From Nitrospinota bacterium (GTDB lineage Bacteria; UBA8248), in the NCBI GenBank assembly GCA_026706735.1, contig JAPOYD010000021.1, positions 5,659 through 69,658 on the forward strand: a DNA stretch of 64,000 bases. The letters are read 5' to 3'. This document shows, piece after piece, positions 1 to 64,000 of this stretch (the first letter of the stretch is position 1; every line of letters starts with the position of its first letter). The position numbers were made by a program, and so were the translations under genes. The notes beneath the pieces were generated by a model. The model worked only from the letters and a program-made list of their open reading frames with translations, searched no databases and had not been told where the DNA came from.

Positions 1-619
1 GAAGCCTTTCGGGGGAAACAGGATTCGCTTGGGCACAAACCCCATCGCCTGGGGGGTGCCTGCGGGGGATCAGGCCATCGTCATCGACGTAGCTACCACG
101 CAGCGCGCCGTCAGCCCCGCCATTCGCGCCAGCCGCGCGGGAGAGGCGATTCCGCCCGATTATTTTCTTGATGAAAACGGAGAGGTCATTTCCGGTCACG
201 TGCCGTACGACGAATTGCTCAAAGGCTCCGTTCTGCCTCTGGGGGGAATGCAGTTCGGCTACAAGGGCTCGGGCCTGGCCGTGCTGGTGGACCTGGACGG
301 CGTCATAGGCGGCGGCGCGACGGAACGCATTCCGACCCTGCGTGTTCAAGACGATGCCCGCATCACCCAGACGATAGAGGCCTGGAGGCTGGACGCGCTT
401 TATTCCATAGAGGATGCGAAGAACCGCCTGGCCGAGGCGGTGAGAGACATCAAAAGCTGCGGGAGGCCGGAGATGCTGCTACCCGGAGAGCGTGAGGCGC
501 GGAAAAAAGTGGACGCGGAGAAAAACGGCATCCCCTATGAAGCCAGCCAGTGGGATACGCTCAAAATGTTAGGAGACTGGCTGGGCGTCGAGCCGCCCGA
601 AGCCTATCAGCAGAACTAA
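1..619 (+). CDS. Ldh_2-family (malate/L-lactate/sulfolactate-type) dehydrogenase, C-terminal part. The 5' end lies outside the window.
   Basis: The frame is open from the window edge. The translation carries the Ldh_2 hallmark PLGG-x3-GYKGSGLA followed by a DLDGV segment. The stop is at 617-619. Confidence 0.6.
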   Translation, partial: KPFGGNRIRLGTNPIAWGVPAGDQAIVIDVATTQRAVSPAIRASRAGEAIPPDYFLDENGEVISGHVPYDELLKGSVLPLGGMQFGYKGSGLAVLVDLDGVIGGGATERIPTLRVQDDARITQTIEAWRLDALYSIEDAKNRLAEAVRDIKSCGRPEMLLPGEREARKKVDAEKNGIPYEASQWDTLKMLGDWLGVEPPEAYQQN

Positions 620-690
620 TCTGCTGAACAAGTTGTTTTCAGTGTTTCGACTATAGGGCACTCGCCGGAGTCGCATCCCCAAATTACCGT

Positions 691-1941
691 CTAATCGTTT
701 CGTTCCACGCGAACAGTTTCTATCTGCCGCTCGTTCGCCGATTGCACGGTGAGTGTCCAGCCTTCCAGGGATATGCCCTCTCCCTCTTTTGGAATCCGTT
801 CGAACCGCTCCAGAAGATAGCCCGACAACGTCTCGTAATCCCCCTCGGGAATGGGCAACTTGAGCGCCTCCCTCACATCTTCGACCTCCATGCGGGCATC
901 GACGAGGTATTGCTCCTCGCTCAATTTGTGGAACATACGGACTTCATCGACATCATACTCGTCGGCGATGTCGCCCACGATCTCCTCCACCAAATCCTCC
1001 ATCGTTACGATTCCGGTGCAGGCTCCGTATTCATCCACTACCACGGCCATCTTGTCATTTCGGCTCATCAACTCATCGAGAAGACTGTCGGCGGGCTTTG
1101 TTTCCGGCACGAAATAAGTGCTTCGGATGAGGCCTTCCTTATCCTTGAGGCGTCCTGCGGCGCCGGCCCCCAAGCCGAGAATATCCCTCGCGTGAACAAC
1201 GCCGATTATATGGTGCAGGTTTTCCCTGTAAATCAGAATTCTCGAGTGACCGTCGTCCTCGATTTTCTCGATTACCTCCTCCACCGTGCTCTCTTCGTCC
1301 ACCGCAGAGAGATCCACGATGGGCACCAGCACGTTTTCCATGTCCAACTCACCGAATGTGAAGATACGGCCTATCATCTGCCGTTCCAGAACCTGCACGT
1401 CCCCATCGCTTTGCTCTTCCATGAGGGCTTCAAGTTCCTGCCGGGTGACGAACGGTGTGCTCTCCCCATTGCGTGTCCCCAACCGCAAGGCGGTACCGAT
1501 GAGAGCGCTGATCAGCCACACCAAGGGATATACAAGCAGTCTGGCGCCCCAGACGACGCGCGCCAGCAAAGGGGCGAGCGTGTCGGCGCGAGCCTGGCAA
1601 TATCCCTTGGGAACCACTTCGCCGAACACAACGAGCACCGGAATCACCAGAGCGACCGAGAGCGCTTCCCCATACGCAGGACCGACGAAATTGATGGCAG
1701 CGATGGTGGCCAGGGAAACATTCGTCACAAAACTCGCGTTATGACAGGTGAGAATCGTGCCCATGAGCCATTCGGGTTTTTCCAGCAATGCCAAGGCGAG
1801 GGACGCTCCCCTATCCCCTTTTTCGGCCTTGGCGCGCAGACGGGCGCGATCCGCGGAGACGATGGCGATCTCAGCACCCGAGAATAACGCTTCCGACAGG
1901 AGCAGGATGAGGCCGATGACGATGACCGAGAAGATATCCAC
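691..1941 (-). CDS. HlyC/CorC (CNNM) family transporter with DUF21 transmembrane, CBS pair and CorC_HlyC domains.
   Basis: The N-terminus is hydrophobic (VDIFSVIVIGLILLLSEALFSGAEIAIVS), a CBS pair follows, and the C-terminal transporter-associated domain ends ...TLTVQSANERQIETVRVERND. A likely GTG start at 1941 abuts the stop of the upstream paralog. Confidence 0.8.
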   Translation of the reverse strand: MDIFSVIVIGLILLLSEALFSGAEIAIVSADRARLRAKAEKGDRGASLALALLEKPEWLMGTILTCHNASFVTNVSLATIAAINFVGPAYGEALSVALVIPVLVVFGEVVPKGYCQARADTLAPLLARVVWGARLLVYPLVWLISALIGTALRLGTRNGESTPFVTRQELEALMEEQSDGDVQVLERQMIGRIFTFGELDMENVLVPIVDLSAVDEESTVEEVIEKIEDDGHSRILIYRENLHHIIGVVHARDILGLGAGAAGRLKDKEGLIRSTYFVPETKPADSLLDELMSRNDKMAVVVDEYGACTGIVTMEDLVEEIVGDIADEYDVDEVRMFHKLSEEQYLVDARMEVEDVREALKLPIPEGDYETLSGYLLERFERIPKEGEGISLEGWTLTVQSANERQIETVRVERND

Positions 1942-1942
1942 T

Positions 1943-3214
1943 TCAGGCACCCTCCCGTCTTCGCGCACGCACCTGGAGAACACGGGAACCACTTGTCTCT
2001 ACAACCGTGAATTCCACGCTCCCCAGGCGAACCCGCTCATTCACAGAGGGCACATGGCCCAGTAGCGTGAAGACTGCACCGCCCAATGTGTTCGCCTCTT
2101 CATAGTCGGGCAGTTCCCAACCGCTCACCGCCGAGAATTCCGACAAAGGGACGCGGCCCTGGCACAGGAATGAATCTCCACCTTCCTGCGCAATCCAGGC
2201 TTCCTCGACTTCTTCGTGTTCATCCTTGATTTCGCCGAATATCTCCTCGAGCAGATCCGTCATCGACACCAAACCGAGGGTGCCCCCGAACTCGTCCTGA
2301 ACGATGGCGACATGGGTACGCTCATGCCGAAATCGCCGGAACAAGCGGTCGAGCTTCAACCCACCCGGAATGACGAGGGGAGTACGCAACATCTGTTTCG
2401 TAAGGCGCTCCTCAGGTGCGAAATTCTTTCGTCCCGCCTGACGCAGAAAATCCTTGACGTAAAGAATACCCACTATCTGATCCCTGTCTCCCTCGAAAAT
2501 CGGAATGCGCGAATGCGTGGCCGTACGAACGCGATCGATTACTTCGGCGATGGGCAGATTCATCTCCCAGCACTCCAGATCCGTACGGGGCACTGCCACG
2601 TCGGCCACGGTTCTATCGTGAAAGCCGAAAACATTGTGAATGAGTTCGCGCTCGCCTTCTTCAAGCTCGCCTTCGGCATGGCCCGCATCCACGAGATGCA
2701 GGAATTCGTCTTCCATGAGGATACTCTGCGGATCGCGGGGGGGTACCCCCATGCAGGAGAGCACGCCGTTCGCCACCTGCAAAAAGACCCACCGCAAAGG
2801 AGAGATAATGCGCGCGAAGCCGGATATGGGATACGCCAGGAATCGCGAGAATCGCTCCGGATACCGTGCCGCGAGGGATTTGGGCGTGATCTCGCCGAAT
2901 ACCATGAGTAGCGGCGTCATGAACACAGGAGCGAGCCACCTTTTCTCGGGCTCCAGGTAAGCCACCACGACGCCCGTGAACAGCGCAGAGGAAGCGATGT
3001 TCACGATTTCGTTGCCCATCAAAATAGAGGTGATCAATCGCCTGGGCCTGTCCAGAAGGTCGGATATCCTCTCTCCCATGCCGCCCTCCCGGCGCATGGC
3101 CCGCACCCTGGGACCCGGAAGGGAGAATAGCGCCGTCTCGCTGGCCGAGAATCCGGCGGAGCAGAGCATGAGGAAAACGAAGGCGATAAACCGGAAGAGC
3201 AGGTCGGCATCCAT
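1943..3214 (-). CDS. HlyC/CorC (CNNM) family transporter, tandem paralog.
   Basis: Same DUF21-CBS-CorC architecture (MDADLLFRFIAFVFLMLCSAGFSASETALFS..., CBS motifs, and a C-terminal transporter-associated domain). Confidence 0.8.
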   Translation of the reverse strand: MDADLLFRFIAFVFLMLCSAGFSASETALFSLPGPRVRAMRREGGMGERISDLLDRPRRLITSILMGNEIVNIASSALFTGVVVAYLEPEKRWLAPVFMTPLLMVFGEITPKSLAARYPERFSRFLAYPISGFARIISPLRWVFLQVANGVLSCMGVPPRDPQSILMEDEFLHLVDAGHAEGELEEGERELIHNVFGFHDRTVADVAVPRTDLECWEMNLPIAEVIDRVRTATHSRIPIFEGDRDQIVGILYVKDFLRQAGRKNFAPEERLTKQMLRTPLVIPGGLKLDRLFRRFRHERTHVAIVQDEFGGTLGLVSMTDLLEEIFGEIKDEHEEVEEAWIAQEGGDSFLCQGRVPLSEFSAVSGWELPDYEEANTLGGAVFTLLGHVPSVNERVRLGSVEFTVVETSGSRVLQVRARRREGA

Positions 3215-3290
3215 CAGTCAATGCCTCCCGGCTGATCGGTACGAAGATGTATGAGCCCCGGAGGTTCGGGGTCAGGCGCAGGTTCTTCCG

Positions 3291-4172
3291 CTACCATGAG
3301 GCTGTCAATCTCCTTAAATAATTTCGAAATGCGGGGCCGATATCCTCACGATCCAGTGCGAACTCGACCGTTGCCTCCAAAAAACCAAGTTTATCGCCTG
3401 CGTCAAAGCGCTTTCCTTCATACTCATAGGCGTAAAGCCTGGTATGTTCCAGCAGACCCCGCAACCCGTCGGTGAGCTGAATCTCTCCTTTCGCATCCGG
3501 CCTCACGCGTTCGAGCACCGAGAAAATTTCCGGCGGCAAAACGTAGCGGCCGATGATGGCGACGTCTGAGGGCGCATCTTCCGGCTTTGGCTTTTCCACC
3601 ATCCCCTTGAGCGGCGTGACGCCCGGGGCGGGCGACGGCTCGCCGGAAGGATCGATGACGCCGTATTTGGAGAGCGCGTGCTTTTCGACCCGCAGCCCCG
3701 CGACCACGCCGCCGCCATGCGCATCGAACACACGCACCAACTGGCCGATGGCGGGCTCTTCGCTCCTGATAACGTCATCGGACAATATGACGGCGAAAGG
3801 CTCATCTCCCACGGCCGGCTTCGCGCACCAGATTGCATGGCCCAGCCCCAAAGGTCTCTTTTGGCGGATGGACGTGATACGCGCTTTTTGCGAAATTTCC
3901 TCTACCACGGCTAGCAATCTTTCCTCACCCCTGTCGCGCAGATAGGATTCCACCTCGAACGCCACATCAAAGTGGTCCACCATCGAAACCTTTCCGCGGC
4001 CGGTGATGAAGACGATCTCCTCGATGCCGGCGTCCAGGGCCTCCTGCACGCCGAACTGGATTTGCGGAATGTCCACGATGGGGAGCATCTCTTTCGGGAT
4101 CACCTTGGTGGCGGGCAAAAACCGCGTACCGAGTCCCGCCACAGGAAAAACAGCCTTGCGAACCCGGCTCAT
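3291..4172 (-). CDS. galU: UTP--glucose-1-phosphate uridylyltransferase.
   Basis: The N-terminal motif AVFPVAGLGTRFLPATK..PKEMLPIV is typical of GalU and the length is about 290 aa. Confidence 0.9.
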   Translation of the reverse strand: MSRVRKAVFPVAGLGTRFLPATKVIPKEMLPIVDIPQIQFGVQEALDAGIEEIVFITGRGKVSMVDHFDVAFEVESYLRDRGEERLLAVVEEISQKARITSIRQKRPLGLGHAIWCAKPAVGDEPFAVILSDDVIRSEEPAIGQLVRVFDAHGGGVVAGLRVEKHALSKYGVIDPSGEPSPAPGVTPLKGMVEKPKPEDAPSDVAIIGRYVLPPEIFSVLERVRPDAKGEIQLTDGLRGLLEHTRLYAYEYEGKRFDAGDKLGFLEATVEFALDREDIGPAFRNYLRRLTASW

Positions 4173-4260
4173 GAGAAGGTTCCCATGAGAATAAAGATGT
4201 GTCGGTGCGCGTGATTACGTGACATTTGCCCTAGATCATAAAAAAAGGCGCAAGCCGAGG

Positions 4261-6360
<2,100 letters not shown>

Positions 6361-7377
6361 TCAGAGCGATTCGAGGCGCTTTCGGGCTGTGGACGCCGCG
6401 CTCGAATCCGGATATTTGGCAATCACCTGGCCAAGCAACTCCCGGGCGCTCGCGCGATCTTCTATGTTCAAAAACGAGAGCGCCTCCAGAAGAAGGGCCT
6501 CCGGCGCCTTGTCTCCGTTCGCGTAATCGACCTGCACCTTGTTGAACGCCAGGATGGCGCGTTCGAAATTCTTCTCCTGAAAATAGGACTGCCCTATCCA
6601 GTACTGCGCATCATCCGCTAACTCATGCGTGGGATATTTGGAGATGAACCCATTCAGCAGACCGCGCGCCTTCGCGAAATTTCTCTCATCGCGCAAGACG
6701 CGAATGGCCTGGGTGTAGTCTTCTTCCGGATCGGGGAGTCTCGGTGCGGGCGCAGGCTTCTGGGGTCGACTTGCAGGCTCTTTGGGAATGACGGCAACCC
6801 GCGCGTCTGCAACGGGCTGACCCGCTGCCTGAGCGTCCTGGCTTAGCGGCAAGCCTACGGACGCAATCCGAGGGTTGGCAGGAGGAATGCCCACAGGCGA
6901 CATTCGTGACGGCGCACCCACCGCCGTGACGACAACCTCCACTTTTTTCTGCGCAGCCACCAGGGGAGGCTTCGAGCGCAACTGGCTCACCTCATTTTCG
7001 AGCTTTTCGACCCGCTCCGTAAGTTTCGCGATTACTTCTTCGGCTTTTTCGAGAGACTTCTCGGAATCCTTACGGGCGCGTTCGACCTCGTCCGTGACTC
7101 CCTGAATGGCCTGGCGCGCTTCCTCGATGCGCTGCTCCTGGTTCCGCATCCCGCGTCTGAGCCCTTGCAGATTCTGCTCGATCGCCGCAACGTCGTCCGA
7201 TAAATTCTGCGCGGCGGCTTGAACGGACGGGGCGGGGCGAGGCGGTGAACTCGTTCCCGAGATGACTGCTCCACCAGGGTCGCCCGCAGGTGAGTTCGCC
7301 TCGGGGCAACCGAGCAAAACAAGAGAGAGCGCCGCCAACGCGAATGCCTGAAGTCTGGATGCCTTGAAAGTTTTCAT
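6361..7377 (-). CDS. cpoB: Tol-Pal system protein CpoB/YbgF (coiled coil plus C-terminal TPR).
   Basis: Signal peptide, a coiled-coil stretch (EQNLQGLRRGMRNQEQRIEEARQ...), and a C-terminal YbgF-type TPR (NFERAILAFNKVQVDYANGDKAPEALL...). It lies immediately downstream of pal. Confidence 0.8.
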   Translation of the reverse strand: MKTFKASRLQAFALAALSLVLLGCPEANSPAGDPGGAVISGTSSPPRPAPSVQAAAQNLSDDVAAIEQNLQGLRRGMRNQEQRIEEARQAIQGVTDEVERARKDSEKSLEKAEEVIAKLTERVEKLENEVSQLRSKPPLVAAQKKVEVVVTAVGAPSRMSPVGIPPANPRIASVGLPLSQDAQAAGQPVADARVAVIPKEPASRPQKPAPAPRLPDPEEDYTQAIRVLRDERNFAKARGLLNGFISKYPTHELADDAQYWIGQSYFQEKNFERAILAFNKVQVDYANGDKAPEALLLEALSFLNIEDRASARELLGQVIAKYPDSSAASTARKRLESL

Positions 7378-7445
7378 AAAGAAAAACTCCCCGGCGGCCT
7401 ATGCCGACGGGGAGCCCTTTTCTTTTGCGCAGGACTGCCGGGCGA

Positions 7446-8036
7446 CTAGTTCATGCCCGCCGGAATGCCGCCGATGACGTTGAATTTCGCTCGCCGATTC
7501 TTGGCCCATCCCGCCTCGTTGGAACGCGAGTCGGCCGGACGCTCCTCGCCATAGCTCACCGTATCGACCCGGGAAGGCTTGACGCCGAGCGACACGAGAT
7601 AATCCTTGGAACTCTGTGAGCGCCGATGCCCGAGCGCGATGTTGTATTCCACCGTTCCACGCTCGTCGCAATGCCCCTCGACCTGTACCCGAATACTCGG
7701 GAACTCCTGCAGGAAGCGGGCCTTGGCATCCAGGATCCCGCGCATGTCGGGGCGAATTTCCGATTTGTCGAAATCGAAGTACACCAGATCGTTTTCAAAC
7801 GCGGCCATCGAGCGCTTGAAAGCGGCGCGCTTGCGACGACGCTCCGCCTCCGTCACGTCCATTTCCTTTTTCTTCATGGGTTTGGGAGGTGGCTTTTTTC
7901 TCACCATGGGAGCCGGCGGCTTGGGCGGCGGTAGTTCTTCGGTTTCCACCGTTTGTTTCACGCAACCTACGGCGAATATGAGCATCGCAGCCATCAACAA
8001 GGATTGAGAAGATTTAACACGGCCCGATAACAACAT
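7446..8036 (-). CDS. pal: Peptidoglycan-associated lipoprotein Pal (OmpA family).
   Basis: A lipobox (LIFAVGC) and an OmpA-like domain (VYFDFDKSEIRP...HCDERGTVEYNIALGHRRSQ...). The start is moved to the internal ATG at 8036, ahead of the signal peptide. Confidence 0.85.
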   Translation of the reverse strand: MLLSGRVKSSQSLLMAAMLIFAVGCVKQTVETEELPPPKPPAPMVRKKPPPKPMKKKEMDVTEAERRRKRAAFKRSMAAFENDLVYFDFDKSEIRPDMRGILDAKARFLQEFPSIRVQVEGHCDERGTVEYNIALGHRRSQSSKDYLVSLGVKPSRVDTVSYGEERPADSRSNEAGWAKNRRAKFNVIGGIPAGMN

Positions 8037-8223
8037 GCAGACATCCCCCTCGGAGTCTTTAGTTCGTATGTGTTCAGAGTGAGAAGCGTGATAAACCACG
8101 GAGCGGAAACTCTTCCCCTCTTCATTCATCCACAGACATATGCAGGCGAAGTATAAAGGGCGAATGCGCGATGAGCAAGCCCGTTTCCTGTTTTTTGAGA
8201 GATATTTCCCGATTTTCAGAATT

Positions 8224-9540
8224 TCATCTCGAGGTGGGCGACCAGGCGGGCTCCTGTCCGGGCTGAAGGCGCTTGAGTTGCGTGCCTGCGGAGGTCATCA
8301 CGTATACATATTTCCGGCCGGTCCGATCGGAGGAAAAGGCGATGTGCCGGCCGTCGGGAGACCAGGTGGGCGATTCGTTGCGGCCCTGGCTGCCCGTGAG
8401 GCGGCGCACGTCTCTGCCGTCGGGGGTCATGGTGACGATGTCGATTTCCTTGCCCTTCTTGATGCGGCTCGTCAGGGCGATTCTGTCCCCCCGGGGGCTC
8501 CACTCGGGTTCGGTATTGTATTTTCTCGTGTATTTTCCTTTGTACGTGATGCGCCTGGGGCCCGAGCCATCCACGTTCATGACGTAGATGTGGGGATTGC
8601 CCGAACGGCTCGAGGTGAAGGCGATTTTCTTGCCGTCCGGCGAGAAGGTGGGAGACACGTCGATCCCGAAGCTCCGCGTGAGCCTTCTCTTCACGCGGGT
8701 GCGCAAATCGTAGCGGAAAATCTCGTAGTTTCGCCCCACGAACTCCGAATACGCGAAATAGCGCGAATTCGGAGAAAAAGCGCCTCCGATGGCCTGCGCT
8801 CGAGACGAACTCACCTTGAACTCGCGCGCCCCGTTCGTGGGCAGCAGAAACACGCCGGGGGGCCTGGATTTGAACGAAGAATACGCCATCCACCTTCCGT
8901 CCGGAGACCATGCGGGCGTGTTGTTCCCCATGCCGTTGCGCGTCACGCGCCTGAGTTCGGCGCCATCCCAGTCCATGATGTAGATCTCTCCGCGCTCCTT
9001 GAGCGAACGCCTCGAAACGAAAGCGATTTGCGTGTCGAATACTCCCTTCTCGCCCGTGAAGCGCTCGACCACTGCGTTGGCGAACCTGTGCGCCAGCAAA
9101 CGCCAGCCGCTCCTGGGGTAGCGATACCGCTTGCCGAGTTCCTGGGCGGAGCGGAGCGTGTCGTACAGGTAGACTTCCGCGGTGATGGTTTTTCCCGAAA
9201 TGGTGTAGCCGCCCTTGATGAGATACTCCACCTTGACGACCTTGCTCCAGTCGGAGAAGCGCTGCTCGTCCCTTCGAATCCCCGCGCGCATGGGGTTCTC
9301 GAGATAGCCCTTGCGGTTGGGTATGAAGAACAGGCCGCTACGCTTCAGATCTGATTCGATGACCTGCGCCATCTTGAGGCCCAGCGGGTCGCGCCCGGTA
9401 TCCTGGGGGCGAAACTCAGGGATAGCCAATCGTATCTTTCTGGCCGTGGGAGAATAGATATCGATGAACACGCGCGCGGCGTCCGCAGCCTGAGGCCAAG
9501 AGAAAATCATGATGATGAGAAAAACCGCCCGACGAAGCAT
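8224..9540 (-). CDS. tolB: Tol-Pal system beta-propeller protein TolB.
   Basis: An N-terminal TolB domain followed by repeated WD40-like/PD40 repeats (PAWSPDGRWMAYSS, PTFSPDGKKIAFTS, PTWSPDGRHIAFSS). The start is taken at MLRRAVFLIIM, the signal peptide. Confidence 0.9.
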   Translation of the reverse strand: MLRRAVFLIIMIFSWPQAADAARVFIDIYSPTARKIRLAIPEFRPQDTGRDPLGLKMAQVIESDLKRSGLFFIPNRKGYLENPMRAGIRRDEQRFSDWSKVVKVEYLIKGGYTISGKTITAEVYLYDTLRSAQELGKRYRYPRSGWRLLAHRFANAVVERFTGEKGVFDTQIAFVSRRSLKERGEIYIMDWDGAELRRVTRNGMGNNTPAWSPDGRWMAYSSFKSRPPGVFLLPTNGAREFKVSSSRAQAIGGAFSPNSRYFAYSEFVGRNYEIFRYDLRTRVKRRLTRSFGIDVSPTFSPDGKKIAFTSSRSGNPHIYVMNVDGSGPRRITYKGKYTRKYNTEPEWSPRGDRIALTSRIKKGKEIDIVTMTPDGRDVRRLTGSQGRNESPTWSPDGRHIAFSSDRTGRKYVYVMTSAGTQLKRLQPGQEPAWSPTSR

Positions 9541-9584
9541 CCGGCCCTCCCGCTTGTATGGTCTGTTTTGATTTTTTTCTCGCA

Positions 9585-10637
9585 TCAACGGCAAAAATCC
9601 ATTCCGCAGAACCGGAAACCGAGGTAAAGCCAATTTTCCTTTATCGTATCGGGCGGCTTGGGCAGGGAGGGCTCGGCGGCCCGCTGCACGGCGCGCAGCG
9701 CCGCCTGATCGTAAATGTGGTTCCCGCTATAGCGCACGACCCGCAAATTGCGGTAATTCCCCCCTCGGTCCACGTCTATCGTGACGTCGGTCTTGAGTCG
9801 GCTCAAATCCGCAATACCGGGCGGCACCGTCCAGAAACCCCGGATGCGCTCCGCCAATAGCCCATAATATCGCTCCGCGTCCGTTCGCGCGACGCCGCCG
9901 CTGCCGCCCGCACGGCTGCCGCCGCCCTGGCCGTCGCCTCCCCCTTCGCCTGCGTATCCCTTCAAGGGCCCCTGGCTCCTGGGCGCGAGATCCGCCTTGG
10001 CGAGGCGATCATCGCTCATCCAATCATCACGAGGGCGTTTTTTCTTTTGAACCGGCGCGTTTTTTTCGTTTTTCTTGAAACGATTGCGCCAGCGCCTGGC
10101 GCGCGCACGGCGATCGCGTATCCGCTTGAGACGCGCCTCGCGAACGCGGTCACGCTTTTTCTTTTTCCGCACAATCTGTTTGCTTTTCTTGGCCTTGATG
10201 CGCCGGACTTCCTTAGGAGGCGTTTTCTTCCTGACGACCTTTTTCTTCTTCACCTTGGCGGGCGCGGGTTTTTTCCTGGGCGCTGCTATCTTCCTCGTCC
10301 CTTCGTCCGGCCCTTTTCGAGGCGTGGGCGCTTCCATGTCCTCGGGCCGATCGCCGGATTTTCCCAGCGCCGAACCGCCCGGAATTTCATCCGCTCCGAC
10401 CAGGCTGACGGCCGTTCCGCTTCCGAAAAACCGGTATTTCGGCTGAGAGGGCGCCAGACTCACCCAGACGAAGAGCGCCGCGTGCAAAACGACGGAAGCC
10501 GCCAGCGCCCGGAGAAAACGGCGGTCGCGGAGCAACCCGCCCCCGTTGCCGTTCGCGTCCCGAAGGCCCGCGCCCGAGCGGGGTGAACGTGGGCCGGATG
10601 AATTGGAATCTTGCGAGAACTCCGGTTGTTTATTCAT
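9585..10637 (-). CDS. tolA: TolA/TonB-family cell-envelope protein (TolA by position).
   Basis: An N-terminal transmembrane anchor, a Lys/Arg/Pro-rich extended linker, and a C-terminal TonB/TolA-like domain. It sits between tolR and tolB. Confidence 0.6.
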   Translation of the reverse strand: MNKQPEFSQDSNSSGPRSPRSGAGLRDANGNGGGLLRDRRFLRALAASVVLHAALFVWVSLAPSQPKYRFFGSGTAVSLVGADEIPGGSALGKSGDRPEDMEAPTPRKGPDEGTRKIAAPRKKPAPAKVKKKKVVRKKTPPKEVRRIKAKKSKQIVRKKKKRDRVREARLKRIRDRRARARRWRNRFKKNEKNAPVQKKKRPRDDWMSDDRLAKADLAPRSQGPLKGYAGEGGGDGQGGGSRAGGSGGVARTDAERYYGLLAERIRGFWTVPPGIADLSRLKTDVTIDVDRGGNYRNLRVVRYSGNHIYDQAALRAVQRAAEPSLPKPPDTIKENWLYLGFRFCGMDFCR

Positions 10638-10652
10638 GAGACCACTGACTTT

Positions 10653-11093
10653 TCAGCGTCTGCGCCGACCGCCCCGAGAGGATTCCAGGGGGTCGGTTAC
10701 CATGTTGAGACGGCCTATGCCCGCCGCGCGAATGATGGCCATGACCTTTACGACTTCGCCATAAGGAACCGCGCGATCCGCCCTGAGAAAGATTTCCTTG
10801 CGCTTCCTGTCCTTGAAGAGCACCGTGAGCTTCTCCTTGAGCTCTGAGGCGACCAGCAGGTTATCATTTATATACATGTCGCGCTTTTTGTCCAACGTGA
10901 TGACGACGGCGTCCTCGGCCACGTTCGACTTCGCCGCCTGCACCTGCGGCAAATCCACGTTCACGGCCCGGTTCTGGGTCTCCAGCAGGGGCGCCGTAAC
11001 CATGAAAATCACCAGCAAAACCAGCATCACGTCCACGAGCGGCGTGACGTTGATGTCAGAGATGCTCGAACCACGATTCAGCTTAACGGCCAC
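10653..11093 (-). CDS. tolR: Biopolymer transport protein TolR (ExbD family).
   Basis: A single transmembrane segment plus an ExbD fold (INVTPLVDVMLVLLVIFMVTAP...). It is about 146 aa. Confidence 0.85.
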   Translation of the reverse strand: MAVKLNRGSSISDINVTPLVDVMLVLLVIFMVTAPLLETQNRAVNVDLPQVQAAKSNVAEDAVVITLDKKRDMYINDNLLVASELKEKLTVLFKDRKRKEIFLRADRAVPYGEVVKVMAIIRAAGIGRLNMVTDPLESSRGGRRRR

Positions 11094-11108
11094 GGGAGGC
11101 TCCGCTCG

Positions 11109-11798
11109 TCATAAACGCATAAAATGGCGGTCGACCAGGTTGAGGAAATCCGCCGTAAAGTTTTCGATTTCATCCGCGATCACCTTCACGCGGCCCTGGT
11201 AATGATTATAGGCGATCACGGCGGGGATGGCCGCCAGCAACCCGAGCGCCGTGGCGATGAGCGCCTCGCTGATGCCCGGTGCTACGACGGCGAGCCCGGC
11301 GGAACCCCTGGCGCCAATCTCGCGAAACGAATTCATGATGCCCCACACCGTGCCGAAGAGCCCGATGAAAGGCGTGGCGCTCGCCGTAGTGGCCAGAAAG
11401 GTCAACATGCGTTCAAGCCTGCTCACCTGCTCGTTCGCTGCGCGCCTCAGCGCGCGCTCAACGCTCTCCACCCCCGTCATTTCCGAGGTGAGAACGCTCG
11501 AATCCTCCTCCCCCTCCCGCGAGCGCGTTTTCAGCACCTGTTCGGCTTCCTGGTAACCCGCGGCGAACACCTCGCCCACCGGGCTGCTCTCGTGCTCGGC
11601 GAGCTCCGCGTACAGCCTGTCGAGGCGCTTGGAGCGCCAAAAAGCATCGACGAACTGCGCCGAGCGCCGCCTCGCTCCCCGAAGCTCCCAAAACTTCCAG
11701 ATGATGATGGCCCAGGAAGAGAGCGAGAAAAAAACGAGCACCAGCAAAACGAAAAACACCATGCCGCCCGATTGGGTGGCGAGGGTGATGACGTCCAT
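11109..11798 (-). CDS. tolQ: TolQ (MotA/TolQ/ExbB proton channel).
   Basis: Three transmembrane segments and the conserved MotA_ExbB C-terminus (ATTASATPFIGLFGTVWGIM). The start is trimmed to the internal ATG (MDVITLATQSGG...) at 11798. The longer ORF prefix lacks TolQ similarity. Confidence 0.85.
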   Translation of the reverse strand: MDVITLATQSGGMVFFVLLVLVFFSLSSWAIIIWKFWELRGARRRSAQFVDAFWRSKRLDRLYAELAEHESSPVGEVFAAGYQEAEQVLKTRSREGEEDSSVLTSEMTGVESVERALRRAANEQVSRLERMLTFLATTASATPFIGLFGTVWGIMNSFREIGARGSAGLAVVAPGISEALIATALGLLAAIPAVIAYNHYQGRVKVIADEIENFTADFLNLVDRHFMRL

Positions 11799-12013
11799 TT
11801 CTTCTTGAAGCGATGCAATCGGCGCGGATTCGCCCGTCGGCAACGCGGCCGCGGCCAAAAACGGGAGCAAGTCGATTCTCCTTCTGGGCGGAGCGTGCAG
11901 TATCGCCCCTTTCACGATCCTCGTCAATCCAAACGGGTCGACGCAAATCGTTGACATCTCCTTGAAAGGCTGGTGATAATGAGCCTCTCGCCCCCCTTGG
12001 AGACGTAGCCTGA

Positions 12014-13198
12014 GTGGATATTCACGAGGCAAAAACCGCCATATCGAAGCTGATCGACGATGAGGCGGACGCGCTGTGGACGCTTTCTCTCGCGATCCAC
12101 GCAGACCCTGAACTGAGCCTGGAAGAACACCGCGCGGCTGAACGCCTGTGCGCCTACCTGGAGAACAACGGGTTCGCCCTCACCCGGGGCGTGGCGAACC
12201 TGCCCACCGCGTTTCGAGCGGACAGACCCGCCGTGGATGAGAAAAAACCATCCATATCTTTTCTCTCCGAATACGACGCGCTGCCCGGCCTCGGGCACGC
12301 CTGCGCCCACAACGTCATCGGTGTCGCCAGTGCTGCCGCGGGCGTTGCGCTCAAAGAAGCGCTTGGCCCCGAATACGGAAGCGTCACCGTTTTCGGTACG
12401 CCCGGTGAAGAGGGCGGAGGCGGCAAGGTTCTGATGGCGCAGGCCGGCATGTTCCGGGAAGTGGACGCCGCCATGATGATGCACCCATCGGACGAGACCA
12501 GGGCCGAGATTAATCTTCTCGCGCTTTCGGAGCTTCGCTTTCACTTCAGGGGACGCGCCTCGCACGCTTCCGCAGCGCCCGAGCAAGGCGTCAACGCGCT
12601 CGACGCCCTCATCGCCACGTTCAGCGCCGTCTCCCTGCTCCGCCAGCAATTGCCGCAGGCCGATCGCGTGCACGGCGTCATCACCGAGGGCGGGGAGGCG
12701 CCCAACATCATCCCCGAAAAAACCTCCGCATGGTTTTTCGTGAGGAGCGAAACGATGGAGGGACTCGATGCGTTGATACCACGGGTCATCGCCTGCGCGG
12801 AGGGCGCGGCCCTGGCGACGGGGGCGGAACTCGAGACGGAGAAAAACCCCATCACCTACGCTCCCATGCGGGCCAACCCTCCCCTGGCGTCGTTGTTCCT
12901 GAATAACCTGAACCGGCTCGGCGTTCATGAACCCGACTCACCGCCGCCCCTGCGGATGGGTTCCTCCGACGTGGGAAACGTGAGCCAGCAAACGCCCACC
13001 ATTCATCCGCAAATCCAGATGGTTCCGTCCGACGTTTCCGCGCATACGCCTGAGTTCGCCGAAGCCTCGGCGGGAGCGGAGGGCAGGCGCGTTCTGCTCA
13101 CGGGCGCCAAGGCGCTGGCGATGACGGGGGCGGACTTTCTGCTCGATGAAGGAGCGCGCAGGGCTGTTCAGGCCGAATTCGAGCGCCGGGAGGCATGA
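12014..13198 (+). CDS. M20D-family amidohydrolase (AmhX/hippurate hydrolase-like).
   Basis: M20 metal-binding motifs (GHACAHNV, GTPGEEGGGGK) and a dimerisation domain. The start is GTG. Its stop overlaps the slt start (ATGA). Confidence 0.8.
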   Translation: MDIHEAKTAISKLIDDEADALWTLSLAIHADPELSLEEHRAAERLCAYLENNGFALTRGVANLPTAFRADRPAVDEKKPSISFLSEYDALPGLGHACAHNVIGVASAAAGVALKEALGPEYGSVTVFGTPGEEGGGGKVLMAQAGMFREVDAAMMMHPSDETRAEINLLALSELRFHFRGRASHASAAPEQGVNALDALIATFSAVSLLRQQLPQADRVHGVITEGGEAPNIIPEKTSAWFFVRSETMEGLDALIPRVIACAEGAALATGAELETEKNPITYAPMRANPPLASLFLNNLNRLGVHEPDSPPPLRMGSSDVGNVSQQTPTIHPQIQMVPSDVSAHTPEFAEASAGAEGRRVLLTGAKALAMTGADFLLDEGARRAVQAEFERREA

Positions 13199-15435
13199 AA
13201 ATCAAAAAACGGAAAACAGACATGAAGCCGCGAGCCTGCATCATCGCCGCCATCGGCATACTTCTACTTTCGACCAGCGCATGGCCCGCACCGAAAGCAC
13301 CGCCACCGTCCACGAGCAAACCGAGCACCGCCCTTCCCGCCCGGATCGAAAAACTCCTGGCGAAGGAGCGATACGAAGAACTCATCCGCTTGCTGCGCCG
13401 GGAGAAAACACTCCTGGGTGGCAGGCATTCTTTTTTGCTGGGACACGCCCATTTGAAACTCGAGCAGTTTCACCCGGCGGTCAAAGCGTTCCAAGTAGCG
13501 CTCGAGCAGATTCCCGCGCTCGAGAACTACTCGCTCCTGTTTCTGGCGAAAGCCGCACTAGGAGCCAGGGATAACGCTACTGCCAGGCGCGCGCTTGAGA
13601 GGTTGATCAAAAAAGGGAAAAAAGTTCCCGAGCCGCCTTTCGTCTACAAGGAGTTGATCCACATTCTCCGGGAGCAGAAACAACCCCTGCGCGCGGCGAA
13701 GATCGCAAAGCGCTACCTGCTCCTGTTCCCGAAAACTCTCGAGGCGCCCGATTTTCTGCTCAGGCGCGCCAAGGCGCTTCGCGCCGCGCGGCGAAACCGG
13801 GGGGCCGCGCTTGCCTTCCGGGAGTTGTGGCAGCGGCACCCCGAGCATCCAAGCGCTCGAAGAGCATTACGACGCTCGCTGAGAATCGGCGGCGCCCTCT
13901 CCCCGCCGCTCAAAAAACCGGGACCAAGAGCCCACTATGAACGCGCCCGGCTCCTCAGAAAGCGCTATCACTTCGAAAAGTCATTGAGAGGCTTTCAGGA
14001 CTTGAAGCGCCTGTTCCCGAAATTCTACTCCCGCACCCACTACCACAAGGGCATCGTATTCAATGAAGCGCTCGCGCTCTTCTCCCTGCGCCAAACGAAA
14101 CAGGCGGACCCCGCGCTCAGGCACGCCATCAGACATTACGCCGCAGGCAGCGCCCAGCGGGCGGAGGCGCGTTACTTCCTGGCCAGAAACCACCTGCGCA
14201 AACGGAATCAAGCCGCTTTCGAAAAACAGGCGCATCGCCTGCTCAAGGAGACGCGAAAAGGGAAATGGGCGGCGAAGACGCGCTACCTGCTCGCCCGCGT
14301 ATATGAGGACGACCGCAATTTCAAAAAGTCCGCGCGCTATTACAAGGATGTGATCTCCGCTCACCCGCGCTCCCCCCTCGCGCCCAAGGCGCTGTTCCAA
14401 CTCGCCTGGCTTCGCTTCCAGTCCAAAGACTACCGGCGGGCGCGCCAGGGATTCTCAAAGATGAAAACCACCTACCCCGCACACTGGCTGGTCTCATCCG
14501 CCACCTACTGGGCAGCCTTCTCGGCGGAAAGAACGGGTGAGCGAAAGATCGCCCTCGCCCTCTACCGCGCCTGCGCCCGGGGACACCGCCACCGCTATTA
14601 CGGACAACTCGCCCTGCGGGCCATCGATCGTCTCGCGCGCAAGCGAGAACCGGTCGGGACGAAGCCTCCCCCTTTGGGAGAAGCCGGCTACCGCAAGTGG
14701 CTGCAGCCACCTCCTAATAGCGCGCCGGTTCGAGAGGCGGCCGCGCTTCTCTCCTCCATGGGTTTTCATGAACTCGCCGCCAAGGAATACCGCCGCCTCG
14801 GCCCGTCGCCGTATTCACGCTACCATGCGGCGCGCGCCTTCACGGCGGCGGGCCAGAGCCACCGCGCCATATACCTGATCAACGAATCCTTCTGGGATGC
14901 GGTGCGCGCGGGCGGAAGCGACCTGCCCAGGGAATTCTGGGAAATCGTCTACCCCCTCGCCATCAAACACAGAGAGCCCGGAGGGGCGAACCCCTATCTG
15001 GTGAACGCCGTCATCCGGGCGGAGAGTGCCTTCGACATCCGCGCGCTCTCCCCCGCCGGCGCCCGGGGACTCATGCAGCTCATGCCCGCGACCGGGCGCA
15101 TACTCGCGAGGAAACACAAAATTCGCATCAAGTCCGTGCGCGACCTGTTCGACCCGGAGGTCAACACCCGCCTGGGCGCGAGGCATCTGGGCGCGCTCAT
15201 TCGCGAGTTCGGCGGCGCGCTCGTTCCCGCAATAGCGAGCTACAACGCGGGCCGCAGACCCGTCAAAAGATGGTGGAAGGCCGGACGCAACAAGCCGATG
15301 GAAATCTTCATCGAGGAGATCCCCTACCAGGAAACGAAAAACTACGTCAAAAGAGTTTTAGGCTATTACCACGAATACAAAAGAATCTACGGGGAGACGA
15401 ATCGCTCGAAACGGGGGGGAACGCCCCCCTCATGA
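13195..15435 (+). CDS. slt: Soluble lytic murein transglycosylase (Slt70-like: TPR/superhelical N-domain plus a C-terminal SLT domain).
   Basis: Signal peptide, a long Ala/Arg-rich helical repeat region, and the SLT catalytic core (NAVIRAESAFDIRALSPAGARGLMQLMPAT...SYNAG). Confidence 0.8.
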   Translation: MKIKKRKTDMKPRACIIAAIGILLLSTSAWPAPKAPPPSTSKPSTALPARIEKLLAKERYEELIRLLRREKTLLGGRHSFLLGHAHLKLEQFHPAVKAFQVALEQIPALENYSLLFLAKAALGARDNATARRALERLIKKGKKVPEPPFVYKELIHILREQKQPLRAAKIAKRYLLLFPKTLEAPDFLLRRAKALRAARRNRGAALAFRELWQRHPEHPSARRALRRSLRIGGALSPPLKKPGPRAHYERARLLRKRYHFEKSLRGFQDLKRLFPKFYSRTHYHKGIVFNEALALFSLRQTKQADPALRHAIRHYAAGSAQRAEARYFLARNHLRKRNQAAFEKQAHRLLKETRKGKWAAKTRYLLARVYEDDRNFKKSARYYKDVISAHPRSPLAPKALFQLAWLRFQSKDYRRARQGFSKMKTTYPAHWLVSSATYWAAFSAERTGERKIALALYRACARGHRHRYYGQLALRAIDRLARKREPVGTKPPPLGEAGYRKWLQPPPNSAPVREAAALLSSMGFHELAAKEYRRLGPSPYSRYHAARAFTAAGQSHRAIYLINESFWDAVRAGGSDLPREFWEIVYPLAIKHREPGGANPYLVNAVIRAESAFDIRALSPAGARGLMQLMPATGRILARKHKIRIKSVRDLFDPEVNTRLGARHLGALIREFGGALVPAIASYNAGRRPVKRWWKAGRNKPMEIFIEEIPYQETKNYVKRVLGYYHEYKRIYGETNRSKRGGTPPS

Positions 15436-16646
15436 ACAACAAGCGTCCCCTTCTGGCCATCGGCCTGATGTCGGGAACCTCCGCCGATGGCGTGGACGCC
15501 GCCCTGGTGCGGATTCACCCGGGGGAACGCACGCAAGTCGAAACCCTGGGCTTTCGCGCCGCTCCCTACCCAAGGGACTTGAGAGAACGTCTCCTGCTCG
15601 CAGCAGGCGAGGAGGGCGCCCGGACGGACGAGATCTGCTCCCTGCGCCGGGAGGTGGGTGAAGCGTTCGCCTCGGCTGCTTTTGAGGTGGCGTCATCAAC
15701 CGGCGCCGAACTTGAGAAAATCGATCTTATAGGCAGCCACGGACAGACGATCCGCCATCTGCCCGAGGGCATGGAGGGCGAGCGCGGGCCGCTGCTCCCC
15801 TCCACCTTCCAGATTGGCGACCCCGCCTTCATCGCCCAGCGCACAGGGATCACCTGCGTCAGCGATTTCCGCTCGGGAGACATGGCCGCTGGCGGCGCGG
15901 GCGCTCCCCTGACCCCCTGGGCGCACCGGATTCTCTTCAGCCACGAAGATTCCGCCTCCGCCTTCTTGAACCTGGGCGGCATCTCGAACATCACCTATCT
16001 CCCTCGCACGAGAGAGGAGGGCGTCTTCGGCTTCGATTGCGGACCTGCGAACATGCCGCTCGACGCTCTCGCGCAGCGCATCACGAACGGGGAGAAAACC
16101 CACGACACAGGCGGCGAACTGGCGGCGGCGGGCCGCGTATGCCCCGATATTCTGGACGAACTCCGCGGGCACCCCTACCTCAAACGAAAGCCGCCCAAAA
16201 GCACGGGCAGAGAGACGTTCGGCGAGGCGTTCGTCGATGAAACCCTGGAACGCATGATCTCGCGCGGAGGGGACCTGAAAGACGCCATCGCCACGCTCAC
16301 CGCCTTTTCCGCTTCGTGCGTTGCGGATGCGATTCGGGATTTCCTTCCAACCGACCCTCCGCTCGCCGAAGTGGTGGTCGGCGGGGGCGGCGTCCACAAC
16401 AATACCCTCATGCGCGGCCTGCGCGGCGCCCTGGGCGATCTCCCCCTCGTCGGAAGCGACGCGCGAGGCGTCTCGCCCGATGCGGTCGAAGCCGTCTGTT
16501 TCGCCTTGCTGGCGTGGGGCACGCTCACCAGCCAGGCGAACAACCTGCCGGGCGTCACAGGAGCCAAAGAAGCGGTATGCCTCGGGAGCATCACGCCGGG
16601 GCGGAATTTCGCCTCCCTGATGAGGCGTTTCCTCCATTCCGCGTGA
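15432..16646 (+). CDS. anmK: Anhydro-N-acetylmuramic acid kinase.
   Basis: The N-terminus LLAIGLMSGTSADGVDAALV is diagnostic of AnmK. The start ATG overlaps the slt stop (ATGA at 15432-15435). Confidence 0.9.
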   Translation: MNNKRPLLAIGLMSGTSADGVDAALVRIHPGERTQVETLGFRAAPYPRDLRERLLLAAGEEGARTDEICSLRREVGEAFASAAFEVASSTGAELEKIDLIGSHGQTIRHLPEGMEGERGPLLPSTFQIGDPAFIAQRTGITCVSDFRSGDMAAGGAGAPLTPWAHRILFSHEDSASAFLNLGGISNITYLPRTREEGVFGFDCGPANMPLDALAQRITNGEKTHDTGGELAAAGRVCPDILDELRGHPYLKRKPPKSTGRETFGEAFVDETLERMISRGGDLKDAIATLTAFSASCVADAIRDFLPTDPPLAEVVVGGGGVHNNTLMRGLRGALGDLPLVGSDARGVSPDAVEAVCFALLAWGTLTSQANNLPGVTGAKEAVCLGSITPGRNFASLMRRFLHSA

Positions 16647-16725
16647 GGCGGTTCATACGGGGTTGCTGAAAAAGTCCTGGTTTCATGATTCTAGGTATTG
16701 GACCGACCGATAAGAGAGGAGAGTT

Positions 16726-16910
16726 CACTCCCCCCTTGAGGGTCGGGCTTCCCGAGGGAGAAAGCCCGACGGTGAACTAAGGGCGTAAGCCCGCAAGTGA
16801 ACCGGTGGGGGGTATAATTCAAAATACTCGATAAACGCGATCCACCCCCCACCGCATCAGCCTTCGCACAAAGCGCTCGGCTTCTGCGACTCCCCCTCAA
16901 GGGGGGAGTG
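16726..16910. mobile_element. MITE-like palindromic element, family 1 (TIR CACTCCCCCCTTGAGGG / CCCTCAAGGGGGGAGTG), copy A.
   Basis: 17-bp terminal inverted repeats, an internal GGTGGGGGG/CCCCCCACC inverted repeat, and a conserved core GGGCGTAAGCCCGCAAG. Three more copies lie at 44795, 61066 and 63569. Confidence 0.7.
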
Positions 16911-17042
16911 GATTTAAGATTTCTCCTTGGTGGAGAGAGCTCCATAGAGGTTATGTTCCGACTTTTTCAACAACCCCATACACAAACGACTCAAGATGCG
17001 GCATCATGCGCTTCCGACTTTCAACCATCAGGAGATAAAAAC

Positions 17043-18230
17043 GTGGACGCGGCCATCGAGGCGCAAGCCGTCACACTCACCAAAGAGCTGATCGCGATTC
17101 CCAGCGAGAACCCCACGGGCGACGAGTTCGCCATGGCGGACAGGGTGGAGGCCTTTTTCCGGGGCATCGGTCTCGAGGTGATGCGCGAGCGCGTCGCCGA
17201 AAGGCGGGAGAACGTGACGGCGGAGATCACCGGCGCGAGGGGCGGCCACGCCCTCGTCTTTCTCAATCACATGGATACCGTGCCGGCGGGCGAGGGATGG
17301 TCGCGCGATCCGTTTCTCGCGACCGAGGAGTCGGGAAAAATCTGGGGCCGGGGAAGCTGCGATATGAAAGGCGGCATCTCCGCCGGCCTCGCAGCGATGG
17401 CAAGCCTGAAAAAACGGATCGACGGCGGCGCGAAGGCGAAGGGCACTGTTCGCTGCTGCATGGTGGTGGATGAGGAAAGCGGCGCCATGATCGGCACCGA
17501 GGCGGCCATCGCGAGCGGACACATCAACCCTGATGACATCGTGATCTCCTGCGAGCCGACCGAACTCGCCCTGGTGACGGCGCAAAAAGGCGCCATGTGG
17601 TTCGAACTCATCTTCAGCGGAAAGAGTGCCCACGCCGCGACGCCCCACATGGGCGCGGACGCGATTCACGCCGCATCCCACGCCGTGGTGGCGCTACAGG
17701 AAGCGGTGACGCAACTCCACTACGAAGACCCTCTGCTGGGACGATGCACCATGATCACCAGCATCATCGAGGGAGGCCACAAGACCAACGTGGTCTCCGA
17801 GAGATGCGTGATGCAGATAGACTCCCGTTTCGTCCCACCCCTCCGGACAGCCGACATCCAGGGGATCATTCACGAGAAAGCCGTCCAGGCCTGCGCACAA
17901 GTGAGCGGGGTCGAATTCTCCCTGCGCGCCACCATTGCGGACCGACCGCCCGTGACGGCGGACACCGACAGCGCCGGCGCGAGACTCATCATGCAGATTC
18001 TGGAAGAAATCCTGGGCGCAGAGCCTGAGCCCGCGGGGGTGAGCTATTATTCGGACGCAGGCATGGCCGCGGCCCAAACCGGAAGCCGGAACTGCTTTCT
18101 CCTGGGTCCGGGAAACATCGAACAAGCCCACACGCCCGATGAATTCATCGAGGTCGATTCGCTGAAAAAAGCAGCCCGCGTCTACGGCAGGCTGCTCGAA
18201 AAATTCGCCCTCGGAGCGGATGCGCCGTAA
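17043..18230 (+). CDS. M20-family peptidase (ArgE/DapE-like deacylase).
   Basis: LIAIPSENPTGDE, HMDTVPAGEGW, WGRGSCDMKGG, and a dimerisation insert. The start is reassigned to the GTG at 17043, which is preceded by AGGAGA. The longer ORF prefix runs into the upstream repeat element. Confidence 0.8.
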   Translation: MDAAIEAQAVTLTKELIAIPSENPTGDEFAMADRVEAFFRGIGLEVMRERVAERRENVTAEITGARGGHALVFLNHMDTVPAGEGWSRDPFLATEESGKIWGRGSCDMKGGISAGLAAMASLKKRIDGGAKAKGTVRCCMVVDEESGAMIGTEAAIASGHINPDDIVISCEPTELALVTAQKGAMWFELIFSGKSAHAATPHMGADAIHAASHAVVALQEAVTQLHYEDPLLGRCTMITSIIEGGHKTNVVSERCVMQIDSRFVPPLRTADIQGIIHEKAVQACAQVSGVEFSLRATIADRPPVTADTDSAGARLIMQILEEILGAEPEPAGVSYYSDAGMAAAQTGSRNCFLLGPGNIEQAHTPDEFIEVDSLKKAARVYGRLLEKFALGADAP

Positions 18231-18423
18231 AGCTGGTGGCACGGGGGTTGAAAAGGGCCCCCCGCTCCTCGTCCTGAGTAGCCGTCGAAGGTAAAACGCG
18301 ACTGAGAAAGGAGCGTTTGTGTCGAAGGGCGAACCCTCCCTCATTGGTCGGGTTCGTGCCCTCGATACGGCGCGCGAGCGCGCCTACTCGGGATGAGGGT
18401 GGGGTATTTAGTCGAGGAAAGGC

Positions 18424-18446
18424 GGGCGGACACATGGGTCCGCCCC
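18424..18446. repeat. 23-bp perfect-stem palindrome GGGCGGAC-ACATGG-GTCCGCCC (hairpin; copy 1 of 2).
   Basis: 8-bp inverted arms. The same element in the opposite orientation is at 59968-59990. It sits between convergent genes and may act as a terminator. Confidence 0.5.
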
Positions 18447-18550
18447 TGCAAAACCCCAACCCCGGAAAGGCAACCCCCCTTGCCGAGGGCAAAGACGAAA
18501 ACCCGTCTTCGCAGGGGGCGCGGCCTGAGGGGCCTTCCCGTCGCGCCCCC

Positions 18551-20968
18551 CTAAGCGCTGTTGCGCTTGTCCAGCGTCCGGAGCATCTTCATGATGCTGT
18601 CGAGCGCTTCCGCCTCGCCAAGGTCCTGAAATATCCGGCGCGCCTCGGTCAGGCATTCGCGCGAGGCCTCCCACTCCCGACCCTCGAAATGCACCCGGCC
18701 CAGGCTTCCGAGCGCCACCCCCTGGGCGAGAATGCTCCCTTGCTCGCGGTTGATCTCCAGGGCCGCCTCATACGCCTCGCGCGCTTCGGGCAAATCGCCT
18801 CTCGCGTAGTGGATGTTCCCCATTCCGCTCAGATTCGCCGCCTCGCCTCTTCTGTTCTCGAGTCCGCGATTCAGGCGCAAGGCGTTCTCGTAATACCGGA
18901 GCGCGCGCGTGAATTGCTCCTGCGCCGCAAAGCTCACCCCCATCTGAGAGTACACCAGGGCTTCACACGCCTTGTCCCCGATTTTCTGACAAAGGTTCAA
19001 AGCGTCATCCAGACTCACCTGCGCCGCTTCGTATTCGCCCGTCTCGCTCAGGACGGAGGCCAGCACGGTATGCGCCCGCGCCTCGTTGCGCCTGTCTCCC
19101 AATCTGTGGAACAGGTGCGCCGCCTCGGAAAGATGCTCCCTGGCTTTTTCCTTCTCCCCCAGACGACGGAACAACCGGCCGACCCGCATGCGCAAGACGG
19201 AGAGCTGTTCAAGCTCTCCCTGCGGCCCGATATAGCCAAGCGCCTTCTCGTAGGATTCCGCCGCCTTTTCGTCATCGCCCCTTTGCTGGTAGAAATACCC
19301 CAGATTCCTGGAAATCACCGCCTGTACGGGAACGTCCCGACCCGCCTCGCGGAAAGCCTCGCGGGAATAGGAAATCGCAGGCTCCACTTTCTCCCGCATG
19401 TAGGAAGCCACGGCCAGCGCGTTGAGAACGGGCGCGAGTCGACTCGTGCGGCGCAGCGATTCCTTGAGGTGCTCCGTCGCATCCTCAACGCGCCCCAGCA
19501 TCATCTCCAGAATGGCCAGACGCAGATATTCCTCGGCCGCGGGCGTCTGCCGGGCTCTCTCACGTTGGCCGAGATCGATGCCGGCGGCATTTACCACGCC
19601 CGGGGTCCAGGCGGGAAGTTTCTGCTCCATGTTTTCCGCCAGAAGCAGATCTTCCGGACAAATATCCGCCACGAGTTCGCGTATCAATTCAGAGGGCGTG
19701 TTCGCCGGAGGCTCATGCGAGGCGGCTGCTGGCGGGGCGGCGCCGGAGACAAGTTGCTCCCCGTCATCTTCCAGCGGAAATTCAAACGCATCGGCGTCTT
19801 CTTCTACCCCGATTTGCTCTTGCGCAGCGCCGCTTTGCGTAAAAGCGTCATCCTCTGCGCGTTCACGCTGAATGAGGGAGATAATATCTTCCTCGCCAAC
19901 AGCCGCCGCGGCTTTTTCTTCCGGCTCCGGGGTCGAAGACGCCTCATCGGGATCGAGGGCTTGTGGATCGGGAGAAGCCTCATCGGGTTCAGTTCCCGCG
20001 AGAACCAGCACTTCGGGCCGAGATGGCGGCGGTTCATCTTCTTGCCCTTCGAGTGGAGGTTTCAGCGGCGATTCGGCCGCGGTTTCCGAAACCTCATCGT
20101 CCACATCCGCCCGTTCTTCAAGCGCGGGTTCCGCCGGAGCATCCGCCGCGACTCCATCCTCATGCGCGAGGTGGAGGGCCTCTTCTTCCTCTTCATCAGC
20201 ACCAGGCGCATCATCGCCGGAAGCCACATCATCGCGAACCTCGCTCACGGCGGGAATCCGCATGCGCAGCGGGGCGTCCGCACCTTCGATCGTTTCGGAG
20301 ATTCCCGGCTCTTCCCCTTCATCGGCGGGAACATCCCCCACCGTGATCTGCGTTTCGCTGTCGAGTCCGTCAGCCGCCCGGACATCTTCCATCGGCTCAC
20401 GAGAAGGTTCGTCTTCCACCGCCGACCCGGGCGGCTCATCCAGGGCGGCCTCCGGCAGTTCATCCGGCGTGCGGGGGTGTTCCGCACCCTCGAGCGCGGG
20501 CAAACCCTCCCACCAGGCAGCACCCGGTTCCGCGGCAGGCGCGTCGCCCACGCGAAGCGCAGGCTCTTCGCCACCTTCCGGAAGAGACTCGCCTTCGGGG
20601 GGGAGAACCTCATCCTCCGGGAGAACCTCGCGGCTTTCCTCCCCGATTACCCGCACCCCTTCTTCCATGTGATCCAGCAAGTCCGGGGAATTCCCGGCTG
20701 CCTCCCGGGCGCTTCCGCGATTCGCCGCTTCTTCCTGATCCTCGTCGACGTCAGGAATGAAATCGTCGATGAAGCGCGAGGAAACATCCTCCCAGCCGTC
20801 TGGCGCGCTGCCTCCGGGCCCGTCTTCCATAACGCCGCCCCATGCATGCGCCGAACCTTTTGCGCGTCTCACGGCACGGAGACGCATCCATATAACGACG
20901 GGGATCGCCAAAAGGGCGAGCACACCCACTGCGCCGAACACGGTCTTCCAGACAGCCATCTCAAACAT
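18551..20968 (-). CDS. Membrane-anchored TPR-repeat protein with a roughly 400-aa acidic low-complexity region.
   Basis: An N-terminal transmembrane helix (VWKTVFGAVGVLALLAIPVVIWM), a long E/D/P/A-rich segment, and at least 8 C-terminal TPR repeats (...ALRYYENALRLNRG..., ...AREAYEAALEINREQG...). Confidence 0.7.
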   Translation of the reverse strand: MFEMAVWKTVFGAVGVLALLAIPVVIWMRLRAVRRAKGSAHAWGGVMEDGPGGSAPDGWEDVSSRFIDDFIPDVDEDQEEAANRGSAREAAGNSPDLLDHMEEGVRVIGEESREVLPEDEVLPPEGESLPEGGEEPALRVGDAPAAEPGAAWWEGLPALEGAEHPRTPDELPEAALDEPPGSAVEDEPSREPMEDVRAADGLDSETQITVGDVPADEGEEPGISETIEGADAPLRMRIPAVSEVRDDVASGDDAPGADEEEEEALHLAHEDGVAADAPAEPALEERADVDDEVSETAAESPLKPPLEGQEDEPPPSRPEVLVLAGTEPDEASPDPQALDPDEASSTPEPEEKAAAAVGEEDIISLIQRERAEDDAFTQSGAAQEQIGVEEDADAFEFPLEDDGEQLVSGAAPPAAASHEPPANTPSELIRELVADICPEDLLLAENMEQKLPAWTPGVVNAAGIDLGQRERARQTPAAEEYLRLAILEMMLGRVEDATEHLKESLRRTSRLAPVLNALAVASYMREKVEPAISYSREAFREAGRDVPVQAVISRNLGYFYQQRGDDEKAAESYEKALGYIGPQGELEQLSVLRMRVGRLFRRLGEKEKAREHLSEAAHLFHRLGDRRNEARAHTVLASVLSETGEYEAAQVSLDDALNLCQKIGDKACEALVYSQMGVSFAAQEQFTRALRYYENALRLNRGLENRRGEAANLSGMGNIHYARGDLPEAREAYEAALEINREQGSILAQGVALGSLGRVHFEGREWEASRECLTEARRIFQDLGEAEALDSIMKMLRTLDKRNSA

Positions 20969-22542
20969 TCGCCATCTCCCGTCGCGAGAGTTTACGCAGG
21001 GCGCGCCCGGGACGCACTCCTGTATGGCTTCCACTCTCCACGACGATCTCTCCGTTCACCAGAACCATTTCGATTCCCGAGGGATATGCAATGGGACGCT
21101 CATAGGTGCACTCATCACGTATCTCGTCGGGATCGAACAACACGAGGTCGGCCTTCATCCCGACCGAAAGGCGTCCCCGATCCGCTATGCCCAGCCGCTC
21201 GCATGGAGCGGAGGTCATTTTTCGGATCGCCTCTTCCATCGGGAACAGGCCCTCGTCCCGCGCCAGCGCGCCCAGGACGAAGGGAAAGGTTCCGAAATTC
21301 CTCGGGTGAGGCCTGCCCGCGCCCAGGGGCGGTTCGTGCGTGAGCGCGCCCGCGTCCGAACCCACCATGACGTAGGGCTTGCCGAGAATGCGTCGCATGT
21401 TCTCGGCGCTCATCATAAAAATGAGAACCTCGACGTTCATCCTCTCCTCGATCAGCAAATCGAGCATTGCATCCACAGGAGCCACCCCCCGTGTCTCGCC
21501 CAGGCGCGCGAGGGTGAAACCCTCGCAAGACCGGTTCGCCTCCGTGAACACCCGGCTGATCAGAACCTTCTCCCAATAGGAGGACTCGGGATGCGACCGC
21601 ATGATTTCACCCCTTATCTTCGCCCTGGTTTCCGGGTCCGCGAGGCGTTCCATTTTCTCGTCGAAGGCGCCGTCGTGCGCCCAATCGGGCAGCAGCGCGC
21701 TCAGGTGGGTGTTCGAGGCCGTGTACGGATAGCGATCGCAGGTCACGTCCACTCCCATCTCTCGCGCACGCTCGATGCGGGCGAATGCTTCGTCGAGCTT
21801 GTCCCAATTGCGCTCGCCCGCCGTCTTCAAGTGGCTGATCTGAAGCGGCAACTTCGCCGATGCGGCCGCGCTCATCACCTCGTCCATCGCTTCGAGCAAA
21901 CCGTCTCCCTCGCTGCGCATGTGGGTGGCCAGCAGCCCCCCGCCTCGCGCCGAGACCCGGCAAAGCGCCGTGAGTTCCTCCTTATCCGCAAAACAAGCCG
22001 GCGCATACACCAATCCGGTGGACAGGCCGAAAGCCCCTTCCTCCATGCCGGCGGAGAGCATCTCCTCCATCGCGGCGAGTTCCTCCGGGCGGGCCGGGCG
22101 CGCCTCGCCTCCCATCACGCTCGCGCGAATCGTGTTGTGTCCCGCCAGATGCGCGTAGTTGATCGATACGCCCACCGCGTCCACGATTGGGGACGCCGGG
22201 GTCGACTTGCTCCCGATACCATTTCTTGCGTTCCTCGAGCTCGGACCCGCAAATCGGAGAGGCGGCGTAGCCGCAGTTGCCTCCCACGTCGGTCGTCACC
22301 CCCTGGCGGACCTTTGCGTGCGCTTCGGGATTGATGAGGAGGTAATAATCCGAATGACCATGGATATCGACGAACCCGGGGCTCAGGGCCAGACCCCGCG
22401 CGTCGACTTCTCGCCGGGCGGAGCCGCTCACTCCGGGCCCCACCTCCGCAATAGTGTCTCCGAGAATGGCCAGCGCACCTTCATACGGGGAGTCACCCAA
22501 GCCGTCGAATATTATGGCATGGTGAAATATGACGTCATACAT
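20961..22542 (-). pseudogene. N-acyl-D-amino-acid deacylase (D-aminoacylase), interrupted by a +1 frameshift.
   Basis: The N-terminal ORF (21982..22542) has IFDGLG...GFVDIHGHSD...GVTTDVGGNCG. The C-terminal ORF (20961..22184) has VSINYAHLAGHNTIRASVMG...ATHMRSEG...ISHLK. The frames switch within a 22-nt quasi-duplicated segment at plus-strand 22185-22206. Confidence 0.75.
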
Positions 22543-22605
22543 CGTGGACTGCCCGGGGCGGATTCTGCTCGATCGTCGAGAGCAAAGCGAATTATGAGCG
22601 AATCT

Positions 22606-23823
22606 TCATCCGCCTGCAATCGGCGGCGCGTCCGAGGCCCAATTTCCGCCTATCATCCCGGCGATCAGCTCCAGGGAATCGGGTTCGAGAACGCAAATAT
22701 CCGCGCGCAGACCCGGGGCGAGACGGCCCTGGGCGGATTCCAGGCCGAGGACGCGCGCGGGGTTTCGCGTGGCCGTCGCCAGGGCGCAGGCGGTATCGAG
22801 CCCGCACCAACCCCTGAGCCTGGGGAGCATCCCCGAGAGTGAGAGACGGCTGCCGCTCAACACACCCCCGCGCATCACCGCGTCGCCCGGCATCCCATCT
22901 TTCGTCTCGCGCGCTGCGCCTTGAGGCCTTAAGCCCCCGTCAGCCACAAGGTCGGAGGTGAGTACCGTCCGCTCCCAGCCCCTGGCGCGAACGAACGAGG
23001 CGAGCGGGTGTTGCGCCACGTGCACACCGTCCGCTATCAGGCCGGCGGAGAGCCTCGCGTCGTTTTGCACGTAATCCATCGGCGAGTCGACCCTGTGCGC
23101 GGGCGTCTCCGGATGCCCGTAGCGATTGAACGCATGAACCGCGAAAGCGCCGCCCGCCTCCAAAAACGCCTCCACGCAAGCGGCTGAAGCCCGGGTGTGT
23201 CCCATCGCGGGAACGACGCCCTTCTCCGCCAGCCAGCGGGCGAAGTCCGCCGCACCCTCCCATTCCGGTGAGAGCGTGATCATCGCAAGCCCCGGCGCGC
23301 CGTCCACACCCCAGCCTCCCGCGGCCTGCGCGATCGCCTCGACCTCCTCTTCAGAGGGCGCGCGGATGTGCTCTTCCGGATGCGCCCCCCTCATCTCAGG
23401 CTCCAGGTAAGGGCCCTCCAGATGAACGCCCAGAATGCGCGCCTCGGCGGCGTCTTCTTCTTGTTGAAGCGCCCACGCATCACTCACCGCGCGGGCCGCG
23501 CGAATCAGCTCTTCCCGGGATGCCGTGGTGAGGGTGGGCAGAAAAGCCGCTGTTCCGCGCTTCGCCAACTCCCGGGCGATCCGCCGCACGCCGGCGGCGT
23601 CGGTCGTCAGGAGCGCATCCCCGCCCAGGCCGTTCACCTGAAGATCCATGAAACCAGGGCTAACCAGCGCGCCGCCCAAATCGAGAACGCGCGCTCCGGG
23701 AACCAAAGGACAGGCGCCGCGCGGACCCACATAAGAAAAAACGCCCTCCTCGATAACGAGGAGGGCGTCGGCTATCCTCTCAAGCGGCGTATACGCCGTC
23801 ACACCCACGAGGCACAGGGCCAT
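22606..23823 (-). CDS. nagA: N-acetylglucosamine-6-phosphate deacetylase.
   Basis: Amidohydrolase fold carrying NagA motifs (GFMDLQVNGLGG, GVHLEGPYL, a His/Asp metal-ligand set). Confidence 0.85.
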   Translation of the reverse strand: MALCLVGVTAYTPLERIADALLVIEEGVFSYVGPRGACPLVPGARVLDLGGALVSPGFMDLQVNGLGGDALLTTDAAGVRRIARELAKRGTAAFLPTLTTASREELIRAARAVSDAWALQQEEDAAEARILGVHLEGPYLEPEMRGAHPEEHIRAPSEEEVEAIAQAAGGWGVDGAPGLAMITLSPEWEGAADFARWLAEKGVVPAMGHTRASAACVEAFLEAGGAFAVHAFNRYGHPETPAHRVDSPMDYVQNDARLSAGLIADGVHVAQHPLASFVRARGWERTVLTSDLVADGGLRPQGAARETKDGMPGDAVMRGGVLSGSRLSLSGMLPRLRGWCGLDTACALATATRNPARVLGLESAQGRLAPGLRADICVLEPDSLELIAGMIGGNWASDAPPIAGG

Positions 23824-23832
23824 GACGCGGGC

Positions 23833-24438
23833 CTATTTCTTCTTTGCGCTTTTTTTCAGCTCCGCGCGCACCTTCGCGTTCGCGTTGATGAGCGACTCGA
23901 CGTTCCCTTTCGCCACCTCATACAGGGAGGATTGCACGCGCTCAAGTATCAGGCGGCCCGCCAGGGTAGTAACACCCGGAACCTTGGCCGGCACATTCTT
24001 TTCGCTCGAGCCATTTGCAATTTCTTCGATGTCCTTGAGGATGTCCCGGTCGTCGTAGAGTTCATTCTCTCCGTACTGATAGGTGAGCTTCACGTAGTCT
24101 CTTTCTTTTCTCTCCTGATCGCGCGTTTCGCGGACGATGTTCTCCATGTCGGCGGAAACGGGTTTTTTCGCCGAGGCGTTGCGCTTCTCGATCTGCTTGA
24201 AGTACTTGGCGTGATCGTAGGACTTGGGCAGTTCCTCACCCGGTATCTTCGAGCTGATCTCGAAGCGAATCGCCCTGTCGGCATCCACGAATTTCGGCGG
24301 GCCGATCTCGTAGGTGATGCCCTCGACGTTGAACCGATCTCCTTTTTTGGGCTCGAACTTCTTTTGCAGGTCTTTCGTTAAGCGGTTCAGCGTGACGGAA
24401 GCGGTTTCGATGAAAAGCTGCGACTGAAGTGAAGACAT
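23833..24438 (-). CDS. Hypothetical charged (Lys/Glu-rich) protein of unknown function.
   Basis: A roughly 200-aa ORF 9 bp upstream of nagA on the same strand. The start is moved to the ATG preceded by GAGGAG (MSSLQSQLF...). GC is lower than the surroundings and no recognisable domain is present. Confidence 0.45.
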   Translation of the reverse strand: MSSLQSQLFIETASVTLNRLTKDLQKKFEPKKGDRFNVEGITYEIGPPKFVDADRAIRFEISSKIPGEELPKSYDHAKYFKQIEKRNASAKKPVSADMENIVRETRDQERKERDYVKLTYQYGENELYDDRDILKDIEEIANGSSEKNVPAKVPGVTTLAGRLILERVQSSLYEVAKGNVESLINANAKVRAELKKSAKKK

Positions 24439-24649
24439 TTTTTCGATCTCCTCGGCTTCGAAGAACAAATCAGAGGATGGAACATGCCCCAGCGCGGCGA
24501 ATGCGTCAAGACCCGCAGAGGCGTTTCAAGAATCCGCATATTGAAAATGAAAGGGTTCCGATCCCCATCGGCGAAGGAGGATATATGTGATATGGTCGCG
24601 CTTTTCAAGCGCGCCTCATCTCTCAATCTCTGACAAGGAGCGATTTCAG

Positions 24650-25576
24650 ATGGCAGGGCCCGTCCACATCCGCATCGGGGGCTACTCCCCGCCCGATACC
24701 TCCCACAGCCGCGCGATGGTTCTCTTCCGGGAGAAGATGGGCCAGCGGCTGGGCGATGACGTCAGGACAGACATCTTCTGGAACGTGATGGATTTCGGCT
24801 ACGGCGCGCCCGACCTGCTCGCCATGGTGGAATGCGGAATGCTCGGCATGTGCTATTTCTCGACGAGCTATCTCGCCGACAGGGTGCCGGAGCTGGAGAT
24901 CGTCGACCTGCCTTTCACCTTCGAGGATTCCGACCACGCCTACGGCGCGCTCGACGGCGCGCTCGGTGCGCACTTGAGCGAGCGAATCGAAGCGCAGACC
25001 GGCTACAGGAGCCTGGGCTTCTGGGACAACGGCTTCCGCCACCTCTCGAACAGCGTCCGCGACGTGAGGACACCCGATGATTGCCGGGGGCTGCGGGTCC
25101 GCCTGCAGCCCAACGAGACGCACGTGAGGACCTTCGAGCTCCTGGGCGCCGAGCCCGTTCCGGTGGAACTCAAGGAAGGGATCGCCATGATCGAATCGGG
25201 CGAGGTGAACGCGCAGGAAAACCCGCTTTCGAACACCGTCACCTACGGCGTCACGAACCACCAAAGACGCATCACGATGAGCGGCCACTTCTACGGGGCG
25301 CGCGCCCTGCTCGCCCACCGGGAGAGCTTCGACGCCTGGCCCCCCGAAGTTCAGGAAGCGGCGCGGGCGTGCATCCGCGAAGCCATCGACTACCAGAGAG
25401 AGGCTGCCCAGGCCGGGGAGATCGCGATTCGAAAGCGCCTCGAAGAAGAGGGAGTCGCCTTCGTGGACCTGAGCGATGCGGAGCGCGCGGCCTTCGCGGA
25501 TGCGACGGAACCCATACGCGCCGAAGCGAGAGAGAGGCTCGGGAGCGCGCTGTTCGATCTGGCCGGGAGAAAATAG
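24650..25576 (+). CDS. DctP-family (TRAP-type) solute-binding protein homolog lacking a signal peptide.
   Basis: Similarity to DctP throughout (ENPLSNT, GFWDNGFRHLSN, a helical C-terminus). The ATG at 24650 is preceded by AAGGAG and the protein begins directly at the first beta-strand (MAGPVHIRIGG). No dctQM genes lie nearby. Confidence 0.75.
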   Translation: MAGPVHIRIGGYSPPDTSHSRAMVLFREKMGQRLGDDVRTDIFWNVMDFGYGAPDLLAMVECGMLGMCYFSTSYLADRVPELEIVDLPFTFEDSDHAYGALDGALGAHLSERIEAQTGYRSLGFWDNGFRHLSNSVRDVRTPDDCRGLRVRLQPNETHVRTFELLGAEPVPVELKEGIAMIESGEVNAQENPLSNTVTYGVTNHQRRITMSGHFYGARALLAHRESFDAWPPEVQEAARACIREAIDYQREAAQAGEIAIRKRLEEEGVAFVDLSDAERAAFADATEPIRAEARERLGSALFDLAGRK

Positions 25577-25700
25577 GAAAGAACTCCCGCTTGCGCTGCC
25601 GCGCTCTGCCCTCCTCGCCATCGCACCCTCGCTCCGGTTAGAATCTATCCCCGTACAGCGCGAATCGAGAACAGGTTATTCACAGAAGGCGCGAAAAACC

Positions 25701-26690
25701 TTGCGTATAGGCTACATTGCCGCATCCCTTGTCGGCATCATCCTCCTCGGTACGGTCGGTTATACCCTGATGGAGGGATGGTCGCTCGTCGAGTCTTTCT
25801 ATATGACGATGATCACCGTCACGACCGTGGGCTTCAACGAGGTGCGTGAGTTGAGCACGACAGGGCGCATGTTCACCGTGGCGCTCATGATCCTGGGCGT
25901 GGGCACCCTTTTCTACGGAATCGCGATTATCGCCGAAATCAGGTTCGAAGAGCGGGTGCGTCAGATTTTCGGGAGGCGAAAACTGGTGAAAGAACTCAAG
26001 AGACTCGAAAACCATCACATCATCTGCGGGTACGGGCGCATCGGCTCCACCGTCGCGGGGGAATACGCCAGAGAGTCACTGCCCCACGTCGTCATCGAGA
26101 GCGACGAGACCACTGCCGCACAACTCGATCAGGAGGGCCGACTGGTGATTCTCGGCGACGCCACGCGGGATGAAATGCTCATCGAGGCGAACGTGAAGAC
26201 GGCGAAGAGCCTCGTCTGCGCCTTGCCTACCGACGCGGAAAACGTGTTCGTCACACTCACGGCGCGGGCGCTGAACCCGAATCTCTACATCCTGAGCCGC
26301 GCTGCGCTCGAGAGTTCCATCGGCAAGATGGAGGCGGCGGGCGCGAACCGCGTGGTCTCGCCCTACATCATGGGCGGCATGCACATGGCGCAGTCCGTTC
26401 TGAGGCCCAAACTCGCCGGCTTTCTCGAGGAGGTGACCAGCCACGCGACGACGGACCTGGACTTCGACGAGGTGACCGTGCCCGAAGGATCGGACCTCGT
26501 CGGCATGGCGATCCGGGAATCGAAGATCAGCCAGGAGACCGGCGTCTACCTGCTCTCCATCCGCCACAACAGCGGGGAGATGCGCTTCAACCCGGGGCCT
26601 GATTTTCAGATCCAGGCGGGAGACCACCTCTACGCCCTGGGCACGCCCGAGGAAGTGGAATCCCTGCGCAGGCGCGTTCACGCGAAATAG
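25701..26690 (+). CDS. Two-transmembrane ion channel with RCK (TrkA-N/TrkA-C) domains and an atypical pore filter.
   Basis: TM1-P-loop-TM2 with filter TVTTVGFNE in place of the canonical TVGYGD. A Rossmann TrkA-N segment (HHIICGYGRIGS) and a TrkA-C segment follow. The start is a TTG at 25701, ahead of the first transmembrane helix. Confidence 0.7.
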   Translation: MRIGYIAASLVGIILLGTVGYTLMEGWSLVESFYMTMITVTTVGFNEVRELSTTGRMFTVALMILGVGTLFYGIAIIAEIRFEERVRQIFGRRKLVKELKRLENHHIICGYGRIGSTVAGEYARESLPHVVIESDETTAAQLDQEGRLVILGDATRDEMLIEANVKTAKSLVCALPTDAENVFVTLTARALNPNLYILSRAALESSIGKMEAAGANRVVSPYIMGGMHMAQSVLRPKLAGFLEEVTSHATTDLDFDEVTVPEGSDLVGMAIRESKISQETGVYLLSIRHNSGEMRFNPGPDFQIQAGDHLYALGTPEEVESLRRRVHAK

Positions 26691-26711
26691 CGGGCCTCAC
26701 GTTTCGCCCCA

Positions 26712-27446
26712 CTACCCGAGCGCGTCCAAATTCAAGCCCTGCCCCAGGCGGAGAAGCTGCTCTGCATCCTGGGTGCCCGGGGCTGCGCCAGCCATCATTT
26801 CATACACACCCGCCAGGTAAGGAATCACGCCCAGAAGCGGAGCATCCGGCCCGCAAAGCTCGGCGACCGCCGCCGGATTGCGCTCTGCCGCCGGCGTGGC
26901 CTCCCCCGTCGTGTCGGAGAGGATGACGCCCAAAATCGCAAGGCCCTGCCTCTTCGCCTCCCGCACGCTCAAAAGCGTGTGATTGATGGTCCCGAGACCC
27001 AGAGGGGCGACGAGCACGGTAGGCAGATTCGCGCGGCGCGCCAAATCGCTCATCGAGACGCCTTCGGCCAAAGGGGCGAGTAAACCGCCCGCGCCCTCGA
27101 CTAGCAATGGCCCGCACTCTTTTTTGAGCGCTTCTATCTGCTCGACGATTCTTTCCAAATCCGGCGGCGCGCCCTCGCGTTCCGCCGCGTGAGCGGGAGT
27201 CAGGGGAACTTCGTATCTGTAGGGGCAAATCTCATCGAGCGGCCTCGGGTCACCCGCCGCCGTCTTGAGCGCCAGAGCGTCTCTGGGGACGAGGCTGCCA
27301 TCCATAAACGCGCAGGCCGATTCGGCGGGCTTCATCACCCTCGGGTCCAGATCCTGCGCCGCCCAGTGGGCCGCGATGACGCAGCCCGCCACCGTCTTTC
27401 CCACGCCGGTTCCCGTTCCGGTCAAAAAGATGGCAATATCGGACAT
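26712..27446 (-). CDS. bioD: Dethiobiotin synthetase.
   Basis: A P-loop (GTGTGVGKT) and BioD-family similarity over the full length of about 244 aa. Confidence 0.9.
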   Translation of the reverse strand: MSDIAIFLTGTGTGVGKTVAGCVIAAHWAAQDLDPRVMKPAESACAFMDGSLVPRDALALKTAAGDPRPLDEICPYRYEVPLTPAHAAEREGAPPDLERIVEQIEALKKECGPLLVEGAGGLLAPLAEGVSMSDLARRANLPTVLVAPLGLGTINHTLLSVREAKRQGLAILGVILSDTTGEATPAAERNPAAVAELCGPDAPLLGVIPYLAGVYEMMAGAAPGTQDAEQLLRLGQGLNLDALG

Positions 27447-27472
27447 CGGACGAACCTCACGAGGAGCCGAAA

Positions 27473-27703
27473 ATGAGCCACGCCAAAACCATCGACCTCA
27501 CGGGCGAACTCTGCCCCATGAACTGGGTGCGGACGAAGCTCGCGCTCGAGGCGATGGCGCCGGGCGATACGCTCGAAGTATGGCTCGACGCGGGCGAGGC
27601 CGCCACCAGCGTCCCCAAAAGCGCCGCCGCCGATGGTCACGCCGTCGAGAGCGCGACGCCGGATGCGCAAGGCCGCGTGCGGGTCGTTATCAGGAAGGGG
27701 TGA
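27473..27703 (+). CDS. TusA-like sulfurtransferase (SirA/YedF/YeeD family).
   Basis: A 76-aa protein with the CPxP motif (GELCPMNWV) at the expected position. The ATG is preceded by GAGGAG. Confidence 0.75.
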   Translation: MSHAKTIDLTGELCPMNWVRTKLALEAMAPGDTLEVWLDAGEAATSVPKSAAADGHAVESATPDAQGRVRVVIRKG

Positions 27704-27744
27704 AATATCTGACTCCTCGATAAGCCTCCTGGCAGTCCTTAATT

Positions 27745-27895
27745 CCCTGCCAAATAGCGTGTCAAATAGTGTGCCAAATAACGTATAATTAAAAGTATAT
27801 TTTTCAAATAAAATTTGACAAACATATTATAATCATATACTTATAATTATAGATGTGTTGTCAAATAGTGTGTCAAATAGTGTGTCAAATAAGGA
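27745..27895. promoter_or_regulatory. Array of about 12-bp direct repeats (TGTCAAATAGTG-like, at least 6 copies) in the AT-rich fic promoter region.
   Basis: ...tgccaaatagcg tgtcaaatagtg tgccaaataacg ... gtgttgtcaaatagtg tgtcaaatagtg tgtcaaataAGGAG. The array ends at the RBS and includes a palindromic TTCAAATAAAATTTGACAA segment. Confidence 0.4.
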
Positions 27896-27901
27896 GATAT
27901 C

Positions 27902-29092
27902 TTGGACTGGAGAAAATTCAGATTCGAATATCATTACGAACCCGCTGGTCTCACGAGCACCATTATTTCCATAGAAGCGTCCAAAGAAGCGGCCATGAGC
28001 CTCATTCTCCCTCCTGAGTGGGGGGAAACATTGAACAAGCTCAACCGTGTCCGCGCCATTCACGGCACCACGGCCATCGAAGGAAATCCCCTTTCAGAAG
28101 CCGAAGTCTCACAACAAATCGAGGCACAGGAGCAATCCGCCGATCACCAGGATGCAACGCAACTCAGCAAGGAGCAAATTCAGATTAGAAACGCCGGAGC
28201 CGCGCAAACGTGGGTCCAAGAGAGGTTCAAACCCGGCAGCGACCCCTTCACTCTCTCTGACATTTTGATCATGCACAAAATGATTACCGAGAATGCCGAC
28301 ATGACGGACAACACGCCCGGGCAGTTGAGAGCTTTTTCGGTTCAAGTTGGTAGCCCTTCTTTGGGAGGAGTTCACAGGGGCGCGCCGCATGAGGAGCTGC
28401 CCGGTTTGATGAACGAATACATCGAATTTTTGCGAGCCCGCAAAATGGAGGCGGAACACCCCGCCATTCGCGCATTACTCGCGCATTTTTTCCTGGTGAC
28501 TATCCACCCCTTCGGCGACGGAAACGGAAGAACATCCCGCCTGGTGGAGGCGGGAATCTTGTTCCGCGGGGAGTATAACGTACACGGCTTCTACGGACTG
28601 TCGAACTATTTCTATCGCCACGACGATGAATACAAGAGGCTTCTTCAAAAGTGCAGGGAAGAACAACCCTTCAATGTTACCCCGTTTATTGCTTTTGGCT
28701 TACAGGGCTTTATGGAGGAGTTGAAAGGAATCAACAATTTCATCAAGACGAAGTTGAATCGAATCGTCTATCGAAACATGCTGGTGCAGGCGCGCAACAA
28801 GAAGATATCCGAAAGGAGATACCTGATTAACGACAGGGAATATGGCCTTCTGGATTTCTTGATATCGGAGACCGAGCCTCTTGATCCGTTTTCCGAGCAA
28901 CCCTCGAAGAGCCTGAGTGTAAGTGAGTTGTTCGAATCCCCCTATATTCGAGGAGCATACAAGGAGGTATCCACAAGAACCTTTTTTAGGGAATTAGTAC
29001 GACTCGAAGAATTCGGCTTCTTGAAGCTCACAGACACGAAATCCGATGGATGGATTATGGAGTTGGATTTTGACGCTATAGGGAAATACTAA
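27902..29092 (+). CDS. fic: Fic/Doc-family protein (AMPylator with an internal inhibitory motif).
   Basis: Fic motif HPFGDGNGRTSR. The N-terminal segment TTAIEGN fits the (S/T)xxxE(G/N) auto-inhibition motif. A C-terminal winged helix follows. GC is lower than the flanks. Confidence 0.85.
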   Translation: MDWRKFRFEYHYEPAGLTSTIISIEASKEAAMSLILPPEWGETLNKLNRVRAIHGTTAIEGNPLSEAEVSQQIEAQEQSADHQDATQLSKEQIQIRNAGAAQTWVQERFKPGSDPFTLSDILIMHKMITENADMTDNTPGQLRAFSVQVGSPSLGGVHRGAPHEELPGLMNEYIEFLRARKMEAEHPAIRALLAHFFLVTIHPFGDGNGRTSRLVEAGILFRGEYNVHGFYGLSNYFYRHDDEYKRLLQKCREEQPFNVTPFIAFGLQGFMEELKGINNFIKTKLNRIVYRNMLVQARNKKISERRYLINDREYGLLDFLISETEPLDPFSEQPSKSLSVSELFESPYIRGAYKEVSTRTFFRELVRLEEFGFLKLTDTKSDGWIMELDFDAIGKY

Positions 29093-29130
29093 GTTGATTT
29101 GCTTTTCACCCAGCTCATCACTCCCCTCCC

Positions 29131-29616
29131 TCACGGCAGGGGCTCGTCCCTCAGCCAGCGGGCGAGGGCTTTTTCGGGGTCTGCGATCTCATCGAGCGAG
29201 GTGTAGTAGTAGGCCTCCCAGCCCACCTCGGGCAGGCCGGTGAATATCATGAGGTTCAGCGGATAGGCCTCGCAATCGGTCGAGCGCCTGAAGTCGTCGC
29301 GGAACAGGAAGACGGGCTTCCCCCAGGCGACCGCCATGCCGAGTTCGACCATCACGCCCTCATCGGGCGGACAGCCGTTCACCACGCCGAAAAAGCCCGC
29401 CGCATCGCGCACGTCGCGCATGTCGTTCTGCCCGACGCGGTAGGCCCAGCCGGGGCTCGCGAGCATCTCCGGCTGGTTGTTGCGCGTGAACGGCTCCCAC
29501 ACTTCTGCGCCCACGGCCTCGAGCGCCGCCACGAGATCGGGCAGCGGCCCCTCGCGCTGTTGTAAGGAAAAGCCGTAAGGACTCGCCAGGTACAGGGTCT
29601 TTTTCGCCATGCTCAC
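29131..29616 (-). CDS. Nucleoside 2-deoxyribosyltransferase-like protein.
   Basis: A roughly 160-aa Rossmann-like protein whose N-terminus YLASPYGFS and segment DEGVMVELGMA resemble the NDT/Rcl family. Confidence 0.6.
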   Translation of the reverse strand: MSMAKKTLYLASPYGFSLQQREGPLPDLVAALEAVGAEVWEPFTRNNQPEMLASPGWAYRVGQNDMRDVRDAAGFFGVVNGCPPDEGVMVELGMAVAWGKPVFLFRDDFRRSTDCEAYPLNLMIFTGLPEVGWEAYYYTSLDEIADPEKALARWLRDEPLP

Positions 29617-29770
29617 CCCCTCTCCTCTCTCATTCGCCTCGCGCTATCGATAAGGGAGCGCGCGTCATACTCCCACATGGCAAGACTCATCGTCCAGCGC
29701 AGGCGCGGCTCCGCCCAAACCGCCTGTCCATTCCCCGCACCTCTCCTTGAGACTGGGTGAACGTTCGGCC

Positions 29771-30925
29771 TCACTCCACGTTCTCGCCGAAAGCGGCGAA
29801 GGCCAGCCCCGCGCACAGCGCCACCCCGGCGGCGACGTGGAGCAGCGTCACGAACCCCCATATCGGGAGCAGCCAGCCCGCCAGCAGCGCGCCGAGCGTG
29901 GAGCCGACCCCCCAGGTGGCGGCGCTGTAGAGGGACTGCGCGGTGTTCTTCGTCGCCTGGCTGCTCAGGCGGTCGACGTACTGGATCGCGCCCGCGTGAA
30001 AGACGCCGAAGGCGACGCCGTGCAGAAGCTGGATGAGGATGAGCAAAACTGCGTCCGTCGTAAGAGCGACGAACTCCCATCTCAAGCCTGCGGCGATCAT
30101 GCCGGCGGCTATCATCCACTTTAGGCCGAACTTTCTCTGGATGGCCTGCGCGTAGATGAGAAAAACGATTTCGCTCACCACGCCCACCGTCCAAGCCAGG
30201 GCGATGAGGTCTGCCGACATGCCCAGTTCTTTGAGCCTGATGCTGAAGTAAATCCCGAAGGGTCCGGCGGACACCGCGGCGAACATCGTGGTGAGAAGGA
30301 AGACGGCGAGCGGGCTGCTGCGGAGCAGGAGTTTCAAGTCGGCCCGGAAGCGCGGCCGCGCGGGGCCAACCTCCCTCGGCAGATGAAAGATCACGAAAAC
30401 GAGGGCGATTCCCACGCACGCCACGAACGGAAAGATGGAGGCGACACCGGTGGTCTCGACCAGACGGCCCGCCCCCATCGCCGCGACGATGAAGCCCAGC
30501 GACCCCCAAAGTCGCACCCGGCCGTACTGCGCGCCCGTGGCCTCTATCTCGCGCAAGCAAAGGTTCTCGGCTATCGGCACGAGGGGAGCTCTCAAGGCGG
30601 AGAAGAGCGTGATCAATATGAGCAGCGCGACAAAACCGCTCGCCCCCCACAAGAAGAGCGCCAGGAGAGAACTCGCTATGGCGCAGGTGAAGGCCACGCT
30701 GCGGCCCAGACGGAACTTGTCCGCAAGCGCTCCGAACAGGGGCGGCGCCAGCGCGTTCGAGAGGCGGGGTGCGGCGTTCAGCAGGCCGAGCTGGAACCCG
30801 CTCACGCCCACGGAATGATAAAAGATGTTCAGGAACGGGAGCATGACGCCGACGGCGAAAAAATGCAGGAAATAAAACGCGGGCATCCGCCAGAAGGGAA
30901 TCGCGCCGGGGACTTGCGCGCTCAT
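29771..30925 (-). CDS. MFS transporter.
   Basis: Twelve predicted transmembrane helices and an MFS-like sequence throughout. The overlapping 459-aa ORF on the same strand is Arg-rich noise. Confidence 0.8.
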   Translation of the reverse strand: MSAQVPGAIPFWRMPAFYFLHFFAVGVMLPFLNIFYHSVGVSGFQLGLLNAAPRLSNALAPPLFGALADKFRLGRSVAFTCAIASSLLALFLWGASGFVALLILITLFSALRAPLVPIAENLCLREIEATGAQYGRVRLWGSLGFIVAAMGAGRLVETTGVASIFPFVACVGIALVFVIFHLPREVGPARPRFRADLKLLLRSSPLAVFLLTTMFAAVSAGPFGIYFSIRLKELGMSADLIALAWTVGVVSEIVFLIYAQAIQRKFGLKWMIAAGMIAAGLRWEFVALTTDAVLLILIQLLHGVAFGVFHAGAIQYVDRLSSQATKNTAQSLYSAATWGVGSTLGALLAGWLLPIWGFVTLLHVAAGVALCAGLAFAAFGENVE

Positions 30926-31224
30926 GAGCGCGCGCAGAGATTACGGGGCACCTGGAACCTCTTAACCCGGGCGGGAAGACCCATTCGACCACGAAGGGAA
31001 AATGATTTCCACCCGGGCGGCGGTTTCTTCTTCGGCATGGTTTTGTTATTCTCCACGCGCGATGGATTGTTTTGTTCCAAACCTGATTATCGAACGCCGG
31101 GCGGACCGGGATTTGGCTTCCGCGACGGCGACTCCGGAAGCGACGAAAAGCGGGAAAACCCCCGTGGAAGGGGGAGATTCTTCTATCTTTTTCACCTCAT
31201 GGCAATACTTGCAGGAGCGAAATC

Positions 31225-32253
31225 ATGAGCACGAATAACCTGGCGGAAATCGCGGAGCAGATGGTGGCGCCCGGCAAAGGCATCCTCGCGGCGGACGAGA
31301 GTTCGGGCACGATTCAAAAGCGCCTCGACAGCATCGGCGTCGAATCCACCGAGGCGAACCGGCGCGCCTACCGCGAGCTTCTCTTCACGACGGAGGGAAT
31401 CGAGGAATACATCAGCGGCGTCATCCTCTTCGACGAAACGCTGCGCCAGAGCGCTGCGGACGGAACGAACTTCGGCGCGCTGCTCGCCTTGCGCGGCATC
31501 CTGCCCGGCATCAAGGTCGACAAGGGAGCGAAGGACCTGGCTTTCGCCCCGGGGGAGAAGGTCACCGAGGGCCTCGACGGCCTGCGCGAGCGGCTCAGCG
31601 AGTACGTCTCACTCGGCGCCACGTTCACCAAATGGCGCGCGGTGATCACCATCGGCGAGGGTATTCCCTCCGCCTATTGCATCGAGGCCAACGCGCACGG
31701 CCTCGCGCGCTACGCGGCGCTCTCCCAGGAGGCGGGCCTCGTCCCCATCGTGGAGCCCGAGGTGCTCATGGACGCGGACAACACCATCGAGGTCTGCGAG
31801 GAAGTGACGAACGAGACGCTCGAAAGCGTCTTCCACGCCTTGCACTTACACCGCGTCTCGCTCGAGGGCATGATCCTGAAACCGAACATGGTGATCTCGG
31901 GCAAGGGATGCCCGACGCAGGCGGGCGTGGGGGAAGTGGCCGAGGCCACGGTGCGCTCTCTCACGAGAAACGTGCCCGCCGCCGTGCCCGGCATCTGCTT
32001 CCTCTCGGGCGGACAGAGCGACGCGGTCGCCACCGCGCACTTAAACGCGATGAACGCGATGGGCCCCCACCCCTGGGAGCTCAGCTTCTCCTACGGCCGC
32101 GCGCTGCAGGCGCCCGCCCTCAAGGGCTGGGGCGGCGAGGCGGCGAACGCGCCCCTCGCCCAGAGGCTCTTCCTCCACCGGTGCAAGTGCAACGGCGCCG
32201 CGAGGGCGGGAGCGTACGAGGAGGCGATGGAAGGAGAAGTCGCCGCGGCATAA
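31225..32253 (+). CDS. Fructose-bisphosphate aldolase, class I.
   Basis: Class I FBA signatures ([10 protein letters not shown], the Schiff-base Lys region ILKPNMV, and a C-terminal SFSYGRALQ). Confidence 0.9.
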
Positions 32254-32291
32254 CCGCAGGAATAACCGCCCGCCAGGGAACAGGAGTGAGG

Positions 32292-33332
32292 ATGCAACAG
32301 GAAGCCGCCGCCGTCGGCACCACGAACTTCAAAGGCATGACGCTCGAGCGCCACATCCGCGAGGAGGAGAGAAACCACCCGGGCGCGCGGGGGCTCTTCA
32401 CCCGCCTCGTCACGCAGATCACCCTGGCCGCCAAGATCATCAACGCCGAGGTCAACAAGGCGGGCCTCGTGGACATCCTGGGCCTGACCGGCGAGGTCAA
32501 CGTGCAGGGCGAGGAAGTCCAGAAGCTCGACGAATACGCCAACGACGTGATGAGAAAGGCCCTCGACCACACCGGTTCGGTGGCCGCCCTGGCGAGCGAG
32601 GAGATGGAGGACGTCTACGTCATCCCCGGCGAATACATCGAGGGGGGCGAATACGTGGTGCTCTACGACCCGCTGGACGGCTCCTCGAACATCGACGTGA
32701 ACGTGAGCATCGGCTCGATCTTCTCCATCCTGCGCCGCAAGGGCGAGAGCGGCCCCACGGAGCTCGACGACTTCCTCCAGCCGGGCGTGTCCCAGATTTG
32801 CGCGGGCTACGTCATCTACGGCTCATCCACCATGCTGGTCTACACCACGGGCAACGGCGTCGACGGCTTCACGCTCGACCCCTCGGTGGGCGAGTTCTTT
32901 CTCTCCCATCCCGACATCCAGATTCCCGAGCGGGGGAAGATATACAGCATCAACGAGGGCAATTCCTCGAAATGGGACGAATCCACCTCCCGCTACATCA
33001 CGTACCTGAAAGAGGAAGACGCCGAATCGGGCCGCCCCTATTCGGGGCGCTACATCGGTTCGCTGGTGGCCGATTTCCACAGAAACCTCTTGAAGGGCGG
33101 CATCTTCCTCTATCCGGGCGACAAGAAAAACCCCAGCGGCAAGCTGCGTCTTCTCTATGAGTGCAACCCCATGTCCTTCATCGTGGAGCAGGCCGGGGGC
33201 GCAGCGAGCGACGGCCACCGCAGGATCATGGAGATCCAGCCCGAAAAGCTGCACCAGCGCGTTCCTTTCATCGTCGGAAGCAAGCACGACGTCGCCGACG
33301 CCATTCGCTTCATGTCCAGAGGGGGAAATTGA
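32292..33332 (+). CDS. fbp: Fructose-1,6-bisphosphatase class 1.
   Basis: FBPase I motifs ([34 protein letters not shown]). The start is reassigned to the ATG at 32292, which is preceded by GGAG. The upstream 5' extension of the ORF is R/G-rich noise. Confidence 0.9.
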
Positions 33333-34232
33333 ATGCAGACGCATCGCCTCGCTTTTTTATTTCTCGTCACCATCCTTCTGACCGGCTGCGTGGGCATCGA
33401 AGACTATGAGCGAAAAACGGATGAAGCAGCAGGCCTCAGAGGCGAAATCGCGAAGTTCGAGGGTGAAATTAACGAACTTCGCCGGAAAATCGAGGAACTC
33501 GAAGGGCAAATCAAGCAAAAAGACCTCGATAATCAGGAACTCAGCCAGTCCCTCACCATGGCCAGGCGCCACAGCCAGCAGATAGAAACGCGCGTGGCCG
33601 ACCTGCGCGCGCAAATGACTTCCCAGCAATCACAGCAAACCGAGAGCGCCCAGAAGGTAGAGCGCCTGCAGCGCGCCCTGGAGAGCGCGCGCACGCGGGT
33701 CCGGGAGCTTCAGAAAAACCTCGTGGCCGCGCAAAAGAAACTCCTCCGCTTCGAGGACCGGATTCGCTTCCAGATCCAACTCGAAAAAGACATGAAGGCG
33801 CAACTCTCGAGAGAACGCCGACGCGGAATCGTTCAGGTCCGGCGCGAGGGCGACCGGGTGTTGATCAGCATCGCGAGCGCCATCCTCTTCAAGTCGGGAA
33901 GCGCGAAGATCCGCTCCGAAAGCAAAGCCCTGCTCGTCAAGTTCTCGAGTCTCCTGCGCCGCTACGCGAACCGCGAGGTGCAGGTGCAGGGGCACACCGA
34001 CAACGTGCAGATATCCGATCGCCTGGCGGAGCGCTGGGAGACGAACTGGGAGCTTTCCGCCGCACGCGCCACGCGGGTGCTGCGCTACTTCGTCGAGGTG
34101 GGAAACCTCGACCCGCGCCGGGTCTCGGGGGCGGGGATGGGCGAGTTCCGCCCGATCGCCGACAACGATACGCGCGAGGGCCGCCGGACGAACCGGCGAA
34201 TCGAAATCATCATCTATCCCCCCGATTCCTAG
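33333..34232 (+). CDS. OmpA/MotB-domain lipoprotein with an N-terminal coiled coil.
   Basis: A lipobox (LLTGC), a heptad-like coiled coil, and a C-terminal OmpA-like domain (...TDNVQISDRLAERWETNWELSAARA...NRRIEII). Confidence 0.8.
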   Translation: MQTHRLAFLFLVTILLTGCVGIEDYERKTDEAAGLRGEIAKFEGEINELRRKIEELEGQIKQKDLDNQELSQSLTMARRHSQQIETRVADLRAQMTSQQSQQTESAQKVERLQRALESARTRVRELQKNLVAAQKKLLRFEDRIRFQIQLEKDMKAQLSRERRRGIVQVRREGDRVLISIASAILFKSGSAKIRSESKALLVKFSSLLRRYANREVQVQGHTDNVQISDRLAERWETNWELSAARATRVLRYFVEVGNLDPRRVSGAGMGEFRPIADNDTREGRRTNRRIEIIIYPPDS

Positions 34233-34270
34233 CGGGGCTGTTGGAAAAAGCCCTGAGAGGGCAAAGGCAA

Positions 34271-34421
34271 CCCCCCCTACCCCCCTTGTCAGGGGGGTAA
34301 AAAGAAAAAAGCCCCCTTGATATGAGGGAGTTATTGCAGGGGCAGGAAAAAGCAAAGCCCCCTCTGCCCGGCGGGGGCGCATCGCCTTTTTATACCCCCC
34401 TGACAAGGGGGGTAGGGGGGG
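34271..34421. mobile_element. MITE-like element, family 3: inverted copies of CCCCCCCTACCCCCCTTGTCAGGGGGGTA flanking a roughly 90-bp spacer.
   Basis: The left arm is at 34271-34299 and its reverse complement at 34393-34421. A solo copy is at 61241-61270. Confidence 0.5.
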
Positions 34422-34516
34422 TTGGTTTTCAGGGCGGTGGAATGACGAGCGGGGCGGCTTTTTCAACAGCCCCCTGGTGGGCGGGCTCTCCCGCGCAGCA
34501 CCGTCAGAAAGGATTT

Positions 34517-35182
34517 TCCTTGATCCTCGAGCGGATACCCGTCGGCCCCTTCCAGGTGAACAGCTACGTCGTGGGCTGCGAGGAGACGAAAGAGGGCGCC
34601 TACATCGACCCGGGCGCGGAGGTGGAGCGCGTCATCGCGGCGGCGCACGGGCACGGCTTGAACCTCACCAAGATCATCGGCACCCACGCGCATATCGATC
34701 ACGCAGAAGGCGTCGCCGAGGCGAAGGAAAAGCTCAGGGTTCCCTACTGGCTCCACGAGGCGGAACTGTTCAACCTGCGCGACATACCGAACGCGGCGCG
34801 GGGCTACGGTTTCCCCGAACCGCCCGTCCCGGAGGTGGACGCGCACCTCGTGCCGGGCGATACGATCCTTGTGGGAAACCTGGAATTCGAGATCAGGCTC
34901 ACCGACGGGCACGCGCCGGGCAACGTAACGCTCTACCGGCCCGGAGACGAGAACGGGGCGGGGCACGCCATCGTCGGCGACGCCCTTTTCGCGGGCTCTA
35001 TCGGGCGGACCGACCTCTATATGGGCGACGGAGGCGTATTGTTGAACAGCATCCGGACGCAACTGCTCACCCTGCCGGACGACACCGTCGTGCATCCGGG
35101 CCACGGGCCGGAGACCACCATCGGCCACGAGAAAGCCACCAACCCATTCTGCCAGCCCGGAGCCGAACAATTTCTGATTTGA
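34517..35182 (+). CDS. MBL-fold metallo-hydrolase (glyoxalase II-like).
   Basis: The HxHxDH motif (THAHIDHAEG) and downstream His/Asp ligands. The start is tentative, a TTG at 34517. Upstream ORF residues fall inside the repeat element. Confidence 0.7.
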   Translation, partial: SLILERIPVGPFQVNSYVVGCEETKEGAYIDPGAEVERVIAAAHGHGLNLTKIIGTHAHIDHAEGVAEAKEKLRVPYWLHEAELFNLRDIPNAARGYGFPEPPVPEVDAHLVPGDTILVGNLEFEIRLTDGHAPGNVTLYRPGDENGAGHAIVGDALFAGSIGRTDLYMGDGGVLLNSIRTQLLTLPDDTVVHPGHGPETTIGHEKATNPFCQPGAEQFLI

Positions 35183-35223
35183 GCCCGGACGCCCCGCAGG
35201 CCCACCCCCATCTGGGAGGCGGC

Positions 35224-35727
35224 GTGAAGTTCTGCGTCGCCTGCGGGAGTCCGCTCCTCTTCCGCCCCTGGACGGAGGGGGACGGCACCATGCAGCTTTG
35301 CTGCAGCGCGGCCTCCTGCAACCACGTCCATTTCCTGGACCCCAAGGTAGCGGCCGGCGTCGTCGCGACGATAGGTGGCGAGGCCGTACTCGTGCGGCGC
35401 GCCCATAACCCCGGCAAGGGGCTCTGGACGTTCCCCGGCGGCTTCGTGAACCGGGGCGAGGTGGTCCCGGAAGCCGCCGCACGCGAGGCGTTTGAGGAGG
35501 CGGGAATTGAAGTGGCGGTGGAATCTCTCCTGGGGGTGTACTCGTTCGAGGGAAACGCCACCGTGCTTATCGTCTACACGGGCGCCGTGACGGGGGGCGC
35601 CCCGCGCGCCCTCGCCGAGACCACCGAGGTCAAGCTCGTCGCGCCCGATGCGATCGACTTCGACGAGCTCGCCTTCGACACCACGCGCGCCGCCATGCGC
35701 GACTGGCGGGAGCGGATGCGAGGGTAG
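35224..35727 (+). CDS. NUDIX hydrolase with an N-terminal zinc ribbon.
   Basis: A CxxC...CxxC zinc ribbon (CVACGS...CCSAASCNH) followed by the Nudix box GGFVNRGEVVPEAAAREAFEEAGIEV. The start GTG is preceded by GGAGG. Confidence 0.75.
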   Translation: MKFCVACGSPLLFRPWTEGDGTMQLCCSAASCNHVHFLDPKVAAGVVATIGGEAVLVRRAHNPGKGLWTFPGGFVNRGEVVPEAAAREAFEEAGIEVAVESLLGVYSFEGNATVLIVYTGAVTGGAPRALAETTEVKLVAPDAIDFDELAFDTTRAAMRDWRERMRG

Positions 35728-35802
35728 TTGTCCTAAAGAGAAAACCACGGGAATAGGATAATCGCGGAGGGTTGTCCATGCTGGCAAATCCGTCCACCAA
35801 GT

Positions 35803-36163
35803 CGTCATTCCGGCGAATGCCGGAATCCAGAAGAATTTCCTGATCCATGAAACAACTCTGCGTATACATTCTCGCAAGCAAGCGCAACGGTACACTCTAT
35901 ATCGGTGTTACGTCCGACCTCATCCGGCGGGTCTGGCAACACAAGAACAATGCGACGGGAGGCTTCACAAAGCGCTATGGTGTCCACACCCTGGTCTGGT
36001 ACGAGAGTCACGAAACCATGGATAGCGCGATTGTACATGAGAAGAGACTCAAAAACTGGCCAAGAGCGCGAAAGCTCTCATTGATTGAAACAGGCAATCC
36101 GAACTGGCGTGATTTGTATGAGGACCTCATCGGCTCTGGATTCCGGCATTCGCCGGAATGACG
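35803..36163 (+). mobile_element. GIY-YIG nuclease cassette bounded by inverted copies of a 28-bp palindrome (family 2: CGTCATTCCGGCGAATGCCGGAATCCAG).
   Basis: The left inverted repeat is at 35803-35830 and its reverse complement at 36136-36163. The right repeat encodes the last 7 codons and the stop of the enclosed gene. Confidence 0.55.
35847..36161 (+). CDS. GIY-YIG nuclease family protein (COG2827/UPF0213-like).
   Basis: GIY-YIG core (CVYILASKRNGTLYIGVTSDLIRRVWQH...E) in a protein of about 104 aa. Confidence 0.8.
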   Translation: MKQLCVYILASKRNGTLYIGVTSDLIRRVWQHKNNATGGFTKRYGVHTLVWYESHETMDSAIVHEKRLKNWPRARKLSLIETGNPNWRDLYEDLIGSGFRHSPE

Positions 36164-36363
36164 GTGTTAAGTCCGTGTGTGGCGAGAAGAGCGACAAGGT
36201 GCCTCCCTTGTATATGGTATAATTCCAGATGAACTGTACAGCATACCCCTAATCCAATCCCATAAGAGCAGACCCTTTGACCGTCCTGCGAAGCCCCTGC
36301 GCCTGTCCGAAAAAGGGGGAAATCACGGGAGGTTTCCCCTGCCGGCGAATCCGTCTCCCACGC

Positions 36364-36503
36364 CGTCATTCCGGCGAATGCCGGAATCCAGGGGCTTTGC
36401 TTTTTGTTCTTTGGCTATTATTCCAGGCGAATGAACGAGGAAATGGAACGCCGTAATTTACCCTTCTCATCGGCTCTGGATTCCGGCATTCGCCGGAATG
36501 ACG
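36364..36503. mobile_element. Family-2 MITE-like element (a 28-bp inverted-repeat pair around an 84-bp spacer) carrying a degenerate 3' remnant of the GIY-YIG gene.
   Basis: The inverted repeats are at 36364-36391 and 36476-36503. The spacer ends ...CTCATCGGCTCTGGATTCC, matching the 3' end of the intact gene. Confidence 0.55.
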
Positions 36504-36607
36504 ATCAAAGACCGTCACGGCAACCGACTCACAGGAGTTTCCCGGCACCCCTCAAGGGGGAGTGAATTCCTTCTTCATCGCTCCCGCGGGCGGCCCTCTC
36601 GGCCCCC

Positions 36608-36943
36608 CTACGATGCCCCCACATAAACAAGCGCGCCGGGTTTGAGGGGGGCGTTCTTCTTCGGTTTTTTCACCCGCAACTCCACCGTCATGCCCAGCTT
36701 GACCATGAAGTCGATCAGCCTTCCGCGGGAGAAGCGCGAGAGCTTCTCGTTCATGAGATACGAGGCCTCGGGTTGTTTGATGTCGAGAATGCGCATCACT
36801 TCCTTTTGGGTCAGTTTTCTCGACTGAATCGTATTCGATACCTCGCTCAGGAGTTGCGACCTCAGCTGTATCTCATCCGCTTTCGGGTGTCCCAGATCCT
36901 TGAAGATATTGTGGCTTCCCTTGAAAATTTCAAATTCACTCAT
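36608..36943 (-). CDS. higA: HigA-family antitoxin (XRE-type HTH).
   Basis: An HTH_XRE protein of about 110 aa immediately downstream of a RelE/HigB-like toxin, which is the HigB-HigA gene order. Confidence 0.75.
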   Translation of the reverse strand: MSEFEIFKGSHNIFKDLGHPKADEIQLRSQLLSEVSNTIQSRKLTQKEVMRILDIKQPEASYLMNEKLSRFSRGRLIDFMVKLGMTVELRVKKPKKNAPLKPGALVYVGAS

Positions 36944-36955
36944 CTATCAACCTCC

Positions 36956-37335
36956 TCATTCCGCACTTTCTTGATTTTTCATATATTCAATCAATCCCCT
37001 GAGATTGGCCTCGATGATCCGCATCTCCCGCCGAGGCGTTCGGATTCCTCTTTTCGATTTCTTTTGAAAGACGTGCAGAACACAAACGGCCGCCCTGAAT
37101 TTCACCGTGTAAATCGCCCGATACGCGTCACCGCCGCGATTTTCAACAATCTCTAACACCCGGCGCCCCTGAAACCCTTCAGCGGTTTGGCGGAGAGGGC
37201 TTTTCTTCCCCATTGAGCTACCTTCAAGGCGTAGAACATTCCCTCCTGCACCTCATGGGGAAATCGCTCAAACGCATCCTTGCTCCTGCCTAGCCACCAT
37301 ATCGGTTTGGGCGTCTTCGACCCGTTGCGCTGCAC
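36956..37335 (-). pseudogene. higB: HigB-family (Gp49/DUF891-like RelE superfamily) toxin disrupted by a 1-nt deletion in a G-run.
   Basis: The N-terminal ORF ends ...AKPLKGFRGAGC*. The C-terminal ORF continues ...VLEIVENRGGDAYRAIYTVKF...VLHVFQKKS in the -1 frame. Restoring one G in GCCGGG(G)TG gives the expected GFRGAGVLEIV. Confidence 0.7.
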
Positions 37336-37414
37336 GGAAATTGTTCATCCTTTCTCCTCGTGATTCGGCGGTGAGCATTCGCAGGAATACCGGGTGGGCC
37401 CTCGTCAATTGAAT

Positions 37415-37430
37415 ATAACATAATTGTTAT
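37415..37430. promoter_or_regulatory. Palindrome ATAACATAATTGTTAT upstream of higB, a candidate operator that overlaps a -10-like hexamer.
   Basis: A perfect 6-4-6 inverted repeat about 95 bp upstream of the higB start. Confidence 0.3.
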
Positions 37431-37621
37431 GCCAGTCAACGCCGGGCCGATCCAGTCGGGGTTCGAAAGCCGGGATTGTTGAAAAAGCCCTCGCTCGATC
37501 GGCTCCGATACCGGAATGACGGTGAACACTCCCGATCATATAATCGCGCCACCCGTTATGATCTTTCCGGTTCACGAGAGGCGCGCGCGGCGCGGCCTCT
37601 TATCCAATAAGGAGACGACAG

Positions 37622-38299
37622 ATGACGCTATCCGCTGAAACGCTCGCAAAGCTGAGAGATATCGACACCCCCACGGTTTCGAACGCCGTGGAATCGTTCG
37701 GCGTGCGCCCGAGGACGCTCGGCCACACCGACGCGAGCATCAAGTGCATGTTCCCCGAGATGGGCGTGGCGCTCGGCTATGCCGTGACATTCACGACGGG
37801 CGAATACGCGACCGGCGAGGAGCGGGCGCACGCATCGCGCATCGCGCTCTACGAGGCCGTGGCGGCGGCGCCCAAGCCCTGCGTCCTCGTGCAGCAGGAC
37901 GTCGGCCCCAGGCCCCGCTCGGCGTGCCTCTGGGGGGAGATCATGTCGAACCTGTTCTCGCGCCTGGGGGCGGAGGGCGTGGTGACGGACGGGGTGGTGC
38001 GGGATCCCGAGGAGATGCGCGCGGCGGGCTTCAAGACCTGGTGCGCGGGCATGACGGTCTCGCGCGGCGACGTGCGCGTGGTGGCGGTGAACACGCCCGT
38101 CTCGGTCGGCGGGATGGCCGTTGTGCCGGGCGACCTCATTCACGCGGATTCGGGCGGCGCGCTCGTGGTGCCGAAAGAAATCGCGGCGGAAGTGCCCGAC
38201 GCCGCCGAGCGCGTGCTCGCCAGGGAAGCGGATATACTCGACGCCATCCGCGCGGATGAGTTCAGTCTGGAGGACCTGGTGAAGCGGTTTTATTCGTGA
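37622..38299 (+). CDS. RraA-family protein (RNase E inhibitor RraA / HMG-CHA aldolase-like).
   Basis: RraA/MenG-like fold motifs (GDATRD-like VQQDVG, GEIMSN, GVVTDGVVRD). About 225 aa. Confidence 0.8.
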   Translation: MTLSAETLAKLRDIDTPTVSNAVESFGVRPRTLGHTDASIKCMFPEMGVALGYAVTFTTGEYATGEERAHASRIALYEAVAAAPKPCVLVQQDVGPRPRSACLWGEIMSNLFSRLGAEGVVTDGVVRDPEEMRAAGFKTWCAGMTVSRGDVRVVAVNTPVSVGGMAVVPGDLIHADSGGALVVPKEIAAEVPDAAERVLAREADILDAIRADEFSLEDLVKRFYS

Positions 38300-38693
38300 G
38301 GGGGGCAAGTTGTTCAGGATTTTTTTAACAACTGTCTCGGACGGCAAGGATTATCACGTTCGCCATGATGCTTTCGGACGCACCCGGCCTTTTTCTCGGG
38401 AAGGCCGGTTCGATGGAGGGCCAATCGCGACGGAGGATAGAGCGATTGCATCTTTTCTTATCAGGCATCCCCTCCTTCCTCAGCCGCAACAAACTCTCCC
38501 TTCATAGACGACAAATTCGCTCGAACCAACACCGCGCATGCGCCTTCTAGGCGTCATCGCGCGGTTGCAAAGGCTTCGTGCGTCAATTATATATTCTCAA
38601 TCGTTGTTTCCATCATGCGCGGAGGATCCAGGCCGTTCCACGCCAGCGGTTTTCGCCGTCAGCGCGGTCGCTCATCGAGAGAGAAGCGTTCAG

Positions 38694-39764
38694 ATGTCAG
38701 CCAGAATCCGTTTCAGCCCGTGTGGCGCCTTACTCCTCGCCCTCTCCCTGTCCGCCTGCGACAATGCCCAGGAAACGAAGAGCAGAACCCCGACCGCGCG
38801 TCCGGTCAAGCTGATTACGGTCAAAGCGGCCGACGCGATGCGGGTGAATCGCTTCCCGGCGGTGATCGGTGCTGGCCGGCTCTCCGAGTTGAGCCTCCAG
38901 GTGGGCGGCATGCTGCGCGAGTTCCCGGTGAAGAAAGCGCAGAGTCTTAAGCGCGGCGATCTGATCGCCAGACTGGATCAGCGGGATTTCAAATCCACCC
39001 TCGCCTCGGCCAGAGCGCAATACCAAAACGCGGAAAAAGAGTATCGGCGCGCGGTTCGCCTGGCGGCGCAGGACGCCATTGCGCGCGCCGTGCTGGAGCA
39101 GCGCAAAACCCAGCGGGATGTGAACAAGGCGCAGTTGGAACGCGCCGAAAAAGCGCTGGCGGACTCCGTGCTGCGCGCCCCCTTCAAGGGGTTGGTCGCG
39201 CAAACGATGGTGAAGAAACTGCAAAACGTGAAGCCGGGCCAGATCGTCGTAAAATTCATGAGCGACGACACGTTCGAAGCCACCATCGATCTGCCCGCCG
39301 GCTTTGTGGCCAGGATTCCCAAAAAAGCTGCTGAAAACCCCGATCCGCATGCATTCGTCATATTGGACGCGGCCCCGAACCAGCGCATAAGAGCCCTCTA
39401 CAAGGAAGCGACGCTCTTGGCGGATACGGCGTCCCAAACCTACGCGGTCACGTTTGCGTTTCGTCCTCCCGAGAACCTGCTCGTGCTGCCCGGCATGAAC
39501 GCCAACGTGGAGTTGCGAATCGAAAACAAGGCGCAGACGCCGCGCGTGGCGGTGCCCCTGGCCGCGGTGACCAGCGACGGGAAAAACAACTACGTCTGGG
39601 CCGTCGACAAGAAAACGATGAAGGTGTCCAAGCGCGCCGTCACTCTCGAAGAAGGCGTAGGCGAAACGGTTGTCGTTACCGCCGGGCTCGCGGCTGAGGA
39701 AACCATCGCCGGGGCCGGCGCGGCCTATCTGTCGGAGGGCATGAAGATAAGAGAGTGGAAATGA
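38694..39764 (+). CDS. Efflux RND transporter periplasmic adaptor subunit.
   Basis: Lipoprotein signal (LALSLSAC), biotinyl/lipoyl-like and beta-barrel domains, and an HlyD-type coiled coil. The start is trimmed to the ATG at 38694. Confidence 0.85.
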   Translation: MSARIRFSPCGALLLALSLSACDNAQETKSRTPTARPVKLITVKAADAMRVNRFPAVIGAGRLSELSLQVGGMLREFPVKKAQSLKRGDLIARLDQRDFKSTLASARAQYQNAEKEYRRAVRLAAQDAIARAVLEQRKTQRDVNKAQLERAEKALADSVLRAPFKGLVAQTMVKKLQNVKPGQIVVKFMSDDTFEATIDLPAGFVARIPKKAAENPDPHAFVILDAAPNQRIRALYKEATLLADTASQTYAVTFAFRPPENLLVLPGMNANVELRIENKAQTPRVAVPLAAVTSDGKNNYVWAVDKKTMKVSKRAVTLEEGVGETVVVTAGLAAEETIAGAGAAYLSEGMKIREWK

Positions 39765-39816
39765 CGCGCCGTAATCGACTGCTCGGATCGACCCGCGCAA
39801 TCGGGTGCGCCGCGCC

Positions 39817-42800
39817 ATGAACATCGCCGAATTCACCATCAGGAATACCGTGTTGAGCGTCATCGTCATCGCGTTGACGATTGCGGGCGGCTGGTCGGCC
39901 TACCGAAGCATGGCGCGTTTCGAGGATCCGGAATTCATCATTCGCCAGGCTCTCGTCATCACGGGCTATCCGGGCGCCGGCCCTCACGAAGTCGCGCTCG
40001 AGATTACCGAGCCCCTGGAAAAAGCCATCCGGCAAATGGCGGAAATCGATACCATCGAATCCATATCCACTGCGGGAAAATCCGAAATTTCCGTCGAGAT
40101 AAAATACGAAGCGTCACCCACCAAAGCCGACCTCCAGATCATCTGGACCAAGCTGCGAAACAAGGTGAACGACGCCGCCCAGGGCCTGCCGCCCGGCGCG
40201 GAAATGCCCTACGTGGCCGACGATTTCGGCGACGTGTTCGGCCTGCTGTATTTCATTACCGGCAACGGCTATTCGCTCGCCGAGCTTAAACGCTACGGCA
40301 AATCCCTGCAGCGCTCCTTGCTCCAGGTTGAGGGCGTCGCCCGCGTCACGCTGGACGGACTGCAAAAGGAAGCGATTTTCGTCGAGATCTCCAGGCAGGA
40401 TACGGCCGCCCTGGGGCTTTCCATTTCCAACATCTACGACACGCTCGCGCAACAAAACGCCGTCGTCGCATCGGGGGACGTCAAAATCGGCGACCGGCGC
40501 ATCGTGATCGATCCCACCGGGTCGATTGATTCCGTCGAGGCGATCCGAAATCTCCTCGTATCGTCCGACAACAAAGGGAAAGTGATTTTCTTGAAAGACA
40601 TCGCGCGCGTCTGGCGGGGTTACCGCGAGCCCGCGCAAAAACTTTATCGATACAACGGCAAACCGGCGATTGCGCTGGGCGTTTCGGGCGCATCGGGCGG
40701 CAACATCGTGAAAATCGGCGCGGCCATCGACGAGAAAATCGCGGACGGTGAGGGGTCACGCCCGCTGGGCGTCGAGCTTCATGAATTCTACCACCAGGGA
40801 AAAATCGTCGACGAGTCGGTGCGCGTCTTTGTCGCCAACGTGATCGCCGCGCTGGTCATCGTCATCGTCACGCTGCTGATCTTCATGGGGCTGAGATCGG
40901 CCGTCGTGATCGGCGCGATTTTGCTGATGACGATTTTCGCCACCCTGGCGACGATGCATGCCGTCGATATTCCCATGCACCGCATCTCCCTCGGCGCGCT
41001 GATCATCGCCCTGGGCATGATGGTGGACAACGCGATCGTGGTGACCGAGGGCATTCTCGTGGGCGTGCAGAGCGGCGCCGGGAAACTGGAAATTGCGAAC
41101 CGCATCGTCAAACGCGCCATCTGGCCGCTGCTGGGCGGCACCCTGGTCGGCATCATCGCCTTTGCGCCCATCGGCTTCGCGCCCGGCTCCACCGCCGAGT
41201 ATACCGGCCATCTGTTCTGGGTGATCCTGATTTCGCTGATGTACAGCTGGGCGTTCGCCGTCACGCTGACGCCGCTGTTCTGCTATTGGCTCTTCAAGGA
41301 ACCCGCGGCGTCCCCGGGAAGCCACGCGAGGCCCGAGAACGGCTTGCTGCGAACATACAAGCGGTTCCTGCGCTTCGCGCTCAGAATGCGCATCGTCGTC
41401 CTCGTCGGCGTGGTGGGCATATTTCTCGCCTCGGTGTGGGGATTTCGGTTCGTCAAATCCGGATTCTTCCCCGCATCCACCACGCCGCTATTCGTCGTGG
41501 ACTACTGGCTGCCCGAGGGGACGGACATCTCCAAGACCGCGCGCGACATCGCGGAGCTTGAAAAGTTCGTCGCGGGCCTCAAGGGGATCGACGCGGTGCA
41601 GGCGTCCATCGGGGCCGGCGCCCCGCGATTCATGCTGGTCTATCCTCCCGAATCCGGGAACCCGGCCTACGGACAACTGCTGGTGCGCACGGACGACTAT
41701 CGAATCATCGGCGGCCTGATGCCGAAGATTCACGCATACGTGGAAAACGCCTTTCCCCAGGCCCAGGGGAAGGTGTGGCGCTTTGTGCTGGGACCCGGCG
41801 GCGGATCGAAAATCGAGGCCGAGTTCAGCGGTCCCGAGCCGGAGATGCTTCGCGCCCTGGCGGACCGGGCCAAGGCCGTCATGGCGGCCGACGGCGGAGC
41901 GTTGTCGATAAAGGACGACTGGCGGCAACCGGTGAGCGTGATCGAACCCGTTTATGCGGAAAGCCCTGGGCGGCGCGCGGGCGTCTCCCGCGAGGACCTG
42001 GCGAAGGCCCTTCAAAGAAACTTTTCCGGGCGCGTCGTCGGCGTCTACCGCGAGAACGACGAACTGGTTCCGATTATTTCCCGCGCTCCCGAGCAGGAAC
42101 GCGTGAATATCGACAACATCCACAACATCCAGGTGCTGAGTTCGGTCACGGGCAGAGCGGTGCCCATCGGTCAGGTGACCGACGGCTTCCGGACGCTGTG
42201 GCGCGATGGTCTGGTCCGGCGCAAGGACCGCGTCTGGAGAATCAAGGCGCAAAGCGACCCGTACCCGAACGAACTGCCCGCGGACCTCTTCGCGCGCCTT
42301 CGTCCGCAAATCGAAGCCATCGACCTGCCCGAAGGCTACTGGCTCGAATGGGGCGGGGAGCACGGCGACTCCGCCGAAGCCAACGAAAACCTGGCCTCGA
42401 CCCTCCCGTTGGGTTTCCTCGCGATGGTGCTCGTCGTGTTCATCCTGTTCGGCAGCGTCAGGCAGCCCATCGTGATCTGGCTCGTCGTGCCGTTCGCCAT
42501 CATCGGGGTGGTCGTCGGACTCGTGGCGACGGGCACGCCCATGGAGTTCATGGCGATACTGGGTTTGTTGTCGTTGTCGGGGCTGCTGATCAAGAATGCG
42601 ATCGTGCTCGTCGATCAGACCGATCTGGAAATCAGCGAGGGCAAAGCGCGTTTCGATGCCGTGGTCGATGCGGCGGCCAGCCGCGTGCGCCCCGTCATAC
42701 TGGGGGCACTGACAACCGTGCTGGGGGTAATGCCGTTGTTTTTCGATGCGTTCTTCAAGTCGATGTCCGTGGTGCTGGTATTCGGACTCACCTTCGCCAC

Positions 42801-42894
42801 GCTGTTGACGCTGCTGATCGCGCCGGTGCTCTACGCCGTGTTTTTCCGTATTCATTCGGAGGAAATCGAGGGAGCGTTAAACCATGCGGAATAA
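39817..42894 (+). CDS. Efflux RND transporter permease (AcrB/HAE1-like).
   Basis: Roughly 1025 aa, 12 transmembrane segments and two large periplasmic loops, with ACR_tran-type similarity throughout. Confidence 0.9.
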   Translation: MNIAEFTIRNTVLSVIVIALTIAGGWSAYRSMARFEDPEFIIRQALVITGYPGAGPHEVALEITEPLEKAIRQMAEIDTIESISTAGKSEISVEIKYEASPTKADLQIIWTKLRNKVNDAAQGLPPGAEMPYVADDFGDVFGLLYFITGNGYSLAELKRYGKSLQRSLLQVEGVARVTLDGLQKEAIFVEISRQDTAALGLSISNIYDTLAQQNAVVASGDVKIGDRRIVIDPTGSIDSVEAIRNLLVSSDNKGKVIFLKDIARVWRGYREPAQKLYRYNGKPAIALGVSGASGGNIVKIGAAIDEKIADGEGSRPLGVELHEFYHQGKIVDESVRVFVANVIAALVIVIVTLLIFMGLRSAVVIGAILLMTIFATLATMHAVDIPMHRISLGALIIALGMMVDNAIVVTEGILVGVQSGAGKLEIANRIVKRAIWPLLGGTLVGIIAFAPIGFAPGSTAEYTGHLFWVILISLMYSWAFAVTLTPLFCYWLFKEPAASPGSHARPENGLLRTYKRFLRFALRMRIVVLVGVVGIFLASVWGFRFVKSGFFPASTTPLFVVDYWLPEGTDISKTARDIAELEKFVAGLKGIDAVQASIGAGAPRFMLVYPPESGNPAYGQLLVRTDDYRIIGGLMPKIHAYVENAFPQAQGKVWRFVLGPGGGSKIEAEFSGPEPEMLRALADRAKAVMAADGGALSIKDDWRQPVSVIEPVYAESPGRRAGVSREDLAKALQRNFSGRVVGVYRENDELVPIISRAPEQERVNIDNIHNIQVLSSVTGRAVPIGQVTDGFRTLWRDGLVRRKDRVWRIKAQSDPYPNELPADLFARLRPQIEAIDLPEGYWLEWGGEHGDSAEANENLASTLPLGFLAMVLVVFILFGSVRQPIVIWLVVPFAIIGVVVGLVATGTPMEFMAILGLLSLSGLLIKNAIVLVDQTDLEISEGKARFDAVVDAAASRVRPVILGALTTVLGVMPLFFDAFFKSMSVVLVFGLTFATLLTLLIAPVLYAVFFRIHSEEIEGALNHAE

Positions 42895-44308
42895 ATGGGC
42901 GTCGTTGTCCATTCTGGCGTTATCGGTCTGTGTTCTGGTCGCATTGACCGGCTGCGGTCGCGCCAAAGTCGGAGACGATGAAGCCGTCAAAGCCAAAATT
43001 ACGCGTCAGACCACGTTTACGCCACAATCGTGGGCGACGAGCGTGGATGAATCACAGCTGCGAAGCGCGAGACGAGTCGATTGGCTGAAATCCTTTCAGG
43101 ACACGATGCTGCGTGACTTCGTCGCCCAGACTCTCGCCAACAACCGCGACCTCATGGCCGCGGCGGCGAACGTCGAACGCGCGAGAGCATTGGCCGTTCA
43201 AGCGGGCGCTCAATTGAAACCCCAGGTGAATCTGGCCTTCGCCGGTTCGCGTTCCGGCTCGCTCGAGGGCGCCGCGCCCGAGGTCTCGAACTTCTCGACC
43301 TCGGTCCAGTTGAACTGGGAAGTCGATCTCTGGGGACGCATCAGCGCGGGGCGACGCGCCGCCGTCGCCAGCGCCGAAGCCGCGGCCGCCGACTACAAGT
43401 ATGCGCAACACTCCCTGGCGGCGGCGACCGCGAAAGCCTACTTCATCTCCATCGAGGCGGGGCGGCAAACGGCCATACTGAAGGAAATCCTCGCATCGCT
43501 CGACGAAACCTTCCGCATCGTCAATGTGCAATACGAGAACGGACTCGCCTCCGCTCAAGACGTCGCGCTGGCGAAATCAGATCTAGCGTCCACCCGCGAA
43601 CAACTGCTCGCGCTTGAGGCGTCTGAGAGAGAAGCCTTGCGGGCGCTGGAAGTGCTGCTGGGGCGCTACCCCAGAGGCGAGGTCGCCGTACGCGCGTCGC
43701 TGCCGCCTCTGCCGCCCATGCCGCCGCCGGGCGTTCCTTCCGACATACTGGAGCGACGGCCGGATCTGATTGCCGGCGAACGCCGCGTCGCCGCCGCCTT
43801 CAACGCCCTGAAACAGGCGAAGGCCGCGCGCCTGCCGCAGTTGAGCCTGACCAGCAACATCGGCGGAGCCTCTGGTTCCCTGTCGAATATTACCGACCCG
43901 GCCAACATCGCCTGGCGGCTCGTCGGCAACCTGCTGGCCCCCGTATTCGACGGCGGCGCCAGAAAAGCGCAGGTGGAAATTGCGACGGCGGAGCAAAAAC
44001 AAGCCCTGGCGGCGTATGCCCAAACCGCACTCAACGCATTCAGCGAAGTGGAAACCAATCTTGACCTGGCGGGCACGCTCGCCCGGCGTAAAGAGGCGCT
44101 CGGCGTCGCGCTCGCGCAGGCGGAAAAGGCCCACCGGATCGCGCTGCTCAGATACAAGGAAGGCGAAATCGCCCTGATCGATCTGCTGACCATACAACAG
44201 CGCGTGCTCTCGGCGAAGAGCAACATGTTGTCCGTCGGGCGTCTCGCGCTCGAGCAGCGCGTCAATCTCTATCTCGCGCTGGGCGGCGACTGGGAAAGGC
44301 AAGAATAA
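42884..44308 (+). CDS. RND efflux outer-membrane factor lipoprotein (NodT family).
   Basis: A lipobox (LVALTGC) and two OEP repeats. Its start overlaps the stop of the pump gene. Confidence 0.85.
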   Translation: MRNKWASLSILALSVCVLVALTGCGRAKVGDDEAVKAKITRQTTFTPQSWATSVDESQLRSARRVDWLKSFQDTMLRDFVAQTLANNRDLMAAAANVERARALAVQAGAQLKPQVNLAFAGSRSGSLEGAAPEVSNFSTSVQLNWEVDLWGRISAGRRAAVASAEAAAADYKYAQHSLAAATAKAYFISIEAGRQTAILKEILASLDETFRIVNVQYENGLASAQDVALAKSDLASTREQLLALEASEREALRALEVLLGRYPRGEVAVRASLPPLPPMPPPGVPSDILERRPDLIAGERRVAAAFNALKQAKAARLPQLSLTSNIGGASGSLSNITDPANIAWRLVGNLLAPVFDGGARKAQVEIATAEQKQALAAYAQTALNAFSEVETNLDLAGTLARRKEALGVALAQAEKAHRIALLRYKEGEIALIDLLTIQQRVLSAKSNMLSVGRLALEQRVNLYLALGGDWERQE

Positions 44309-44380
44309 GCAATCACCAAACGCCCGGCGCGCGGCTCCTGCATGGCCCCGGCGCCGCACCTGCTCGCCATCCCCGGCTAA

Positions 44381-44461
44381 GCTCTCATGGTCGTGGTGCT
44401 CTCCTTCAACCTGCTGGGCTACGGGCTTCGCGACGCGCTCGATCCGAAACTGAGGAGGTAG
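44381..44461 (+). pseudogene. C-terminal remnant (26 codons) of an OppC/DppC-type ABC permease gene.
   Basis: ALMVVVLSFNLLGYGLRDALDPKLRR* matches the conserved C-terminus of peptide-ABC permeases. There is no upstream gene body and the fragment is stranded in a repeat hotspot. Confidence 0.5.
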
Positions 44462-44493
44462 GGAGGGTCCCGAAGAGGGGAGGAGCGACGCTC

Positions 44494-44624
44494 CCACGGG
44501 AGCGCCACTCTGCCGCAGGGTGGACACTTTCGGTATTCCCCTTCTCGGGAATACCGGCACCCCTACAAGATCGCCACCTTGCGGCAGGGCGGCTCGTTCG
44601 GTCTTCCCCTCCTCGGGGATACCA
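44494..44624. repeat. Two tandem copies of a roughly 63-bp unit, each containing a hairpin (GGTATTCCC-cttctc-GGGAATACC).
   Basis: Unit 1 is at 44494-44556 and unit 2 at 44560-44624, about 80% identical. Confidence 0.5.
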
Positions 44625-44660
44625 ACACCCCTACGGGAAAACCGGAAACAAAAAAGAAAA

Positions 44661-44687
44661 TGGATTCCGGCATGCGCCGGAATGACG
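44661..44687. repeat. Solo family-2 palindrome (TGGATTCCGGCATGCGCCGGAATGACG).
   Basis: A variant of the 28-bp inverted repeat that flanks the GIY-YIG gene. Confidence 0.5.
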
Positions 44688-44794
44688 AACCATCCCCGGC
44701 ATTTCCTCTTTCTTCGTCCAGGTTCAACCCCCCACCGGTGCAGTAAGGGCTTCGCCCTTGAACGGCATTGCCAGCCGACGAGAGAGAAGAGAAC

Positions 44795-44965
44795 CACTCC
44801 CCCCTTGAGAGGGAGTCGACGAGGTAAGGGCGTAAGCCCGCAAGCGAGTCGGTGGGGGGAGTTTCTTCAGTGGCATATCCCCCCACCGAATCGGCCTTCG
44901 CCCAAGGGCTCGGCCTCTTCGTCTGGCTTTCCCCTCGGGAAGCCAGACCCTCAAGGGGGGGAGTG
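44795..44965. mobile_element. Family-1 MITE-like element, copy B.
   Basis: CACTCCCCCCTTGAGAGGG ... CCCTCAAGGGGGGGGAGTG with the same internal core (GGGCGTAAGCCCGCAAG...GGTGGGGGG...CCCCCCACCGAATCGGCCTTCGCCC). Confidence 0.7.
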
Positions 44966-45156
44966 AAATCCAAAATCGCTTCCCGGCGGTTTTTCAACAA
45001 GCCCCGCTTCGGTCGCGATTGATCCTCAAAGGGGAGAGTGCTTTTTCTCTTCTCACCCGGCGGCGGTTTTGACACGCTTAAGCCGGGATGTGGTAAGATT
45101 TATGGTTCCCGGCCGGGGACATAAAGGCCGAATCAAACCCAAGGAGGCGTGACGCC

Positions 45157-45510
45157 ATGAAGGTGATGAACTACAAGGACGCGGAACTCAAGGCAGAGAA
45201 GGCGGCCAGGGGCGCGGGCATCCGCTGGCTGCTCAGCGAGCGCGACGGCGAGACCGGAATGGCGATGCGGGTCATCGAGATAGAGGCGGGCGGGCAGACA
45301 CCCGACCATTCCCACTCCTGGGAGCATCAGGTGTTCATGCTCAAGGGCGAGGGGCGCGTGATCGCCGGCGGCGAGACGCGGGCCATCGCGCCGGGCTCGG
45401 CCATATTCGTGGCGCCCGGCGAGAACCACACCTTCCACAACGATTCGGACGAGACCATGGAGTTCGTCTGCATGATTCCCGTGAGCGCTACCAAGGCGTA
45501 TGAGCACTAG
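45157..45510 (+). CDS. Cupin-domain protein.
   Basis: Cupin_2 motifs (PDHSHSWEHQVFMLKGEG...PGENHTFHN). The ATG is preceded by AAGGAGG. Confidence 0.75.
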   Translation: MKVMNYKDAELKAEKAARGAGIRWLLSERDGETGMAMRVIEIEAGGQTPDHSHSWEHQVFMLKGEGRVIAGGETRAIAPGSAIFVAPGENHTFHNDSDETMEFVCMIPVSATKAYEH

Positions 45511-45589
45511 AGCGGGAGTTGCGCTTTTCCCGCCTTGAATTTCCGTAAAATTCGATAAAATAGGATAAATTCACGGGGTTTTTCGGTAC

Positions 45590-45770
45590 ATTTCCGCAAA
45601 TTTTTGAGGGGAAATGCGCGGATTTGCGGGGAATTGCGGGCGCGTAACCCGCGCAAATGCGGGGAACTGCGCGGGTGAAAATCCTCCTCCCGCAGAAACA
45701 TCGTGAGGATACCACGGCTCCGCAGGGGTGCGCGCTGCGGCAACTGCGGGGAATTGCGGGGCTGGAACCA
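45590..45770. promoter_or_regulatory. Cluster of repeated TGCGGGGAA(T/C)TGCG(G) motifs with a GCGGGCGCG..CCCGCGC palindrome.
   Basis: At least three copies (atttgcggggaattgcggg; aaatgcggggaactgcgcggg; caactgcggggaattgcgggg) lie at the high-GC/low-GC junction upstream of the GAF-GGDEF gene. Confidence 0.35.
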
Positions 45771-46092
45771 AGGGCGGGCGTTCGTCCCGGGCGTCCGCGA
45801 ATACCACAATATGTAGTCTCAAAAAATGATTTCTTACACAATATATGGACCATCCCGACTCATCTGCGGAAAAATCACCAGAAAATTTATTTTTTACAAC
45901 AACAACTCATTATATATCAATAAGTTATAATTATTTATGCAGGAATCGCTTTAAGCGGAGGGATAAGGCCAAATTATTTTATTTCATTTAATATCAATAA
46001 ATACAACAGATTATGATGACTAATGAAAAAATTACTTGAAATAAATTCCAGGCATTTGATATATTCCGGAACGTCCCAATCCGTCCCGTCGG

Positions 46093-47556
46093 GTGTCAGC
46101 AATGACGAATCTGGAAAGAGATCTTTTCTCCCTCATCACGCTCGTCAGCAACGTGACGGAAGCGTATTCCGCCTGCTTATTCCTTGAAAACAAACGCCGT
46201 AAGACTTATCAGCTCACCACGTACCACAGCCTGAGTCCATATATTCTCGCGGATGCTTCGGTCGATGTGGGCCAGGGCTTCATGGGTTGGGTTTTGGAGA
46301 ACAACGAGCCGTTAAGCGTCAATCAGTTCGACAAAGACACCCTGGTTCTCGGCTATTACAGCAGGAATGAGGATATCAAGTCCTTCATGGCGACCCCCCT
46401 GCCTTCTTCAATCAACAAAGGGGCGCTCGCCATCGACAGCAAAAAAAGCTGGTGCTTCACGTCCAGAGACCAAAAGATACTCGCGGGGTTCGCCCAGCAA
46501 TTCGCCTATCTTGCAGACGGTGCCATGACGAGCGTTCAAATGGAGCGACGCTCCATGAACGTTCCCGCCTTCAGCAGATACCTGACTTCGCTTCGATCCA
46601 GCGAGAACGAAGGTCAATTGTTGAATGCGATATGCCAGGTACCGCGCGAGTTGCTTCCCTTCGACGCCTGCTTCCTCGTCCTCATTGACGAGGAAGCAGG
46701 CTTCCCCCGTCTTGTCCGAACTTCTGGATTTGGAGAACTCTTCCTGGGCGAAGTCACCATTAGTGAACGCGCAAGCCTGGCGGGGTATGCACTAAATAAA
46801 AAAGAAAGCTTAAGGCTCACGGATCTGAAGGGGAAAAAAGGAACCAGACCACTCTTCCATCATGATGAACCCCAGTTCGATGCGCGTTCCGCCGTGTGCC
46901 TTCCTCTCATCTCAAGAGGTGAAATTCTTGGTTGTCTGGGGTTCACTAGCAAACATCGGGCACAATTTGACGCAACTTCTATTCAACGCGGAGAAATCAT
47001 TGCCGCTATTGTGGCAGATACAATCGCAAATCGGAAAAACGATTTGCGCTGGCAAGCACGTTTAGAAATCGACACCCTCACTGGCGAACCGAATATACAG
47101 TATCTGCATTCTCGTCTTCATGAAATCATCTGCGAGGCAGAAGCAAGGGGGCGCCAACTAGCGTTGCTCAGCATCGCTCCCGATGCTTCATCAGAATTCA
47201 AGGATATATCTCAGGAAGAGGTAATTCTTCAACTCTCGAATTCGCTAAAACAATTCGCTACTGGAAATGATATTTTAGTGCGGCATGAGGGGCCCCGATT
47301 CCTCTTGTTGTTGCAAGACTCCTCCCAAGAATATGCTGAAGCTGTAGCAGACCGAATATTAAATGTCGTTGATCACACCCCCTTCTACTTCGGCGGAAAA
47401 GAGTTCGAAATCACGATTTCAATAGGTGCAGCATGTTTCCCTGAAACTGCGAGAAGCTCAAGAAACCTTATCCAATCATCTCTTGAAGCACTCGGATTCG
47501 CTCAAAAGGGGGGCGGTGTAAATCAACTTTGCTTTATGGGGGGAGATAGTTCATGA
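46093..47556 (+). CDS. Tandem-GAF sensor protein with a degenerate GGDEF domain (predicted non-catalytic).
   Basis: Two GAF-like domains, then a GGDEF fold (IDTLTGEPN..., LALLSIAPD..F, SIGAA). The catalytic site reads RHEGPRF instead of RxGG(D/E)EF. Low GC. Confidence 0.8.
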   Translation: MSAMTNLERDLFSLITLVSNVTEAYSACLFLENKRRKTYQLTTYHSLSPYILADASVDVGQGFMGWVLENNEPLSVNQFDKDTLVLGYYSRNEDIKSFMATPLPSSINKGALAIDSKKSWCFTSRDQKILAGFAQQFAYLADGAMTSVQMERRSMNVPAFSRYLTSLRSSENEGQLLNAICQVPRELLPFDACFLVLIDEEAGFPRLVRTSGFGELFLGEVTISERASLAGYALNKKESLRLTDLKGKKGTRPLFHHDEPQFDARSAVCLPLISRGEILGCLGFTSKHRAQFDATSIQRGEIIAAIVADTIANRKNDLRWQARLEIDTLTGEPNIQYLHSRLHEIICEAEARGRQLALLSIAPDASSEFKDISQEEVILQLSNSLKQFATGNDILVRHEGPRFLLLLQDSSQEYAEAVADRILNVVDHTPFYFGGKEFEITISIGAACFPETARSSRNLIQSSLEALGFAQKGGGVNQLCFMGGDSS

Positions 47557-48590
47557 AATTACATTTTGTAAAGCGTCTCAGATCTTGGATGGGGCCCAAT
47601 ATCGCGATGGACTTAGGGACAGCGAATACACTCGTTTACACAAAAAATGCCGGAATCGTTCTTGATGAACCCTCTGTTGTCGCCTTGAACTCGAATAATG
47701 GAGGAACTGTTCTCGCTGTAGGGAAAAAAGCTAAGGAAATGTACGGTCGGACTCCAGATTCCATTCGGACAATTCGCCCCATGAAAGATGGAGTAATTGC
47801 AGATTTTGACGTAACCAAAGCCATGATACGCCATTTTGTGGGTACAATAGTACCCAAAAGATCTTTCAGCCGACCTACAATGATGGTCTGTGTTCCTTCA
47901 GGAATCACCAGCGTTGAAATGAAAGCCGTAATTGATTCCGCCACTCAATGTGGGGCCGGCAAGGTCCATCTAATCGAAGAACCCATGGCTGCGGCCATCG
48001 GAAGCAAACTGCCAATCCATGAAATCGCCGGCTCTATGATTGTTGATATTGGGGGAGGAACAACCGAAATGGCCGTTATCTCTCAATATGCCGTTGCATA
48101 TTCAGAATCTCTACGCATGGCGGGAGATGCAATGGACGAATGCATACAACGCCACATCAAAAGACACCACGGTTTATCGATCGGCTCATTCGAGGCTGAA
48201 CGTGTCAAAATGGAAATCGGAGCAGCAGCTCCACTTACAGAGCCGCTTGAAATGGAAATTTCTGGCGCAGATGTTTCCACCGGCATGCCCCGCACCATCA
48301 AGTTATCCGATGAATCAGTGCGAGAAGCTCTCGACATTCCTGTGAAAGCTATTGTTGAATCAATTCGAAAAGCGCTGTCCAAAACAAGCCCTGAGTTAGC
48401 TTCAGACATTTACCGAAGAGGAATCGTTTTAGCTGGCGGAGGTTCACTCTTGAAAGGGCTCGGGACAAGGCTCCACAAAGAAACAGGTCTCCCTATTTAT
48501 AGAGTAAAAGACCCACTAACCACTGTCGTCCGTGGTACTGGACACGTACTAGACCACTTAAAAGACTTCAAGCAAGTCTGTCTGAACTGA
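47553..48590 (+). CDS. MreB/Mbl-type actin-like ATPase, a non-canonical paralog.
   Basis: Full-length MreB similarity (DLGTANTLVY, IRPMKDGVIADF, LIEEPMAAAIG, DIGGGTTE, ASDI...GIVLAGGGSLL). It overlaps the upstream stop (ATGA). No mreC/mreD lie downstream. Confidence 0.85.
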   Translation: MKLHFVKRLRSWMGPNIAMDLGTANTLVYTKNAGIVLDEPSVVALNSNNGGTVLAVGKKAKEMYGRTPDSIRTIRPMKDGVIADFDVTKAMIRHFVGTIVPKRSFSRPTMMVCVPSGITSVEMKAVIDSATQCGAGKVHLIEEPMAAAIGSKLPIHEIAGSMIVDIGGGTTEMAVISQYAVAYSESLRMAGDAMDECIQRHIKRHHGLSIGSFEAERVKMEIGAAAPLTEPLEMEISGADVSTGMPRTIKLSDESVREALDIPVKAIVESIRKALSKTSPELASDIYRRGIVLAGGGSLLKGLGTRLHKETGLPIYRVKDPLTTVVRGTGHVLDHLKDFKQVCLN

Positions 48591-48766
48591 TATCCAAGAG
48601 CACCACCCCCCCAAAACCGGGGGCCCGGTCCCATGCGCAATACCGGGTCCCCGGTCCCTTCTAGCAGAGTGACTGTAGAGAGATTTTACTATTATAAATT
48701 ATCCGGTAAAATTAACACATATTTGTCTTTGGTTTTTTAAACCTTTTGTTTCAACAGGAAAGAATA

Positions 48767-49039
48767 ATGGCTCTTTCACAACAAGGCGACTCATACTCAT
48801 TCGAGACATCCATAGAAGACATGAAACTAGTTTACAGGATACTTCATCGCCATATCGGAGAGCACCTTGAGCTTATGGATAGTGCGTTCATGGATGAATT
48901 ACAAATCGCGCTTCAAAAAAAAGCCCAAACAGAAGGAGTGGATATCGGCCATCACGGCGCATGGGACTTATGGCTGGGCAATGATGCGACAACCCCATGT
49001 GAGGAACGTGTAAAAAGACGAAAAACATTCGATAGTTAA
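48767..49039 (+). CDS. Hypothetical small protein (about 90 aa).
   Basis: An ORF downstream of the mreB-like gene with no recognisable domain. Its end overlaps the aroE stop region. Confidence 0.35.
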   Translation: MALSQQGDSYSFETSIEDMKLVYRILHRHIGEHLELMDSAFMDELQIALQKKAQTEGVDIGHHGAWDLWLGNDATTPCEERVKRRKTFDS

Positions 49040-49914
49040 CCTTCGCCTCCGAGACGTAATTCCAATGCTTTATTTAAAACTTCCATCACTATATCTGTAG
49101 GCATATCCACTCCCGTCCACATCTTCCAAGCAGCCGCTGCTTGATATACCAGCCAACCCGTTCCGTGAACAATTTGAGCGCCAGATCGTCTTGCTGCTTT
49201 TAGAAATTCCGTATCAGGAGGAACATAGACCGCATCCGAACAGATACAATCCTCAGGTATAGCGTCTTCGGGAATCGGGGTGGTCGCCATACGTTCGGTG
49301 TCTCCCCACATCCCGAGGCTTGTCGTATTCACGATAATCTCACAACCATCAGCCGCCGAATACAGATCGTCTAAGCCACTACCATTTACCTTGGAAGAAG
49401 GAACGCTCTTCTTCACAAATTGTGCCAACTCTAATGCTTTGTCATATGTTCGATTTCTAATATCAAGGTGAGCCGCTCCGCACTGGGCTATTTTGACGGC
49501 AATGGCTCTCGCTGCCCCTCCTGCACCCAAAACAAGACATTTCTTTTCCCTAGGATGCTCTCCCGTTGTTTCCTCCAAAAATCGGAGCCAACCGATACCA
49601 TCCGTATTGTGGCCGATAAGATTCCCATCTTCTTCAAAAACTATCGTGTTTACTGCACCCATCAAACGGGCATCCTCACTCAATTCATCCATGAGCTTGG
49701 CAACAGCCACCTTGTGCGGAATCGTGATTGTGAGTCCGCGAAATCCCATCGCCTGGGCTCCCCGCACGGCTTCTTCCAAAAAATCCGGGTGCACTTCATA
49801 GGCAAGATAGTGATAATTCAAACCCAACACTTCAGCCGCTTTGTTATGCAGTACAGGTGATAAAATATGGCCTGCCGGATATCCAAGAACTCCCAATGGA
49901 ATCGGATTTAGCAT
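49036..49914 (-). CDS. aroE: Shikimate dehydrogenase.
   Basis: Shikimate-binding N-domain (GNPIxHSxSP-like LGYPAGHILSPVLHN, NTIVFEEDGNLIGHNTDGIG) and a Rossmann motif GAGGAARA. Confidence 0.9.
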   Translation of the reverse strand: MLNPIPLGVLGYPAGHILSPVLHNKAAEVLGLNYHYLAYEVHPDFLEEAVRGAQAMGFRGLTITIPHKVAVAKLMDELSEDARLMGAVNTIVFEEDGNLIGHNTDGIGWLRFLEETTGEHPREKKCLVLGAGGAARAIAVKIAQCGAAHLDIRNRTYDKALELAQFVKKSVPSSKVNGSGLDDLYSAADGCEIIVNTTSLGMWGDTERMATTPIPEDAIPEDCICSDAVYVPPDTEFLKAARRSGAQIVHGTGWLVYQAAAAWKMWTGVDMPTDIVMEVLNKALELRLGGEG

Positions 49915-50119
49915 GAATGTTCTCCTTCACATCATTCCATTAAGTAATACAGCATTCGTGATCAACTTGTAGCTATTAGAATATATACATAGACTAGATA
50001 TTTCGGAGTCTATTCGCAATCGAGAGATCATCGCATCTCTTTAGGTGTTTGAGAGCCTGCAAAGCTCAACATCGCACAAAAGACCAGACATCCACATACG
50101 CCACATATTTGAGGATCTC

Positions 50120-52372
50120 ATGAATGAATTTAAGGTAGCTGGGAAAAAAATCCCCAGATACGATCTGCCAGATAAAGTTGTGGGCACGGCAAAATTCGCA
50201 GCAGACGTCACTGCTGTGCAGCCCCTTGTTGGTTTAATTCTCAGAAGTCCGCTACCACACGCTCGTATCGTTTCTATGGACACGAAGGAAGCAAAAGAAA
50301 TACCGGGCGTGCGAACCGTACTGAAGGGCAATGATTGCCCCCCTCATCTTTTCGGTCTTGAGATCAAAGACATGTGCTGGCTGGCTCGCGATGGGTATGT
50401 CCGATACATCGGAGACCCTGTTGCAGCCATTGCAGCTGAATCGATGGATGCCGCTCAGGCGGCGCTAGATTCTATTCAGGTGGACTATGAAACCCTTGAA
50501 CCTGTGGTGGACCTTTTAGAAGCGCGTGATGGCAAGGGTTCACTCGTACATGAAGATTGGGAAAAAATAGGCTTAGGCCCCAATGGAGAAGGGAATGTAA
50601 TCGGTCGCTATGAAATGGCCATGGGCGATGCAAGTGCCGCTATGGAAAAAGCAGACCACATATTCGAACACACATTCCAAACCCCATACGCGCATTCTGG
50701 ATATATCGAACCTCATGCCTGTACGGTGGAGCCGGGGGCCGATGGAAAATTCACGATTTGGACAACAACGCAAGCACCCTTCGTCATCCGCGACCAAGTC
50801 GCAGCGGCTTTGGGGATTCCACTGACGAAAGTAAAAGTCATCCCTACAGAAATCGGCGGTGGATTCGGAGGTAAGATTCATTCGTTTGTTGAACACATCA
50901 TCGCATTGCTTGCTCTCAAAAGCGGGCGCACTGTGCGCCACGAGATGACGCGTGAAGACGATCATAATGGCGTCAGTCCCAGGCAAGGATTACGAATACA
51001 CTTAAAAACCGGGGTAACCTCTGATGGCAAAATTCTAGCTCGCGAAACAGATGTCATCGTCGACCACGGCGCATATGGCCCCGGCGCTCCGACCCAGGCG
51101 AGTTCCCGCATTCCAATGTTCACCAGCTGCTACAATATCCCTGATTGTTCAGTGACAATGGCGAGCGTCTACACCAACGGACCCATATGCGGCTCGGTTA
51201 GAGGACCATGCGGGCCCCAGTGCTTCTTCGCAACAGAGGTGCATCTCGACATCATCGCGCGCGAACTAGGCATCGGTCCCCTTGAAATCAGGAGAAAAAA
51301 CGCCATTCGAAAAGGCGATACCGGCTTGTTCGGTACGCAGAAAGACGACGGCATGCTCAAAGTTTTGGAAAGCACCGCCAAAGAAGGAAACTGGGGCGAG
51401 ACTATTGAAACGAATGTGGACTTGGAAGGTCCTGGCTGGAAGCTCGGTCGTGGCCTTGCCGTTAGTTTTTGGCGCGGAAGTGGCGGAGCTTCCGCGTGCA
51501 CGGCGCGCTTAAATGCAGACGGTAGCATCCAGTTACTCAGTGGCTCCGTGAACCTTACGGGCGCAACAACCTCGATGTGCCAGATTGCCGCGGAAATGAT
51601 GGGCATCGGTTTTGAGCAAGTATCTTTTGACAGCGGCGATACTGACACTGCTCCGGAATCCATCCACGCGGCGGGCAGCATGCTGACCCGCTCAATGGGC
51701 GCCGCCGTCATCGTTGCCGTAGACGATTTGAAAGAAAAAATTCGAGTCGTAGCCGCCGAAAAACTTGAAGCCGACCCGGATGATTTGAAAATAGAAGCAG
51801 GGTGTATCTCTTCGATATCTACGCCCGAGCGCTCCATGTCATTGAGTGAAGTGGCGAAAATAGCGCCAGGGATTTCAGGTTACATTATGGGCCAAGGTGA
51901 AACACAGACGCCGGCTTTTTGCCCCATCTACACAGCGCAAATCGCGGAGGTGGCCGTGAATCTGGATTCGGGTGAGGTTAAAATTTTGAGGCTGATTTGT
52001 TCACAGGACGTGGGCTTCGCCATGAACCCGACTTCCGTCGTCGGCCAAATGGAAGGTGGGATGCTTCAGGGAATCGGTTTGGCGCTTATGGAGGAACAGC
52101 CTCGAGACGAGGCCGGCAATATCTTTGGCGGAACTCTCCATGAATATCTTCTGCCCACCAGTCTGGATGTACCCGAGTTGAAAACCGTAATGGTTGAGAA
52201 CAAGGCGGATGATACGCCTTATGGTATGAGAGGTGTCGGTGAACCGCCCATACTTGCAGCCCCCGCTGCCATCATGAACGCCATCGCCGATGCGGTGGAG
52301 ACTCGATTTTTTAATATCCCGGTGGGCCCGCATCACATATGCGAAGCGATCGGAAAAAAGAGCGAAACATAG
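50120..52372 (+). CDS. Xanthine dehydrogenase/aldehyde oxidase family molybdopterin-binding subunit (orphan large subunit).
   Basis: An a/b-hammerhead N-terminus and a MoCo-binding core of about 750 aa. No adjacent [2Fe-2S] or FAD subunit genes. The start is trimmed to the ATG at 50120. Confidence 0.85.
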   Translation: MNEFKVAGKKIPRYDLPDKVVGTAKFAADVTAVQPLVGLILRSPLPHARIVSMDTKEAKEIPGVRTVLKGNDCPPHLFGLEIKDMCWLARDGYVRYIGDPVAAIAAESMDAAQAALDSIQVDYETLEPVVDLLEARDGKGSLVHEDWEKIGLGPNGEGNVIGRYEMAMGDASAAMEKADHIFEHTFQTPYAHSGYIEPHACTVEPGADGKFTIWTTTQAPFVIRDQVAAALGIPLTKVKVIPTEIGGGFGGKIHSFVEHIIALLALKSGRTVRHEMTREDDHNGVSPRQGLRIHLKTGVTSDGKILARETDVIVDHGAYGPGAPTQASSRIPMFTSCYNIPDCSVTMASVYTNGPICGSVRGPCGPQCFFATEVHLDIIARELGIGPLEIRRKNAIRKGDTGLFGTQKDDGMLKVLESTAKEGNWGETIETNVDLEGPGWKLGRGLAVSFWRGSGGASACTARLNADGSIQLLSGSVNLTGATTSMCQIAAEMMGIGFEQVSFDSGDTDTAPESIHAAGSMLTRSMGAAVIVAVDDLKEKIRVVAAEKLEADPDDLKIEAGCISSISTPERSMSLSEVAKIAPGISGYIMGQGETQTPAFCPIYTAQIAEVAVNLDSGEVKILRLICSQDVGFAMNPTSVVGQMEGGMLQGIGLALMEEQPRDEAGNIFGGTLHEYLLPTSLDVPELKTVMVENKADDTPYGMRGVGEPPILAAPAAIMNAIADAVETRFFNIPVGPHHICEAIGKKSET

Positions 52373-52480
52373 AAAAAGCGATAGAATTCTTAAATATACA
52401 GCATAGATGACCACTTTCGATTACTTAGACATTTTTATCGCCTTTGGGCTCGAAGGGTTTAGTTACTCTGGTATGAAGTT

Positions 52481-53398
52481 TCATGAAACTTGTGGGACTT
52501 CGGTCTGAATGGCGCGCAGAAGGTGGCCATCCAAATACCACTTCATTGCTTTAACATTCGAATCATCATTCAGAATCGTGATGGCGCCGCATCTTAGCCA
52601 TTCGTTTCTTCTTGTTCGCCAAGTCCAGATAAGCACGCCTCGACAACCGTTGAGCCAGACAGGGCTAAAAGTCAGCTTTTCTCCCATTTGGCCAAGAAGC
52701 TCCATACAAGCCATGGCTACGAAATCATCACCCGTTCTTCGCTCACCTCGGACGACAAGCTCTACACCCGGTGACATGAGCCCTTGCATCAATACCTTGT
52801 CTCGAAATCCGAGCACCTCGACAAATCGCTCGAATACCCGCGATGCTTTTTCCTGTTCATCGGTGGATGAGAAGAAAAGATTCTTTCCCCAGTACTTATG
52901 AATTTGCGCTCGTTTTTTATCCGCATTATCGGCAATTTTGAAAACCTCCTGAATTTTTACTCCCATTGTGGATGCCGCGACCCGGTCACCATCTTCGACC
53001 CCGTCCCTAAGCACGACAACAGCGCGCTGTTCGGGCGTCATGTATTGGAGAGGGAATAAAAACTCGAGCGCAACGCTTGGCCATACAGCACCCGCCTCTA
53101 TCGATTTGGTCACACCATTCGCACTTGAACCCATCGTTTGAATCAAATCGGGCAGGTCGAACTCTTTCAACTCCAACGGTTTTTTCTCTCTCAATCGAGA
53201 AAGCGCCGCTTCCGTACATGCTGTGTACAACCACTCAGGATGATCTTCAATATTTTCTAGAGCCGGGCCCATCTCAATCGCTCGCAACATGGTATCTTGG
53301 ACGATGTCATCCGCATCCAAAATGCTGCCTGTAAGCCGATAGGCGTGTTGGCGTATTACTCCCCAGTATTCTTGAGTGTATTTTTCAAGATCTATCAT
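52481..53398 (-). CDS. ECF sigma factor with a C-terminal SnoaL/NTF2-like extension (ECF41-type).
   Basis: Sigma-70 region 2 (DADDIVQDTMLRA), region 4 (TPEQRAVVVLRD), and a roughly 130-aa C-terminal extension. Confidence 0.7.
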   Translation of the reverse strand: MIDLEKYTQEYWGVIRQHAYRLTGSILDADDIVQDTMLRAIEMGPALENIEDHPEWLYTACTEAALSRLREKKPLELKEFDLPDLIQTMGSSANGVTKSIEAGAVWPSVALEFLFPLQYMTPEQRAVVVLRDGVEDGDRVAASTMGVKIQEVFKIADNADKKRAQIHKYWGKNLFFSSTDEQEKASRVFERFVEVLGFRDKVLMQGLMSPGVELVVRGERRTGDDFVAMACMELLGQMGEKLTFSPVWLNGCRGVLIWTWRTRRNEWLRCGAITILNDDSNVKAMKWYLDGHLLRAIQTEVPQVS

Positions 53399-53407
53399 TA
53401 TCGAAAC

Positions 53408-54091
53408 TCAGTCACTCGCAAACATCTCGCATAAGTCTGAAGCTACAAGCAAATGCGCCTCGGTTTTGTCCCGCACATCATTTTCGCTTACTCCAGGAGC
53501 AAGTTCACGCAGCAAGAGCCCGTCGGTCTCTACCGTAATAAACGCGAGATCAGTGATGATGACATCTACTACGCTTTTGCCTGTCAAAGGCAAAGAACAT
53601 GCCTTTACAATCTTCGGCGCACCTCGCTTTGAAACATGCTCCATTGTGAGGATAACTTTTCGGGCGCCCACGACGAGATCCATCGCACCGCCCATGCCGG
53701 ATATCATCTTGCCAGGGATCGCCCAATTTGCCAGGTCACCGTTCCCAGCGACTTCCATGGCACCGAGTATAGTCACGTCTATATGCCCGCCCCTGACCAT
53801 AGCAAATGACATGGCGCTGTCAAAAAACGAACCTCCCGGCATAATTGTCACGGTTTCTTTACCGGCATTCAGCAGGTCGGGGTCTTCATCTCCCTCGAAT
53901 GGAAAAGGGCCTACGCCCAACACCCCGTTCTCCGAATGGACAGTGACACCGTATTCCTCGGGAATGTAATTGCACACAAGAGTAGGTATACCAAGCCCGA
54001 GATTGACATAACCCCCTCGAGGCACTTCCATGGCTGCGCGCCTGGCGATATCTTGTCTGCTCAAAGGCAAATCAACTCCTCCCAAGGTCAT
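53408..54091 (-). CDS. 3-oxoacid CoA-transferase subunit B.
   Basis: CoA-transferase family I beta-subunit motifs (NLGLGIPT, GMGGAMDLV). The gene overlaps subunit A by 20 nt. Confidence 0.85.
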   Translation of the reverse strand: MTLGGVDLPLSRQDIARRAAMEVPRGGYVNLGLGIPTLVCNYIPEEYGVTVHSENGVLGVGPFPFEGDEDPDLLNAGKETVTIMPGGSFFDSAMSFAMVRGGHIDVTILGAMEVAGNGDLANWAIPGKMISGMGGAMDLVVGARKVILTMEHVSKRGAPKIVKACSLPLTGKSVVDVIITDLAFITVETDGLLLRELAPGVSENDVRDKTEAHLLVASDLCEMFASD

Positions 54092-54791
54092 TTCGTGGTC
54101 GATTCGTCATGATTTCAATAGGCTTTTCAACATCTTCACCTAAAACAACACGTTGCACAAAAATTCCAGGCGTATGCACATTTTCTGGGATAATTTCACC
54201 GACAGGAACAATCTCTTCAACTTCAGCGATAGTCACCTCGGCGGCAGTAGCCATGACGGGATTAAAATTCCGCGCGCTCATCCTGTATATCAGATTCCCA
54301 CGCTCATCTCCTTTCCAAGCCTTAACGAGAGCATAATTCGCACGAATAGGTTCTTCGAATATGTGTTCTTGCCCTTTAATTATTCTTGTCTCTTTTCCTT
54401 CAGCAACGATGGTGCCTGCTCCTGTGGGCGTGAAGAAACCACCAATGCCGGCTCCACCTGCTCGAATGCGTTCTATAAATGTTCCTTGAGGCGAGAGCTC
54501 GACTTCGATTTCCCCTCTCAAAGCTTGCTCTTCATAGACTTTGCAAGCTGGTCCCACACGACTGGCGACAATAGAGCGAATCTGCCGGTTTTCAAACATC
54601 ATACCCACGCCCCAACCGTCCACTCCACCTGCATTTGACACCAAATGGAAATCGCCGACATCTTTTCTTTCACTCAGTGCTTTACATAAATTATGGGCCA
54701 TTCCGCATATGCCAAACCCACCGATAAGAATAGATGCGCCTCTGGGAATATCCGAAACAGCTTCCATGGAACTCGTTATAATTTTGGACAA
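54072..54791 (-). CDS. 3-oxoacid CoA-transferase subunit A.
   Basis: Alpha-subunit motifs (ILIGGFGICGMAHNL, ...GGAGIGGFFTPTGAGT). Confidence 0.85.
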   Translation of the reverse strand: MSKIITSSMEAVSDIPRGASILIGGFGICGMAHNLCKALSERKDVGDFHLVSNAGGVDGWGVGMMFENRQIRSIVASRVGPACKVYEEQALRGEIEVELSPQGTFIERIRAGGAGIGGFFTPTGAGTIVAEGKETRIIKGQEHIFEEPIRANYALVKAWKGDERGNLIYRMSARNFNPVMATAAEVTIAEVEEIVPVGEIIPENVHTPGIFVQRVVLGEDVEKPIEIMTNRPRNDLGRS

Positions 54792-54875
54792 ATGAACAAC
54801 CTCGATAACAAACTTTTAATTCTTCATGCTCGAATGGCTCAAGCATTTGAACATCAATATTCTAATGGAATTTGG

Positions 54876-57086
54876 TTAGCTTTCCATCACTCGCCCCACC
54901 AAAGCTTTCACTGGCGAATACTGTTTATACACAATAACTGTTTTGTCTGTGTGCTTTGCTACGTTTTCAGGAATAGAACCAAAAAGAATCTGTTTATAGA
55001 AACTCTCCCCAGCTGCACCCAGAGCAATAGCGTCATATTTTTCTGACGCTTGGATAATTCCCACGGAAACAGATTTATGCGCGATGATTTGACTCTCTAC
55101 ATGAACGCTGCTCTCATCGTTGATTCGGCCTACGGCTTCACTTAGGCTTTTTTCAACAGAATAGTTATGAGTTGCTCCGGCATCTGGAGAAACAACTGTC
55201 GATACAACAAGTCTGGCATTGTAAGCGCTTGCTATCGTGGCTGTATATCGCTCAGCCAAACGTGCATGTATACCACCTGTTGTGGGCAAGAGAATATTTT
55301 TATATTTCATTTCACCTACAAGTTTCACCAACATAATATCTGCCCGCGCGAGATTCACGACGTCATCGACAATCTCCCCCAATATTCGATTGGCGGTAGA
55401 TGTGTAACCTTTCCAGCCAAGCACGATCAGATCACAATGGCGTTCTCTCGCCGTCTCAAGAATGGCGCGCGCAGGATTACGCCCGATCGTTACAAGAGAG
55501 CTAACTTTGACACCATGCGACTTGGCTCGAACATGGGCCTGCTCCAAAATTCGCCTTTCTCGTTCAACGTAAGAAGTCTCGCGACTCGTCGGTGCCTGCT
55601 CAGGCAAAGATACAACCCGCATGGCAACGATTTCACCGTCATTTTCTTTGGCAATCGCTGAGGCCAGATCTATCAGGGGGGCAACGTTTGTCGGATTAGC
55701 GATGGGAACCAATACGCGGAAATCGCTCTCCTGACCCTCCATGCTGACTTGTGCGACGCGGGACCGCTCACCCGGCAAAAATTCCTCTTCAGCCTGAGAG
55801 CCTTTCCAGGCCAGGAAACCAAGCATCCCCACGATCAGCCATAGAACGGCCATGATTACCGGCTCAGGATGCTGCAATATCAGTGAAAGTAAATATATAT
55901 TTGCGGCAATTCCCATCAATGGCAACAATGGTACGAAGGGAACGCGGAAATGCCTTAGCAGGTTTGGAAATTTTTTCCGGTTATAGATGAGCGCTGCATT
56001 TACCAAAATCAGCGCCAACAATAAAATGGTGTCCGCAAAGTGCGCCAGCTTCTCCAGGTGAAAACTCTGTGCAAAGACAATGATTGTTCCTCCCACTAAA
56101 ATAAGCGAGATAATAGGAGTACGTGTTTTTGGATTGATAGCAGCGATGCCAGAGGGCAAGTGTCCTAGCTGCGCCATGGACAAAACGACTCGCGAACCCG
56201 CCAAAATCGATGCATTAGATGCGGAAATCATTGAGAAAAGTGCACCTACGATAATTACCATCCCCCCGATGGGGCCCAAGAAAAGACGTGCCGCATTGCC
56301 CATCGCCGCTTCCGTATATTCCGTGAGATTCGCGGCAATGATTACAAAAACAACCAATGTATAAAGAATCGTCACGATCGTCATGGAGAGAAAAATCGCT
56401 CGAGGAATTGTTTTCGTGGGATTCGTGACTTCTCCAGCCGATGCCGCGATTGCCGAAAAACCAAAAAAAGTAATAAAAACCAAACCGGCCGTCGCGCCGA
56501 TCTTTGAAATGTCCGTGCTCATTCTCTCGACGAGGGCTTTTGTATCCAAATTCCCCAGCCCGCCATATACAAACCAAAATAAAAGGATGACCTTTCCAGC
56601 GGTAATGAGGATTTGAAAACGAGCCGACTCCTTAGTTCCCTTGATATTAAGCAATATGAGACAAATTAGTCCTATAGTTCCCGATATCTGCTCATAAGGG
56701 GAATGCCAAACGAATTCATTGAAATAAGAAGAAAGGCTGCTGATATAGAAAGCGCATGAAGAAGTGTAGCCAAGCACCAACGTCCATCCAACAAGATAGG
56801 CGAGTGGCGGAGGAAAGGTTCTTCTCGCATAGAGATACCCTTCACCGGATTCCGGATATAAAGATGAGAATTCACAATATGTGAGCGCGGTGAACCCGGC
56901 GACAAGCGCAGCTACAAGAAAAGCGATCACGGCTGATGAGCCAACATCCCTGACCGCAAGACCGGATAGAGTGAAAATACCAGCCGCTATCATTGTTCCG
57001 ACGCCGATCGAAAGTGCGGATGCGAGTCCTAAATCTCGACTGAGCTCGGTCTCAATATGCAGATTGCTGCCGTTTCGTTTGTTCAT
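54876..57086 (-). CDS. APC-family amino-acid permease fused to two C-terminal universal stress protein (UspA) domains.
   Basis: A 12-transmembrane APC core (GVGTMIAAGIFTLSG...) followed by two Usp-like alpha/beta domains. The start is trimmed to MNKRNGS at 57086. Its start overlaps the stop of the hydrolase gene. Confidence 0.8.
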   Translation of the reverse strand: MNKRNGSNLHIETELSRDLGLASALSIGVGTMIAAGIFTLSGLAVRDVGSSAVIAFLVAALVAGFTALTYCEFSSLYPESGEGYLYARRTFPPPLAYLVGWTLVLGYTSSCAFYISSLSSYFNEFVWHSPYEQISGTIGLICLILLNIKGTKESARFQILITAGKVILLFWFVYGGLGNLDTKALVERMSTDISKIGATAGLVFITFFGFSAIAASAGEVTNPTKTIPRAIFLSMTIVTILYTLVVFVIIAANLTEYTEAAMGNAARLFLGPIGGMVIIVGALFSMISASNASILAGSRVVLSMAQLGHLPSGIAAINPKTRTPIISLILVGGTIIVFAQSFHLEKLAHFADTILLLALILVNAALIYNRKKFPNLLRHFRVPFVPLLPLMGIAANIYLLSLILQHPEPVIMAVLWLIVGMLGFLAWKGSQAEEEFLPGERSRVAQVSMEGQESDFRVLVPIANPTNVAPLIDLASAIAKENDGEIVAMRVVSLPEQAPTSRETSYVERERRILEQAHVRAKSHGVKVSSLVTIGRNPARAILETARERHCDLIVLGWKGYTSTANRILGEIVDDVVNLARADIMLVKLVGEMKYKNILLPTTGGIHARLAERYTATIASAYNARLVVSTVVSPDAGATHNYSVEKSLSEAVGRINDESSVHVESQIIAHKSVSVGIIQASEKYDAIALGAAGESFYKQILFGSIPENVAKHTDKTVIVYKQYSPVKALVGRVMES

Positions 57087-57946
57087 TTCAGATCTGCCAG
57101 GAAATCCTTCAGTTCTCTTTGCACGATGGCTGGCGCAGATACGCTCGGGAAATGACCGGCTTTCGCACATACGACCACTCTTGATTTCGTGGGTAGTACA
57201 TTCATCAATAATTTCTGTGATTTCTCGCTAAATCGCTTGCTTTCTCCTCCACGAAAAACCAGAGCAGGGCATTTTGTTCTATTCGCCCAGAAAACAGGGT
57301 CGTAATCACTCGCAGAGGAAGCCTGAAATTTACGTAATCTCAGTATTCTGCTTTTCTCATAAGGAACCCTGTAAACGCCAGTTATGCCGTCGCGTACCAG
57401 AAAATCGCTTAAGAATCGCCTCGTCCTGGCAGGTGGCCAGTTTCCTTCTTCGCTCTCCATGGTGAATTTCTGCGCTTGCGCGAGATCTTTGAACTCCATC
57501 GGGCGACTCCGAGACGCCTCCAGGTTCGCATTGGCACCTGAAGCATCACGCACAGTCGGGTCCATCAACACGGTTGCGGTGACGCGGTCCGGGCGTTTCG
57601 CAGCGACGGCCAAGGCGATTGAAGCGGCGAAGGAATGCCCCATCACCACGAATTGATCCAGCAAAAGTGCATCTGCCAAGCCAATTACGTCTCTTGCAAA
57701 ATCAGCTGCGGCGTCACCCGCACCCGGGTCATCCGTTCTTCCGAATCCTCTTTGATCCGGGCATATCATGCGTATCGAGCCCGCGCCTTCCGCCGCAGCG
57801 TTCCACATGCCACTCTGAATCAGCGAACCATGCAATGCGATAACCGGCGAGAAAAAACTTTTCTTCGCCGGTCTCCAGTCCCGGTAAAACATCTGGAAAT
57901 TCGATACCGTCTCAAAGCCAGCATACCAGCCACCTTTACTGCGCAT
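57083..57946 (-). CDS. Alpha/beta hydrolase.
   Basis: A nucleophile elbow GHSFA and an HGSLIQSGMW oxyanion region. About 287 aa. Confidence 0.8.
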   Translation of the reverse strand: MRSKGGWYAGFETVSNFQMFYRDWRPAKKSFFSPVIALHGSLIQSGMWNAAAEGAGSIRMICPDQRGFGRTDDPGAGDAAADFARDVIGLADALLLDQFVVMGHSFAASIALAVAAKRPDRVTATVLMDPTVRDASGANANLEASRSRPMEFKDLAQAQKFTMESEEGNWPPARTRRFLSDFLVRDGITGVYRVPYEKSRILRLRKFQASSASDYDPVFWANRTKCPALVFRGGESKRFSEKSQKLLMNVLPTKSRVVVCAKAGHFPSVSAPAIVQRELKDFLADLK

Positions 57947-58164
57947 TTGAACCTCTTGGTATGAGAAAGTGAATTTACACGAGGAATATTATCAAATTGG
58001 GAAAACGATGTTCCATTCCCCTGCTGAAGAATTGGCGGATAAACCATGCTCCGCCCTTTCGGCTAATCACCGAGGTTTAGGCCTCATAAAGCACGAGCGA
58101 AATAACCTCGCTCCTCGATATTCCAACTTATTCTATGGCTTTTGGGTCGTAGAGCGTAAATCCC

Positions 58165-58758
58165 TCAGGAAGAATCACCCGTATAGGAAATCGAGACGCG
58201 ACGGGCATAAAAGCGATTTTTTTCGCCGTCGACCGGTTCGAAGAAATGACACGCTTCCAAATCGCGCGGGTACACATGAATGGAAACCGCCAGGTCGTCA
58301 CGCCGATTCCGCACCGTATGGATGTCAGCGCAACCGCAAACCGAATGCTGCCCACCTGCCAAAGGATTGTGCGGCGCATCATTTCTGAGCGCGATTTCAC
58401 CCTCGGCGACTTGCGCATCCGCAAAATAATTAACGACTTCCAGGCCGCCCTCCACCATGCCGAGCATTCCCCAGGCGCCGTCATGATCGTGAATCGGGGT
58501 GCCCTGCCCGGGTTTCCACACCATGGCCGCCACGACGAAACGCTCCGCGGGGTCGCGATACAGCAGATGCCGCGCGTATCCTTCATCCGAGGGCTCGAGC
58601 GCCTCGGGCGGAAGGAAAGACTCCTCACCCAGCAAGCGTTTTAGAGCAGGTTCGGCGGCGCGAATGAAGTCCCGCCCACGCGCGCCTTTATCGTAAATGC
58701 CGGCCAGTTCTTCTGCGAGGCGGATGATGGGTGCGCTGGGTGCGGCGACTGTGTCCAT
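58165..58758 (-). CDS. Cysteine dioxygenase type I-like cupin (thiol dioxygenase family).
   Basis: A 3-His cupin (PIHDHDGAWGM...HTVRN) within a CDO-like sequence of about 197 aa. Confidence 0.7.
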   Translation of the reverse strand: MDTVAAPSAPIIRLAEELAGIYDKGARGRDFIRAAEPALKRLLGEESFLPPEALEPSDEGYARHLLYRDPAERFVVAAMVWKPGQGTPIHDHDGAWGMLGMVEGGLEVVNYFADAQVAEGEIALRNDAPHNPLAGGQHSVCGCADIHTVRNRRDDLAVSIHVYPRDLEACHFFEPVDGEKNRFYARRVSISYTGDSS

Positions 58759-59028
58759 GGCGGCCTCCTGATCGCTGAAATCCGGATAACGCCTTCATAT
58801 TCAATACGATAAATTGCCAGCTTTTTGCCGAAAAACCCCCTGAATTTATCTAATTTTATCTATATTTACTGAAATTATAATTTTCATTATATGGATAATT
58901 TTCACTATCCAGACTGCCCCCTTTCAGTCTCCATGAGGCTCGTCCGGAAGGCGCCGTCCCGGCCGATTCGGGCAGGCTCAAGAGCCGCTTCGCTCCCTCC
59001 GCTCTACCCCTTCAAGCTCCCCGAATAT

Positions 59029-59829
59029 TCACCAAGGATGGTCCCGCTCGATCAGCGCGCCAGGCGCCCCGGCGCTCTCGAGCAACTCGATCATATCATA
59101 CAGCACGGCCCGCTGCTGTTCAATATTTCCCGCGCGCCCGAAGGGATGCCCCAGCGGCCAGGGCACGAACACCGCGCGCGGCGGGCAAAGCTCCGCCGTT
59201 ATCTCCTTCACGATGCTCACCGAGACGGTCGCGACCCCCTCGCGTTCCACCGCGTTCTGAATCAGCCCGACCGAGCGGTTGCAGAGCCCTCACGCGGGCG
59301 CCAGCAGCGCGACCTCCGCCCCCGCCTCGCGCAGCCGCCGCGCCGCCGCCGGCGCCGTCTCCGCAACGAGCCGCTCGACGAGTTCCGCATCGATGTGGCC
59401 CATGAAGCTCAAATGAACCGGCGAGACCCCGCCTATCACGCCCTCCGCCGCCATCTCGGCGAGCCGCTCGTGCGGGAAGACGACGTTCAAATCCCTGTCC
59501 GCGCCCCGGTGGTCGTAGTAATCGTGCGTTATCGTCATCGCCTCGCGCGCGGCGTCGCCCGGAATCTCGCGGAACGTCGGATCGCCGTCTGGGTTTTCCA
59601 TGTCGAAGGGGTCTTGCGTCTTCAAGTGCACCCCGCCCGTCGTCACCAGCGCGACTCTGCACTCGCGCACGGGCTTCACGAGCGGCGTCCAGGGCGTGAA
59701 CGCGGGCCCCGCGCGCCAGCCGGCCATCTCGGCGGAGAAGTCCCTGCCCCCCGCCCATTTTTTCACCAGCCCCGGATAGCGCGTCAGCAGACGCGCCACC
59801 ATCCTGTCCTTCCACCTGCGCAAGCTCAT
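59029..59829 (-). CDS. GrdB/PrdB-family (glycine/sarcosine/betaine/D-proline reductase) selenoprotein B-like protein; in-frame TGA = predicted Sec.
   Basis: ORFs 59290..59829 and 59029..59250 share a frame and are separated only by TGA (59290-59292) plus 13 sense codons. The readthrough gives ...ALLAPA-U-GLCNRSVGLIQNAVEREGVATVSVSIV..., which aligns with PrdB (...LMTAGUGTCHRSAVVVQRAIEEAGIPTI...). Confidence 0.7.
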
Positions 59830-59967
59830 CGGGGTTTCCTGTCGGTTGGGAGATCGTTATCCGGCGGCGTCCATCCCATGAACCAGCGGAGAACTCTATC
59901 GCAACGAGGCGTTGCGTGCACCTAGGGGAGAAAATGTTGGCGATTTTGAATGCCTCTCTTTTCCGTA

Positions 59968-59990
59968 GGGGCGGACCCATGTGTCCGCCC
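59968..59990. repeat. 23-bp palindrome GGGGCGGACCCATGTGTCCGCCC, the reverse-complement copy of the element at 18424-18446.
   Basis: An exact reverse complement, followed by a partial repeat GCATGTCCGCCC. Confidence 0.5.
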
Positions 59991-60108
59991 GCATGTCCGC
60001 CCACAGGTTTCGCTTCGCCGTCATTCCGGGGCACGGCGAATCATTTTGACTTTCCTCGCGCCTTAGGAAACACTCCTAGATCAGCTACTTCACGGGGACT
60101 GAAGTTAA

Positions 60109-60981
60109 ATGGCGCAGCGCAATTGGTCCGATGGCGAGATCCACGCCATCGTTGATGACTACTTCGATATGCTTCGGCATGAACTGGCCGGACAGCCTTA
60201 TAACAAAAGCGAACACCGGCAAACCCTGAAGAAAACGATTGATCGTTCAGATGGTTCGATTGAACGAAAGCATATGAATATCAGTGCGGTGATGGCCATA
60301 CTCGGCCTTCCTTACATAAAAGGTTACCAACCCTATAAACATTACCAGAGAGCGTTGTTTGAAGCCGTCGAAACCCGCCTTATTCGAAACCGCGAATTGT
60401 ATTCTTCTTTAACCGGGGAAGACATCGTTCCCCAAAGCCCATCCGGGGAACCTTTGAGCGAATCAAGTCTGGAATTTGACGAGGCACCCCCGTCACGTGA
60501 AATACCGGAGCAGAATGTATCAGGGGAAATACGCCGTATTATTCGTAGGTTTGAACCACCAGCGGAAAGAGATGCCAGAAATCGAAAACTCGGAAAAGCG
60601 GGCGAAGAATTCGTGTTCGAGACCGAGAAACGCCGTCTATATGACATTGGCAGGAAAGACCTATCCGCTCGCGTCTGTTGGGTCTCCCGCGATAAGGGAG
60701 ACGGATACGGTTACGACATCTTGTCCTTTACTGGGGTTGGCAACCAAGCAGAACGAGAACGCTGGTTGGAGATCAAAACCACGACCGGCCCCAAAACAAC
60801 TCCTTTTTTTATCACCAGAAACGAGTTGTCAGTTTCAGGGGAGCATCCTGATTATTTCAGATTAATCAGACTCTACGATTTTAGGCGTCAAACGCGAGCA
60901 TACTGTTTGAAACCACCACTGAAAAATCACGTTCAACTCTCTCCGACAATCTATCGTGCTACCCCTAAGGGGGTTTGTTGA
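60109..60981 (+). CDS. DUF3883-like domain protein, a possible defense-island protein.
   Basis: The C-terminal half (GKAGEEFVFETEKRRL...GDGYGYDILSF...WLEIKTTTG...FFITRNEL) fits the DUF3883 pattern. The N-terminal half is uncharacterised. Low GC, flanked by repeats. Confidence 0.55.
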   Translation: MAQRNWSDGEIHAIVDDYFDMLRHELAGQPYNKSEHRQTLKKTIDRSDGSIERKHMNISAVMAILGLPYIKGYQPYKHYQRALFEAVETRLIRNRELYSSLTGEDIVPQSPSGEPLSESSLEFDEAPPSREIPEQNVSGEIRRIIRRFEPPAERDARNRKLGKAGEEFVFETEKRRLYDIGRKDLSARVCWVSRDKGDGYGYDILSFTGVGNQAERERWLEIKTTTGPKTTPFFITRNELSVSGEHPDYFRLIRLYDFRRQTRAYCLKPPLKNHVQLSPTIYRATPKGVC

Positions 60982-61065
60982 AAAATTCTGCTTTCGTGAT
61001 TCAGCGAATGTAGCTGGCCTATGAGAGAGGTAACTTAATTCCACCCTTGCAAAGCGCCAACCAAC

Positions 61066-61213
61066 CACTCCCCCCTTGAGGGGGAGTCAACGCGGCAAGG
61101 ACAATGTCCGCAGCCGCGTTGGTGGGGGGAGCTTTTATTTTAGAACCGTCCCCCCACCGAATCGGCCTTCGCCGGAGGCTCAGCCTCTTCGACTCCCCCT
61201 CAAGGGGGGAGTG
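61066..61213. mobile_element. Family-1 MITE-like element, copy C.
   Basis: CACTCCCCCCTTGAGGGGGAG ... CTCCCCCTCAAGGGGGGAGTG with the conserved internal core. Confidence 0.7.
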
Positions 61214-61240
61214 AATTGCTTTCTCGTCGGAAAAACCTTC

Positions 61241-61270
61241 GCCTTTACTCCCCTGTCAAGGGGGGACAGG
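61241..61270. repeat. Solo family-3 repeat (TACTCCCCTGTCAAGGGGGGACAGGGGGGG).
   Basis: It matches the arms of the 34271-34421 element. Confidence 0.45.
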
Positions 61271-61336
61271 GGGGGTTGCCTTTAAGACGGAACGGGGCGA
61301 AAGATTGTCGGGAAAACAGGTGCCTCCCCAAAAAAC

Positions 61337-61801
61337 CTACTCCCCCATACGCATTCTGTTTCTCGTGAGGGCGTCGACCGAGAGGGGGCCGCCGCCCAGG
61401 AGGAGGATGGCGGTCGTGGCGAGGAGGAGGAACAGCGAGTATTCGTATCCGCCGGCGACGGCGGCGCCGGTCTCGGGGTTCGTGACGATCCCGTGCATGA
61501 AAAAGCCCTGGTCGATATGCACGAACGCGGCCGCGCCCGCCATGATGAAAGCGTTCATCAAGGCGCCCAGACGGGCGTAGAGCCCGATGATCAGGAGCGC
61601 CCCGCCGACCAGATGACCCAGCACGACGGCCCATGCGCTGATGGTGGGCAGAGGGATTCCCATCGATGCGTTCAGGGCGGCGAAGCGCTCCACGCCGATC
61701 ACCACCCAGCCGTAATAGCCGTGCAGAACGTAGTAGACGCCCAGGGAGACGCGAAGCAAGGCGATCCCGTATGTCTGGTACGGCCTCAATCTTCGGTTCA
61801 T
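61337..61801 (-). CDS. DoxX-family membrane protein.
   Basis: Four transmembrane helices and a DoxX-like sequence (ALLRVSLGVYYVLHG...). Confidence 0.8.
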   Translation of the reverse strand: MNRRLRPYQTYGIALLRVSLGVYYVLHGYYGWVVIGVERFAALNASMGIPLPTISAWAVVLGHLVGGALLIIGLYARLGALMNAFIMAGAAAFVHIDQGFFMHGIVTNPETGAAVAGGYEYSLFLLLATTAILLLGGGPLSVDALTRNRMRMGE

Positions 61802-62007
61802 CGACTCTTCCCCGATAATTGCAATGACTTATTTTCGCTCAAATGCGCGAATATCGCCACCCTTTTATACAGGCGGGACGATTTGACCCGCACGCGAAAT
61901 GTGATAGAAGCAAAACGCGGCGCAGGCCATGCGCCGGGCCGCGAGCCATGTGGAGCCGCCGCATCCTCACACCACGTCACCCCGAAAAAGAAAGCAGCCA
62001 TCCGAAA

Positions 62008-62724
62008 ATGAGCGAATCCGAAAAAAAACTATCGTACAAGAACTTCATCATTCCGCTCGTCCTCGTCCTCGTCCTGGCCGCCTTCTTCTACTCGGGGCTG
62101 GGCCGCTACCTCACCTTCGAGACCCTGAAGGAGAACCAGGGCCTGCTCAAAGGGTGGGTGCATGATAACGGCGCGTTCGCCATTATCGTCTACATGCTCG
62201 CATACGCGGCGGTGACGATATTCTCCCTTCCCGGCGGTCTGGTGATGAGCATCACGGGCGGTTTCCTGTTCGGGACCGTCTGGGGCGCGCTCTACATCGT
62301 CGTGGGCGCGACGGCGGGGGCGACAGTTCTCTTCATCGCGGCCAAAACCTCGCTCGGTGACCCCTTGCGCGCGAAGGCCGGCCCCTGGCTCCAGAAAATG
62401 GAGGAAGGTTTTCAGGAAAACGCGCTGAGCTATCTGCTGGTTTTAAGGCTCGTGCCGATTTTTCCCTTTTTCGTGGTGAACCTGGTGCCCGCGTTCCTGG
62501 GCGTTTCCCTGAGCGTCTACGTCATCGGCACGTTCTTTGGGATCATTCCCGGCTCGTTCGTCTTCGCTTCCGTGGGCGCAGGGCTCGGCAGCATTTTCGA
62601 GGCGGGGGGCGAGTTCTCCGCCAAGGGGATCCTGACGCCCCAGGTCCTCATCGCGCTCGTGGGACTCGCGGCGCTCTCGCTCATCCCCGTGGTGTACAAG
62701 AAGATAAAATCGAAAGAGAGTTGA
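62008..62724 (+). CDS. DedA/TVP38/TMEM64-family membrane protein.
   Basis: The SNARE-associated/DedA core (…LRLVPIFPFFVVNLVPAFLGVS…). The start is trimmed to MSESEKK at 62008. Confidence 0.8.
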   Translation: MSESEKKLSYKNFIIPLVLVLVLAAFFYSGLGRYLTFETLKENQGLLKGWVHDNGAFAIIVYMLAYAAVTIFSLPGGLVMSITGGFLFGTVWGALYIVVGATAGATVLFIAAKTSLGDPLRAKAGPWLQKMEEGFQENALSYLLVLRLVPIFPFFVVNLVPAFLGVSLSVYVIGTFFGIIPGSFVFASVGAGLGSIFEAGGEFSAKGILTPQVLIALVGLAALSLIPVVYKKIKSKES

Positions 62725-62730
62725 ACTCCA

Positions 62731-63519
62731 TCAGCAAGGCTTATCGGCCGAGAACAGATATCTCGTCTGCGAGAAGAAATAAGCGCCCCTCTCGTCCAGG
62801 CCGCGCAATTCACTCGCCCATGCGTCTACTTCCTCTTGCGTCAGGTTCGTCCTGGCGGGGACGACACCCTGAAGCTGACGGATGAACTGAAAACTGAAGC
62901 TCTCGGGTTCGCAGGCGGTGTTTAGAATGGGAATCGCATGGGCGGACGCATCGACGAAGCCCGCCGCCCCGATCCTGGACTTGAGCGTGAGCGGCAGCCT
63001 CAGATGGGCGAAGCCCGCAAGCCAGCCATTCATTACCCGCTCGCAGAGCGCCGTATCCTCACAGCGCCACGTCGTGGCGCCCCAGTCGGCGTCGCTGACG
63101 GCGAGTCGTCCGCCGGGCTTCAGAACGCGGTGAATCTCGCGCAAGGCCGCATCCACGTCCGCCACGAACTCCAGCGTCTGCACGCTCACGCAGGCGTCGA
63201 AACCGCCATCTTCGAACGGGAGTGATACGGCGTCGGCGATTTGAAAGTCGACCCAGGGCTTATCGGCGCAGCGCGCCCGGGCGAGCCCGATCATCGACTC
63301 GCTCAAGTCGACGCCGTGCACGAAACCCGTCGGGCCGACCGTCTGCGCCATCTCATCGGCGAAGAGGCCGGGGCCGGAACCCACGTCCAGAACGCGCGCG
63401 CCGGGGGTGAGACGCAACGCTTCTATCGTCCTCCGTCTCACCTCGGTCAAGTCCGGCGTCAGGTACATGACTTCGGCCTGGCGCGAGGCGTTTGCGTCGA
63501 AATCCATCGTGTCGCTCAC
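62731..63519 (-). CDS. Class I SAM-dependent methyltransferase.
   Basis: Motif I (VLDVGSGPGLFA) and post-I acidic residue (VHGVDLSE) in a Methyltransf_11/25-like fold. Confidence 0.8.
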   Translation of the reverse strand: MSDTMDFDANASRQAEVMYLTPDLTEVRRRTIEALRLTPGARVLDVGSGPGLFADEMAQTVGPTGFVHGVDLSESMIGLARARCADKPWVDFQIADAVSLPFEDGGFDACVSVQTLEFVADVDAALREIHRVLKPGGRLAVSDADWGATTWRCEDTALCERVMNGWLAGFAHLRLPLTLKSRIGAAGFVDASAHAIPILNTACEPESFSFQFIRQLQGVVPARTNLTQEEVDAWASELRGLDERGAYFFSQTRYLFSADKPC

Positions 63520-63568
63520 GGGCGCGCTCCGGGTTGGGGGTCGAACCCGACCGAGTAGAGAAGAAATT

Positions 63569-63785
63569 CACTCCCCCCTTGAGGGTTCTTGCCGTCTGAC
63601 GAGAGTGGAAATCACTCCCCCCTTGAGGGTCGGTCTTTCCTCCTCGGGAAGACCGACAGTGAGGTGAGGGCGTAAGCCCGAAAGCGAACTGGTGGGGGGA
63701 GATTTTACCCTGTGGCATGTCCCCCCACCGAATCGGCCTTCGCCCAAGGGCTCGGCCTCTTCGACTCCCCCTCAAGGGGGGAGTG
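63569..63785. mobile_element. Family-1 MITE-like element, copy D, with a tandemly duplicated left terminal inverted repeat.
   Basis: CACTCCCCCCTTGAGGG occurs at 63569 and again at about 63613. The right inverted repeat CCCTCAAGGGGGGAGTG ends at 63785. The core is conserved. Confidence 0.7.
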
Positions 63786-63856
63786 ATTCTTCCTTCTTCA
63801 TCAGTTGCCGACAACCCTCAAGGGACTGTTAAAAAACCCTGGATTGCCAGGATTGC

Positions 63857-63989
63857 CGTCATTCCGGCGCATGCCGGAATCCAGGGACTTTGTTTTTTGT
63901 ATTTGTCTTTTCGCTTTATCGTTTTTCTTGGCCGTCCTGCGATTCGGTATTCCCGTCTGCTCTGGATTCCGGCTTTCGCCGGAATGACG
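63857..63989. mobile_element. Family-2 MITE-like element (a 28-bp inverted-repeat pair around a roughly 77-bp spacer).
   Basis: CGTCATTCCGGCGCATGCCGGAATCCAG at 63857-63884 and its reverse-complement variant at 63962-63989. The spacer begins GGACTTTGTTTTTTGT, as the spacer at 36392 begins GGGCTTTGCTTTTTGT. Confidence 0.55.
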
Positions 63990-64000
63990 GTGAACACCCT

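Follow-up and report, generated by a model that had tools for sequence, protein, structure and literature searches.

Family 1, a repeat of the 64-kb window (the whole stretch of 64,000 nucleotides that was analyzed, from a sponge-symbiont Nitrospinota MAG), is best read as the gene-less miniature of a hairpin-armed cassette whose full form carries a gene for a DUF559 (Vsr-like, PD-(D/E)XK) endonuclease, a reading that we give a probability of roughly 0.6. It is preferred because the arms of the repeat, or partly matching ones, bracket DUF559 genes in four loci, and because five of five distant DUF559 genes are bracketed in a similar manner. Family 1 is thereby best read as neither a classical transposase-dependent MITE nor a stand-alone small RNA, and as related in design to the BoxC/PIT triplex repeats. 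The repeat shares its arms with nuclease-bearing loci, covaries in its hairpins, is spread across phyla, turns over at orthologous sites and is targeted by an insertion sequence (IS).

Family 1: Copies and Arm Anatomy

The earlier note had described a structured repeat in four copies, and nhmmer over the window returned exactly four full copies where chance predicts none; all four lie on the + strand and can be aligned end to end (148–185 nt, with 17-nt termini). The terminus CACTCCCCCCTTGAGGG (≤2 mismatches) has eight matches in the window against 0.00 expected (100 shuffles), and the nested inverted repeat, also described earlier, was recovered as the pattern GGTGGGGGG-N10-40-CCCCCCACC four times against 0 expected.

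Each copy is a long imperfect palindrome of two arms. From the outside inwards, an arm comprises a REP-like terminal hairpin (ACTCCCCCC/GGGGGGAGT; REP-L and REP-R below), a second hairpin, and a G-run or C-run. The second hairpin has conserved tandem G.A mismatches and is termed P2 in the left arm and P4 in the right arm, where it is on the opposite strand; the helix and loop plan of P2 is that of the reverse-complemented P4. The terminal hairpins are 22 nt long, GC-rich and in inverted orientation, and solo copies occur. The G-run GGTGGGGGG is a purine mirror of the G strand of the terminal hairpin. Between G-run and C-run, the window copies have a loop of only 19–32 nt; loops and optional hairpins are found in either orientation.

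16726-16910, + strand: copy 1, 185 nt
Copy 1, left side, + strand: REP-L 16726-16742; optional hairpin 16743-16769; P2 16770-16804; G-run 16804-16812
Copy 1, middle and right, + strand: loop 16813-16844; C-run 16845-16853; P4 16853-16888; ACTCC and REP-R 16889-16910
36549-36565, + strand: solo right terminus CCCCTCAAGGGGGAGTG
44795-44965, + strand: copy 2, 171 nt
Copy 2, left side, + strand: REP-L 44795-44811 (1 mismatch); P2 44817-44851; G-run 44851-44859; loop 44860-44878
Copy 2, right side, + strand: C-run 44879-44887; P4 44887-44921; optional hairpin 44922-44947; REP-R 44948-44965
45029-45046, + strand: degenerate solo right terminus CCTCAAAGGGGAGAGTG
61066-61213, + strand: copy 3, 148 nt, the minimal form
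Copy 3, parts, + strand: P2 61088-61121; G-run 61121-61129; loop 61130-61149; C-run 61150-61158; P4 61158-61191; REP-R 61197-61213
63569-63585, + strand: solo left terminus CACTCCCCCCTTGAGGG; copy 4 follows after a 27-nt spacer
63613-63785, + strand: copy 4, 173 nt
Copy 4, left side, + strand: REP-L 63613-63629; optional hairpin 63630-63656; P2 63657-63691; G-run 63691-63699
Copy 4, right side, + strand: loop 63700-63720; C-run 63721-63729; P4 63729-63763; REP-R 63769-63785

This anatomy revises parts of the earlier description. The ends are inverted as claimed, but the supposedly perfect 17-bp terminal inverted repeat (TIR) is really two hairpins, ACTCCCCC-TTGA-GGGGGAGT and ACTCCCCC-TCAA-GGGGGGAGT, and is imperfect in copy 2 (one mismatch, GAGAG, on the left and one added G on the right). 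The conserved core is conserved but not single, since its blocks are the diverged arms P2 and P4 of one palindrome. Copy 4 keeps its end but not its start, which moves from 63569 to 63613, because 63569-63585 is a separate solo terminus; together with CCCTCAAGGG at 63815-63824, this terminus forms an outer shell around copy 4. The copies are intergenic, as had been stated, according to the gene calls of a matching metagenome scaffold (copies 2 and 3) and to Pfam-supported ORFs on both sides (copies 1 and 4), and all four adjoin other repeat families, again as reported. They are not segmental duplicates of one locus: their flanks differ, and related genomes have different copies or none at orthologous sites.

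Family 1: Covariation and the Possibility of a Structured RNA

When tested for covariation, the nested pairing proved to be conserved through compensatory changes in both second hairpins. In P2, 97% of cells are paired and 8 of 11 pairs have changed on both sides, which 0 of 500 shuffles match, and slid controls reach at most 41% paired; in P4, 92% are paired and 6 of 11 pairs have so changed (0/500 shuffles). Every position of P2 is paired in copy 3, with a compensatory GGAC/GTCC at the apex. The two arms are marked on opposite strands, P2 carrying its wobble pairs and tandem G.A motif on the + strand and P4 on the - strand, and because the covarying structure is thus mirror-symmetric between the arms, we read these as inverted DNA termini rather than as a single RNA.

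It is quite unlikely that the copies are transcribed as structured RNA, for example as 3′ structures that stabilize or terminate mRNAs, or, since they mimic the UTRs of the DUF559 mRNA, as antisense regulators or decoys of that transcript. The strong covariation of P2 and P4 would agree with such a role, as would the GNRA-type apical loops (GTAA, GCAA, GCGA) that accompany the tandem G.A on the + strand of P2, the very stable folds (z = -8), a right terminal hairpin with T-rich tail that fits a lax terminator pattern in two of the four copies, and the pairing of G-run with C-run, which would mask the putative Shine-Dalgarno sequence of the nuclease mRNA. However, Rfam covariance models gave 0 matches at gathering score and none on any copy at E≤5, promoter-like sites were absent from copies 1, 3, and 4 (the copies scanned), orientation relative to neighboring genes was unbiased (43:39 and 39:38, by crude gene calls), the G.A and wobble signature of P4 is on the opposite strand, and the loop also occurs flipped. 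These features would be expected of DNA termini more than of one RNA, and the stand-alone small RNA suggested by the earlier note is not supported.

Three further candidates were set aside. A replication-strand bias, prompted by the placement of all four window copies on one strand, was ruled out by the lack of association with GC skew among 92 copies (21/22/25/24). A hammerhead-like CUGAUGAG in the left flank was dropped, as this flank is CCGACGAG or CTGACGAG and has no Rfam match. Also dropped were short peptide ORFs (MKKE..PP*) that lie upstream and terminate in the terminal hairpin, since their start codon varies (ATG/ACG/ATA).

DUF559 Endonuclease Genes Enclosed by Family 1 Arms

In four loci of other genomes, the family 1 arms or partly matching ones enclose a DUF559 ORF at the position of the nested repeat GGTGGGGGG...CCCCCCACC. 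The ORF (~350 nt, encoding ~115–127 aa) lies between G-run and C-run, with the upstream G-run placed as a ribosome-binding site (Shine-Dalgarno) would be. Loci L030 (Acidobacteriota) and L112 (Gammaproteobacteria) share one layout, with REP-L, P2, and G-run before the ORF (Pfam DUF559, E 1e-41 and 1e-45, respectively) and C-run, P4, and REP-R after it. L123 comes from a MAG that belongs to the lineage of the window. Its TIR is ~85 nt, with a left arm that corresponds to P4 in reverse complement; its 66-nt right arm is 82–97% identical to the arms of ORF-less copies without the added hairpin (89% to window copy 1), so that homologous two-hairpin arms with G-run or C-run enclose the gene. L124 is a partial match, with REP-L and G-run upstream of the ORF and a degenerate hairpin (17-nt inverted repeat) downstream. 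The DUF559 proteins themselves are only about 61–65% identical; among solved structures, the nearest is that of the “endonuclease-like protein” 3HRL (E 1.4e-27).

The association extends beyond these loci. In 33 of the best 120 DUF559 homologue clusters, the called N or C termini contain arm sequence in translation, and the five distant DUF559 genes examined are all enclosed by inverted repeats of 32–50 nt that have the hairpin and G-run design but other sequences. ORF-bearing forms are rare in the sample: the pattern-selected loci, with ~130 elements, contained 2, and the protein search added another 2. The 64-kb window has no DUF559-bearing form of family 1; the one ORF there that is so bracketed encodes a GIY-YIG nuclease, and this possible parallel cassette, which has miniatures here too, may tentatively point to small-nuclease cassettes as a wider theme.

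Full cassettes were also identified within conserved genes, namely hsdS and an acyl-CoA carboxylase gene that is split in two translated parts. The HsdS proteins of L112 and P0140 contain the cassette in frame at the same site. HsdS homologues of about 440 aa lack the cassette together with ~45 flanking residues (the best are ~52% identical); as they differ by more than the cassette, none represents an exact empty site. The cassettes may sit in genes without destroying them, either in frame or by leaving two translated parts. We know of no demonstration of DNA mobilization by DUF559, and our literature search found no paper linking DUF559/PF04480 to repeats, nor any that describes repeats of this type from sponge symbionts. 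Targets of programmed inversion are enriched for DUF559 genes (PMC9881135).

Family 1: Comparison With MITEs and Homing Endonuclease Genes

Bacterial MITEs, such as the Correia/NEMIS, RPE, and ERIC elements, are small, non-coding, strongly folding sequences with terminal inverted repeats and many copies, derived from a longer ORF-bearing element. Family 1 agrees in all of these respects, including derivation from an ORF-bearing form, as well as in size, termini (148–185 nt; 17 nt) and copy number (4 in the window, 69 near-full-length in the loci). However, the partners with the same arms encode DUF559 rather than a transposase with the same TIRs; neither DDE nor any other known transposase was found in the parent form. 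Target-site duplications (TSDs) also set family 1 apart: in 54 copies there was no consistent duplication, with direct repeats of 3 nt in five and 4 nt in one, and flanks that are just AT-rich; an AAT/AAT case is present in L112. Palindromic target sites were likewise rejected (flank complementarity 4.44/12, versus 4.34/12 in mismatched controls). The earlier label “MITE-like” thus remains apt as a description, the repeat being multi-copy, intergenic, non-coding, bounded by inverted termini and a shortened version of a longer ORF-bearing element, but it fails where it would imply a TSD or a transposase-encoding rather than DUF559/Vsr-like relative. Rickettsia RPEs are reported in frame inside genes, which the full DUF559 cassette resembles in its ability to sit in frame within genes.

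The homing endonuclease I-Bth0305I (PDB 3r3p) is Vsr-like and has been grouped with Vsr and DUF559 (PMC3424549). Genes of this kind resemble the cassettes in having a small nuclease ORF of the Vsr/DUF559 fold as sole gene and in being inserted within conserved genes, whereas the cassettes have no intron or intein context visible on inspection. To our knowledge, homing endonuclease genes possess neither long hairpin TIRs nor numerous gene-less copies.

Family 1: Comparison With REP/REPIN and BoxC/PIT Repeats

An alternative is that the termini are REPs and each copy a REPIN, mobilized through single-stranded hairpins by an undetected RAYT (Y1/HUH) enzyme, with DUF559 as neighbor or cargo. We consider this unlikely, although the 22-nt termini conform to REPs as 20–40 nt imperfect palindromes often in inverted pairs, compensation maintains the hairpin stems, TSDs are lacking, and an IS inserts specifically into the hairpin loops. 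Family 1 shares with REP/REPIN-RAYT systems and BIMEs the short GC-rich extragenic hairpins, inverted pairs, solo copies, mosaics, absence of TSDs and a hairpin-specific IS (PMC3333891; bioRxiv 10.1101/2021.07.10.451892). Most REPs are marked by a GTAG/CGTC tag, according to PMC3733652, whereas the family 1 termini read CACTCC...GGAGTG. Replication-strand bias is absent, and tblastn of 116 loci (~0.95 Mb) and the window found no RAYT/IS200-like ORF, a weak test given the IS200 TnpA and E. coli RAYT query sequences used. In addition, the ORF-bearing relative encodes a PD-(D/E)XK rather than a Y1/HUH protein, the interior has two further conserved hairpins, the space between the arms is precisely where DUF559 ORFs lie in several phyla, and distant DUF559 genes are equipped with separate arms.

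The BoxC/PIT or “TM” intrastrand-triplex repeats, which occur in E. coli and numerous other bacteria, are related in design, being GC-rich, intergenic, multi-copy and composed of a C-rich/G-rich hairpin followed by a mirrored G block (Holder et al., 2015, PMC4666352); they are likewise linked to rearranged loci. In the family 1 arm, the blocks CCCCCC / GGGGGGAG / GTGGGGGG are present in correct mirror symmetry at the level of sequence, with GTGGGGGG mirroring GGGGGGAG and T opposite A. The ITxF definition specifies Y, R, and mirror-R blocks with loops of 1–6 nt (PMC4666352); the arm falls outside it because its second “loop” is a 35-nt hairpin. One difference is this additional hairpin (P2/P4), which covaries and separates the second block from the third; others are the two-armed palindrome of 150–185 bp compared with a unit of ~56 bp, and the endonuclease gene, of which the portion of PMC4666352 available makes no mention. 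The E. coli K-12 DUF559 gene ycjD overlaps one BoxC/PIT-type motif and has another ~150 nt downstream.

Such likenesses might instead indicate domesticated structural DNA, with family 1 copies as BIME- or BoxC-like sites (for nucleoid proteins, gyrase or replication pausing) that are maintained by the host and no longer mobile. Strict intergenic placement in the window, mosaics with other motifs that recall BIMEs, and the Y-block / R-block / mirror-R-block layout of the arms are compatible with this; BoxC/PIT triplex motifs themselves are abundant and tied to genomic instability (PMC4666352). Nevertheless, different phyla have nearly identical termini, there is no conservation of sites between species of 86–90% identity, and the full cassette has been found in frame within genes, all of which argues for recent movement and horizontal spread rather than ancient host sites and makes domestication very improbable.

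Family 1: Association With IS1182-Like Elements

Several window copies adjoin ends of IS1182-like elements:

16659-16725, + strand: left end of an IS1182-like IS or its MITE (TIR GGGGTTGCTGAAAAAG...), abutting copy 1
16911-16977, - strand: right end of the IS-derived shell around copy 1 (...CTTTTTCAACAACCCC)
44966-45004, - strand: IS-end module AAATCCAAAATCGCTTCCCGGCGGTTTTTCAACAAGCCCC, directly next to copy 2 at its right terminus
60971-61065, + strand: IS-end module GGGTTTGTTGAAAAAT...GAGAGAGG with 31-nt spacer, upstream of copy 3

The first two features form a shell that encloses copy 1. The IS (IS5/IS1182 family) was found in seven copies, all within a family 1 terminal hairpin loop, with a 5-bp duplication CTCAA/TTGAG; the TIRs of the IS1182-like transposase differ from the family 1 termini, and an intact transposase (~487 aa; DUF772 and DDE_Tnp_1_6) is encoded in seven loci. 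Insertion into the terminal hairpin loops produces BIME-like mosaics. REPs are reportedly targets of ISs, and IS1397/ISKpn1-type ISs are specific for REP loops, as the present IS is for its hairpin loops (7/7); it differs in belonging to an IS5/IS1182-like family, in its host repeat, and in that its ends also form shells around family 1 copies.

Family 1 could accordingly spread as a passenger within MITE-like shells of IS5/IS1182-family ends, with the DDE transposase moving the composite. A DDE transposase in place of DUF559 is conceivable because inward-facing IS1182-type ends GTTGAAAAA...TTTTTCAAC enclose 18 of the 64 full copies, window copy 1 among them; 15 more have one end, and ATAC is a possible duplication at the shell of copy 1. 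Against this, 15 of the 64 copies have no nearby IS end, those in Acidobacteriota and Gammaproteobacteria are without shells, and shell types are mixed with family 1 subtypes, so that no single composite was amplified. Family 1 is more often the target of the IS, and transport by the IS is an improbable general explanation.

Family 1: Distribution and Turnover

A scan of a genome collection yielded at least 116 blocks with family 1. In loci chosen via the element itself, and with taxonomy taken from MAG labels, >180 related copies were found in MAGs of Nitrospinota, Nitrospira, Acidobacteriota, Gemmatimonadota, Latescibacterota, Acidimicrobiia, and Gammaproteobacteria, mostly of sponge or coral origin. 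Near-identical arms are present in sponge/coral MAGs of Nitrospinota, Acidobacteriota, Latescibacterota, Gemmatimonadota, and Gammaproteobacteria. Phage and plasmid collections (IMG/VR, INPHARED, PLSDB) gave no family 1 match. Contigs L119 and L121 end within family 1 copies.

Occupancy of orthologous intergenic sites differs between relatives of 86–90% identity. At the site of 36549-36565, L091 has a full copy and L016 a right terminus fused to an IS end, while the degenerate terminus at 45029-45046 is kept at the same position in the related genome L146. Among the relatives L091/L045/L016, L125/L126, and L146–L155, turnover was seen but no clean empty site, the intergenic regions being too reshuffled; the window's own population (99.9% identical) showed no polymorphism.

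Proposed Mechanism and Significance

Under the preferred DUF559-cassette reading, the full cassette would hold the nuclease ORF between G-run and C-run, and the miniatures would retain the loop only. Family 1 copies would be non-autonomous selfish DNA that a DUF559 nuclease, acting in trans, helps to copy or move, and this nuclease may recognize the hairpins with their mismatches or a triplex formed by extrusion of the arms; carriage inside IS1182-derived shells would be a possible second route. Instead of serving as recombination sites, the arms could belong to the nuclease mRNA as its 5′/3′ UTR modules.

A noticeable part of the intergenic DNA of bacteria consists of short GC-rich palindromic repeats (REP, BIME, BoxC/PIT), and for several such classes neither an origin nor a mobilizing enzyme is known to us. 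DUF559 “endonuclease domain-containing” genes occur in thousands of bacterial genomes in an uncharacterized role. Tying family 1 to this widespread domain assigns DUF559 a candidate function and yields a testable hypothesis on the origin and spread of such repeats. More broadly, and only tentatively, DUF559 genes may be the active cores of unrecognized mobile or self-propagating cassettes with inverted hairpin and mirror-G-run (triplex-type) arms. From their gene-less remnants, BoxC/PIT-type repeats and similar GC-rich “REP-like” ones would then derive across phyla, among them family 1, which unrelated sponge symbionts share. In practical terms, family 1 repeats break short-read assemblies, and their arms give rise to spurious N- and C-terminal extensions in annotated proteins. 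The near-identical arms across phyla would also mark horizontal exchange within the sponge/coral holobiont, and the link to DUF559 suggests that a class of GC-rich repeats in bacteria goes back to a selfish element not yet described.

Family-1 repeats in the window

Family 1 is a hairpin-rich repeat, and end-to-end alignment confirmed the four copies reported in the earlier note, all of them on the + strand (4/4). Two solo or degenerate termini were also located:

16726-16910, + strand, copy 1 (AnmK > copy 1 > M20 peptidase)
44795-44965, + strand, copy 2 (TolC-like OEP > copy 2 > cupin)
61066-61213, + strand, copy 3 (DUF3883 (NOV_C) > copy 3 < DoxX)
63613-63785, + strand, copy 4 (< methyltransferase, then copy 4)
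36549-36565, solo or degenerate terminus
45029-45046, solo or degenerate terminus

The start of copy 4 formerly placed at 63569 belongs to an additional, solo left terminus. The window has eight occurrences of CACTCCCCCCTTGAGGG (≤2 mismatches) and four of GGTGGGGGG-N10-40-CCCCCCACC, with 0 of either in dinucleotide-preserving shuffles; nhmmer identified no full copies in the window beyond the four. The intergenic placement noted earlier holds for 4/4: copies 2 and 3 lie between genes called on a matching metagenome scaffold (ENA assembly ERZ23496111; 99.9% identity to the window), and copies 1 and 4 in gaps between flanking Pfam-supported ORFs. The window MAG carries the NCBI label Nitrospinota (proteins MCY3822665, MCY3822666, and MCY3822680), and from the sample labels we take both sources to be sponge metagenomes.

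Short-read contigs of the same population from other samples (L119, L121) break off within family-1 copies, at window positions 44931 and 61082; thus, family-1 repeats fragment assemblies. The stretch at 46000-58000, whose first genes are of GAF-GGDEF and MreB-like type, begins just past the copy 2/cupin region; its GC content is 0.46-0.52 (~0.60 elsewhere), and it may be an island gained by horizontal transfer. A 12-nt direct repeat (TGTCAAATAGTG) occurs at 27736-27904 in two clusters of three, 87 nt apart, directly upstream of an ORF (27902-29092) whose translation includes a Fic-type motif (HPFGDGNGRTSR); the arrangement resembles that of an operator or iteron array.

Anatomy, folding, and covariation

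The left end of family 1 is the hairpin ACTCCCCC-TTGA-GGGGGAGT (REP-L) and the right end the hairpin ACTCCCCC-TCAA-GGGGGGAGT (REP-R); inward of these lie P2, then the pair GGTGGGGGG...CCCCCCACC enclosing a variable loop, then P4. P2 (~35 nt), inward of the left terminal hairpin, comprises a 4-bp helix, GA/GA internal loop, 3-bp helix, purine loop, GGGC/GCCC helix, and GNRA-like loop. P4 (~35 nt), in the right arm, follows the same plan but with TC/TC loops (GA/GA on the opposite strand); P2 is therefore built like P4 in reverse complement, and the element as a whole forms a long palindrome with diverged arms. A hairpin of 26-27 nt (TCGGnCTTTCC..GGAAGnCCGA), present in both orientations, can substitute for the 5-nt GGAGT or ACTCC beside either terminus. 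Copy 4 is predicted to fold into a closing stem with four hairpins (-108.8 kcal/mol; z-scores of -8.0 on the + strand and -6.9 on the - strand), and copy 3 has a DNA fold with z = -11.6.

Conservation of the nested pairing was borne out by compensatory changes in both inner hairpins: 97% of P2 cells are paired, with two-sided changes in 8/11 pairs (39 distinct sequences; 0/500 shuffles equal this, and slid controls reach ≤41% of cells paired), and 92% of P4 cells, with two-sided changes in 6/11 pairs (56 distinct sequences; 0/500 shuffles). Mismatches on the + strand are 5 G.T and 0 A.C in P2, and 4 G.T and 38 A.C in P4 (13 A.C without a doubtful apical pair), where these and the covariation tallies count sequences rather than independent events; for each arm, therefore, the strand that gives the best fold is the one running inwards from the outer end. 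Such a signature fits inverted DNA termini instead of the single structured small RNA proposed earlier, and a role as RNA, with which the conserved pairing and predicted folds would be compatible, is quite improbable.

DUF559 cassettes with family-1 arms

In a Pseudohongiellaceae genome (L112) and in Ca. Versatilivorator (L030), family-1 arms surround an ORF of ~115 aa for a DUF559 protein (PF04480, a Vsr-like PD-(D/E)XK endonuclease; E = 3e-45 and 2e-41, respectively), in the order REP-L, P2, G-run, ORF, C-run, P4, REP-R; the two proteins share 65% identity. A third cassette (L123) was found in JAJEJD01; this MAG belongs to the same lineage as the window and has gene-less copies as well (L001, L080, L090). 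It reads CACTCCCCCCTTGAGGGGGAGT - rc(P4) - GGTGGGGGG - TAAAACGAG - ATG, a 127-aa DUF559 ORF, then CCCCCCACC - P4 - ACTCCCCCTCAAGGGGGGAGTG, with inverted arms of 58 + 23 nt. Identity between the 66-nt right arm of L123 and the arms of gene-less copies without the added hairpin is 82-97% (89% for window copy 1). These loci show homology between family 1 and the arms of DUF559 cassettes, with the nested repeat GGTGGGGGG...CCCCCCACC marking the slot of the ORF. A further locus (L124) matches in part, with REP-L and a G-run 5' of the DUF559 ORF and a degenerate hairpin 3' (17-nt inverted repeat); a second left arm follows, whose GGTGGGGGGAAACGAGATG is the start of hsdM, and this arm provides the SD-like G-run and ATG of that gene.

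A search with the L030 protein returned 6153 homologues, and translated arm sequence occurs at the called termini in 33 of the best 120 homologue clusters (e.g., TPPLRGS..RRWGE, PPPHQPS..TPPQGGS, PPTDSAFA). Among solved structures, 3HRL (an ‘endonuclease-like protein’) is the nearest, and DUF559 has been grouped with Vsr and a group I intron homing endonuclease (PMC3424549). The complete L112 cassette with its arms (5820-6329) is in frame inside ORF 4863-7073, in the central linker of HsdS, the specificity subunit of a type I R-M system; another HsdS (P0140; 64% identity) has a cassette at the same site.

Hosts, turnover, and orientation

An exact-pattern scan (CCCCCCACCGNATCNGCCTTCGC) of GTDB species representatives gave at least 116 8-kb blocks, and in the blocks listed nhmmer identified at least 182 non-overlapping elements, at least 69 of them near full length. 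By record label, the hosts are at least four Nitrospinota MAGs, many HiFi ‘bacterium’ chromosomes, Nitrospira, Ca. Versatilivorator and other Terriglobia (Acidobacteriota), Gemmatimonadota, Latescibacterota, Acidimicrobiia, and a Pseudohongiellaceae MAG. At least three HiFi chromosomes belong to the window's lineage, since they share its cupin cluster (≥90%). Binning error cannot account for the cross-phylum spread because several hosts are multi-megabase contigs; isolate names presumably indicate sponge and coral holobionts. No matches were found in IMG/VR, INPHARED, or PLSDB. P2, loop, P4, and optional-hairpin variants combine in many ways, and one loop type occurs in both orientations relative to P2/P4 (ACATGCCACAGAAAAAGCT, ~12 copies; AGCTTTTTCTGTGGCATGT-like, ~14 copies). 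At L030 900-2320 (minus strand), at least three elements stand head to tail and hold tandem duplications of a ~50-nt unit (3' half of P2 + GGAGGGGGG + CGGCGTCGC..AGTG).

Among relatives at 86-90% nucleotide identity, orthologous intergenic regions have different occupants. Upstream of the methyltransferase, the window has copy 4, L126 a different subtype, and L125 no copy as far as its contig end; copy 2 is missing upstream of the orthologous cupin in 9/10 loci; and the position of a full copy in L091 is marked in the window by a solo terminus alone. These differences show turnover, and domesticated structural DNA, an explanation that the intergenic position and BIME-like mosaic would suit, is highly improbable. 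No exact empty site was recovered among the orthologous regions compared. Orientation is random relative to GC skew (21/22/25/24) and to neighboring genes (43:39 and 39:38, from crude gene calls).

Association with an insertion sequence

The other repeats that had been noted beside the copies are the GGGGCTGTTGAAAAAG... ends of an IS5/IS1182-like IS (DUF772 + DDE_Tnp_1_6, ~487 aa). Within the window these are:

34234-34473, IS end/MITE repeats finishing in GGGGCTGTTGAAAAAG
16659, 16962, 37472, 44989, 60971, and 63822, further IS ends

At seven loci (L016, L026, L039, L062, L067, L073, L079) this IS lies inside the loop of a family-1 terminal hairpin (7/7), with a 5-bp duplication (CTCAA or TTGAG) at 6/6 loci with both junctions readable. 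Inward-facing IS ends enclose 18/64 full family-1 copies, including window copy 1, and a single end lies beside a further 15/64; copy 4 is enclosed by a further palindromic shell. The enclosed copies could suggest that family 1 is mobilized inside IS shells, which we consider unlikely; the IS also occupies family-1 loops, and the two arrangements together form a BIME-like mosaic of nested palindromes.

Other nuclease cassettes and putative triplex-type arms

Inverted repeats (32-50 nt, 82-94% complementary, 329-459 nt apart) bracket 5/5 distant DUF559 genes (L140, L141, L143, L156, L158), two of which were picked without an arm signature in the protein. Their arms are unrelated to family 1 in sequence and consist of a GC hairpin, in some cases joined by a second, smaller one, then a G-run mirroring the hairpin's purine strand. 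As background, the 64-kb window contains ~10 inverted-repeat pairs (≥24 nt, ≤700 nt apart), each from a repeat family apart from one weak pair; the single ORF bracketed encodes a GIY-YIG nuclease. This cassette (35802-36163) has a 104-aa ORF (35847-36161) between perfect 29-nt inverted arms (GTCATTCCGGCGAATGCCGGAATCCAG), each a hairpin on its own; gene-less miniatures lie at 36364-36503 and 63856-63990, with arm spacings of 84 and 77 nt, and 44660-44686 is a solo arm. The GIY-YIG cassette and its miniatures follow the same logic as DUF559 and family 1. A third hairpin family (CCCCCCTTGTCAGGGGGG then TAGGGGGGG; window 34263-34429 and 61248-61279, also L016, L045, L125, L146) has the hairpin and mirror-G-run design as well, and could represent the arm of a further subfamily of cassettes.

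The L140 cassette (548-1090; arms CCCCTCTCCCGC..GGGAGAGGGG + GGGG run) separates the ORFs for the biotin-carboxylase and biotinyl-carrier parts of an acyl-CoA carboxylase alpha subunit, apparently a single gene that it has divided. The arms of DUF559 cassettes are similar in design to BoxC/PIT/TM intrastrand-triplex repeats, which part of the published account describes as abundant, of unexplained origin, and tied to genome instability, with an endonuclease gene not mentioned in that part (PMC4666352). In Escherichia coli K-12 (L159; NC_000913.3 1351200-1351830), the 3' end of the DUF559 gene ycjD lies within a BoxC-like GC hairpin (CACCCTCTCCCTGAAAGAGCGAGGGGG), with a typical BoxC-like motif (CCCCTCGCCCCTCTGGGGAGAGGGTTAGGGTGAGGGG) ~150 nt downstream. 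A partial duplicate of the ycjD 3' coding end accompanies that motif, and the gene is closely preceded by a perfect 17-bp AT-rich hairpin.

Relation to known repeats and proposed origin

Family 1 resembles REP/REPIN, BIME, BoxC/PIT, and MITE repeats. The earlier MITE-like description stands as a resemblance and fails on the features that define MITEs: the copies checked have no consistent TSD or palindromic target, and in place of a transposase parent there is one encoding a DUF559 nuclease. Typical REPs carry a GTAG/CGTC tag and have a RAYT partner, whereas family 1 lacks the tag and no RAYT was found for it in the element-bearing loci or the window; mobilization by an undetected RAYT, for which the REP resemblance might speak, has little probability in our view. 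The literature searched yielded no published link of DUF559/PF04480 to repeats, and no account of such repeats in sponge symbionts.

We infer instead that family-1 copies are non-autonomous derivatives spread with the help of the DUF559 nuclease. Because Vsr recognizes mismatches, the conserved mismatch-bearing hairpins are a plausible substrate, as is a triplex in the arms; nicking at the arms would then start copying or recombination. The occurrence of the loop in both orientations agrees with a reported enrichment of DUF559 genes among programmed-inversion targets (odds ratio 14.3) (PMC9881135). Family 1 is a set of interspersed palindromic repeats with an unexpected, nuclease-bearing parent.

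Follow-up and report, generated by a model that had tools for sequence, protein, structure and literature searches.

The 64-kb window analysed here (the whole stretch of 64,000 nucleotides) in all likelihood carries an Ssn/SRM locus, a new example of a nuclease-repeat system published in 2025 (Chenal et al., Nat Commun 2025, PMC11893778). Its centre is a small GIY-YIG nuclease gene, ssn, placed between two inverted copies of a hairpin repeat, and gene-less inverted doublets and solo copies of this repeat are found elsewhere in the window (Table 1). This anatomy had been described in a first-pass annotation made from the sequence alone, and all of its coordinates hold. That annotation also regarded the system as uncharacterised, which was mistaken, as the enzyme and its repeat are already known as Ssn and NTS-SRM (PMC11893778), and the repeat falls in the CGTC-REP superfamily (PMC3733652).

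SsnA is a DNA nuclease specific for single strands, which attaches to the hairpin and makes its nick immediately 5' of this structure. Cleavage restricted to single-stranded DNA and to the sense strand, upstream of the motif, has been shown for four Ssn homologues (PMC11893778). The sole experimental phenotype is that SsnA limits transformation with, and integration of, NTS-bearing DNA in Neisseria meningitidis. The repeat-gene-repeat layout and the REP/RAYT analogy, which the first-pass annotation had offered as new, are already in print in the same paper, where propagation of SRMs by Ssn is put forward as a hypothesis only and the work on CGTC-tagged REPs is left uncited (PMC11893778). These CGTC-tagged REPs, with the family CGTC-1, were described by Di Nocera, De Gregorio and Rocco in 2013, Neisseria dRS3 and Rickettsia RPE-6 included (PMC3733652). 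CGTC-1 repeats have a CGTC (or TGTC) head, A and T at the first two stem positions, and an unpaired CCA tail; no dedicated enzyme was found for CGTC-tagged REPs at that time (PMC3733652).

The repeat of the window is a 28-mer (CGTCATTCCGGCGAATGCCGGAATCCAG) present in seven copies, against ~0-0.6 expected, with no match in 100 dinucleotide shuffles of the window. The published SRM pattern, HGTCWYN(0-2)YYVSBRHN(0-5)WNVSBRGN(0-2)RNCYNB (PMC11893778), picks the same seven sites in the window and no others (shuffles, 0.59 +/- 0.79). Four copies are exact, namely the two that border the gene and the two of the doublet next to it, while both copies of the second doublet have one mismatch and the solo copy has two. 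The motif is laid out as CGTC, ATTCCGGC, GAAT, GCCGGAAT, and CCAG, so that ATTCCGGC and GCCGGAAT form an 8-bp stem around a 4-nt loop, with a single-stranded DNA fold of -9.1 kcal/mol (z = -3.9). All the hallmarks of CGTC-1 are, therefore, present in the 28-mer (CGTC head, 8-bp stem starting with AT, 4-nt loop, CCA tail), and it is multicopy in the window, where the seven copies make up two gene-less doublets, the pair bracketing ssn, and a solo repeat. Only two differences separate the 28-mer from the Neisseria NTS consensus, a compensatory change of one stem pair from C:G to G:C and a change of a single loop base. On sequence grounds, it is the cognate Ssn-related motif (SRM) of the locus, and also a CGTC-1-type REP.

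Searching the whole window against Rfam gave no match, and the SRMs were not called by a consensus terminator scan. Promoter and terminator scanning provided nothing useful on ssn expression. A T-rich run often trails the sense strand of the SRM. Half-sites had been suspected near 37511 and 60010, and these proved to be real partial copies, at 37510-37529 and 60019-60029. Of the 20 nt of the former, 19 agree with 63978-63997, and the match takes in 8 nt beyond the SRM. A GTAG-type REP-like hairpin, unrelated to ssn, is found at 59965-59990 and adjoins the relic at 60019-60044.

Table 1. The ssn gene, its SRMs, and related repeats in the 64-kb window
Feature	Position	Strand	Description
Flank outside left SRM	35760-35802	+	43 nt; recurs before the left SRM of the neighbouring doublet (36321-36363)
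Left SRM	35803-35830	+	By sequence, CGTC-1-type REP, NTS-like; CGTC head outward; stops 16 nt short of the ssn start codon
ssn gene	35847-36161	+	104-aa GIY-YIG nuclease, assigned by homology to the Ssn family; single domain
Right SRM	36136-36163	-	Inverted, head outward; covers the last 26 nt of the ssn ORF including the stop codon
Gene-less SRM doublet, REPIN-like	36364-36503	.	36364-36391 (+) and 36476-36503 (-), heads outward; 84-nt spacer (36392-36475)
Truncated SRM	37510-37529	-	Head half with the adjoining outside flank; reads ACCGGAATGACGGTGAACAC on the + strand
Solo SRM	44660-44687	-	Loop GCAT, tail CCAT; T-rich run next on its sense strand
Degenerate SRM relic	60019-60044	+	CGTCATTCCGG (60019-60029), then GGCACGGCGAATCAT
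Second SRM doublet	63857-63989	.	63857-63884 (+) and 63962-63989 (-); 77-nt spacer (63885-63961)

The sole domain match in the 104-aa protein is Pfam GIY-YIG (residues 5-76, E=1.6e-15). Residues 1-95 constitute the Ssn core and align with homologues of 94-96 aa. A BLASTP comparison with the SsnA orthologue of N. gonorrhoeae gave 62% identity over 93 aa (E=9e-42), the published limit for the family being E < 1e-10. The gonococcal sequence was read from NZ_CP119140.1, two gonococcal chromosomes being filed as plasmids in PLSDB, and this ORF was taken as SsnA because it encodes 94 aa with Y6, Y17, and E64 and lies amid nine exact NTS copies in 3.3 kb. The equivalents of the catalytic residues, Y7, Y18, and E65 (Y6, Y17, and E64 in N. 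meningitidis SsnA), are invariant in an alignment of 31 sequences. The window protein departs from the family at two near-invariant positions, P4L and W75R, the second of which is shared with its closest relative. Judged by homology, it belongs to the Ssn nucleases, GIY-YIG proteins of one domain and roughly 94-105 aa. In CDD, this family goes under the model cd10448 (GIY-YIG_unchar_3).

The core is followed by a tail of 9 aa, GSGFRHSPE, encoded by the spacer and the right SRM, and common to the 13 closest homologues. The right copy had been said to supply the last codons and the stop of the gene, and the sequence confirms this: the repeat encodes codons 98-104 (GFRHSPE) with the TGA that ends them, and two bases of the preceding codon 97 as well. 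The earlier description of the protein as UPF0213-like comes down to a remote likeness, as a PDB sequence search returned 1zg2 as its sole match (E=6e-4, 22.9 bits) and no Ssn structure. Matches in NCBIfam were sub-threshold only (TIGR01453, group I intron endonuclease, 17.9 bits for a cut-off of 56), as were those in PADLOC. Among phage genomes, a single weak match to Ssn was obtained, and ssn is thus not considered phage-borne. The gene neighbouring ssn is 92% identical to a gene of a MAG labelled 'Nitrospinae bacterium' by NCBI.

The association between gene and repeat extends well beyond the window. In 55 independent metagenomic loci with ssn homologues, an SRM is found within 250 nt (<=250 nt) of the homologue in 84% of cases, and on both sides in 53%. 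SRM density amounts to 2.2 per kb near the homologues vs 0.09 per kb beyond 750 nt, a 24-fold difference. The association of palindrome and GIY-YIG gene noted in the first-pass annotation is, therefore, no local accident. A second ssn paralogue in the relative L227 lies between doublets and not within a heads-out pair; the cassette layout is thus frequent, not obligatory. The + strand holds 28 of the 38 nearest upstream SRMs, and the modal gap between upstream SRM and start codon is 12 nt; on the downstream side, 28 of the 37 nearest SRMs belong to the - strand. The nearest downstream repeat begins 4 nt past core codon 95 in five of the 37 homologues, which is also the arrangement in the window. 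Over 43 distinct SRMs, 98% of the stem cells are paired and double changes occur at 5 of the 8 pairs; from such covariation, the SRM hairpin can be said to be under selection.

Near-identical SRMs are spread over many phyla, as seen in genome stretches containing the palindrome core, and Sphingomonas, Dyella, and Neisseria are among the hosts with numerous copies. A tblastn search with the window Ssn against 120 such stretches (8-kb chunks, many phyla) found no ssn. Most SRMs, therefore, lie far from ssn, as REPs do from RAYTs, and the association is not refuted. The heads-out (+/-) orientation was found in 43 of 52 neighbouring SRM pairs at these 120 genome loci, and a pyrimidine (Y) precedes the SRM, at position -1, in 87% of cases. 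Doublets of one genome have a common spacer, and their identity goes no further than the outer CGTC ends; the doublet flanks show no target-site duplication. Tandem same-strand SRMs at one locus (L063) were considered as a CRISPR array, a candidate that was rejected because the "spacers" are identical, making it a plain tandem repeat.

The doublet at 36364-36503 sheds light on the history of the locus. Its left SRM and that of the cassette are parts of a 71-nt repeat (43-nt flank plus left SRM), the two copies of which are 83% identical in the window. In the relatives L001 and L002, too, each of the two left SRMs comes directly after this flank. The shared flank indicates, at the sequence level, a tandem duplication of the cassette plus flank. 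At the other end, 36126-36163 and 36466-36503 agree at 38 of 38 positions, so that the ssn 3' end is matched 10 nt past the 28-mer: the last 10 nt of the doublet spacer are the last 10 nt of ssn preceding the right SRM. At the position of this doublet, L001 and L002 contain the left repeat, the 5' UTR, and ATGAA (ATGAAAC in L002) of a truncated second ssn. The derivation of the doublet from a full element, as suggested in the first-pass annotation, is supported by these two relatives, and the doublet is most likely the remnant of a second cassette that arose by tandem duplication. As single-stranded DNA, it would form one long hairpin (-44.8 kcal/mol, z = -9.5). Its spacer and that of the 63857 doublet resemble each other over their first ~16 nt. 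The 43-nt flank was also considered as a separate repeat family, which was rejected for the window, where it is found only at the two adjacent left ends. A hairpin resembling this flank is present at another locus of the relative L225.

The gene and its repeats evolve differently. In L001 and L002, ssn occupies the same locus as in the window (dS 0.24, dN/dS 0.185), and the gene itself looks vertically inherited. Two sets of identical homologous proteins, P0080 (24 contigs) and P0029 (20 contigs), each have one gene context, and no second genomic context was seen over these 44 contigs. The conserved locus and single contexts speak against the earlier idea of ssn as a moving gene. The window contains one copy of the gene-bearing cassette. 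The L002 genome has two ssn paralogues, only 74% identical to the window protein, and these are, therefore, not recent copies. Overall, ssn is a stably placed chromosomal gene under purifying selection, much as RAYT genes are.

The SRMs of the window are intergenic, mostly in heads-out doublets and solo copies, and their content at orthologous sites differs between relatives. For example, L203 has no SRM in the intergenic stretch corresponding to the 44660 solo site, a comparison for which the alignment with L203 and L204 is ambiguous, the spacer being built of other tandem repeats. The site orthologous to the 63857 doublet contains a single SRM with a 5-nt loop in L223 and L226, and none in L225. 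Among the orthologous sites compared, which are intergenic mosaics of several repeat families, no clean empty/filled pair with defined boundaries was found.

A mode of action can be proposed by analogy with the SsnA enzymes of Neisseria and Wolbachia. When DNA becomes single-stranded, during replication, repair, or uptake, the sense strand of the SRM would fold into its 8-bp hairpin. Ssn would then bind this hairpin together with the conserved CGTC and CCA flanks, and hydrolyse the strand 3-4 nt 5' of CGTC, leaving the antisense strand, double-stranded DNA, and RNA uncut. Because both CGTC heads point outward, the nicks are predicted to fall outside the cassette, where the top strand would be cut immediately beyond 35803 and the bottom strand immediately beyond 36163. 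Sense-strand-only cutting of a heads-out cassette would thus yield one cut per strand, outside the unit, which would preclude single-strand excision of the RAYT or IS608 kind. Inasmuch as the window enzyme behaves like its homologues, RAYT-like transposition is made unlikely by its type of catalysis and by its restriction to one strand. We infer that Ssn may mobilise the repeats in another way, its nicks being processed by host replication or recombination so as to spread or maintain them; this would be a partnership like that of REP/REPIN and RAYT but with a different chemistry, and not classical transposition. The role described in N. meningitidis, limiting transformation by NTS-bearing DNA, may be inapplicable to this uncultured organism. 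It is also conceivable, although on balance doubtful, that all CGTC-REPs, Neisseria dRS3/NTS and Rickettsia RPE included, owe their propagation to Ssn, which would be the enzyme long missing for this superfamily: a 95-aa hydrolytic nuclease, unable to transpose DNA itself, would drive the copying of heads-out doublets via nick-primed replication or repair.

REP/REPIN-RAYT systems, reportedly described by Nunvar in 2010 and by Bertels and Rainey in 2011, are similar in their tagged hairpin repeats, inverted doublets, and an enzyme recognising the hairpin in single-stranded DNA (for Ssn, as known from homologues). They also share a gene flanked by its own inverted repeats at a locus kept across relatives, one relative having two paralogues. 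Nevertheless, the window enzyme consists of a GIY-YIG domain only and would be hydrolytic, instead of being an HUH/Y1 (IS200/IS605-type) transposase; the tag of its repeat is CGTC, not GTAG; and Ssn forms no covalent intermediate, has no intrinsic strand transfer, and cuts one strand per repeat. The locus is, therefore, one that works like the REP/RAYT family without being a member of it. IS200/IS605 elements and their MITEs are likewise compact, with hairpin ends recognised as single-stranded DNA and no visible target-site duplication. However, such elements are found in multiple identical copies at differing places, a pattern not seen for ssn, and the two end hairpins of IS608 are read on one strand and do not form an inverted pair. 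UPF0213/YhbQ-type proteins (PDB 1zg2, BH0048) have the GIY-YIG fold and a length of ~100 aa, but the marginal match to them points to another subfamily, and we know of no repeat association for these proteins. Unlike I-TevI-type GIY-YIG homing endonucleases, the window Ssn has no second, DNA-binding domain, and the Ssn family does not cleave double-stranded DNA. The closest likeness is to the published Ssn/NTS-SRM systems, with a ~95-aa single-domain GIY-YIG core, the catalytic Tyr/Tyr/Glu, a 28-nt motif, the repeat-gene-repeat layout, and further intergenic copies; the window differs in the swapped stem pair and a loop base outside the Neisseria consensus, in an ORF that runs into the downstream SRM, and in its host, an uncultured lineage. 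The likeness to CGTC-1 covers head, stem, loop, tail, intergenic location, and inverted dimers mostly of one type with 20-100-nt spacers, whereas the window repeats additionally bracket a dedicated nuclease gene, as in the Ssn paper (PMC11893778).

Other explanations of the locus have to be weighed against these data. It is rather unlikely that Ssn serves the host only, as a domesticated single-stranded DNA restriction or recombination-modulating nuclease whose chromosomal marks, the SRMs, are spread by ordinary duplication and recombination without Ssn. Such a role would agree with the only phenotype demonstrated by experiment, a reduced integration of NTS-bearing transforming DNA (PMC11893778), with vertical inheritance and purifying selection of ssn, and with a neighbouring doublet explained by tandem duplication and deletion rather than transposition. 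Nevertheless, it leaves unexplained the tight bracketing of ssn by its own targets across phyla (12-nt gap, stop-codon overlap), the recurrence of heads-out doublets with family-specific spacers at unrelated sites, and the hundreds of copies per genome (PMC3733652, PMC11893778). The opposite extreme is an active autonomous insertion element, SRM-ssn-SRM, in which a GIY-YIG transposase would excise and reinsert the cassette and the MITE doublets, like RAYT or IS200/IS605 TnpA. The IS-like layout, the multicopy and predominantly heads-out doublets with conserved spacers and identity ending at the CGTC heads, the truncated second cassette in relatives, the two paralogous ssn loci in one relative's genome, and the near-identical SRMs in many phyla all fit this model. 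It is made improbable by the conserved position of ssn in relatives (dS 0.24), by the single context of identical proteins on 44 contigs, and by doublets at which target-site duplication is not visible. GIY-YIG nucleases are hydrolytic and form no covalent intermediate, hence strand rejoining would be impossible for the enzyme itself; moreover, SsnA leaves the antisense strand uncut, and a single outside cut per strand would release no single-stranded circle.

Homing-type invasion, with ssn as a free-standing GIY-YIG homing gene inserting into doublet spacers and the doublets as empty targets instead of derivatives, is highly improbable. While GIY-YIG domains are typical of homing endonucleases (PMC11893778, and the reference list of PMC1564403), the cassette does amount to a doublet having the gene as its spacer, and the inner right end of the doublet matches the ssn 3' end, its inner left end is unlike the ssn 5' UTR. 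Furthermore, there is no DNA-binding domain besides the ~95-aa nuclease core, SsnA does not cut double-stranded DNA (PMC11893778), identical genes in different doublets were not found, and the SRM-to-ORF spacing is constant even between distant homologues, implying that repeat and ORF are inherited together. Finally, hardly any credence can be given to pure coincidence, by which the 28-mer would be a generic intergenic REP or terminator hairpin whose position around a GIY-YIG gene is meaningless. The absence of ssn from the 8-kb chunks of all 120 palindrome-core stretches and the frequent T-rich run after the sense strand would be expected in that case, but the SRMs are not called as terminators, their density is 24-fold higher near ssn homologues, 53% of which are flanked on both sides with fixed orientation and spacing, and binding and cleavage were shown directly for four homologues (PMC11893778). 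Association data and published biochemistry have effectively refuted this reading already.

As an Ssn/SRM locus, the window adds to the known systems a pair from an uncultured high-GC lineage, with a G:C-swapped stem variant and a repeat-encoded tail. Three points go a little beyond the published description: SRMs are CGTC-tagged REPs, which lacked a dedicated enzyme in 2013; ssn is RAYT-like, with a fixed locus and purifying selection, while the repeats turn over at orthologous sites; and the strand-specific heads-out geometry speaks against simple excision models. The possibility of propagation was raised in the 2025 paper without a test or a tie to the CGTC-REP literature (PMC11893778). If Ssn does propagate SRMs, this would account for how a very widespread class of bacterial repeats arose. 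Should Ssn prove to be the CGTC-REP enzyme, it would represent a second, chemically distinct REP-enzyme symbiosis beside REPIN-RAYT, and the window would depict the system as it typically is, with a gene passed on vertically, a tandem copy that has decayed, and doublets turning over. Every new cognate Ssn/SRM pair is also a candidate reagent for site-specific cutting of single-stranded DNA.

By its sequence, the window locus is a further example of the published Ssn/SRM (CGTC-REP) system. In the Ssn family, described by Chenal et al. 2025, the GIY-YIG protein SsnA of N. meningitidis (94 aa, CDD family cd10448) binds the NTS repeat (CGTCATTCCCGCGMAVGCGGGAATCYRG) exclusively in ssDNA form, with cleavage a few nucleotides upstream; the reverse strand, dsDNA, and RNA stay uncut, and Y6A, Y17A, and E64A abolish cleavage (PMC11893778). 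Its cognate hairpin repeats, the Ssn-related motifs (SRMs), lie near 71% of Ssn homologues and on both sides of 42%, and the gene is present in 81% of genomes with >200 SRMs (PMC11893778). CGTC-tagged REPs, defined by a CGTC head, an 8-9-bp stem starting AT, a 4-5-nt loop, and a CCA tail, occur mainly as one kind of inverted dimer and, in their authors' conclusion, "apparently lack a dedicated transposase" (Di Nocera et al. 2013, PMC3733652); this work is uncited in Chenal et al. 2025 (PMC11893778). The first-pass annotation was aware of no characterised mobile system of this kind, but Ssn/SRM and the REP analogy are already in print (PMC11893778, PMC3733652).

The window gene, ssn, codes for a 104-aa protein with a single GIY-YIG domain; its homologues form more than 8,000 clusters, mostly of 94-96 aa. 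A Neisseria SsnA orthologue was recovered from a gonococcal chromosome mislabelled as a plasmid; the PLSDB "plasmid" records NZ_CP119140.1 (the source of our gonococcal ssnA region, L222) and NZ_CP119142.1 are 2.17-Mb Neisseria gonorrhoeae chromosomes. This orthologue (94 aa, with Y6, Y17, and E64) has nine exact NTS copies around it within 3.3 kb, mainly heads-out pairs, with both CGTC heads pointing outward. Against it, the window protein scores 62% identity (E=9e-42), and its residues include Y7, Y18, and E65; the suggested likeness to UPF0213 is a marginal sequence match. The source lineage is uncultured, and a neighbouring gene shares 92% identity with a gene of a MAG labelled "Nitrospinae bacterium" by NCBI.

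The 28-mer CGTCATTCCGGCGAATGCCGGAATCCAG forms a hairpin with an 8-bp stem (ATTCCGGC/GCCGGAAT) and a 4-nt loop (-9.1 kcal/mol as ssDNA, z = -3.9). Its only departures from the NTS consensus are one compensatory pair and one loop base, and it agrees with the CGTC-1 family of Di Nocera et al. 2013 on every feature. Searching the window bore out all 28-mer positions noted earlier, and the supposed "half-sites" are true partial copies. The published SRM pattern finds exactly the same seven sites (0.59 expected), and 100 shuffles yielded no 28-mer match. Two inverted pairs enclose no gene (doublets), with spacers of 84 nt and 77 nt.

Repeats and genes of the window discussed in the text
Feature	Position	Strand	Remark
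28-mer	35803	+	exact
28-mer	36136	-	exact
28-mer	36364	+	exact
28-mer	36476	-	exact
28-mer	44660	-	two mismatches
28-mer	63857	+	one mismatch
28-mer	63962	-	one mismatch
ssn	35847-36161	+	
HTH_37	36608-36943	-	HigA/HigB-like pair, 36608-37335
Gp49-family toxin	36956-37213, 37153-37335	-	two overlapping ORFs
Composite repeat	16714-16910		
Composite repeat	36548-36579		partial copy
Composite repeat	44783-44924		
Composite repeat	61054-61228		
Composite repeat	63557-63799		
Tandem units	~44520-44640		two units
GTAG-headed hairpin	59965-59990		
CbiA/AAA_26 gene	26712-27446	-	
12-nt repeat cluster	27736-27793		three repeats
12-nt repeat cluster	27847-27904		three repeats
Fic-domain gene	27902-29092	+	

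The association of gene and repeat extends to the homologues. Inverted palindromes of the same design flank many of the 80 metagenomic loci fetched, their stems varying with compensation. Across 43 different SRMs, pairing holds in 98% of stem cells, and double changes occur in 5/8 pairs. Using the published pattern and a 250-nt distance on the 55 loci with full flanks, an SRM was found near the gene in 46 (84%) and on both sides in 29 (53%). SRMs number 2.2 per kb up to 250 nt from the gene vs 0.09 per kb beyond 750 nt. The favoured layout, to which the window cassette (SRM-ssn-SRM) conforms, places the upstream SRM on the same strand as the gene, with its end ~12 nt ahead of the start, and the downstream SRM in inverted orientation, beginning either 3 nt ahead of or 4 nt past the end of codon 95. 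As the first-pass annotation stated, codons 98-104 and the stop codon come from the right repeat; the repeat-encoded tail xGFRHSPE ends all 13 closest homologues, and in other homologues, repeat-derived heads or tails of other kinds are present.

At least 120 genome stretches, drawn from many phyla, contain the palindrome core, none of them with an ssn gene inside its 8-kb chunk. Neighbouring SRM pairs there are mostly heads-out (43/52), and the spacer is common to the doublets of one genome, identity ending at the outer CGTC ends. Across 186 SRMs from the window and these stretches, C or T directly precedes CGTC on its 5' side in 87%, and G is scarce at positions -10 to -5; the conserved motif, or a preferred cut-site context, may reach further upstream than the published pattern. 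A Dehalococcoidia MAG locus (L063, 3083-3314 and 4980-5068) holds six same-strand SRMs in tandem with a period of ~62 nt; a CRISPR was rejected, as the repetition covers the entire unit with a half-SRM (CAACCGTCACTCCCAACCT) in it, making this a tandem array.

The ssn gene appears stable in place. Two related assemblies (~88-89% nt identity) have it at the same place, between NUDIX and HTH_37 genes (dS 0.24, dN/dS 0.185), and two homologue proteins, identical on 24 and 20 contigs, each have a single gene context. In one relative, a second and divergent paralogue occupies another locus, where it sits between doublets, not inside a pair. The repeats are less stable than the gene: at the place of the 63857 doublet, two relatives have just one SRM, its loop 5 nt long, and a third has none, and the solo copy at 44660 is missing in a 91-95% identical relative. 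Neither a clean empty/filled site nor a target-site duplication was found in the compared relatives and doublet flanks.

Beside the gene, the 36364-36503 pair has 38 identical bases in common with the cassette 3' end, 10 nt beyond the repeat. The two neighbouring left repeats also have ~43 nt outside the repeat in common, which the first-pass annotation lacked, and a 71-nt direct repeat including the SRM lies at both left ends (83% identity). In two relatives, L001 and L002, the site of the window's doublet holds a left SRM and, behind it, the 5' UTR of a second ssn ORF with that ORF's first 5-7 nt. This partial ORF and the common outside flank suggest that the cassette was duplicated in tandem and then decayed along a different path in each lineage. 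The hairpin preceding the window's left SRMs (GGACAACCACGGAGGGTTGTCC) recurs in a relative at a different locus, upstream of a methyltransferase gene (L225, ~3860-3940); after it come CACCGCCATTCC and TCCTTCATCGGGC, similar to a left SRM head joined to the doublet's inner right end, and this could be a collapsed element. Directly downstream of the ssn locus is a HigA/HigB-like pair whose Gp49-family toxin is split, probably by a frameshift; the Gp49 gene is intact in L001 (121 aa) and absent from L002. At the second paralogue's locus (L227), an HTH_37/Gp49 pair lies ~2 kb downstream, its HTH_37 protein just 27% identical.

Other repeats accompany the SRMs. A longer composite family (~150-250 nt) comprises several hairpins, e.g., CACTCCCCCCTTGAGGGGGAGT and GGGCGTAAGCCC, and adjoins SRM copies at three sites; in L001/L002, the truncated second cassette continues directly into composite-like sequence (GACGAGAGAGAAGAACCA.TCCC). 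Just upstream of the solo SRM are tandem units of ~50-60 nt (GGACACTTTCGGTATTCCCCTYCTCGGGRAKACCRRCACCCCTAC), of which a relative's locus (L203) has more copies, so that the intergenic alignment with it is ambiguous. A GTAG-headed hairpin (GTAGGGGCGGACCCATGTGTCCGCCC) adjoins a degenerate SRM; taken by itself, this window match does not exceed chance expectation, and clearer copies (GTAGGGGCGGTTCGCGAACCGCCCCTAC) lie in intergenic regions of three relatives' loci (L223, L225, L226). GTAG-type and CGTC-type REPs seem to coexist in the lineage. Between the CbiA/AAA_26 and Fic-domain genes, two clusters of 12-nt direct repeats (TGTCAAATAGYG) look like an operator or iteron array.

As published for Ssn enzymes, the hairpin would be recognised in ssDNA and the sense strand then nicked 5' of CGTC. 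On a heads-out unit, the two nicks would fall outside the unit, on opposite strands. Given this placement, and the lack of a covalent intermediate in hydrolysis by a GIY-YIG enzyme, it is implausible that Ssn alone carries out peel-and-paste or cut-and-paste transposition; SRM propagation by Ssn, if any, would have to run via host replication or repair at the nick. A purely host-serving role of Ssn is a serious alternative. In Neisseria, the enzyme reduces integration of NTS-bearing transforming DNA; NTS-ssnA-NTS has been likened to an IS, with an IS200/IS605-REP analogy, and domestication was proposed (PMC11893778). The picture that fits best is RAYT/REPIN-like, with a stable gene and repeats acted on in trans, although the chemistry differs. 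The first-pass reading of a REP/RAYT-like system built on a GIY-YIG enzyme was partly right, but not new.

What the first reader, a model, noticed from the sequence alone, without database searches (positions are those of the whole stretch)
46093..48590. Sensor-type GAF-GAF-degenerate-GGDEF protein translationally coupled to a non-canonical MreB paralog, at the head of a low-GC island.
A 487-aa protein has two GAF domains and a GGDEF fold whose active site reads RHEGPRF in place of GG(D/E)EF, so it is probably a c-di-GMP or ligand receptor rather than a cyclase. It ends in ATGA, overlapping the start of a full-length MreB/Mbl homolog. All the nucleotide-binding motifs of MreB are intact. There is no mreC/mreD downstream, only a 90-aa orphan ORF. 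The pair sits at the left edge of an island of about 48% GC, behind a block of TGCGGGGAATTGCGGG repeats. This suggests an accessory, signal-regulated actin-like filament system rather than the housekeeping rod-shape machinery.
Basis: partly seen in the sequence, partly recalled or inferred. Interest (0 to 1): 0.65.

Follow-up and report, generated by a model that had tools for sequence, protein, structure and literature searches.

The report
GAF sensor gene paired with MreB paralog
A sensor-like protein with a dead enzyme domain is encoded back-to-back with a second-type copy of the bacterial actin MreB; the same pair recurs in about 85 genomes from several phyla, including the lab organism Desulfovibrio vulgaris where both genes are dispensable, so it looks like an unstudied, signal-controlled accessory cytoskeleton module.

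Summary
The described sequence features are real. A GAF-GAF-degenerate-GGDEF gene (most likely start ATG 46102, 484 aa) overlaps by ATGA a full-length mreB (47553-48590), and no mreC or mreD follows.

The pairing is not chance. The mreB gene lies directly downstream of a homolog of this GAF protein in essentially every locus where the contig continues. That covers about 85 loci from Nitrospinota, 'Tectomicrobia' and Thermodesulfobacteriota.

In Desulfovibrio vulgaris Hildenborough the pair is DVU1682 (GAF protein) and DVU1681 (mreB-2). Both are non-essential there. mreB-1 (DVU0789), a penicillin-binding protein and rodA are essential.

So the 'accessory MreB paralog with a sensor partner' reading is supported by orthology. 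I could not check whether this Nitrospinaceae genome also carries a canonical mreBCD.

The GGDEF motif is degenerate in every family member and the whole domain is lost in several lineages. The RxxD I-site is not conserved, so a c-di-GMP receptor role is unlikely. The N-terminal GAF domain is the conserved core.

The 48% GC 'island' is real as composition but is not an insertion. It is an ancestral syntenic block of Nitrospinaceae.

I found no paper describing this module.

The parts
45770..46101 (+). Conserved AT-rich 5' region of the operon. It holds a sigma-70-like promoter, TTGAAA-18 nt-TATATT with an extended -10 TG, at 46036-46065.
   Evidence: Promoter scan gives 10 of 12 matches. About 330 nt, including both hexamers and several other blocks, are conserved in relatives L013, L015, L023, L025 and L026.
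46102..47556 (+). GAF-GAF-degenerate-GGDEF protein, 484 aa (the longest ORF starts at GTG 46093). Ortholog of D. vulgaris DVU1682, which lacks the GGDEF-like domain.
   Evidence: The AlphaFold2 model has mean pLDDT 87.9.
46102..46551 (+). GAF1, the family-defining and most conserved domain. Signature: GxGxxGW ... ExIKSFMAxP ... GxLxIDSK....FT....K....F.
   Evidence: Per-domain conservation over 79 family members: GAF1 0.60, GAF2 0.47, GGDEF-like 0.37. Nearly all columns that are at least 90% invariant lie in GAF1.
46609..46971 (+). GAF2 domain.
   Evidence: Pfam GAF_2 matches residues 172-311. Model strands and helices span 189-283.
46972..47064 (+). Long connecting helix (model residues 291-321) between the sensor and the C-terminal domain, as in dimeric sensor-cyclases.
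   Evidence: Secondary structure of the model. The best Foldseek matches are the phytochrome-cyclase PadC (5llw, 6et7) and tandem-GAF PDE5, PDE2 and CyaB2.
47074..47535 (+). GGDEF-fold domain without catalytic residues. The motif position 47281-47301 reads RHEGPRF.
   Evidence: Pfam GGDEF 4.8e-14. Alignment to 4urq. TM-score 0.83 to the T. maritima GGDEF domain. The motif is degenerate in every homolog.
47553..48590 (+). MreB of the GAF-linked 'MreB-2' type, 345 aa. Its start overlaps the upstream stop (ATGA).
   Evidence: It is 57-59% identical to D. vulgaris DVU1681/mreB-2.
48616..48655 (+). 14-bp G+C-rich hairpin just after the mreB stop, with no U-tract. Possible operon end or mRNA stabiliser.
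   Evidence: Minimum free energy -34.9 kcal/mol, z-score -2.7, with 1 of 200 shuffles as stable.
48767..49039 (+). Conserved 90-aa protein of unknown function (motif EGVDIGHHxAWDLWLGN..PCEER). It follows mreB in Nitrospinaceae only. It has its own weak promoter-like site at 48685-48712 and an AGGAAAG Shine-Dalgarno.
   Evidence: tblastn finds it at the same position in about 34 loci. Alignment shows 36 invariant columns. No hit in Pfam, NCBIfam or PADLOC.
45800..58800 (.). Low-GC (46-50%, GC3 about 0.5) block running from the GAF gene to the cysteine-dioxygenase-like gene. It sits in the ancestral position and order, so it is context rather than part of the module.

Best explanation
This is the Nitrospinaceae copy of an ancient two-gene module that has not been described.

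The first gene encodes a cytoplasmic tandem-GAF sensor. It probably forms a parallel dimer and carries a C-terminal GGDEF-fold domain that has lost its catalytic residues.

The second gene is translationally coupled to the first. It encodes a dedicated MreB paralog of the type called MreB-2 in Desulfovibrio, with an intact ATP site.

Most likely mechanism (inferred, not shown): a small molecule binds a GAF pocket. The signal passes down the connecting helix. The sensor then acts directly on its co-made MreB-2, gating filament assembly, membrane attachment or placement. This would tune cell shape or wall growth to physiological state, alongside the canonical, essential MreB-MreCD-PBP2-RodA machine rather than in its place.

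Shown here: the domain anatomy, the dead GGDEF site, the coupling, the conservation of the pair across phyla, and the dispensability of the orthologous pair in D. vulgaris.

Inferred: physical interaction, ligand control, and the presence of a canonical mreBCD elsewhere in this genome.
For: 1. Adjacency is near-universal.
- Five Nitrospinota contexts reached from the GAF side, at 42-100% identity.
- Contexts reached from the MreB side, down to 53% identity, also have a GAF gene upstream. In all, 9 of 9 inspected MreBs from the best-120 list are GAF-linked.
- A scan of one genome per species returned 80 loci. mreB follows the GAF gene in essentially all loci whose contig continues. These include Desulfarculia, Adiutricales, Desulfobacterales and a complete 'Deltaproteobacteria Smac51' chromosome.

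2. Coupling. ATGA overlap with an internal Shine-Dalgarno here. Spacings of -4 to +6 nt in most Nitrospinota and Tectomicrobia loci, and a 1-nt overlap in D. vulgaris.

3. Orthology to DVU1682/DVU1681. Same gene lengths, same overlap and same neighbours: tpiA, secG, rimI and a NUDIX gene confirmed from the table, with the inositol monophosphatase seen in the matching locus. In Tn-seq both are called non-essential in two backgrounds, while mreB-1 DVU0789, PBP DVU0786 and rodA DVU0785 are essential (PMC10102598). Desulfovibrio species carry two mreB genes (PMC4287179), one of them beside mreC (PMC12579266).

4. The MreB is divergent from canonical MreBs. It is 49-52% identical to E. coli, Caulobacter and Geobacillus MreB, which share 58-64% among themselves. 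It scores 346 and 331 bits against Caulobacter and Geobacillus, where E. coli MreB scores 426 and 400. It shares clade substitutions with Desulfobacterota MreB-2: G180A, V182A, T294A, R301K, A326V in E. coli numbering.

5. Sensor anatomy. High-confidence model, tandem GAF plus long helix plus GGDEF fold, matching dimeric sensor-enzymes. GAF1 is the conserved core. No family member keeps GG(D/E)EF, and several lineages lack the domain.
Against: - No direct evidence that the two proteins touch. Conserved coupling is also compatible with co-regulation only.
- I could not inspect a whole Nitrospinota genome, so a canonical mreBCD in this organism is unproven. No second MreB appears within 10 kb in any locus, and none of at least 53% identity is seen on the 2.9-5.2 Mb contigs.
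- The MreB passes the curated MreB thresholds, so by sequence alone it could do the housekeeping job.
- The N-terminal membrane-binding helix is not clearly amphipathic here (hydrophobic moment 0.35, against 0.53 for E. coli and 0.66 for DvH MreB-2).
- No phenotype is known for DVU1681 or DVU1682.
Confidence: 0.55

Rival explanations
1. This is the only MreB of the organism. It does the ordinary rod-shape job, mreC/mreD/PBP2/rodA are simply encoded elsewhere, and the GAF protein is a lineage-specific regulator of the elongasome.
For: - The protein scores above NCBIfam's MreB cutoffs and keeps all nucleotide-binding motifs.
- Every MreB labelled Nitrospinota or Nitrospinae among the best 120 hits that I inspected is GAF-linked, and no other MreB showed up on the near-complete 2.9-3.1 Mb contigs.
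- The protein is well conserved: 99% identical where the GAF partner is 96%, and 71-73% at family level.
Against: - In the one organism with genetics, the orthologous MreB is the dispensable second copy.
- The best-120 list ends at about 53% identity. A canonical copy would be expected at about 50%, as E. coli and Caulobacter MreB are, so it would not have been listed.
- mreB separated from mreCD in all of about 45 Nitrospinota loci would be unusual for a housekeeping copy.
- It evolves no more slowly than FBPase (71% against 78% between the window and L003), unlike typical canonical MreB.
Confidence: 0.3
2. The GAF-GGDEF protein is a c-di-GMP (or GTP) receptor that couples second-messenger levels to MreB.
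For: The GGDEF fold is retained with high model confidence. Degenerate GGDEF domains such as PelD and PopA are known c-di-GMP receptors (own knowledge).
Against: - The I-site RxxD is TGND here and is variable across the family: AGND, NGTD, QGGD, KAED, PDPD and others, with RDGD only in one lineage.
- The FK..ND..GH..GD substrate and metal region is shortened.
- The whole domain is missing in Desulfovibrio and many Desulfobacterota members that still keep the MreB linkage.
Confidence: 0.1
3. The juxtaposition has no functional meaning: it is a chance neighbour, an assembly chimera at a GC boundary, or cargo of a horizontally acquired island.
For: There is a sharp GC change just upstream of the gene, a small repeat cluster at the boundary, and a different upstream neighbourhood from other Nitrospinota.
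Against: - The same junction (cupin gene, conserved leader, GAF gene) occurs in independent assemblies L001, L013, L023 and L026.
- The pair is conserved in about 85 loci across phyla.
- The low-GC block has the ancestral gene order, and ancestral neighbours lie on both sides. FBPase, OmpA and lactamase_B are upstream, beyond a roughly 10-kb RND/cupin insertion, and a VTT-domain gene is downstream.
- There are no tRNA genes in the window and no Rfam hits around the locus (44.2-49.3 kb), and the three module proteins have no PADLOC defence-system hit. I did not look for integrase genes.
Confidence: 0.03

Closest known systems
Desulfovibrio (Nitratidesulfovibrio) vulgaris Hildenborough DVU1682 'GAF domain protein' + DVU1681 'mreB-2'
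   Same: Same gene order and coupling. The GAF1 signature is shared (GxGxxGW, IK[SA]FM, IDSK....F). The MreB is 57-59% identical and carries the same clade-specific substitutions. No mreCD is adjacent.
   Different: The Desulfovibrio protein is GAF-GAF only (344 aa, no GGDEF-like domain). It is followed by an inositol-monophosphatase gene rather than the 90-aa gene. It is known to coexist with an essential mreB-1 cluster, which is unverified for the window's organism. Neither gene has a described function.
Canonical MreB-MreC-MreD(-PBP2-RodA, RodZ) elongasome (E. coli mreBCD; DVU0785-0789)
   Same: Actin-fold MreB with intact ATP-binding motifs that passes the curated MreB family thresholds.
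   Different: No mreC or mreD in this or any of about 95 related loci. It is preceded by a sensor gene instead. Identity to canonical MreBs is 49-52%, against 58-64% among canonical ones.
Accessory MreB paralogs (B. subtilis Mbl/MreBH; Bdellovibrio MreB1/MreB2) - own knowledge
   Same: A second MreB-type filament protein alongside the main one, with specialised or conditional roles.
   Different: Those paralogs are not known to be co-encoded with a dedicated GAF sensor. NCBIfam MreBH scores 358 against a cutoff of 515, so the threshold is not met.
Degenerate-GGDEF receptors: PelD (GAF + degenerate GGDEF), PopA, CdgA - own knowledge
   Same: A GAF domain with a catalytically dead GGDEF fold, used as a signalling or adaptor protein.
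   Different: Those proteins bind c-di-GMP at a conserved RxxD I-site. Here the site is absent or variable and the domain is dispensable in part of the family. There is no membrane anchor.
Dimeric tandem-GAF or phytochrome sensor-effector enzymes (PDE2/5/6, CyaB2, PadC)
   Same: Predicted fold and domain order: two sensor domains, a long signalling helix, then an effector domain.
   Different: The effector domain is inactive. The cNMP-binding NKFDE motif is absent. The output is presumably protein-protein contact.
E. coli csrD-mreB neighbourhood
   Same: A gene for a degenerate GGDEF(-EAL) protein lies immediately upstream of mreB on the same strand.
   Different: CsrD has no GAF domains, is membrane-anchored, sits 300 nt away with no overlap, and precedes the canonical mreBCD. 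Similarity to CsrD is marginal (17 bits). This is probably coincidence; I did not follow it up.
Other bacterial actins: MamK, BeeR, ParM, FtsA
   Same: The actin/HSP70 fold.
   Different: MamK scores 78 bits against a cutoff of 400, BeeR 84 against 530, and FtsA 51 against 176. It is not a member of these families.

Membership tests
MreB/Mbl family (Pfam PF06723; NCBIfam NF010539, TIGR00904) | Whole-protein score above the curated cutoffs | tested here: met
   PF06723 430 bits against 27. NF010539 444 against 293. TIGR00904 436 against 366.
MreB/Mbl family | Intact phosphate-1, connect, phosphate-2 and adenosine motifs | tested here: met
   DLGTANT, EEPMAAAIG, DIGGGTTE and LAGGGSLL align with C. 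crescentus 4cze.
MreB/Mbl family (Gram-negative type) | N-terminal amphipathic membrane-binding helix | tested here: inconclusive
   A 14-residue extension, MKLHFVKRLRSWMG, is present. Its hydrophobic moment is 0.35, mid-rank within the protein, against 0.53 for E. coli and 0.66 for DvH MreB-2.
Canonical rod-shape (elongasome) operon mreBCD | mreC and mreD (often mrdA and rodA) adjacent to mreB | tested here: not met
   No such genes lie downstream here or in the related loci.
Canonical rod-shape (elongasome) operon mreBCD | Being the essential or sole MreB of the genome | not testable with these tools
   Only 10 kb around a match can be fetched. In D. vulgaris the ortholog is the non-essential second copy.
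GAF-linked 'MreB-2' module (DVU1682/DVU1681 type; defined in this report) | mreB immediately downstream of, and usually coupled to, a gene whose N-terminal GAF domain carries the IKSFMAxP / IDSK....FT signature | tested here: met
GAF-linked 'MreB-2' module | Clade substitutions in MreB relative to canonical: G180A, V182A, T294A, R301K, A326V (E. coli numbering) | tested here: met
   These are present in 81-93% of 69 non-redundant GAF-linked MreBs; T294A and R301K are visible in the window protein's LAGGGSLLKGL. There are only three canonical reference sequences, and no Desulfovibrio MreB-1 was available.
Active diguanylate cyclases (GGDEF, PF00990) | GG(D/E)EF active-site motif and metal/substrate residues | tested here: not met
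   The motif reads EGPRF and the FK..ND..GH..GD region is shortened. No member of the family has GG(D/E)EF.
Degenerate-GGDEF c-di-GMP receptors (PelD/PopA type) | RxxD inhibitory-site motif five residues before the GGDEF position | tested here: not met
   It reads TGND here. The Arg is not conserved across the family.
Degenerate-GGDEF c-di-GMP receptors (PelD/PopA type) | Binding of c-di-GMP | not testable with these tools
   Needs a binding assay.
GAF domain superfamily | Pfam GAF/GAF_2 match and GAF fold, twice | tested here: met
   GAF_2 81 bits in 2 stretches. The model matches tandem-GAF structures 3lfv, 1ykd and 3ibj.
cNMP-binding GAF domains (PDE/CyaB type) | NKFDE motif | tested here: not met
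   A regular-expression search found no NK...F...DE arrangement.
MamK / BeeR / MreBH / FtsA actin-like families | Score above the NCBIfam cutoff | tested here: not met
   MamK 78 against 400. BeeR 84 against 530. MreBH 358 against 515. FtsA 51 against 176.
Genomic island (horizontally acquired) | Insertion relative to related genomes, with mobility genes or a tRNA at the border | tested here: not met
   The block is syntenic with L028, L029, L003 and L005, and the flanks are syntenic too. The window holds no tRNA. I did not search for integrase or other mobility genes. The atypical GC is met.

The most novel reading that the evidence does not exclude
A ligand-gated bacterial actin. The tandem-GAF protein binds a metabolite and directly switches polymerisation or membrane binding of its own dedicated MreB paralog. 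This sensor-filament pair is an ancient invention shared by Nitrospinota, 'Tectomicrobia' and Desulfobacterota. In the strongest version, Nitrospinota have lost the canonical copy, so that rod growth of these globally important marine nitrite oxidisers is run by a small-molecule-controlled MreB.
Probability: 0.3. Interest if true: 0.8.

Novelty: new variant of a known kind. Interest (0 to 1): 0.6.

Why it matters
MreB is the central organiser of rod-shaped growth, and how cells feed physiological signals into it is poorly understood.

Here a sensor protein is genetically welded to a distinct MreB lineage in several phyla. These include the main marine nitrite oxidisers and the sulfate reducers.

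No paper in the searchable library mentions the pair. No curated family model exists for the sensor: only generic GAF/GGDEF models hit it.

The orthologous genes are non-essential in D. vulgaris Hildenborough, which has transposon mutants and genetic tools. The idea of a signal-controlled accessory actin cytoskeleton is therefore directly testable there.

This would also clarify what second MreB copies are for in Gram-negative bacteria.

Tried and rejected
- Assembly chimera at the GC boundary. Rejected: the identical cupin-leader-GAF junction occurs in independent MAGs.
- Inserted low-GC island. Rejected: the block and both outer flanks are syntenic with other Nitrospinaceae. The extra DNA is the high-GC RND/cupin segment, plus aroE and the Mo-hydroxylase gene.
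- c-di-GMP I-site receptor. Disfavoured: no RxxD motif.
- MamK, BeeR, MreBH or a defence system. Below cutoffs, and no PADLOC hit.
- RNA elements or tRNA at the boundary. None found.
- Searches for a second, canonical mreB in Nitrospinota were all inconclusive.
  - The best-120 homolog list ends at about 53% identity and contains only the GAF-linked type wherever I checked.
  - 1.56 Mb of flanks hold no second MreB and no MreC or MreD.
  - Literature searches for Nitrospina plus MreB, MreC or rod shape returned nothing useful.
- I could not obtain a Desulfovibrio MreB-1 sequence. The monophyly of the MreB-2 clade against same-phylum canonical copies is therefore untested. The NJ tree has only a Caulobacter outgroup.
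- A possible Poribacteria member (P0219) sits at a contig end, so its downstream gene is unknown.
- The representative-library search shows roughly 100 diverse clusters of family-like size, but without context.
- The N-terminal amphipathic-helix calculation was inconclusive.
- I did not use the third homolog search or the second structure job, because neither could answer the open question.
Full report
WHAT IS THERE. The window carries the ORFs as described. One ORF runs 46093-47556 (487 aa from GTG) and the next 47553-48590 (345 aa), sharing ATGA. A GGAG-type ribosome-binding site lies inside the end of the first gene, so the two are translationally coupled.

The conserved start of the first gene is ATG 46102 (484 aa). 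The GTG is not conserved in relatives, and gene callers use the ATG.

Pfam finds two GAF domains and a GGDEF domain in the first protein, and MreB_Mbl (4e-129) in the second. NCBIfam places the second above the curated MreB thresholds.

Alignment to a solved T. maritima cyclase puts EGPRF at the GGDEF position and TGND at the RxxD I-site. The metal/substrate segment is shortened. All nucleotide-binding motifs of MreB are intact against C. crescentus MreB.

Downstream there is no mreC or mreD. A strong hairpin follows the mreB stop. Then comes a 90-aa gene with its own weak promoter-like site, then an aroE-like gene on the other strand.

A sigma-70-like promoter (TTGAAA-18-TATATT, 46036-46065) lies within a roughly 330-nt AT-rich leader that is conserved among relatives.

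The repeat 'block' amounts to two exact and three degenerate copies of a 16-mer at 45605-45760.

WHOSE GENOME. Homologs of the GAF protein (96% down to 42% identity) come from Nitrospinae/Nitrospinota and 'Tectomicrobia' metagenome-assembled genomes. The nearest species representatives are labelled Nitrospinaceae. The same scaffold junction exists in an ENA assembly and in three independent MAGs, so the window is not a chimera.

THE PAIRING IS CONSERVED FAR BEYOND THIS GENOME. Starting from the GAF side, mreB follows directly in Nitrospinota loci at 74, 59, 48 and 42% identity. The last of these has completely different flanks.

Starting from the MreB side, every context I inspected had a GAF-GAF(-GGDEF) gene just upstream. 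These hits were at 100, 87, 66, 61, 61, 59, 57, 57 and 53% identity.

A scan of one genome per species with a family alignment returned 80 loci. tblastn showed mreB immediately downstream in essentially all loci whose contig continues. The set includes distant members (22-31% identity) in Desulfarculia, Adiutricales, Desulfobacterales and a complete 'Deltaproteobacteria Smac51' chromosome.

Spacing is -4 to +6 nt in most Nitrospinota and Tectomicrobia loci, and up to a few hundred nt in some Desulfobacterota. None of these loci has mreC or mreD nearby or a second mreB. The downstream genes differ by lineage: the 90-aa gene in Nitrospinaceae, an inositol monophosphatase in several Desulfobacterota, and RecG, CvpA and others elsewhere.

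THE LINK TO A MODEL ORGANISM. The MreB hit P0148 is the Nitratidesulfovibrio (Desulfovibrio) vulgaris protein. Its locus has a 344-aa GAF-GAF gene overlapping mreB by one base. It is followed by genes for an inositol monophosphatase, a NUDIX protein, a GNAT acetyltransferase, tpiA and secG.

Gene lengths, overlap and neighbours match DVU1682 ('GAF domain protein'), DVU1681 ('mreB-2') and DVU1679-1676 in the D. vulgaris Hildenborough table of Trotter et al. 2023 (PMC10102598).

In that Tn-seq table DVU1681 and DVU1682 are called non-essential in both backgrounds, with many insertions. mreB-1 (DVU0789), the penicillin-binding protein DVU0786 and rodA DVU0785 are essential.

The D. gigas genome paper states that Desulfovibrio species have two mreB genes, and D. 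gigas three (PMC4287179). In O. alaskensis G20 an mreB lies next to mreC (PMC12579266).

In the lineage where it can be checked, therefore, the GAF-linked MreB is the dispensable second copy beside a canonical essential cluster.

IS THE MREB 'NON-CANONICAL'? Moderately.
- It is 49-52% identical to E. coli, Caulobacter and Geobacillus MreB, whereas those three share 58-64%.
- It scores 346 and 331 bits against Caulobacter and Geobacillus, where E. coli MreB scores 426 and 400.
- Only 79 of the 165 columns that are invariant in the three canonical proteins are kept in at least 90% of the 69 GAF-linked MreBs.
- Several substitutions are shared by the Nitrospinota and Desulfobacterota members: G180A, V182A, T294A, R301K, A326V in E. 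coli numbering.

This fits one divergent orthologous lineage. I had no Desulfovibrio MreB-1 sequence, so monophyly against same-phylum canonical copies is not shown.

THE SENSOR PROTEIN. The AlphaFold2 model is confident (pLDDT 87.9). It shows GAF1, a helical linker, GAF2, a 30-residue helix and a GGDEF fold. It matches dimeric sensor-enzymes: the phytochrome-cyclase PadC, and tandem-GAF PDE5, PDE2 and CyaB2. The C-terminal domain matches a GGDEF domain at TM 0.83.

Across 79 family members no sequence has GG(D/E)EF. The variants include EGPRF, MGTRF, GGDRF, LGHRF, YGDVF and SYGVF. The Arg of RxxD is not conserved. In Desulfovibrio and several other Desulfobacterota the domain is absent altogether.

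Conservation is concentrated in GAF1, with the signature GxGxxGW ... ExIKSFMAxP ... GxLxIDSK....FT....K....F. The cNMP-type NKFDE motif is absent.

The conserved core is therefore GAF-GAF. The dead cyclase domain is an old, optional appendage. A c-di-GMP receptor function is unlikely to be what ties the protein to MreB.

MECHANISM. Shown: the anatomy, the coupling, co-inheritance over very long evolutionary distances, and dispensability of the orthologs in D. vulgaris.

Inferred: the sensor's only universally co-inherited partner is this MreB, and its enzyme output is dead or missing. The simplest model is that the GAF dimer binds a small ligand and acts directly on MreB-2 (assembly, membrane binding or placement). 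That would make a conditional, accessory actin-like system that modulates shape or wall growth.

I put about 0.95 on 'conserved module orthologous to DVU1682/DVU1681'. I put about 0.65 on 'accessory in this genome', about 0.5 on 'direct ligand-controlled regulation', and 0.55 overall.

The main rival (0.3) is that Nitrospinota have only this MreB.

THE 'ISLAND'. The GC drop is real and lies mainly at third codon positions. But the block, from the GAF gene to the cysteine-dioxygenase-like gene, has the same gene order in Nitrospinaceae of 33% to 70% GC.

The ancestral upstream neighbours (K+ channel, MFS, FBPase, OmpA, lactamase_B) are present in the window at 25-35 kb. A VTT-domain gene lies downstream.

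What is inserted is the high-GC segment of about 10 kb with RraA, an RND efflux pump and a cupin gene, plus aroE and a Mo-hydroxylase gene inside the block.

All genus-level relatives share the low GC of the block. A sister lineage shows a milder dip, and more distant ones show none. The cause is unexplained; replacement by DNA from a lower-GC relative is one possibility.

NOVELTY. Second MreB copies and degenerate GGDEF proteins are both known kinds. A dedicated tandem-GAF partner welded to a distinct MreB lineage across phyla is not described in any paper I could find. The sensor also has no specific curated family model. I rate it a new variant of a known kind, interest 0.6.

LIMITS.
- No whole genome could be read.
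- There is no interaction evidence.
- The tree is neighbour-joining with few canonical references.
- The taxonomic labels are those of the depositors.

Noticed in passing
window 36000-45800: A high-GC segment of about 10 kb is inserted between the ancestral lactamase_B/NUDIX neighbours and the GAF gene, relative to other Nitrospinaceae. It holds an RraA-like gene, an RND efflux pump (MFP 38538-39764, ACR_tran 39805-42894, OEP 42884-44308), a repeat-rich non-coding stretch at 44.3-45.1 kb and a cupin gene at 45157-45510.
   Followed up: partly
window 45800-58800; loci L013-L028: The ancestral syntenic block has GC3 of about 0.5, against about 0.75 in its equally ancestral flanks. The dip is shared by all genus-level relatives, is milder in L028, and is absent in L029, L030 and L003. 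The cause is unknown; allelic replacement from a low-GC relative is possible.
   Followed up: partly
window 48767-49039: A 90-aa protein is conserved downstream of mreB in Nitrospinaceae only. It has an invariant motif EGVDIGHHxAWDLWLGN..PCEER and no hit in Pfam, NCBIfam or PADLOC.
   Followed up: partly
window 49036-52372: An aroE-like shikimate dehydrogenase gene (minus strand) and a 775-aa molybdenum hydroxylase gene (Ald_Xan_dh_C/MoCoBD) lie between the 90-aa gene and the sigma-70 gene. They are absent at this place in L028.
   Followed up: no
window 45605-45760: A small cluster of TGCGGGGAATTGCGGG-like repeats (2 exact, 3 degenerate) lies in the high-GC part just after the cupin gene. Single copies occur at the same place in L014, L016 and L017.
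   Followed up: partly
window 45770-46101: The leader upstream of the GAF gene is unusually long, AT-rich and strongly conserved. Invariant blocks include CACAATATATGG, ATATCAATAAGTTATAA and GAATCGCTTTAAG, which suggests regulated expression.
   Followed up: partly
window 27902-29092 and 60109-60981: A Fic/DOC-family protein lies in a 51% GC patch and a NOV_C-domain protein in a 48% GC patch. Both look like small separate insertions.
   Followed up: no
window 18317-21343: A 1008-aa ORF with gene-like codon-position GC has no Pfam match at E <= 1e-5.
   Followed up: no
L095 (E. coli K-12 NC_000913 3397500-3401500): csrD, which encodes a degenerate GGDEF-EAL protein, lies immediately upstream of mreB on the same strand. 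This is a curious parallel to the dead-GGDEF/mreB pairing and is probably coincidental.
   Followed up: no
L008 6540-8014: In one Nitrospinae MAG the partner gene is GAF-GAF only (403 aa). An 88-aa ORF fills the gap before mreB, which may be a decayed GGDEF domain.
   Followed up: no
L028 (= L002) 3830-9237: A restriction-modification-like set (ResIII helicase and two N6_N4 methyltransferases) is inserted at the same spot upstream of the GAF gene where the window has the RND/cupin insertion. The site seems to be an insertion hotspot.
   Followed up: no
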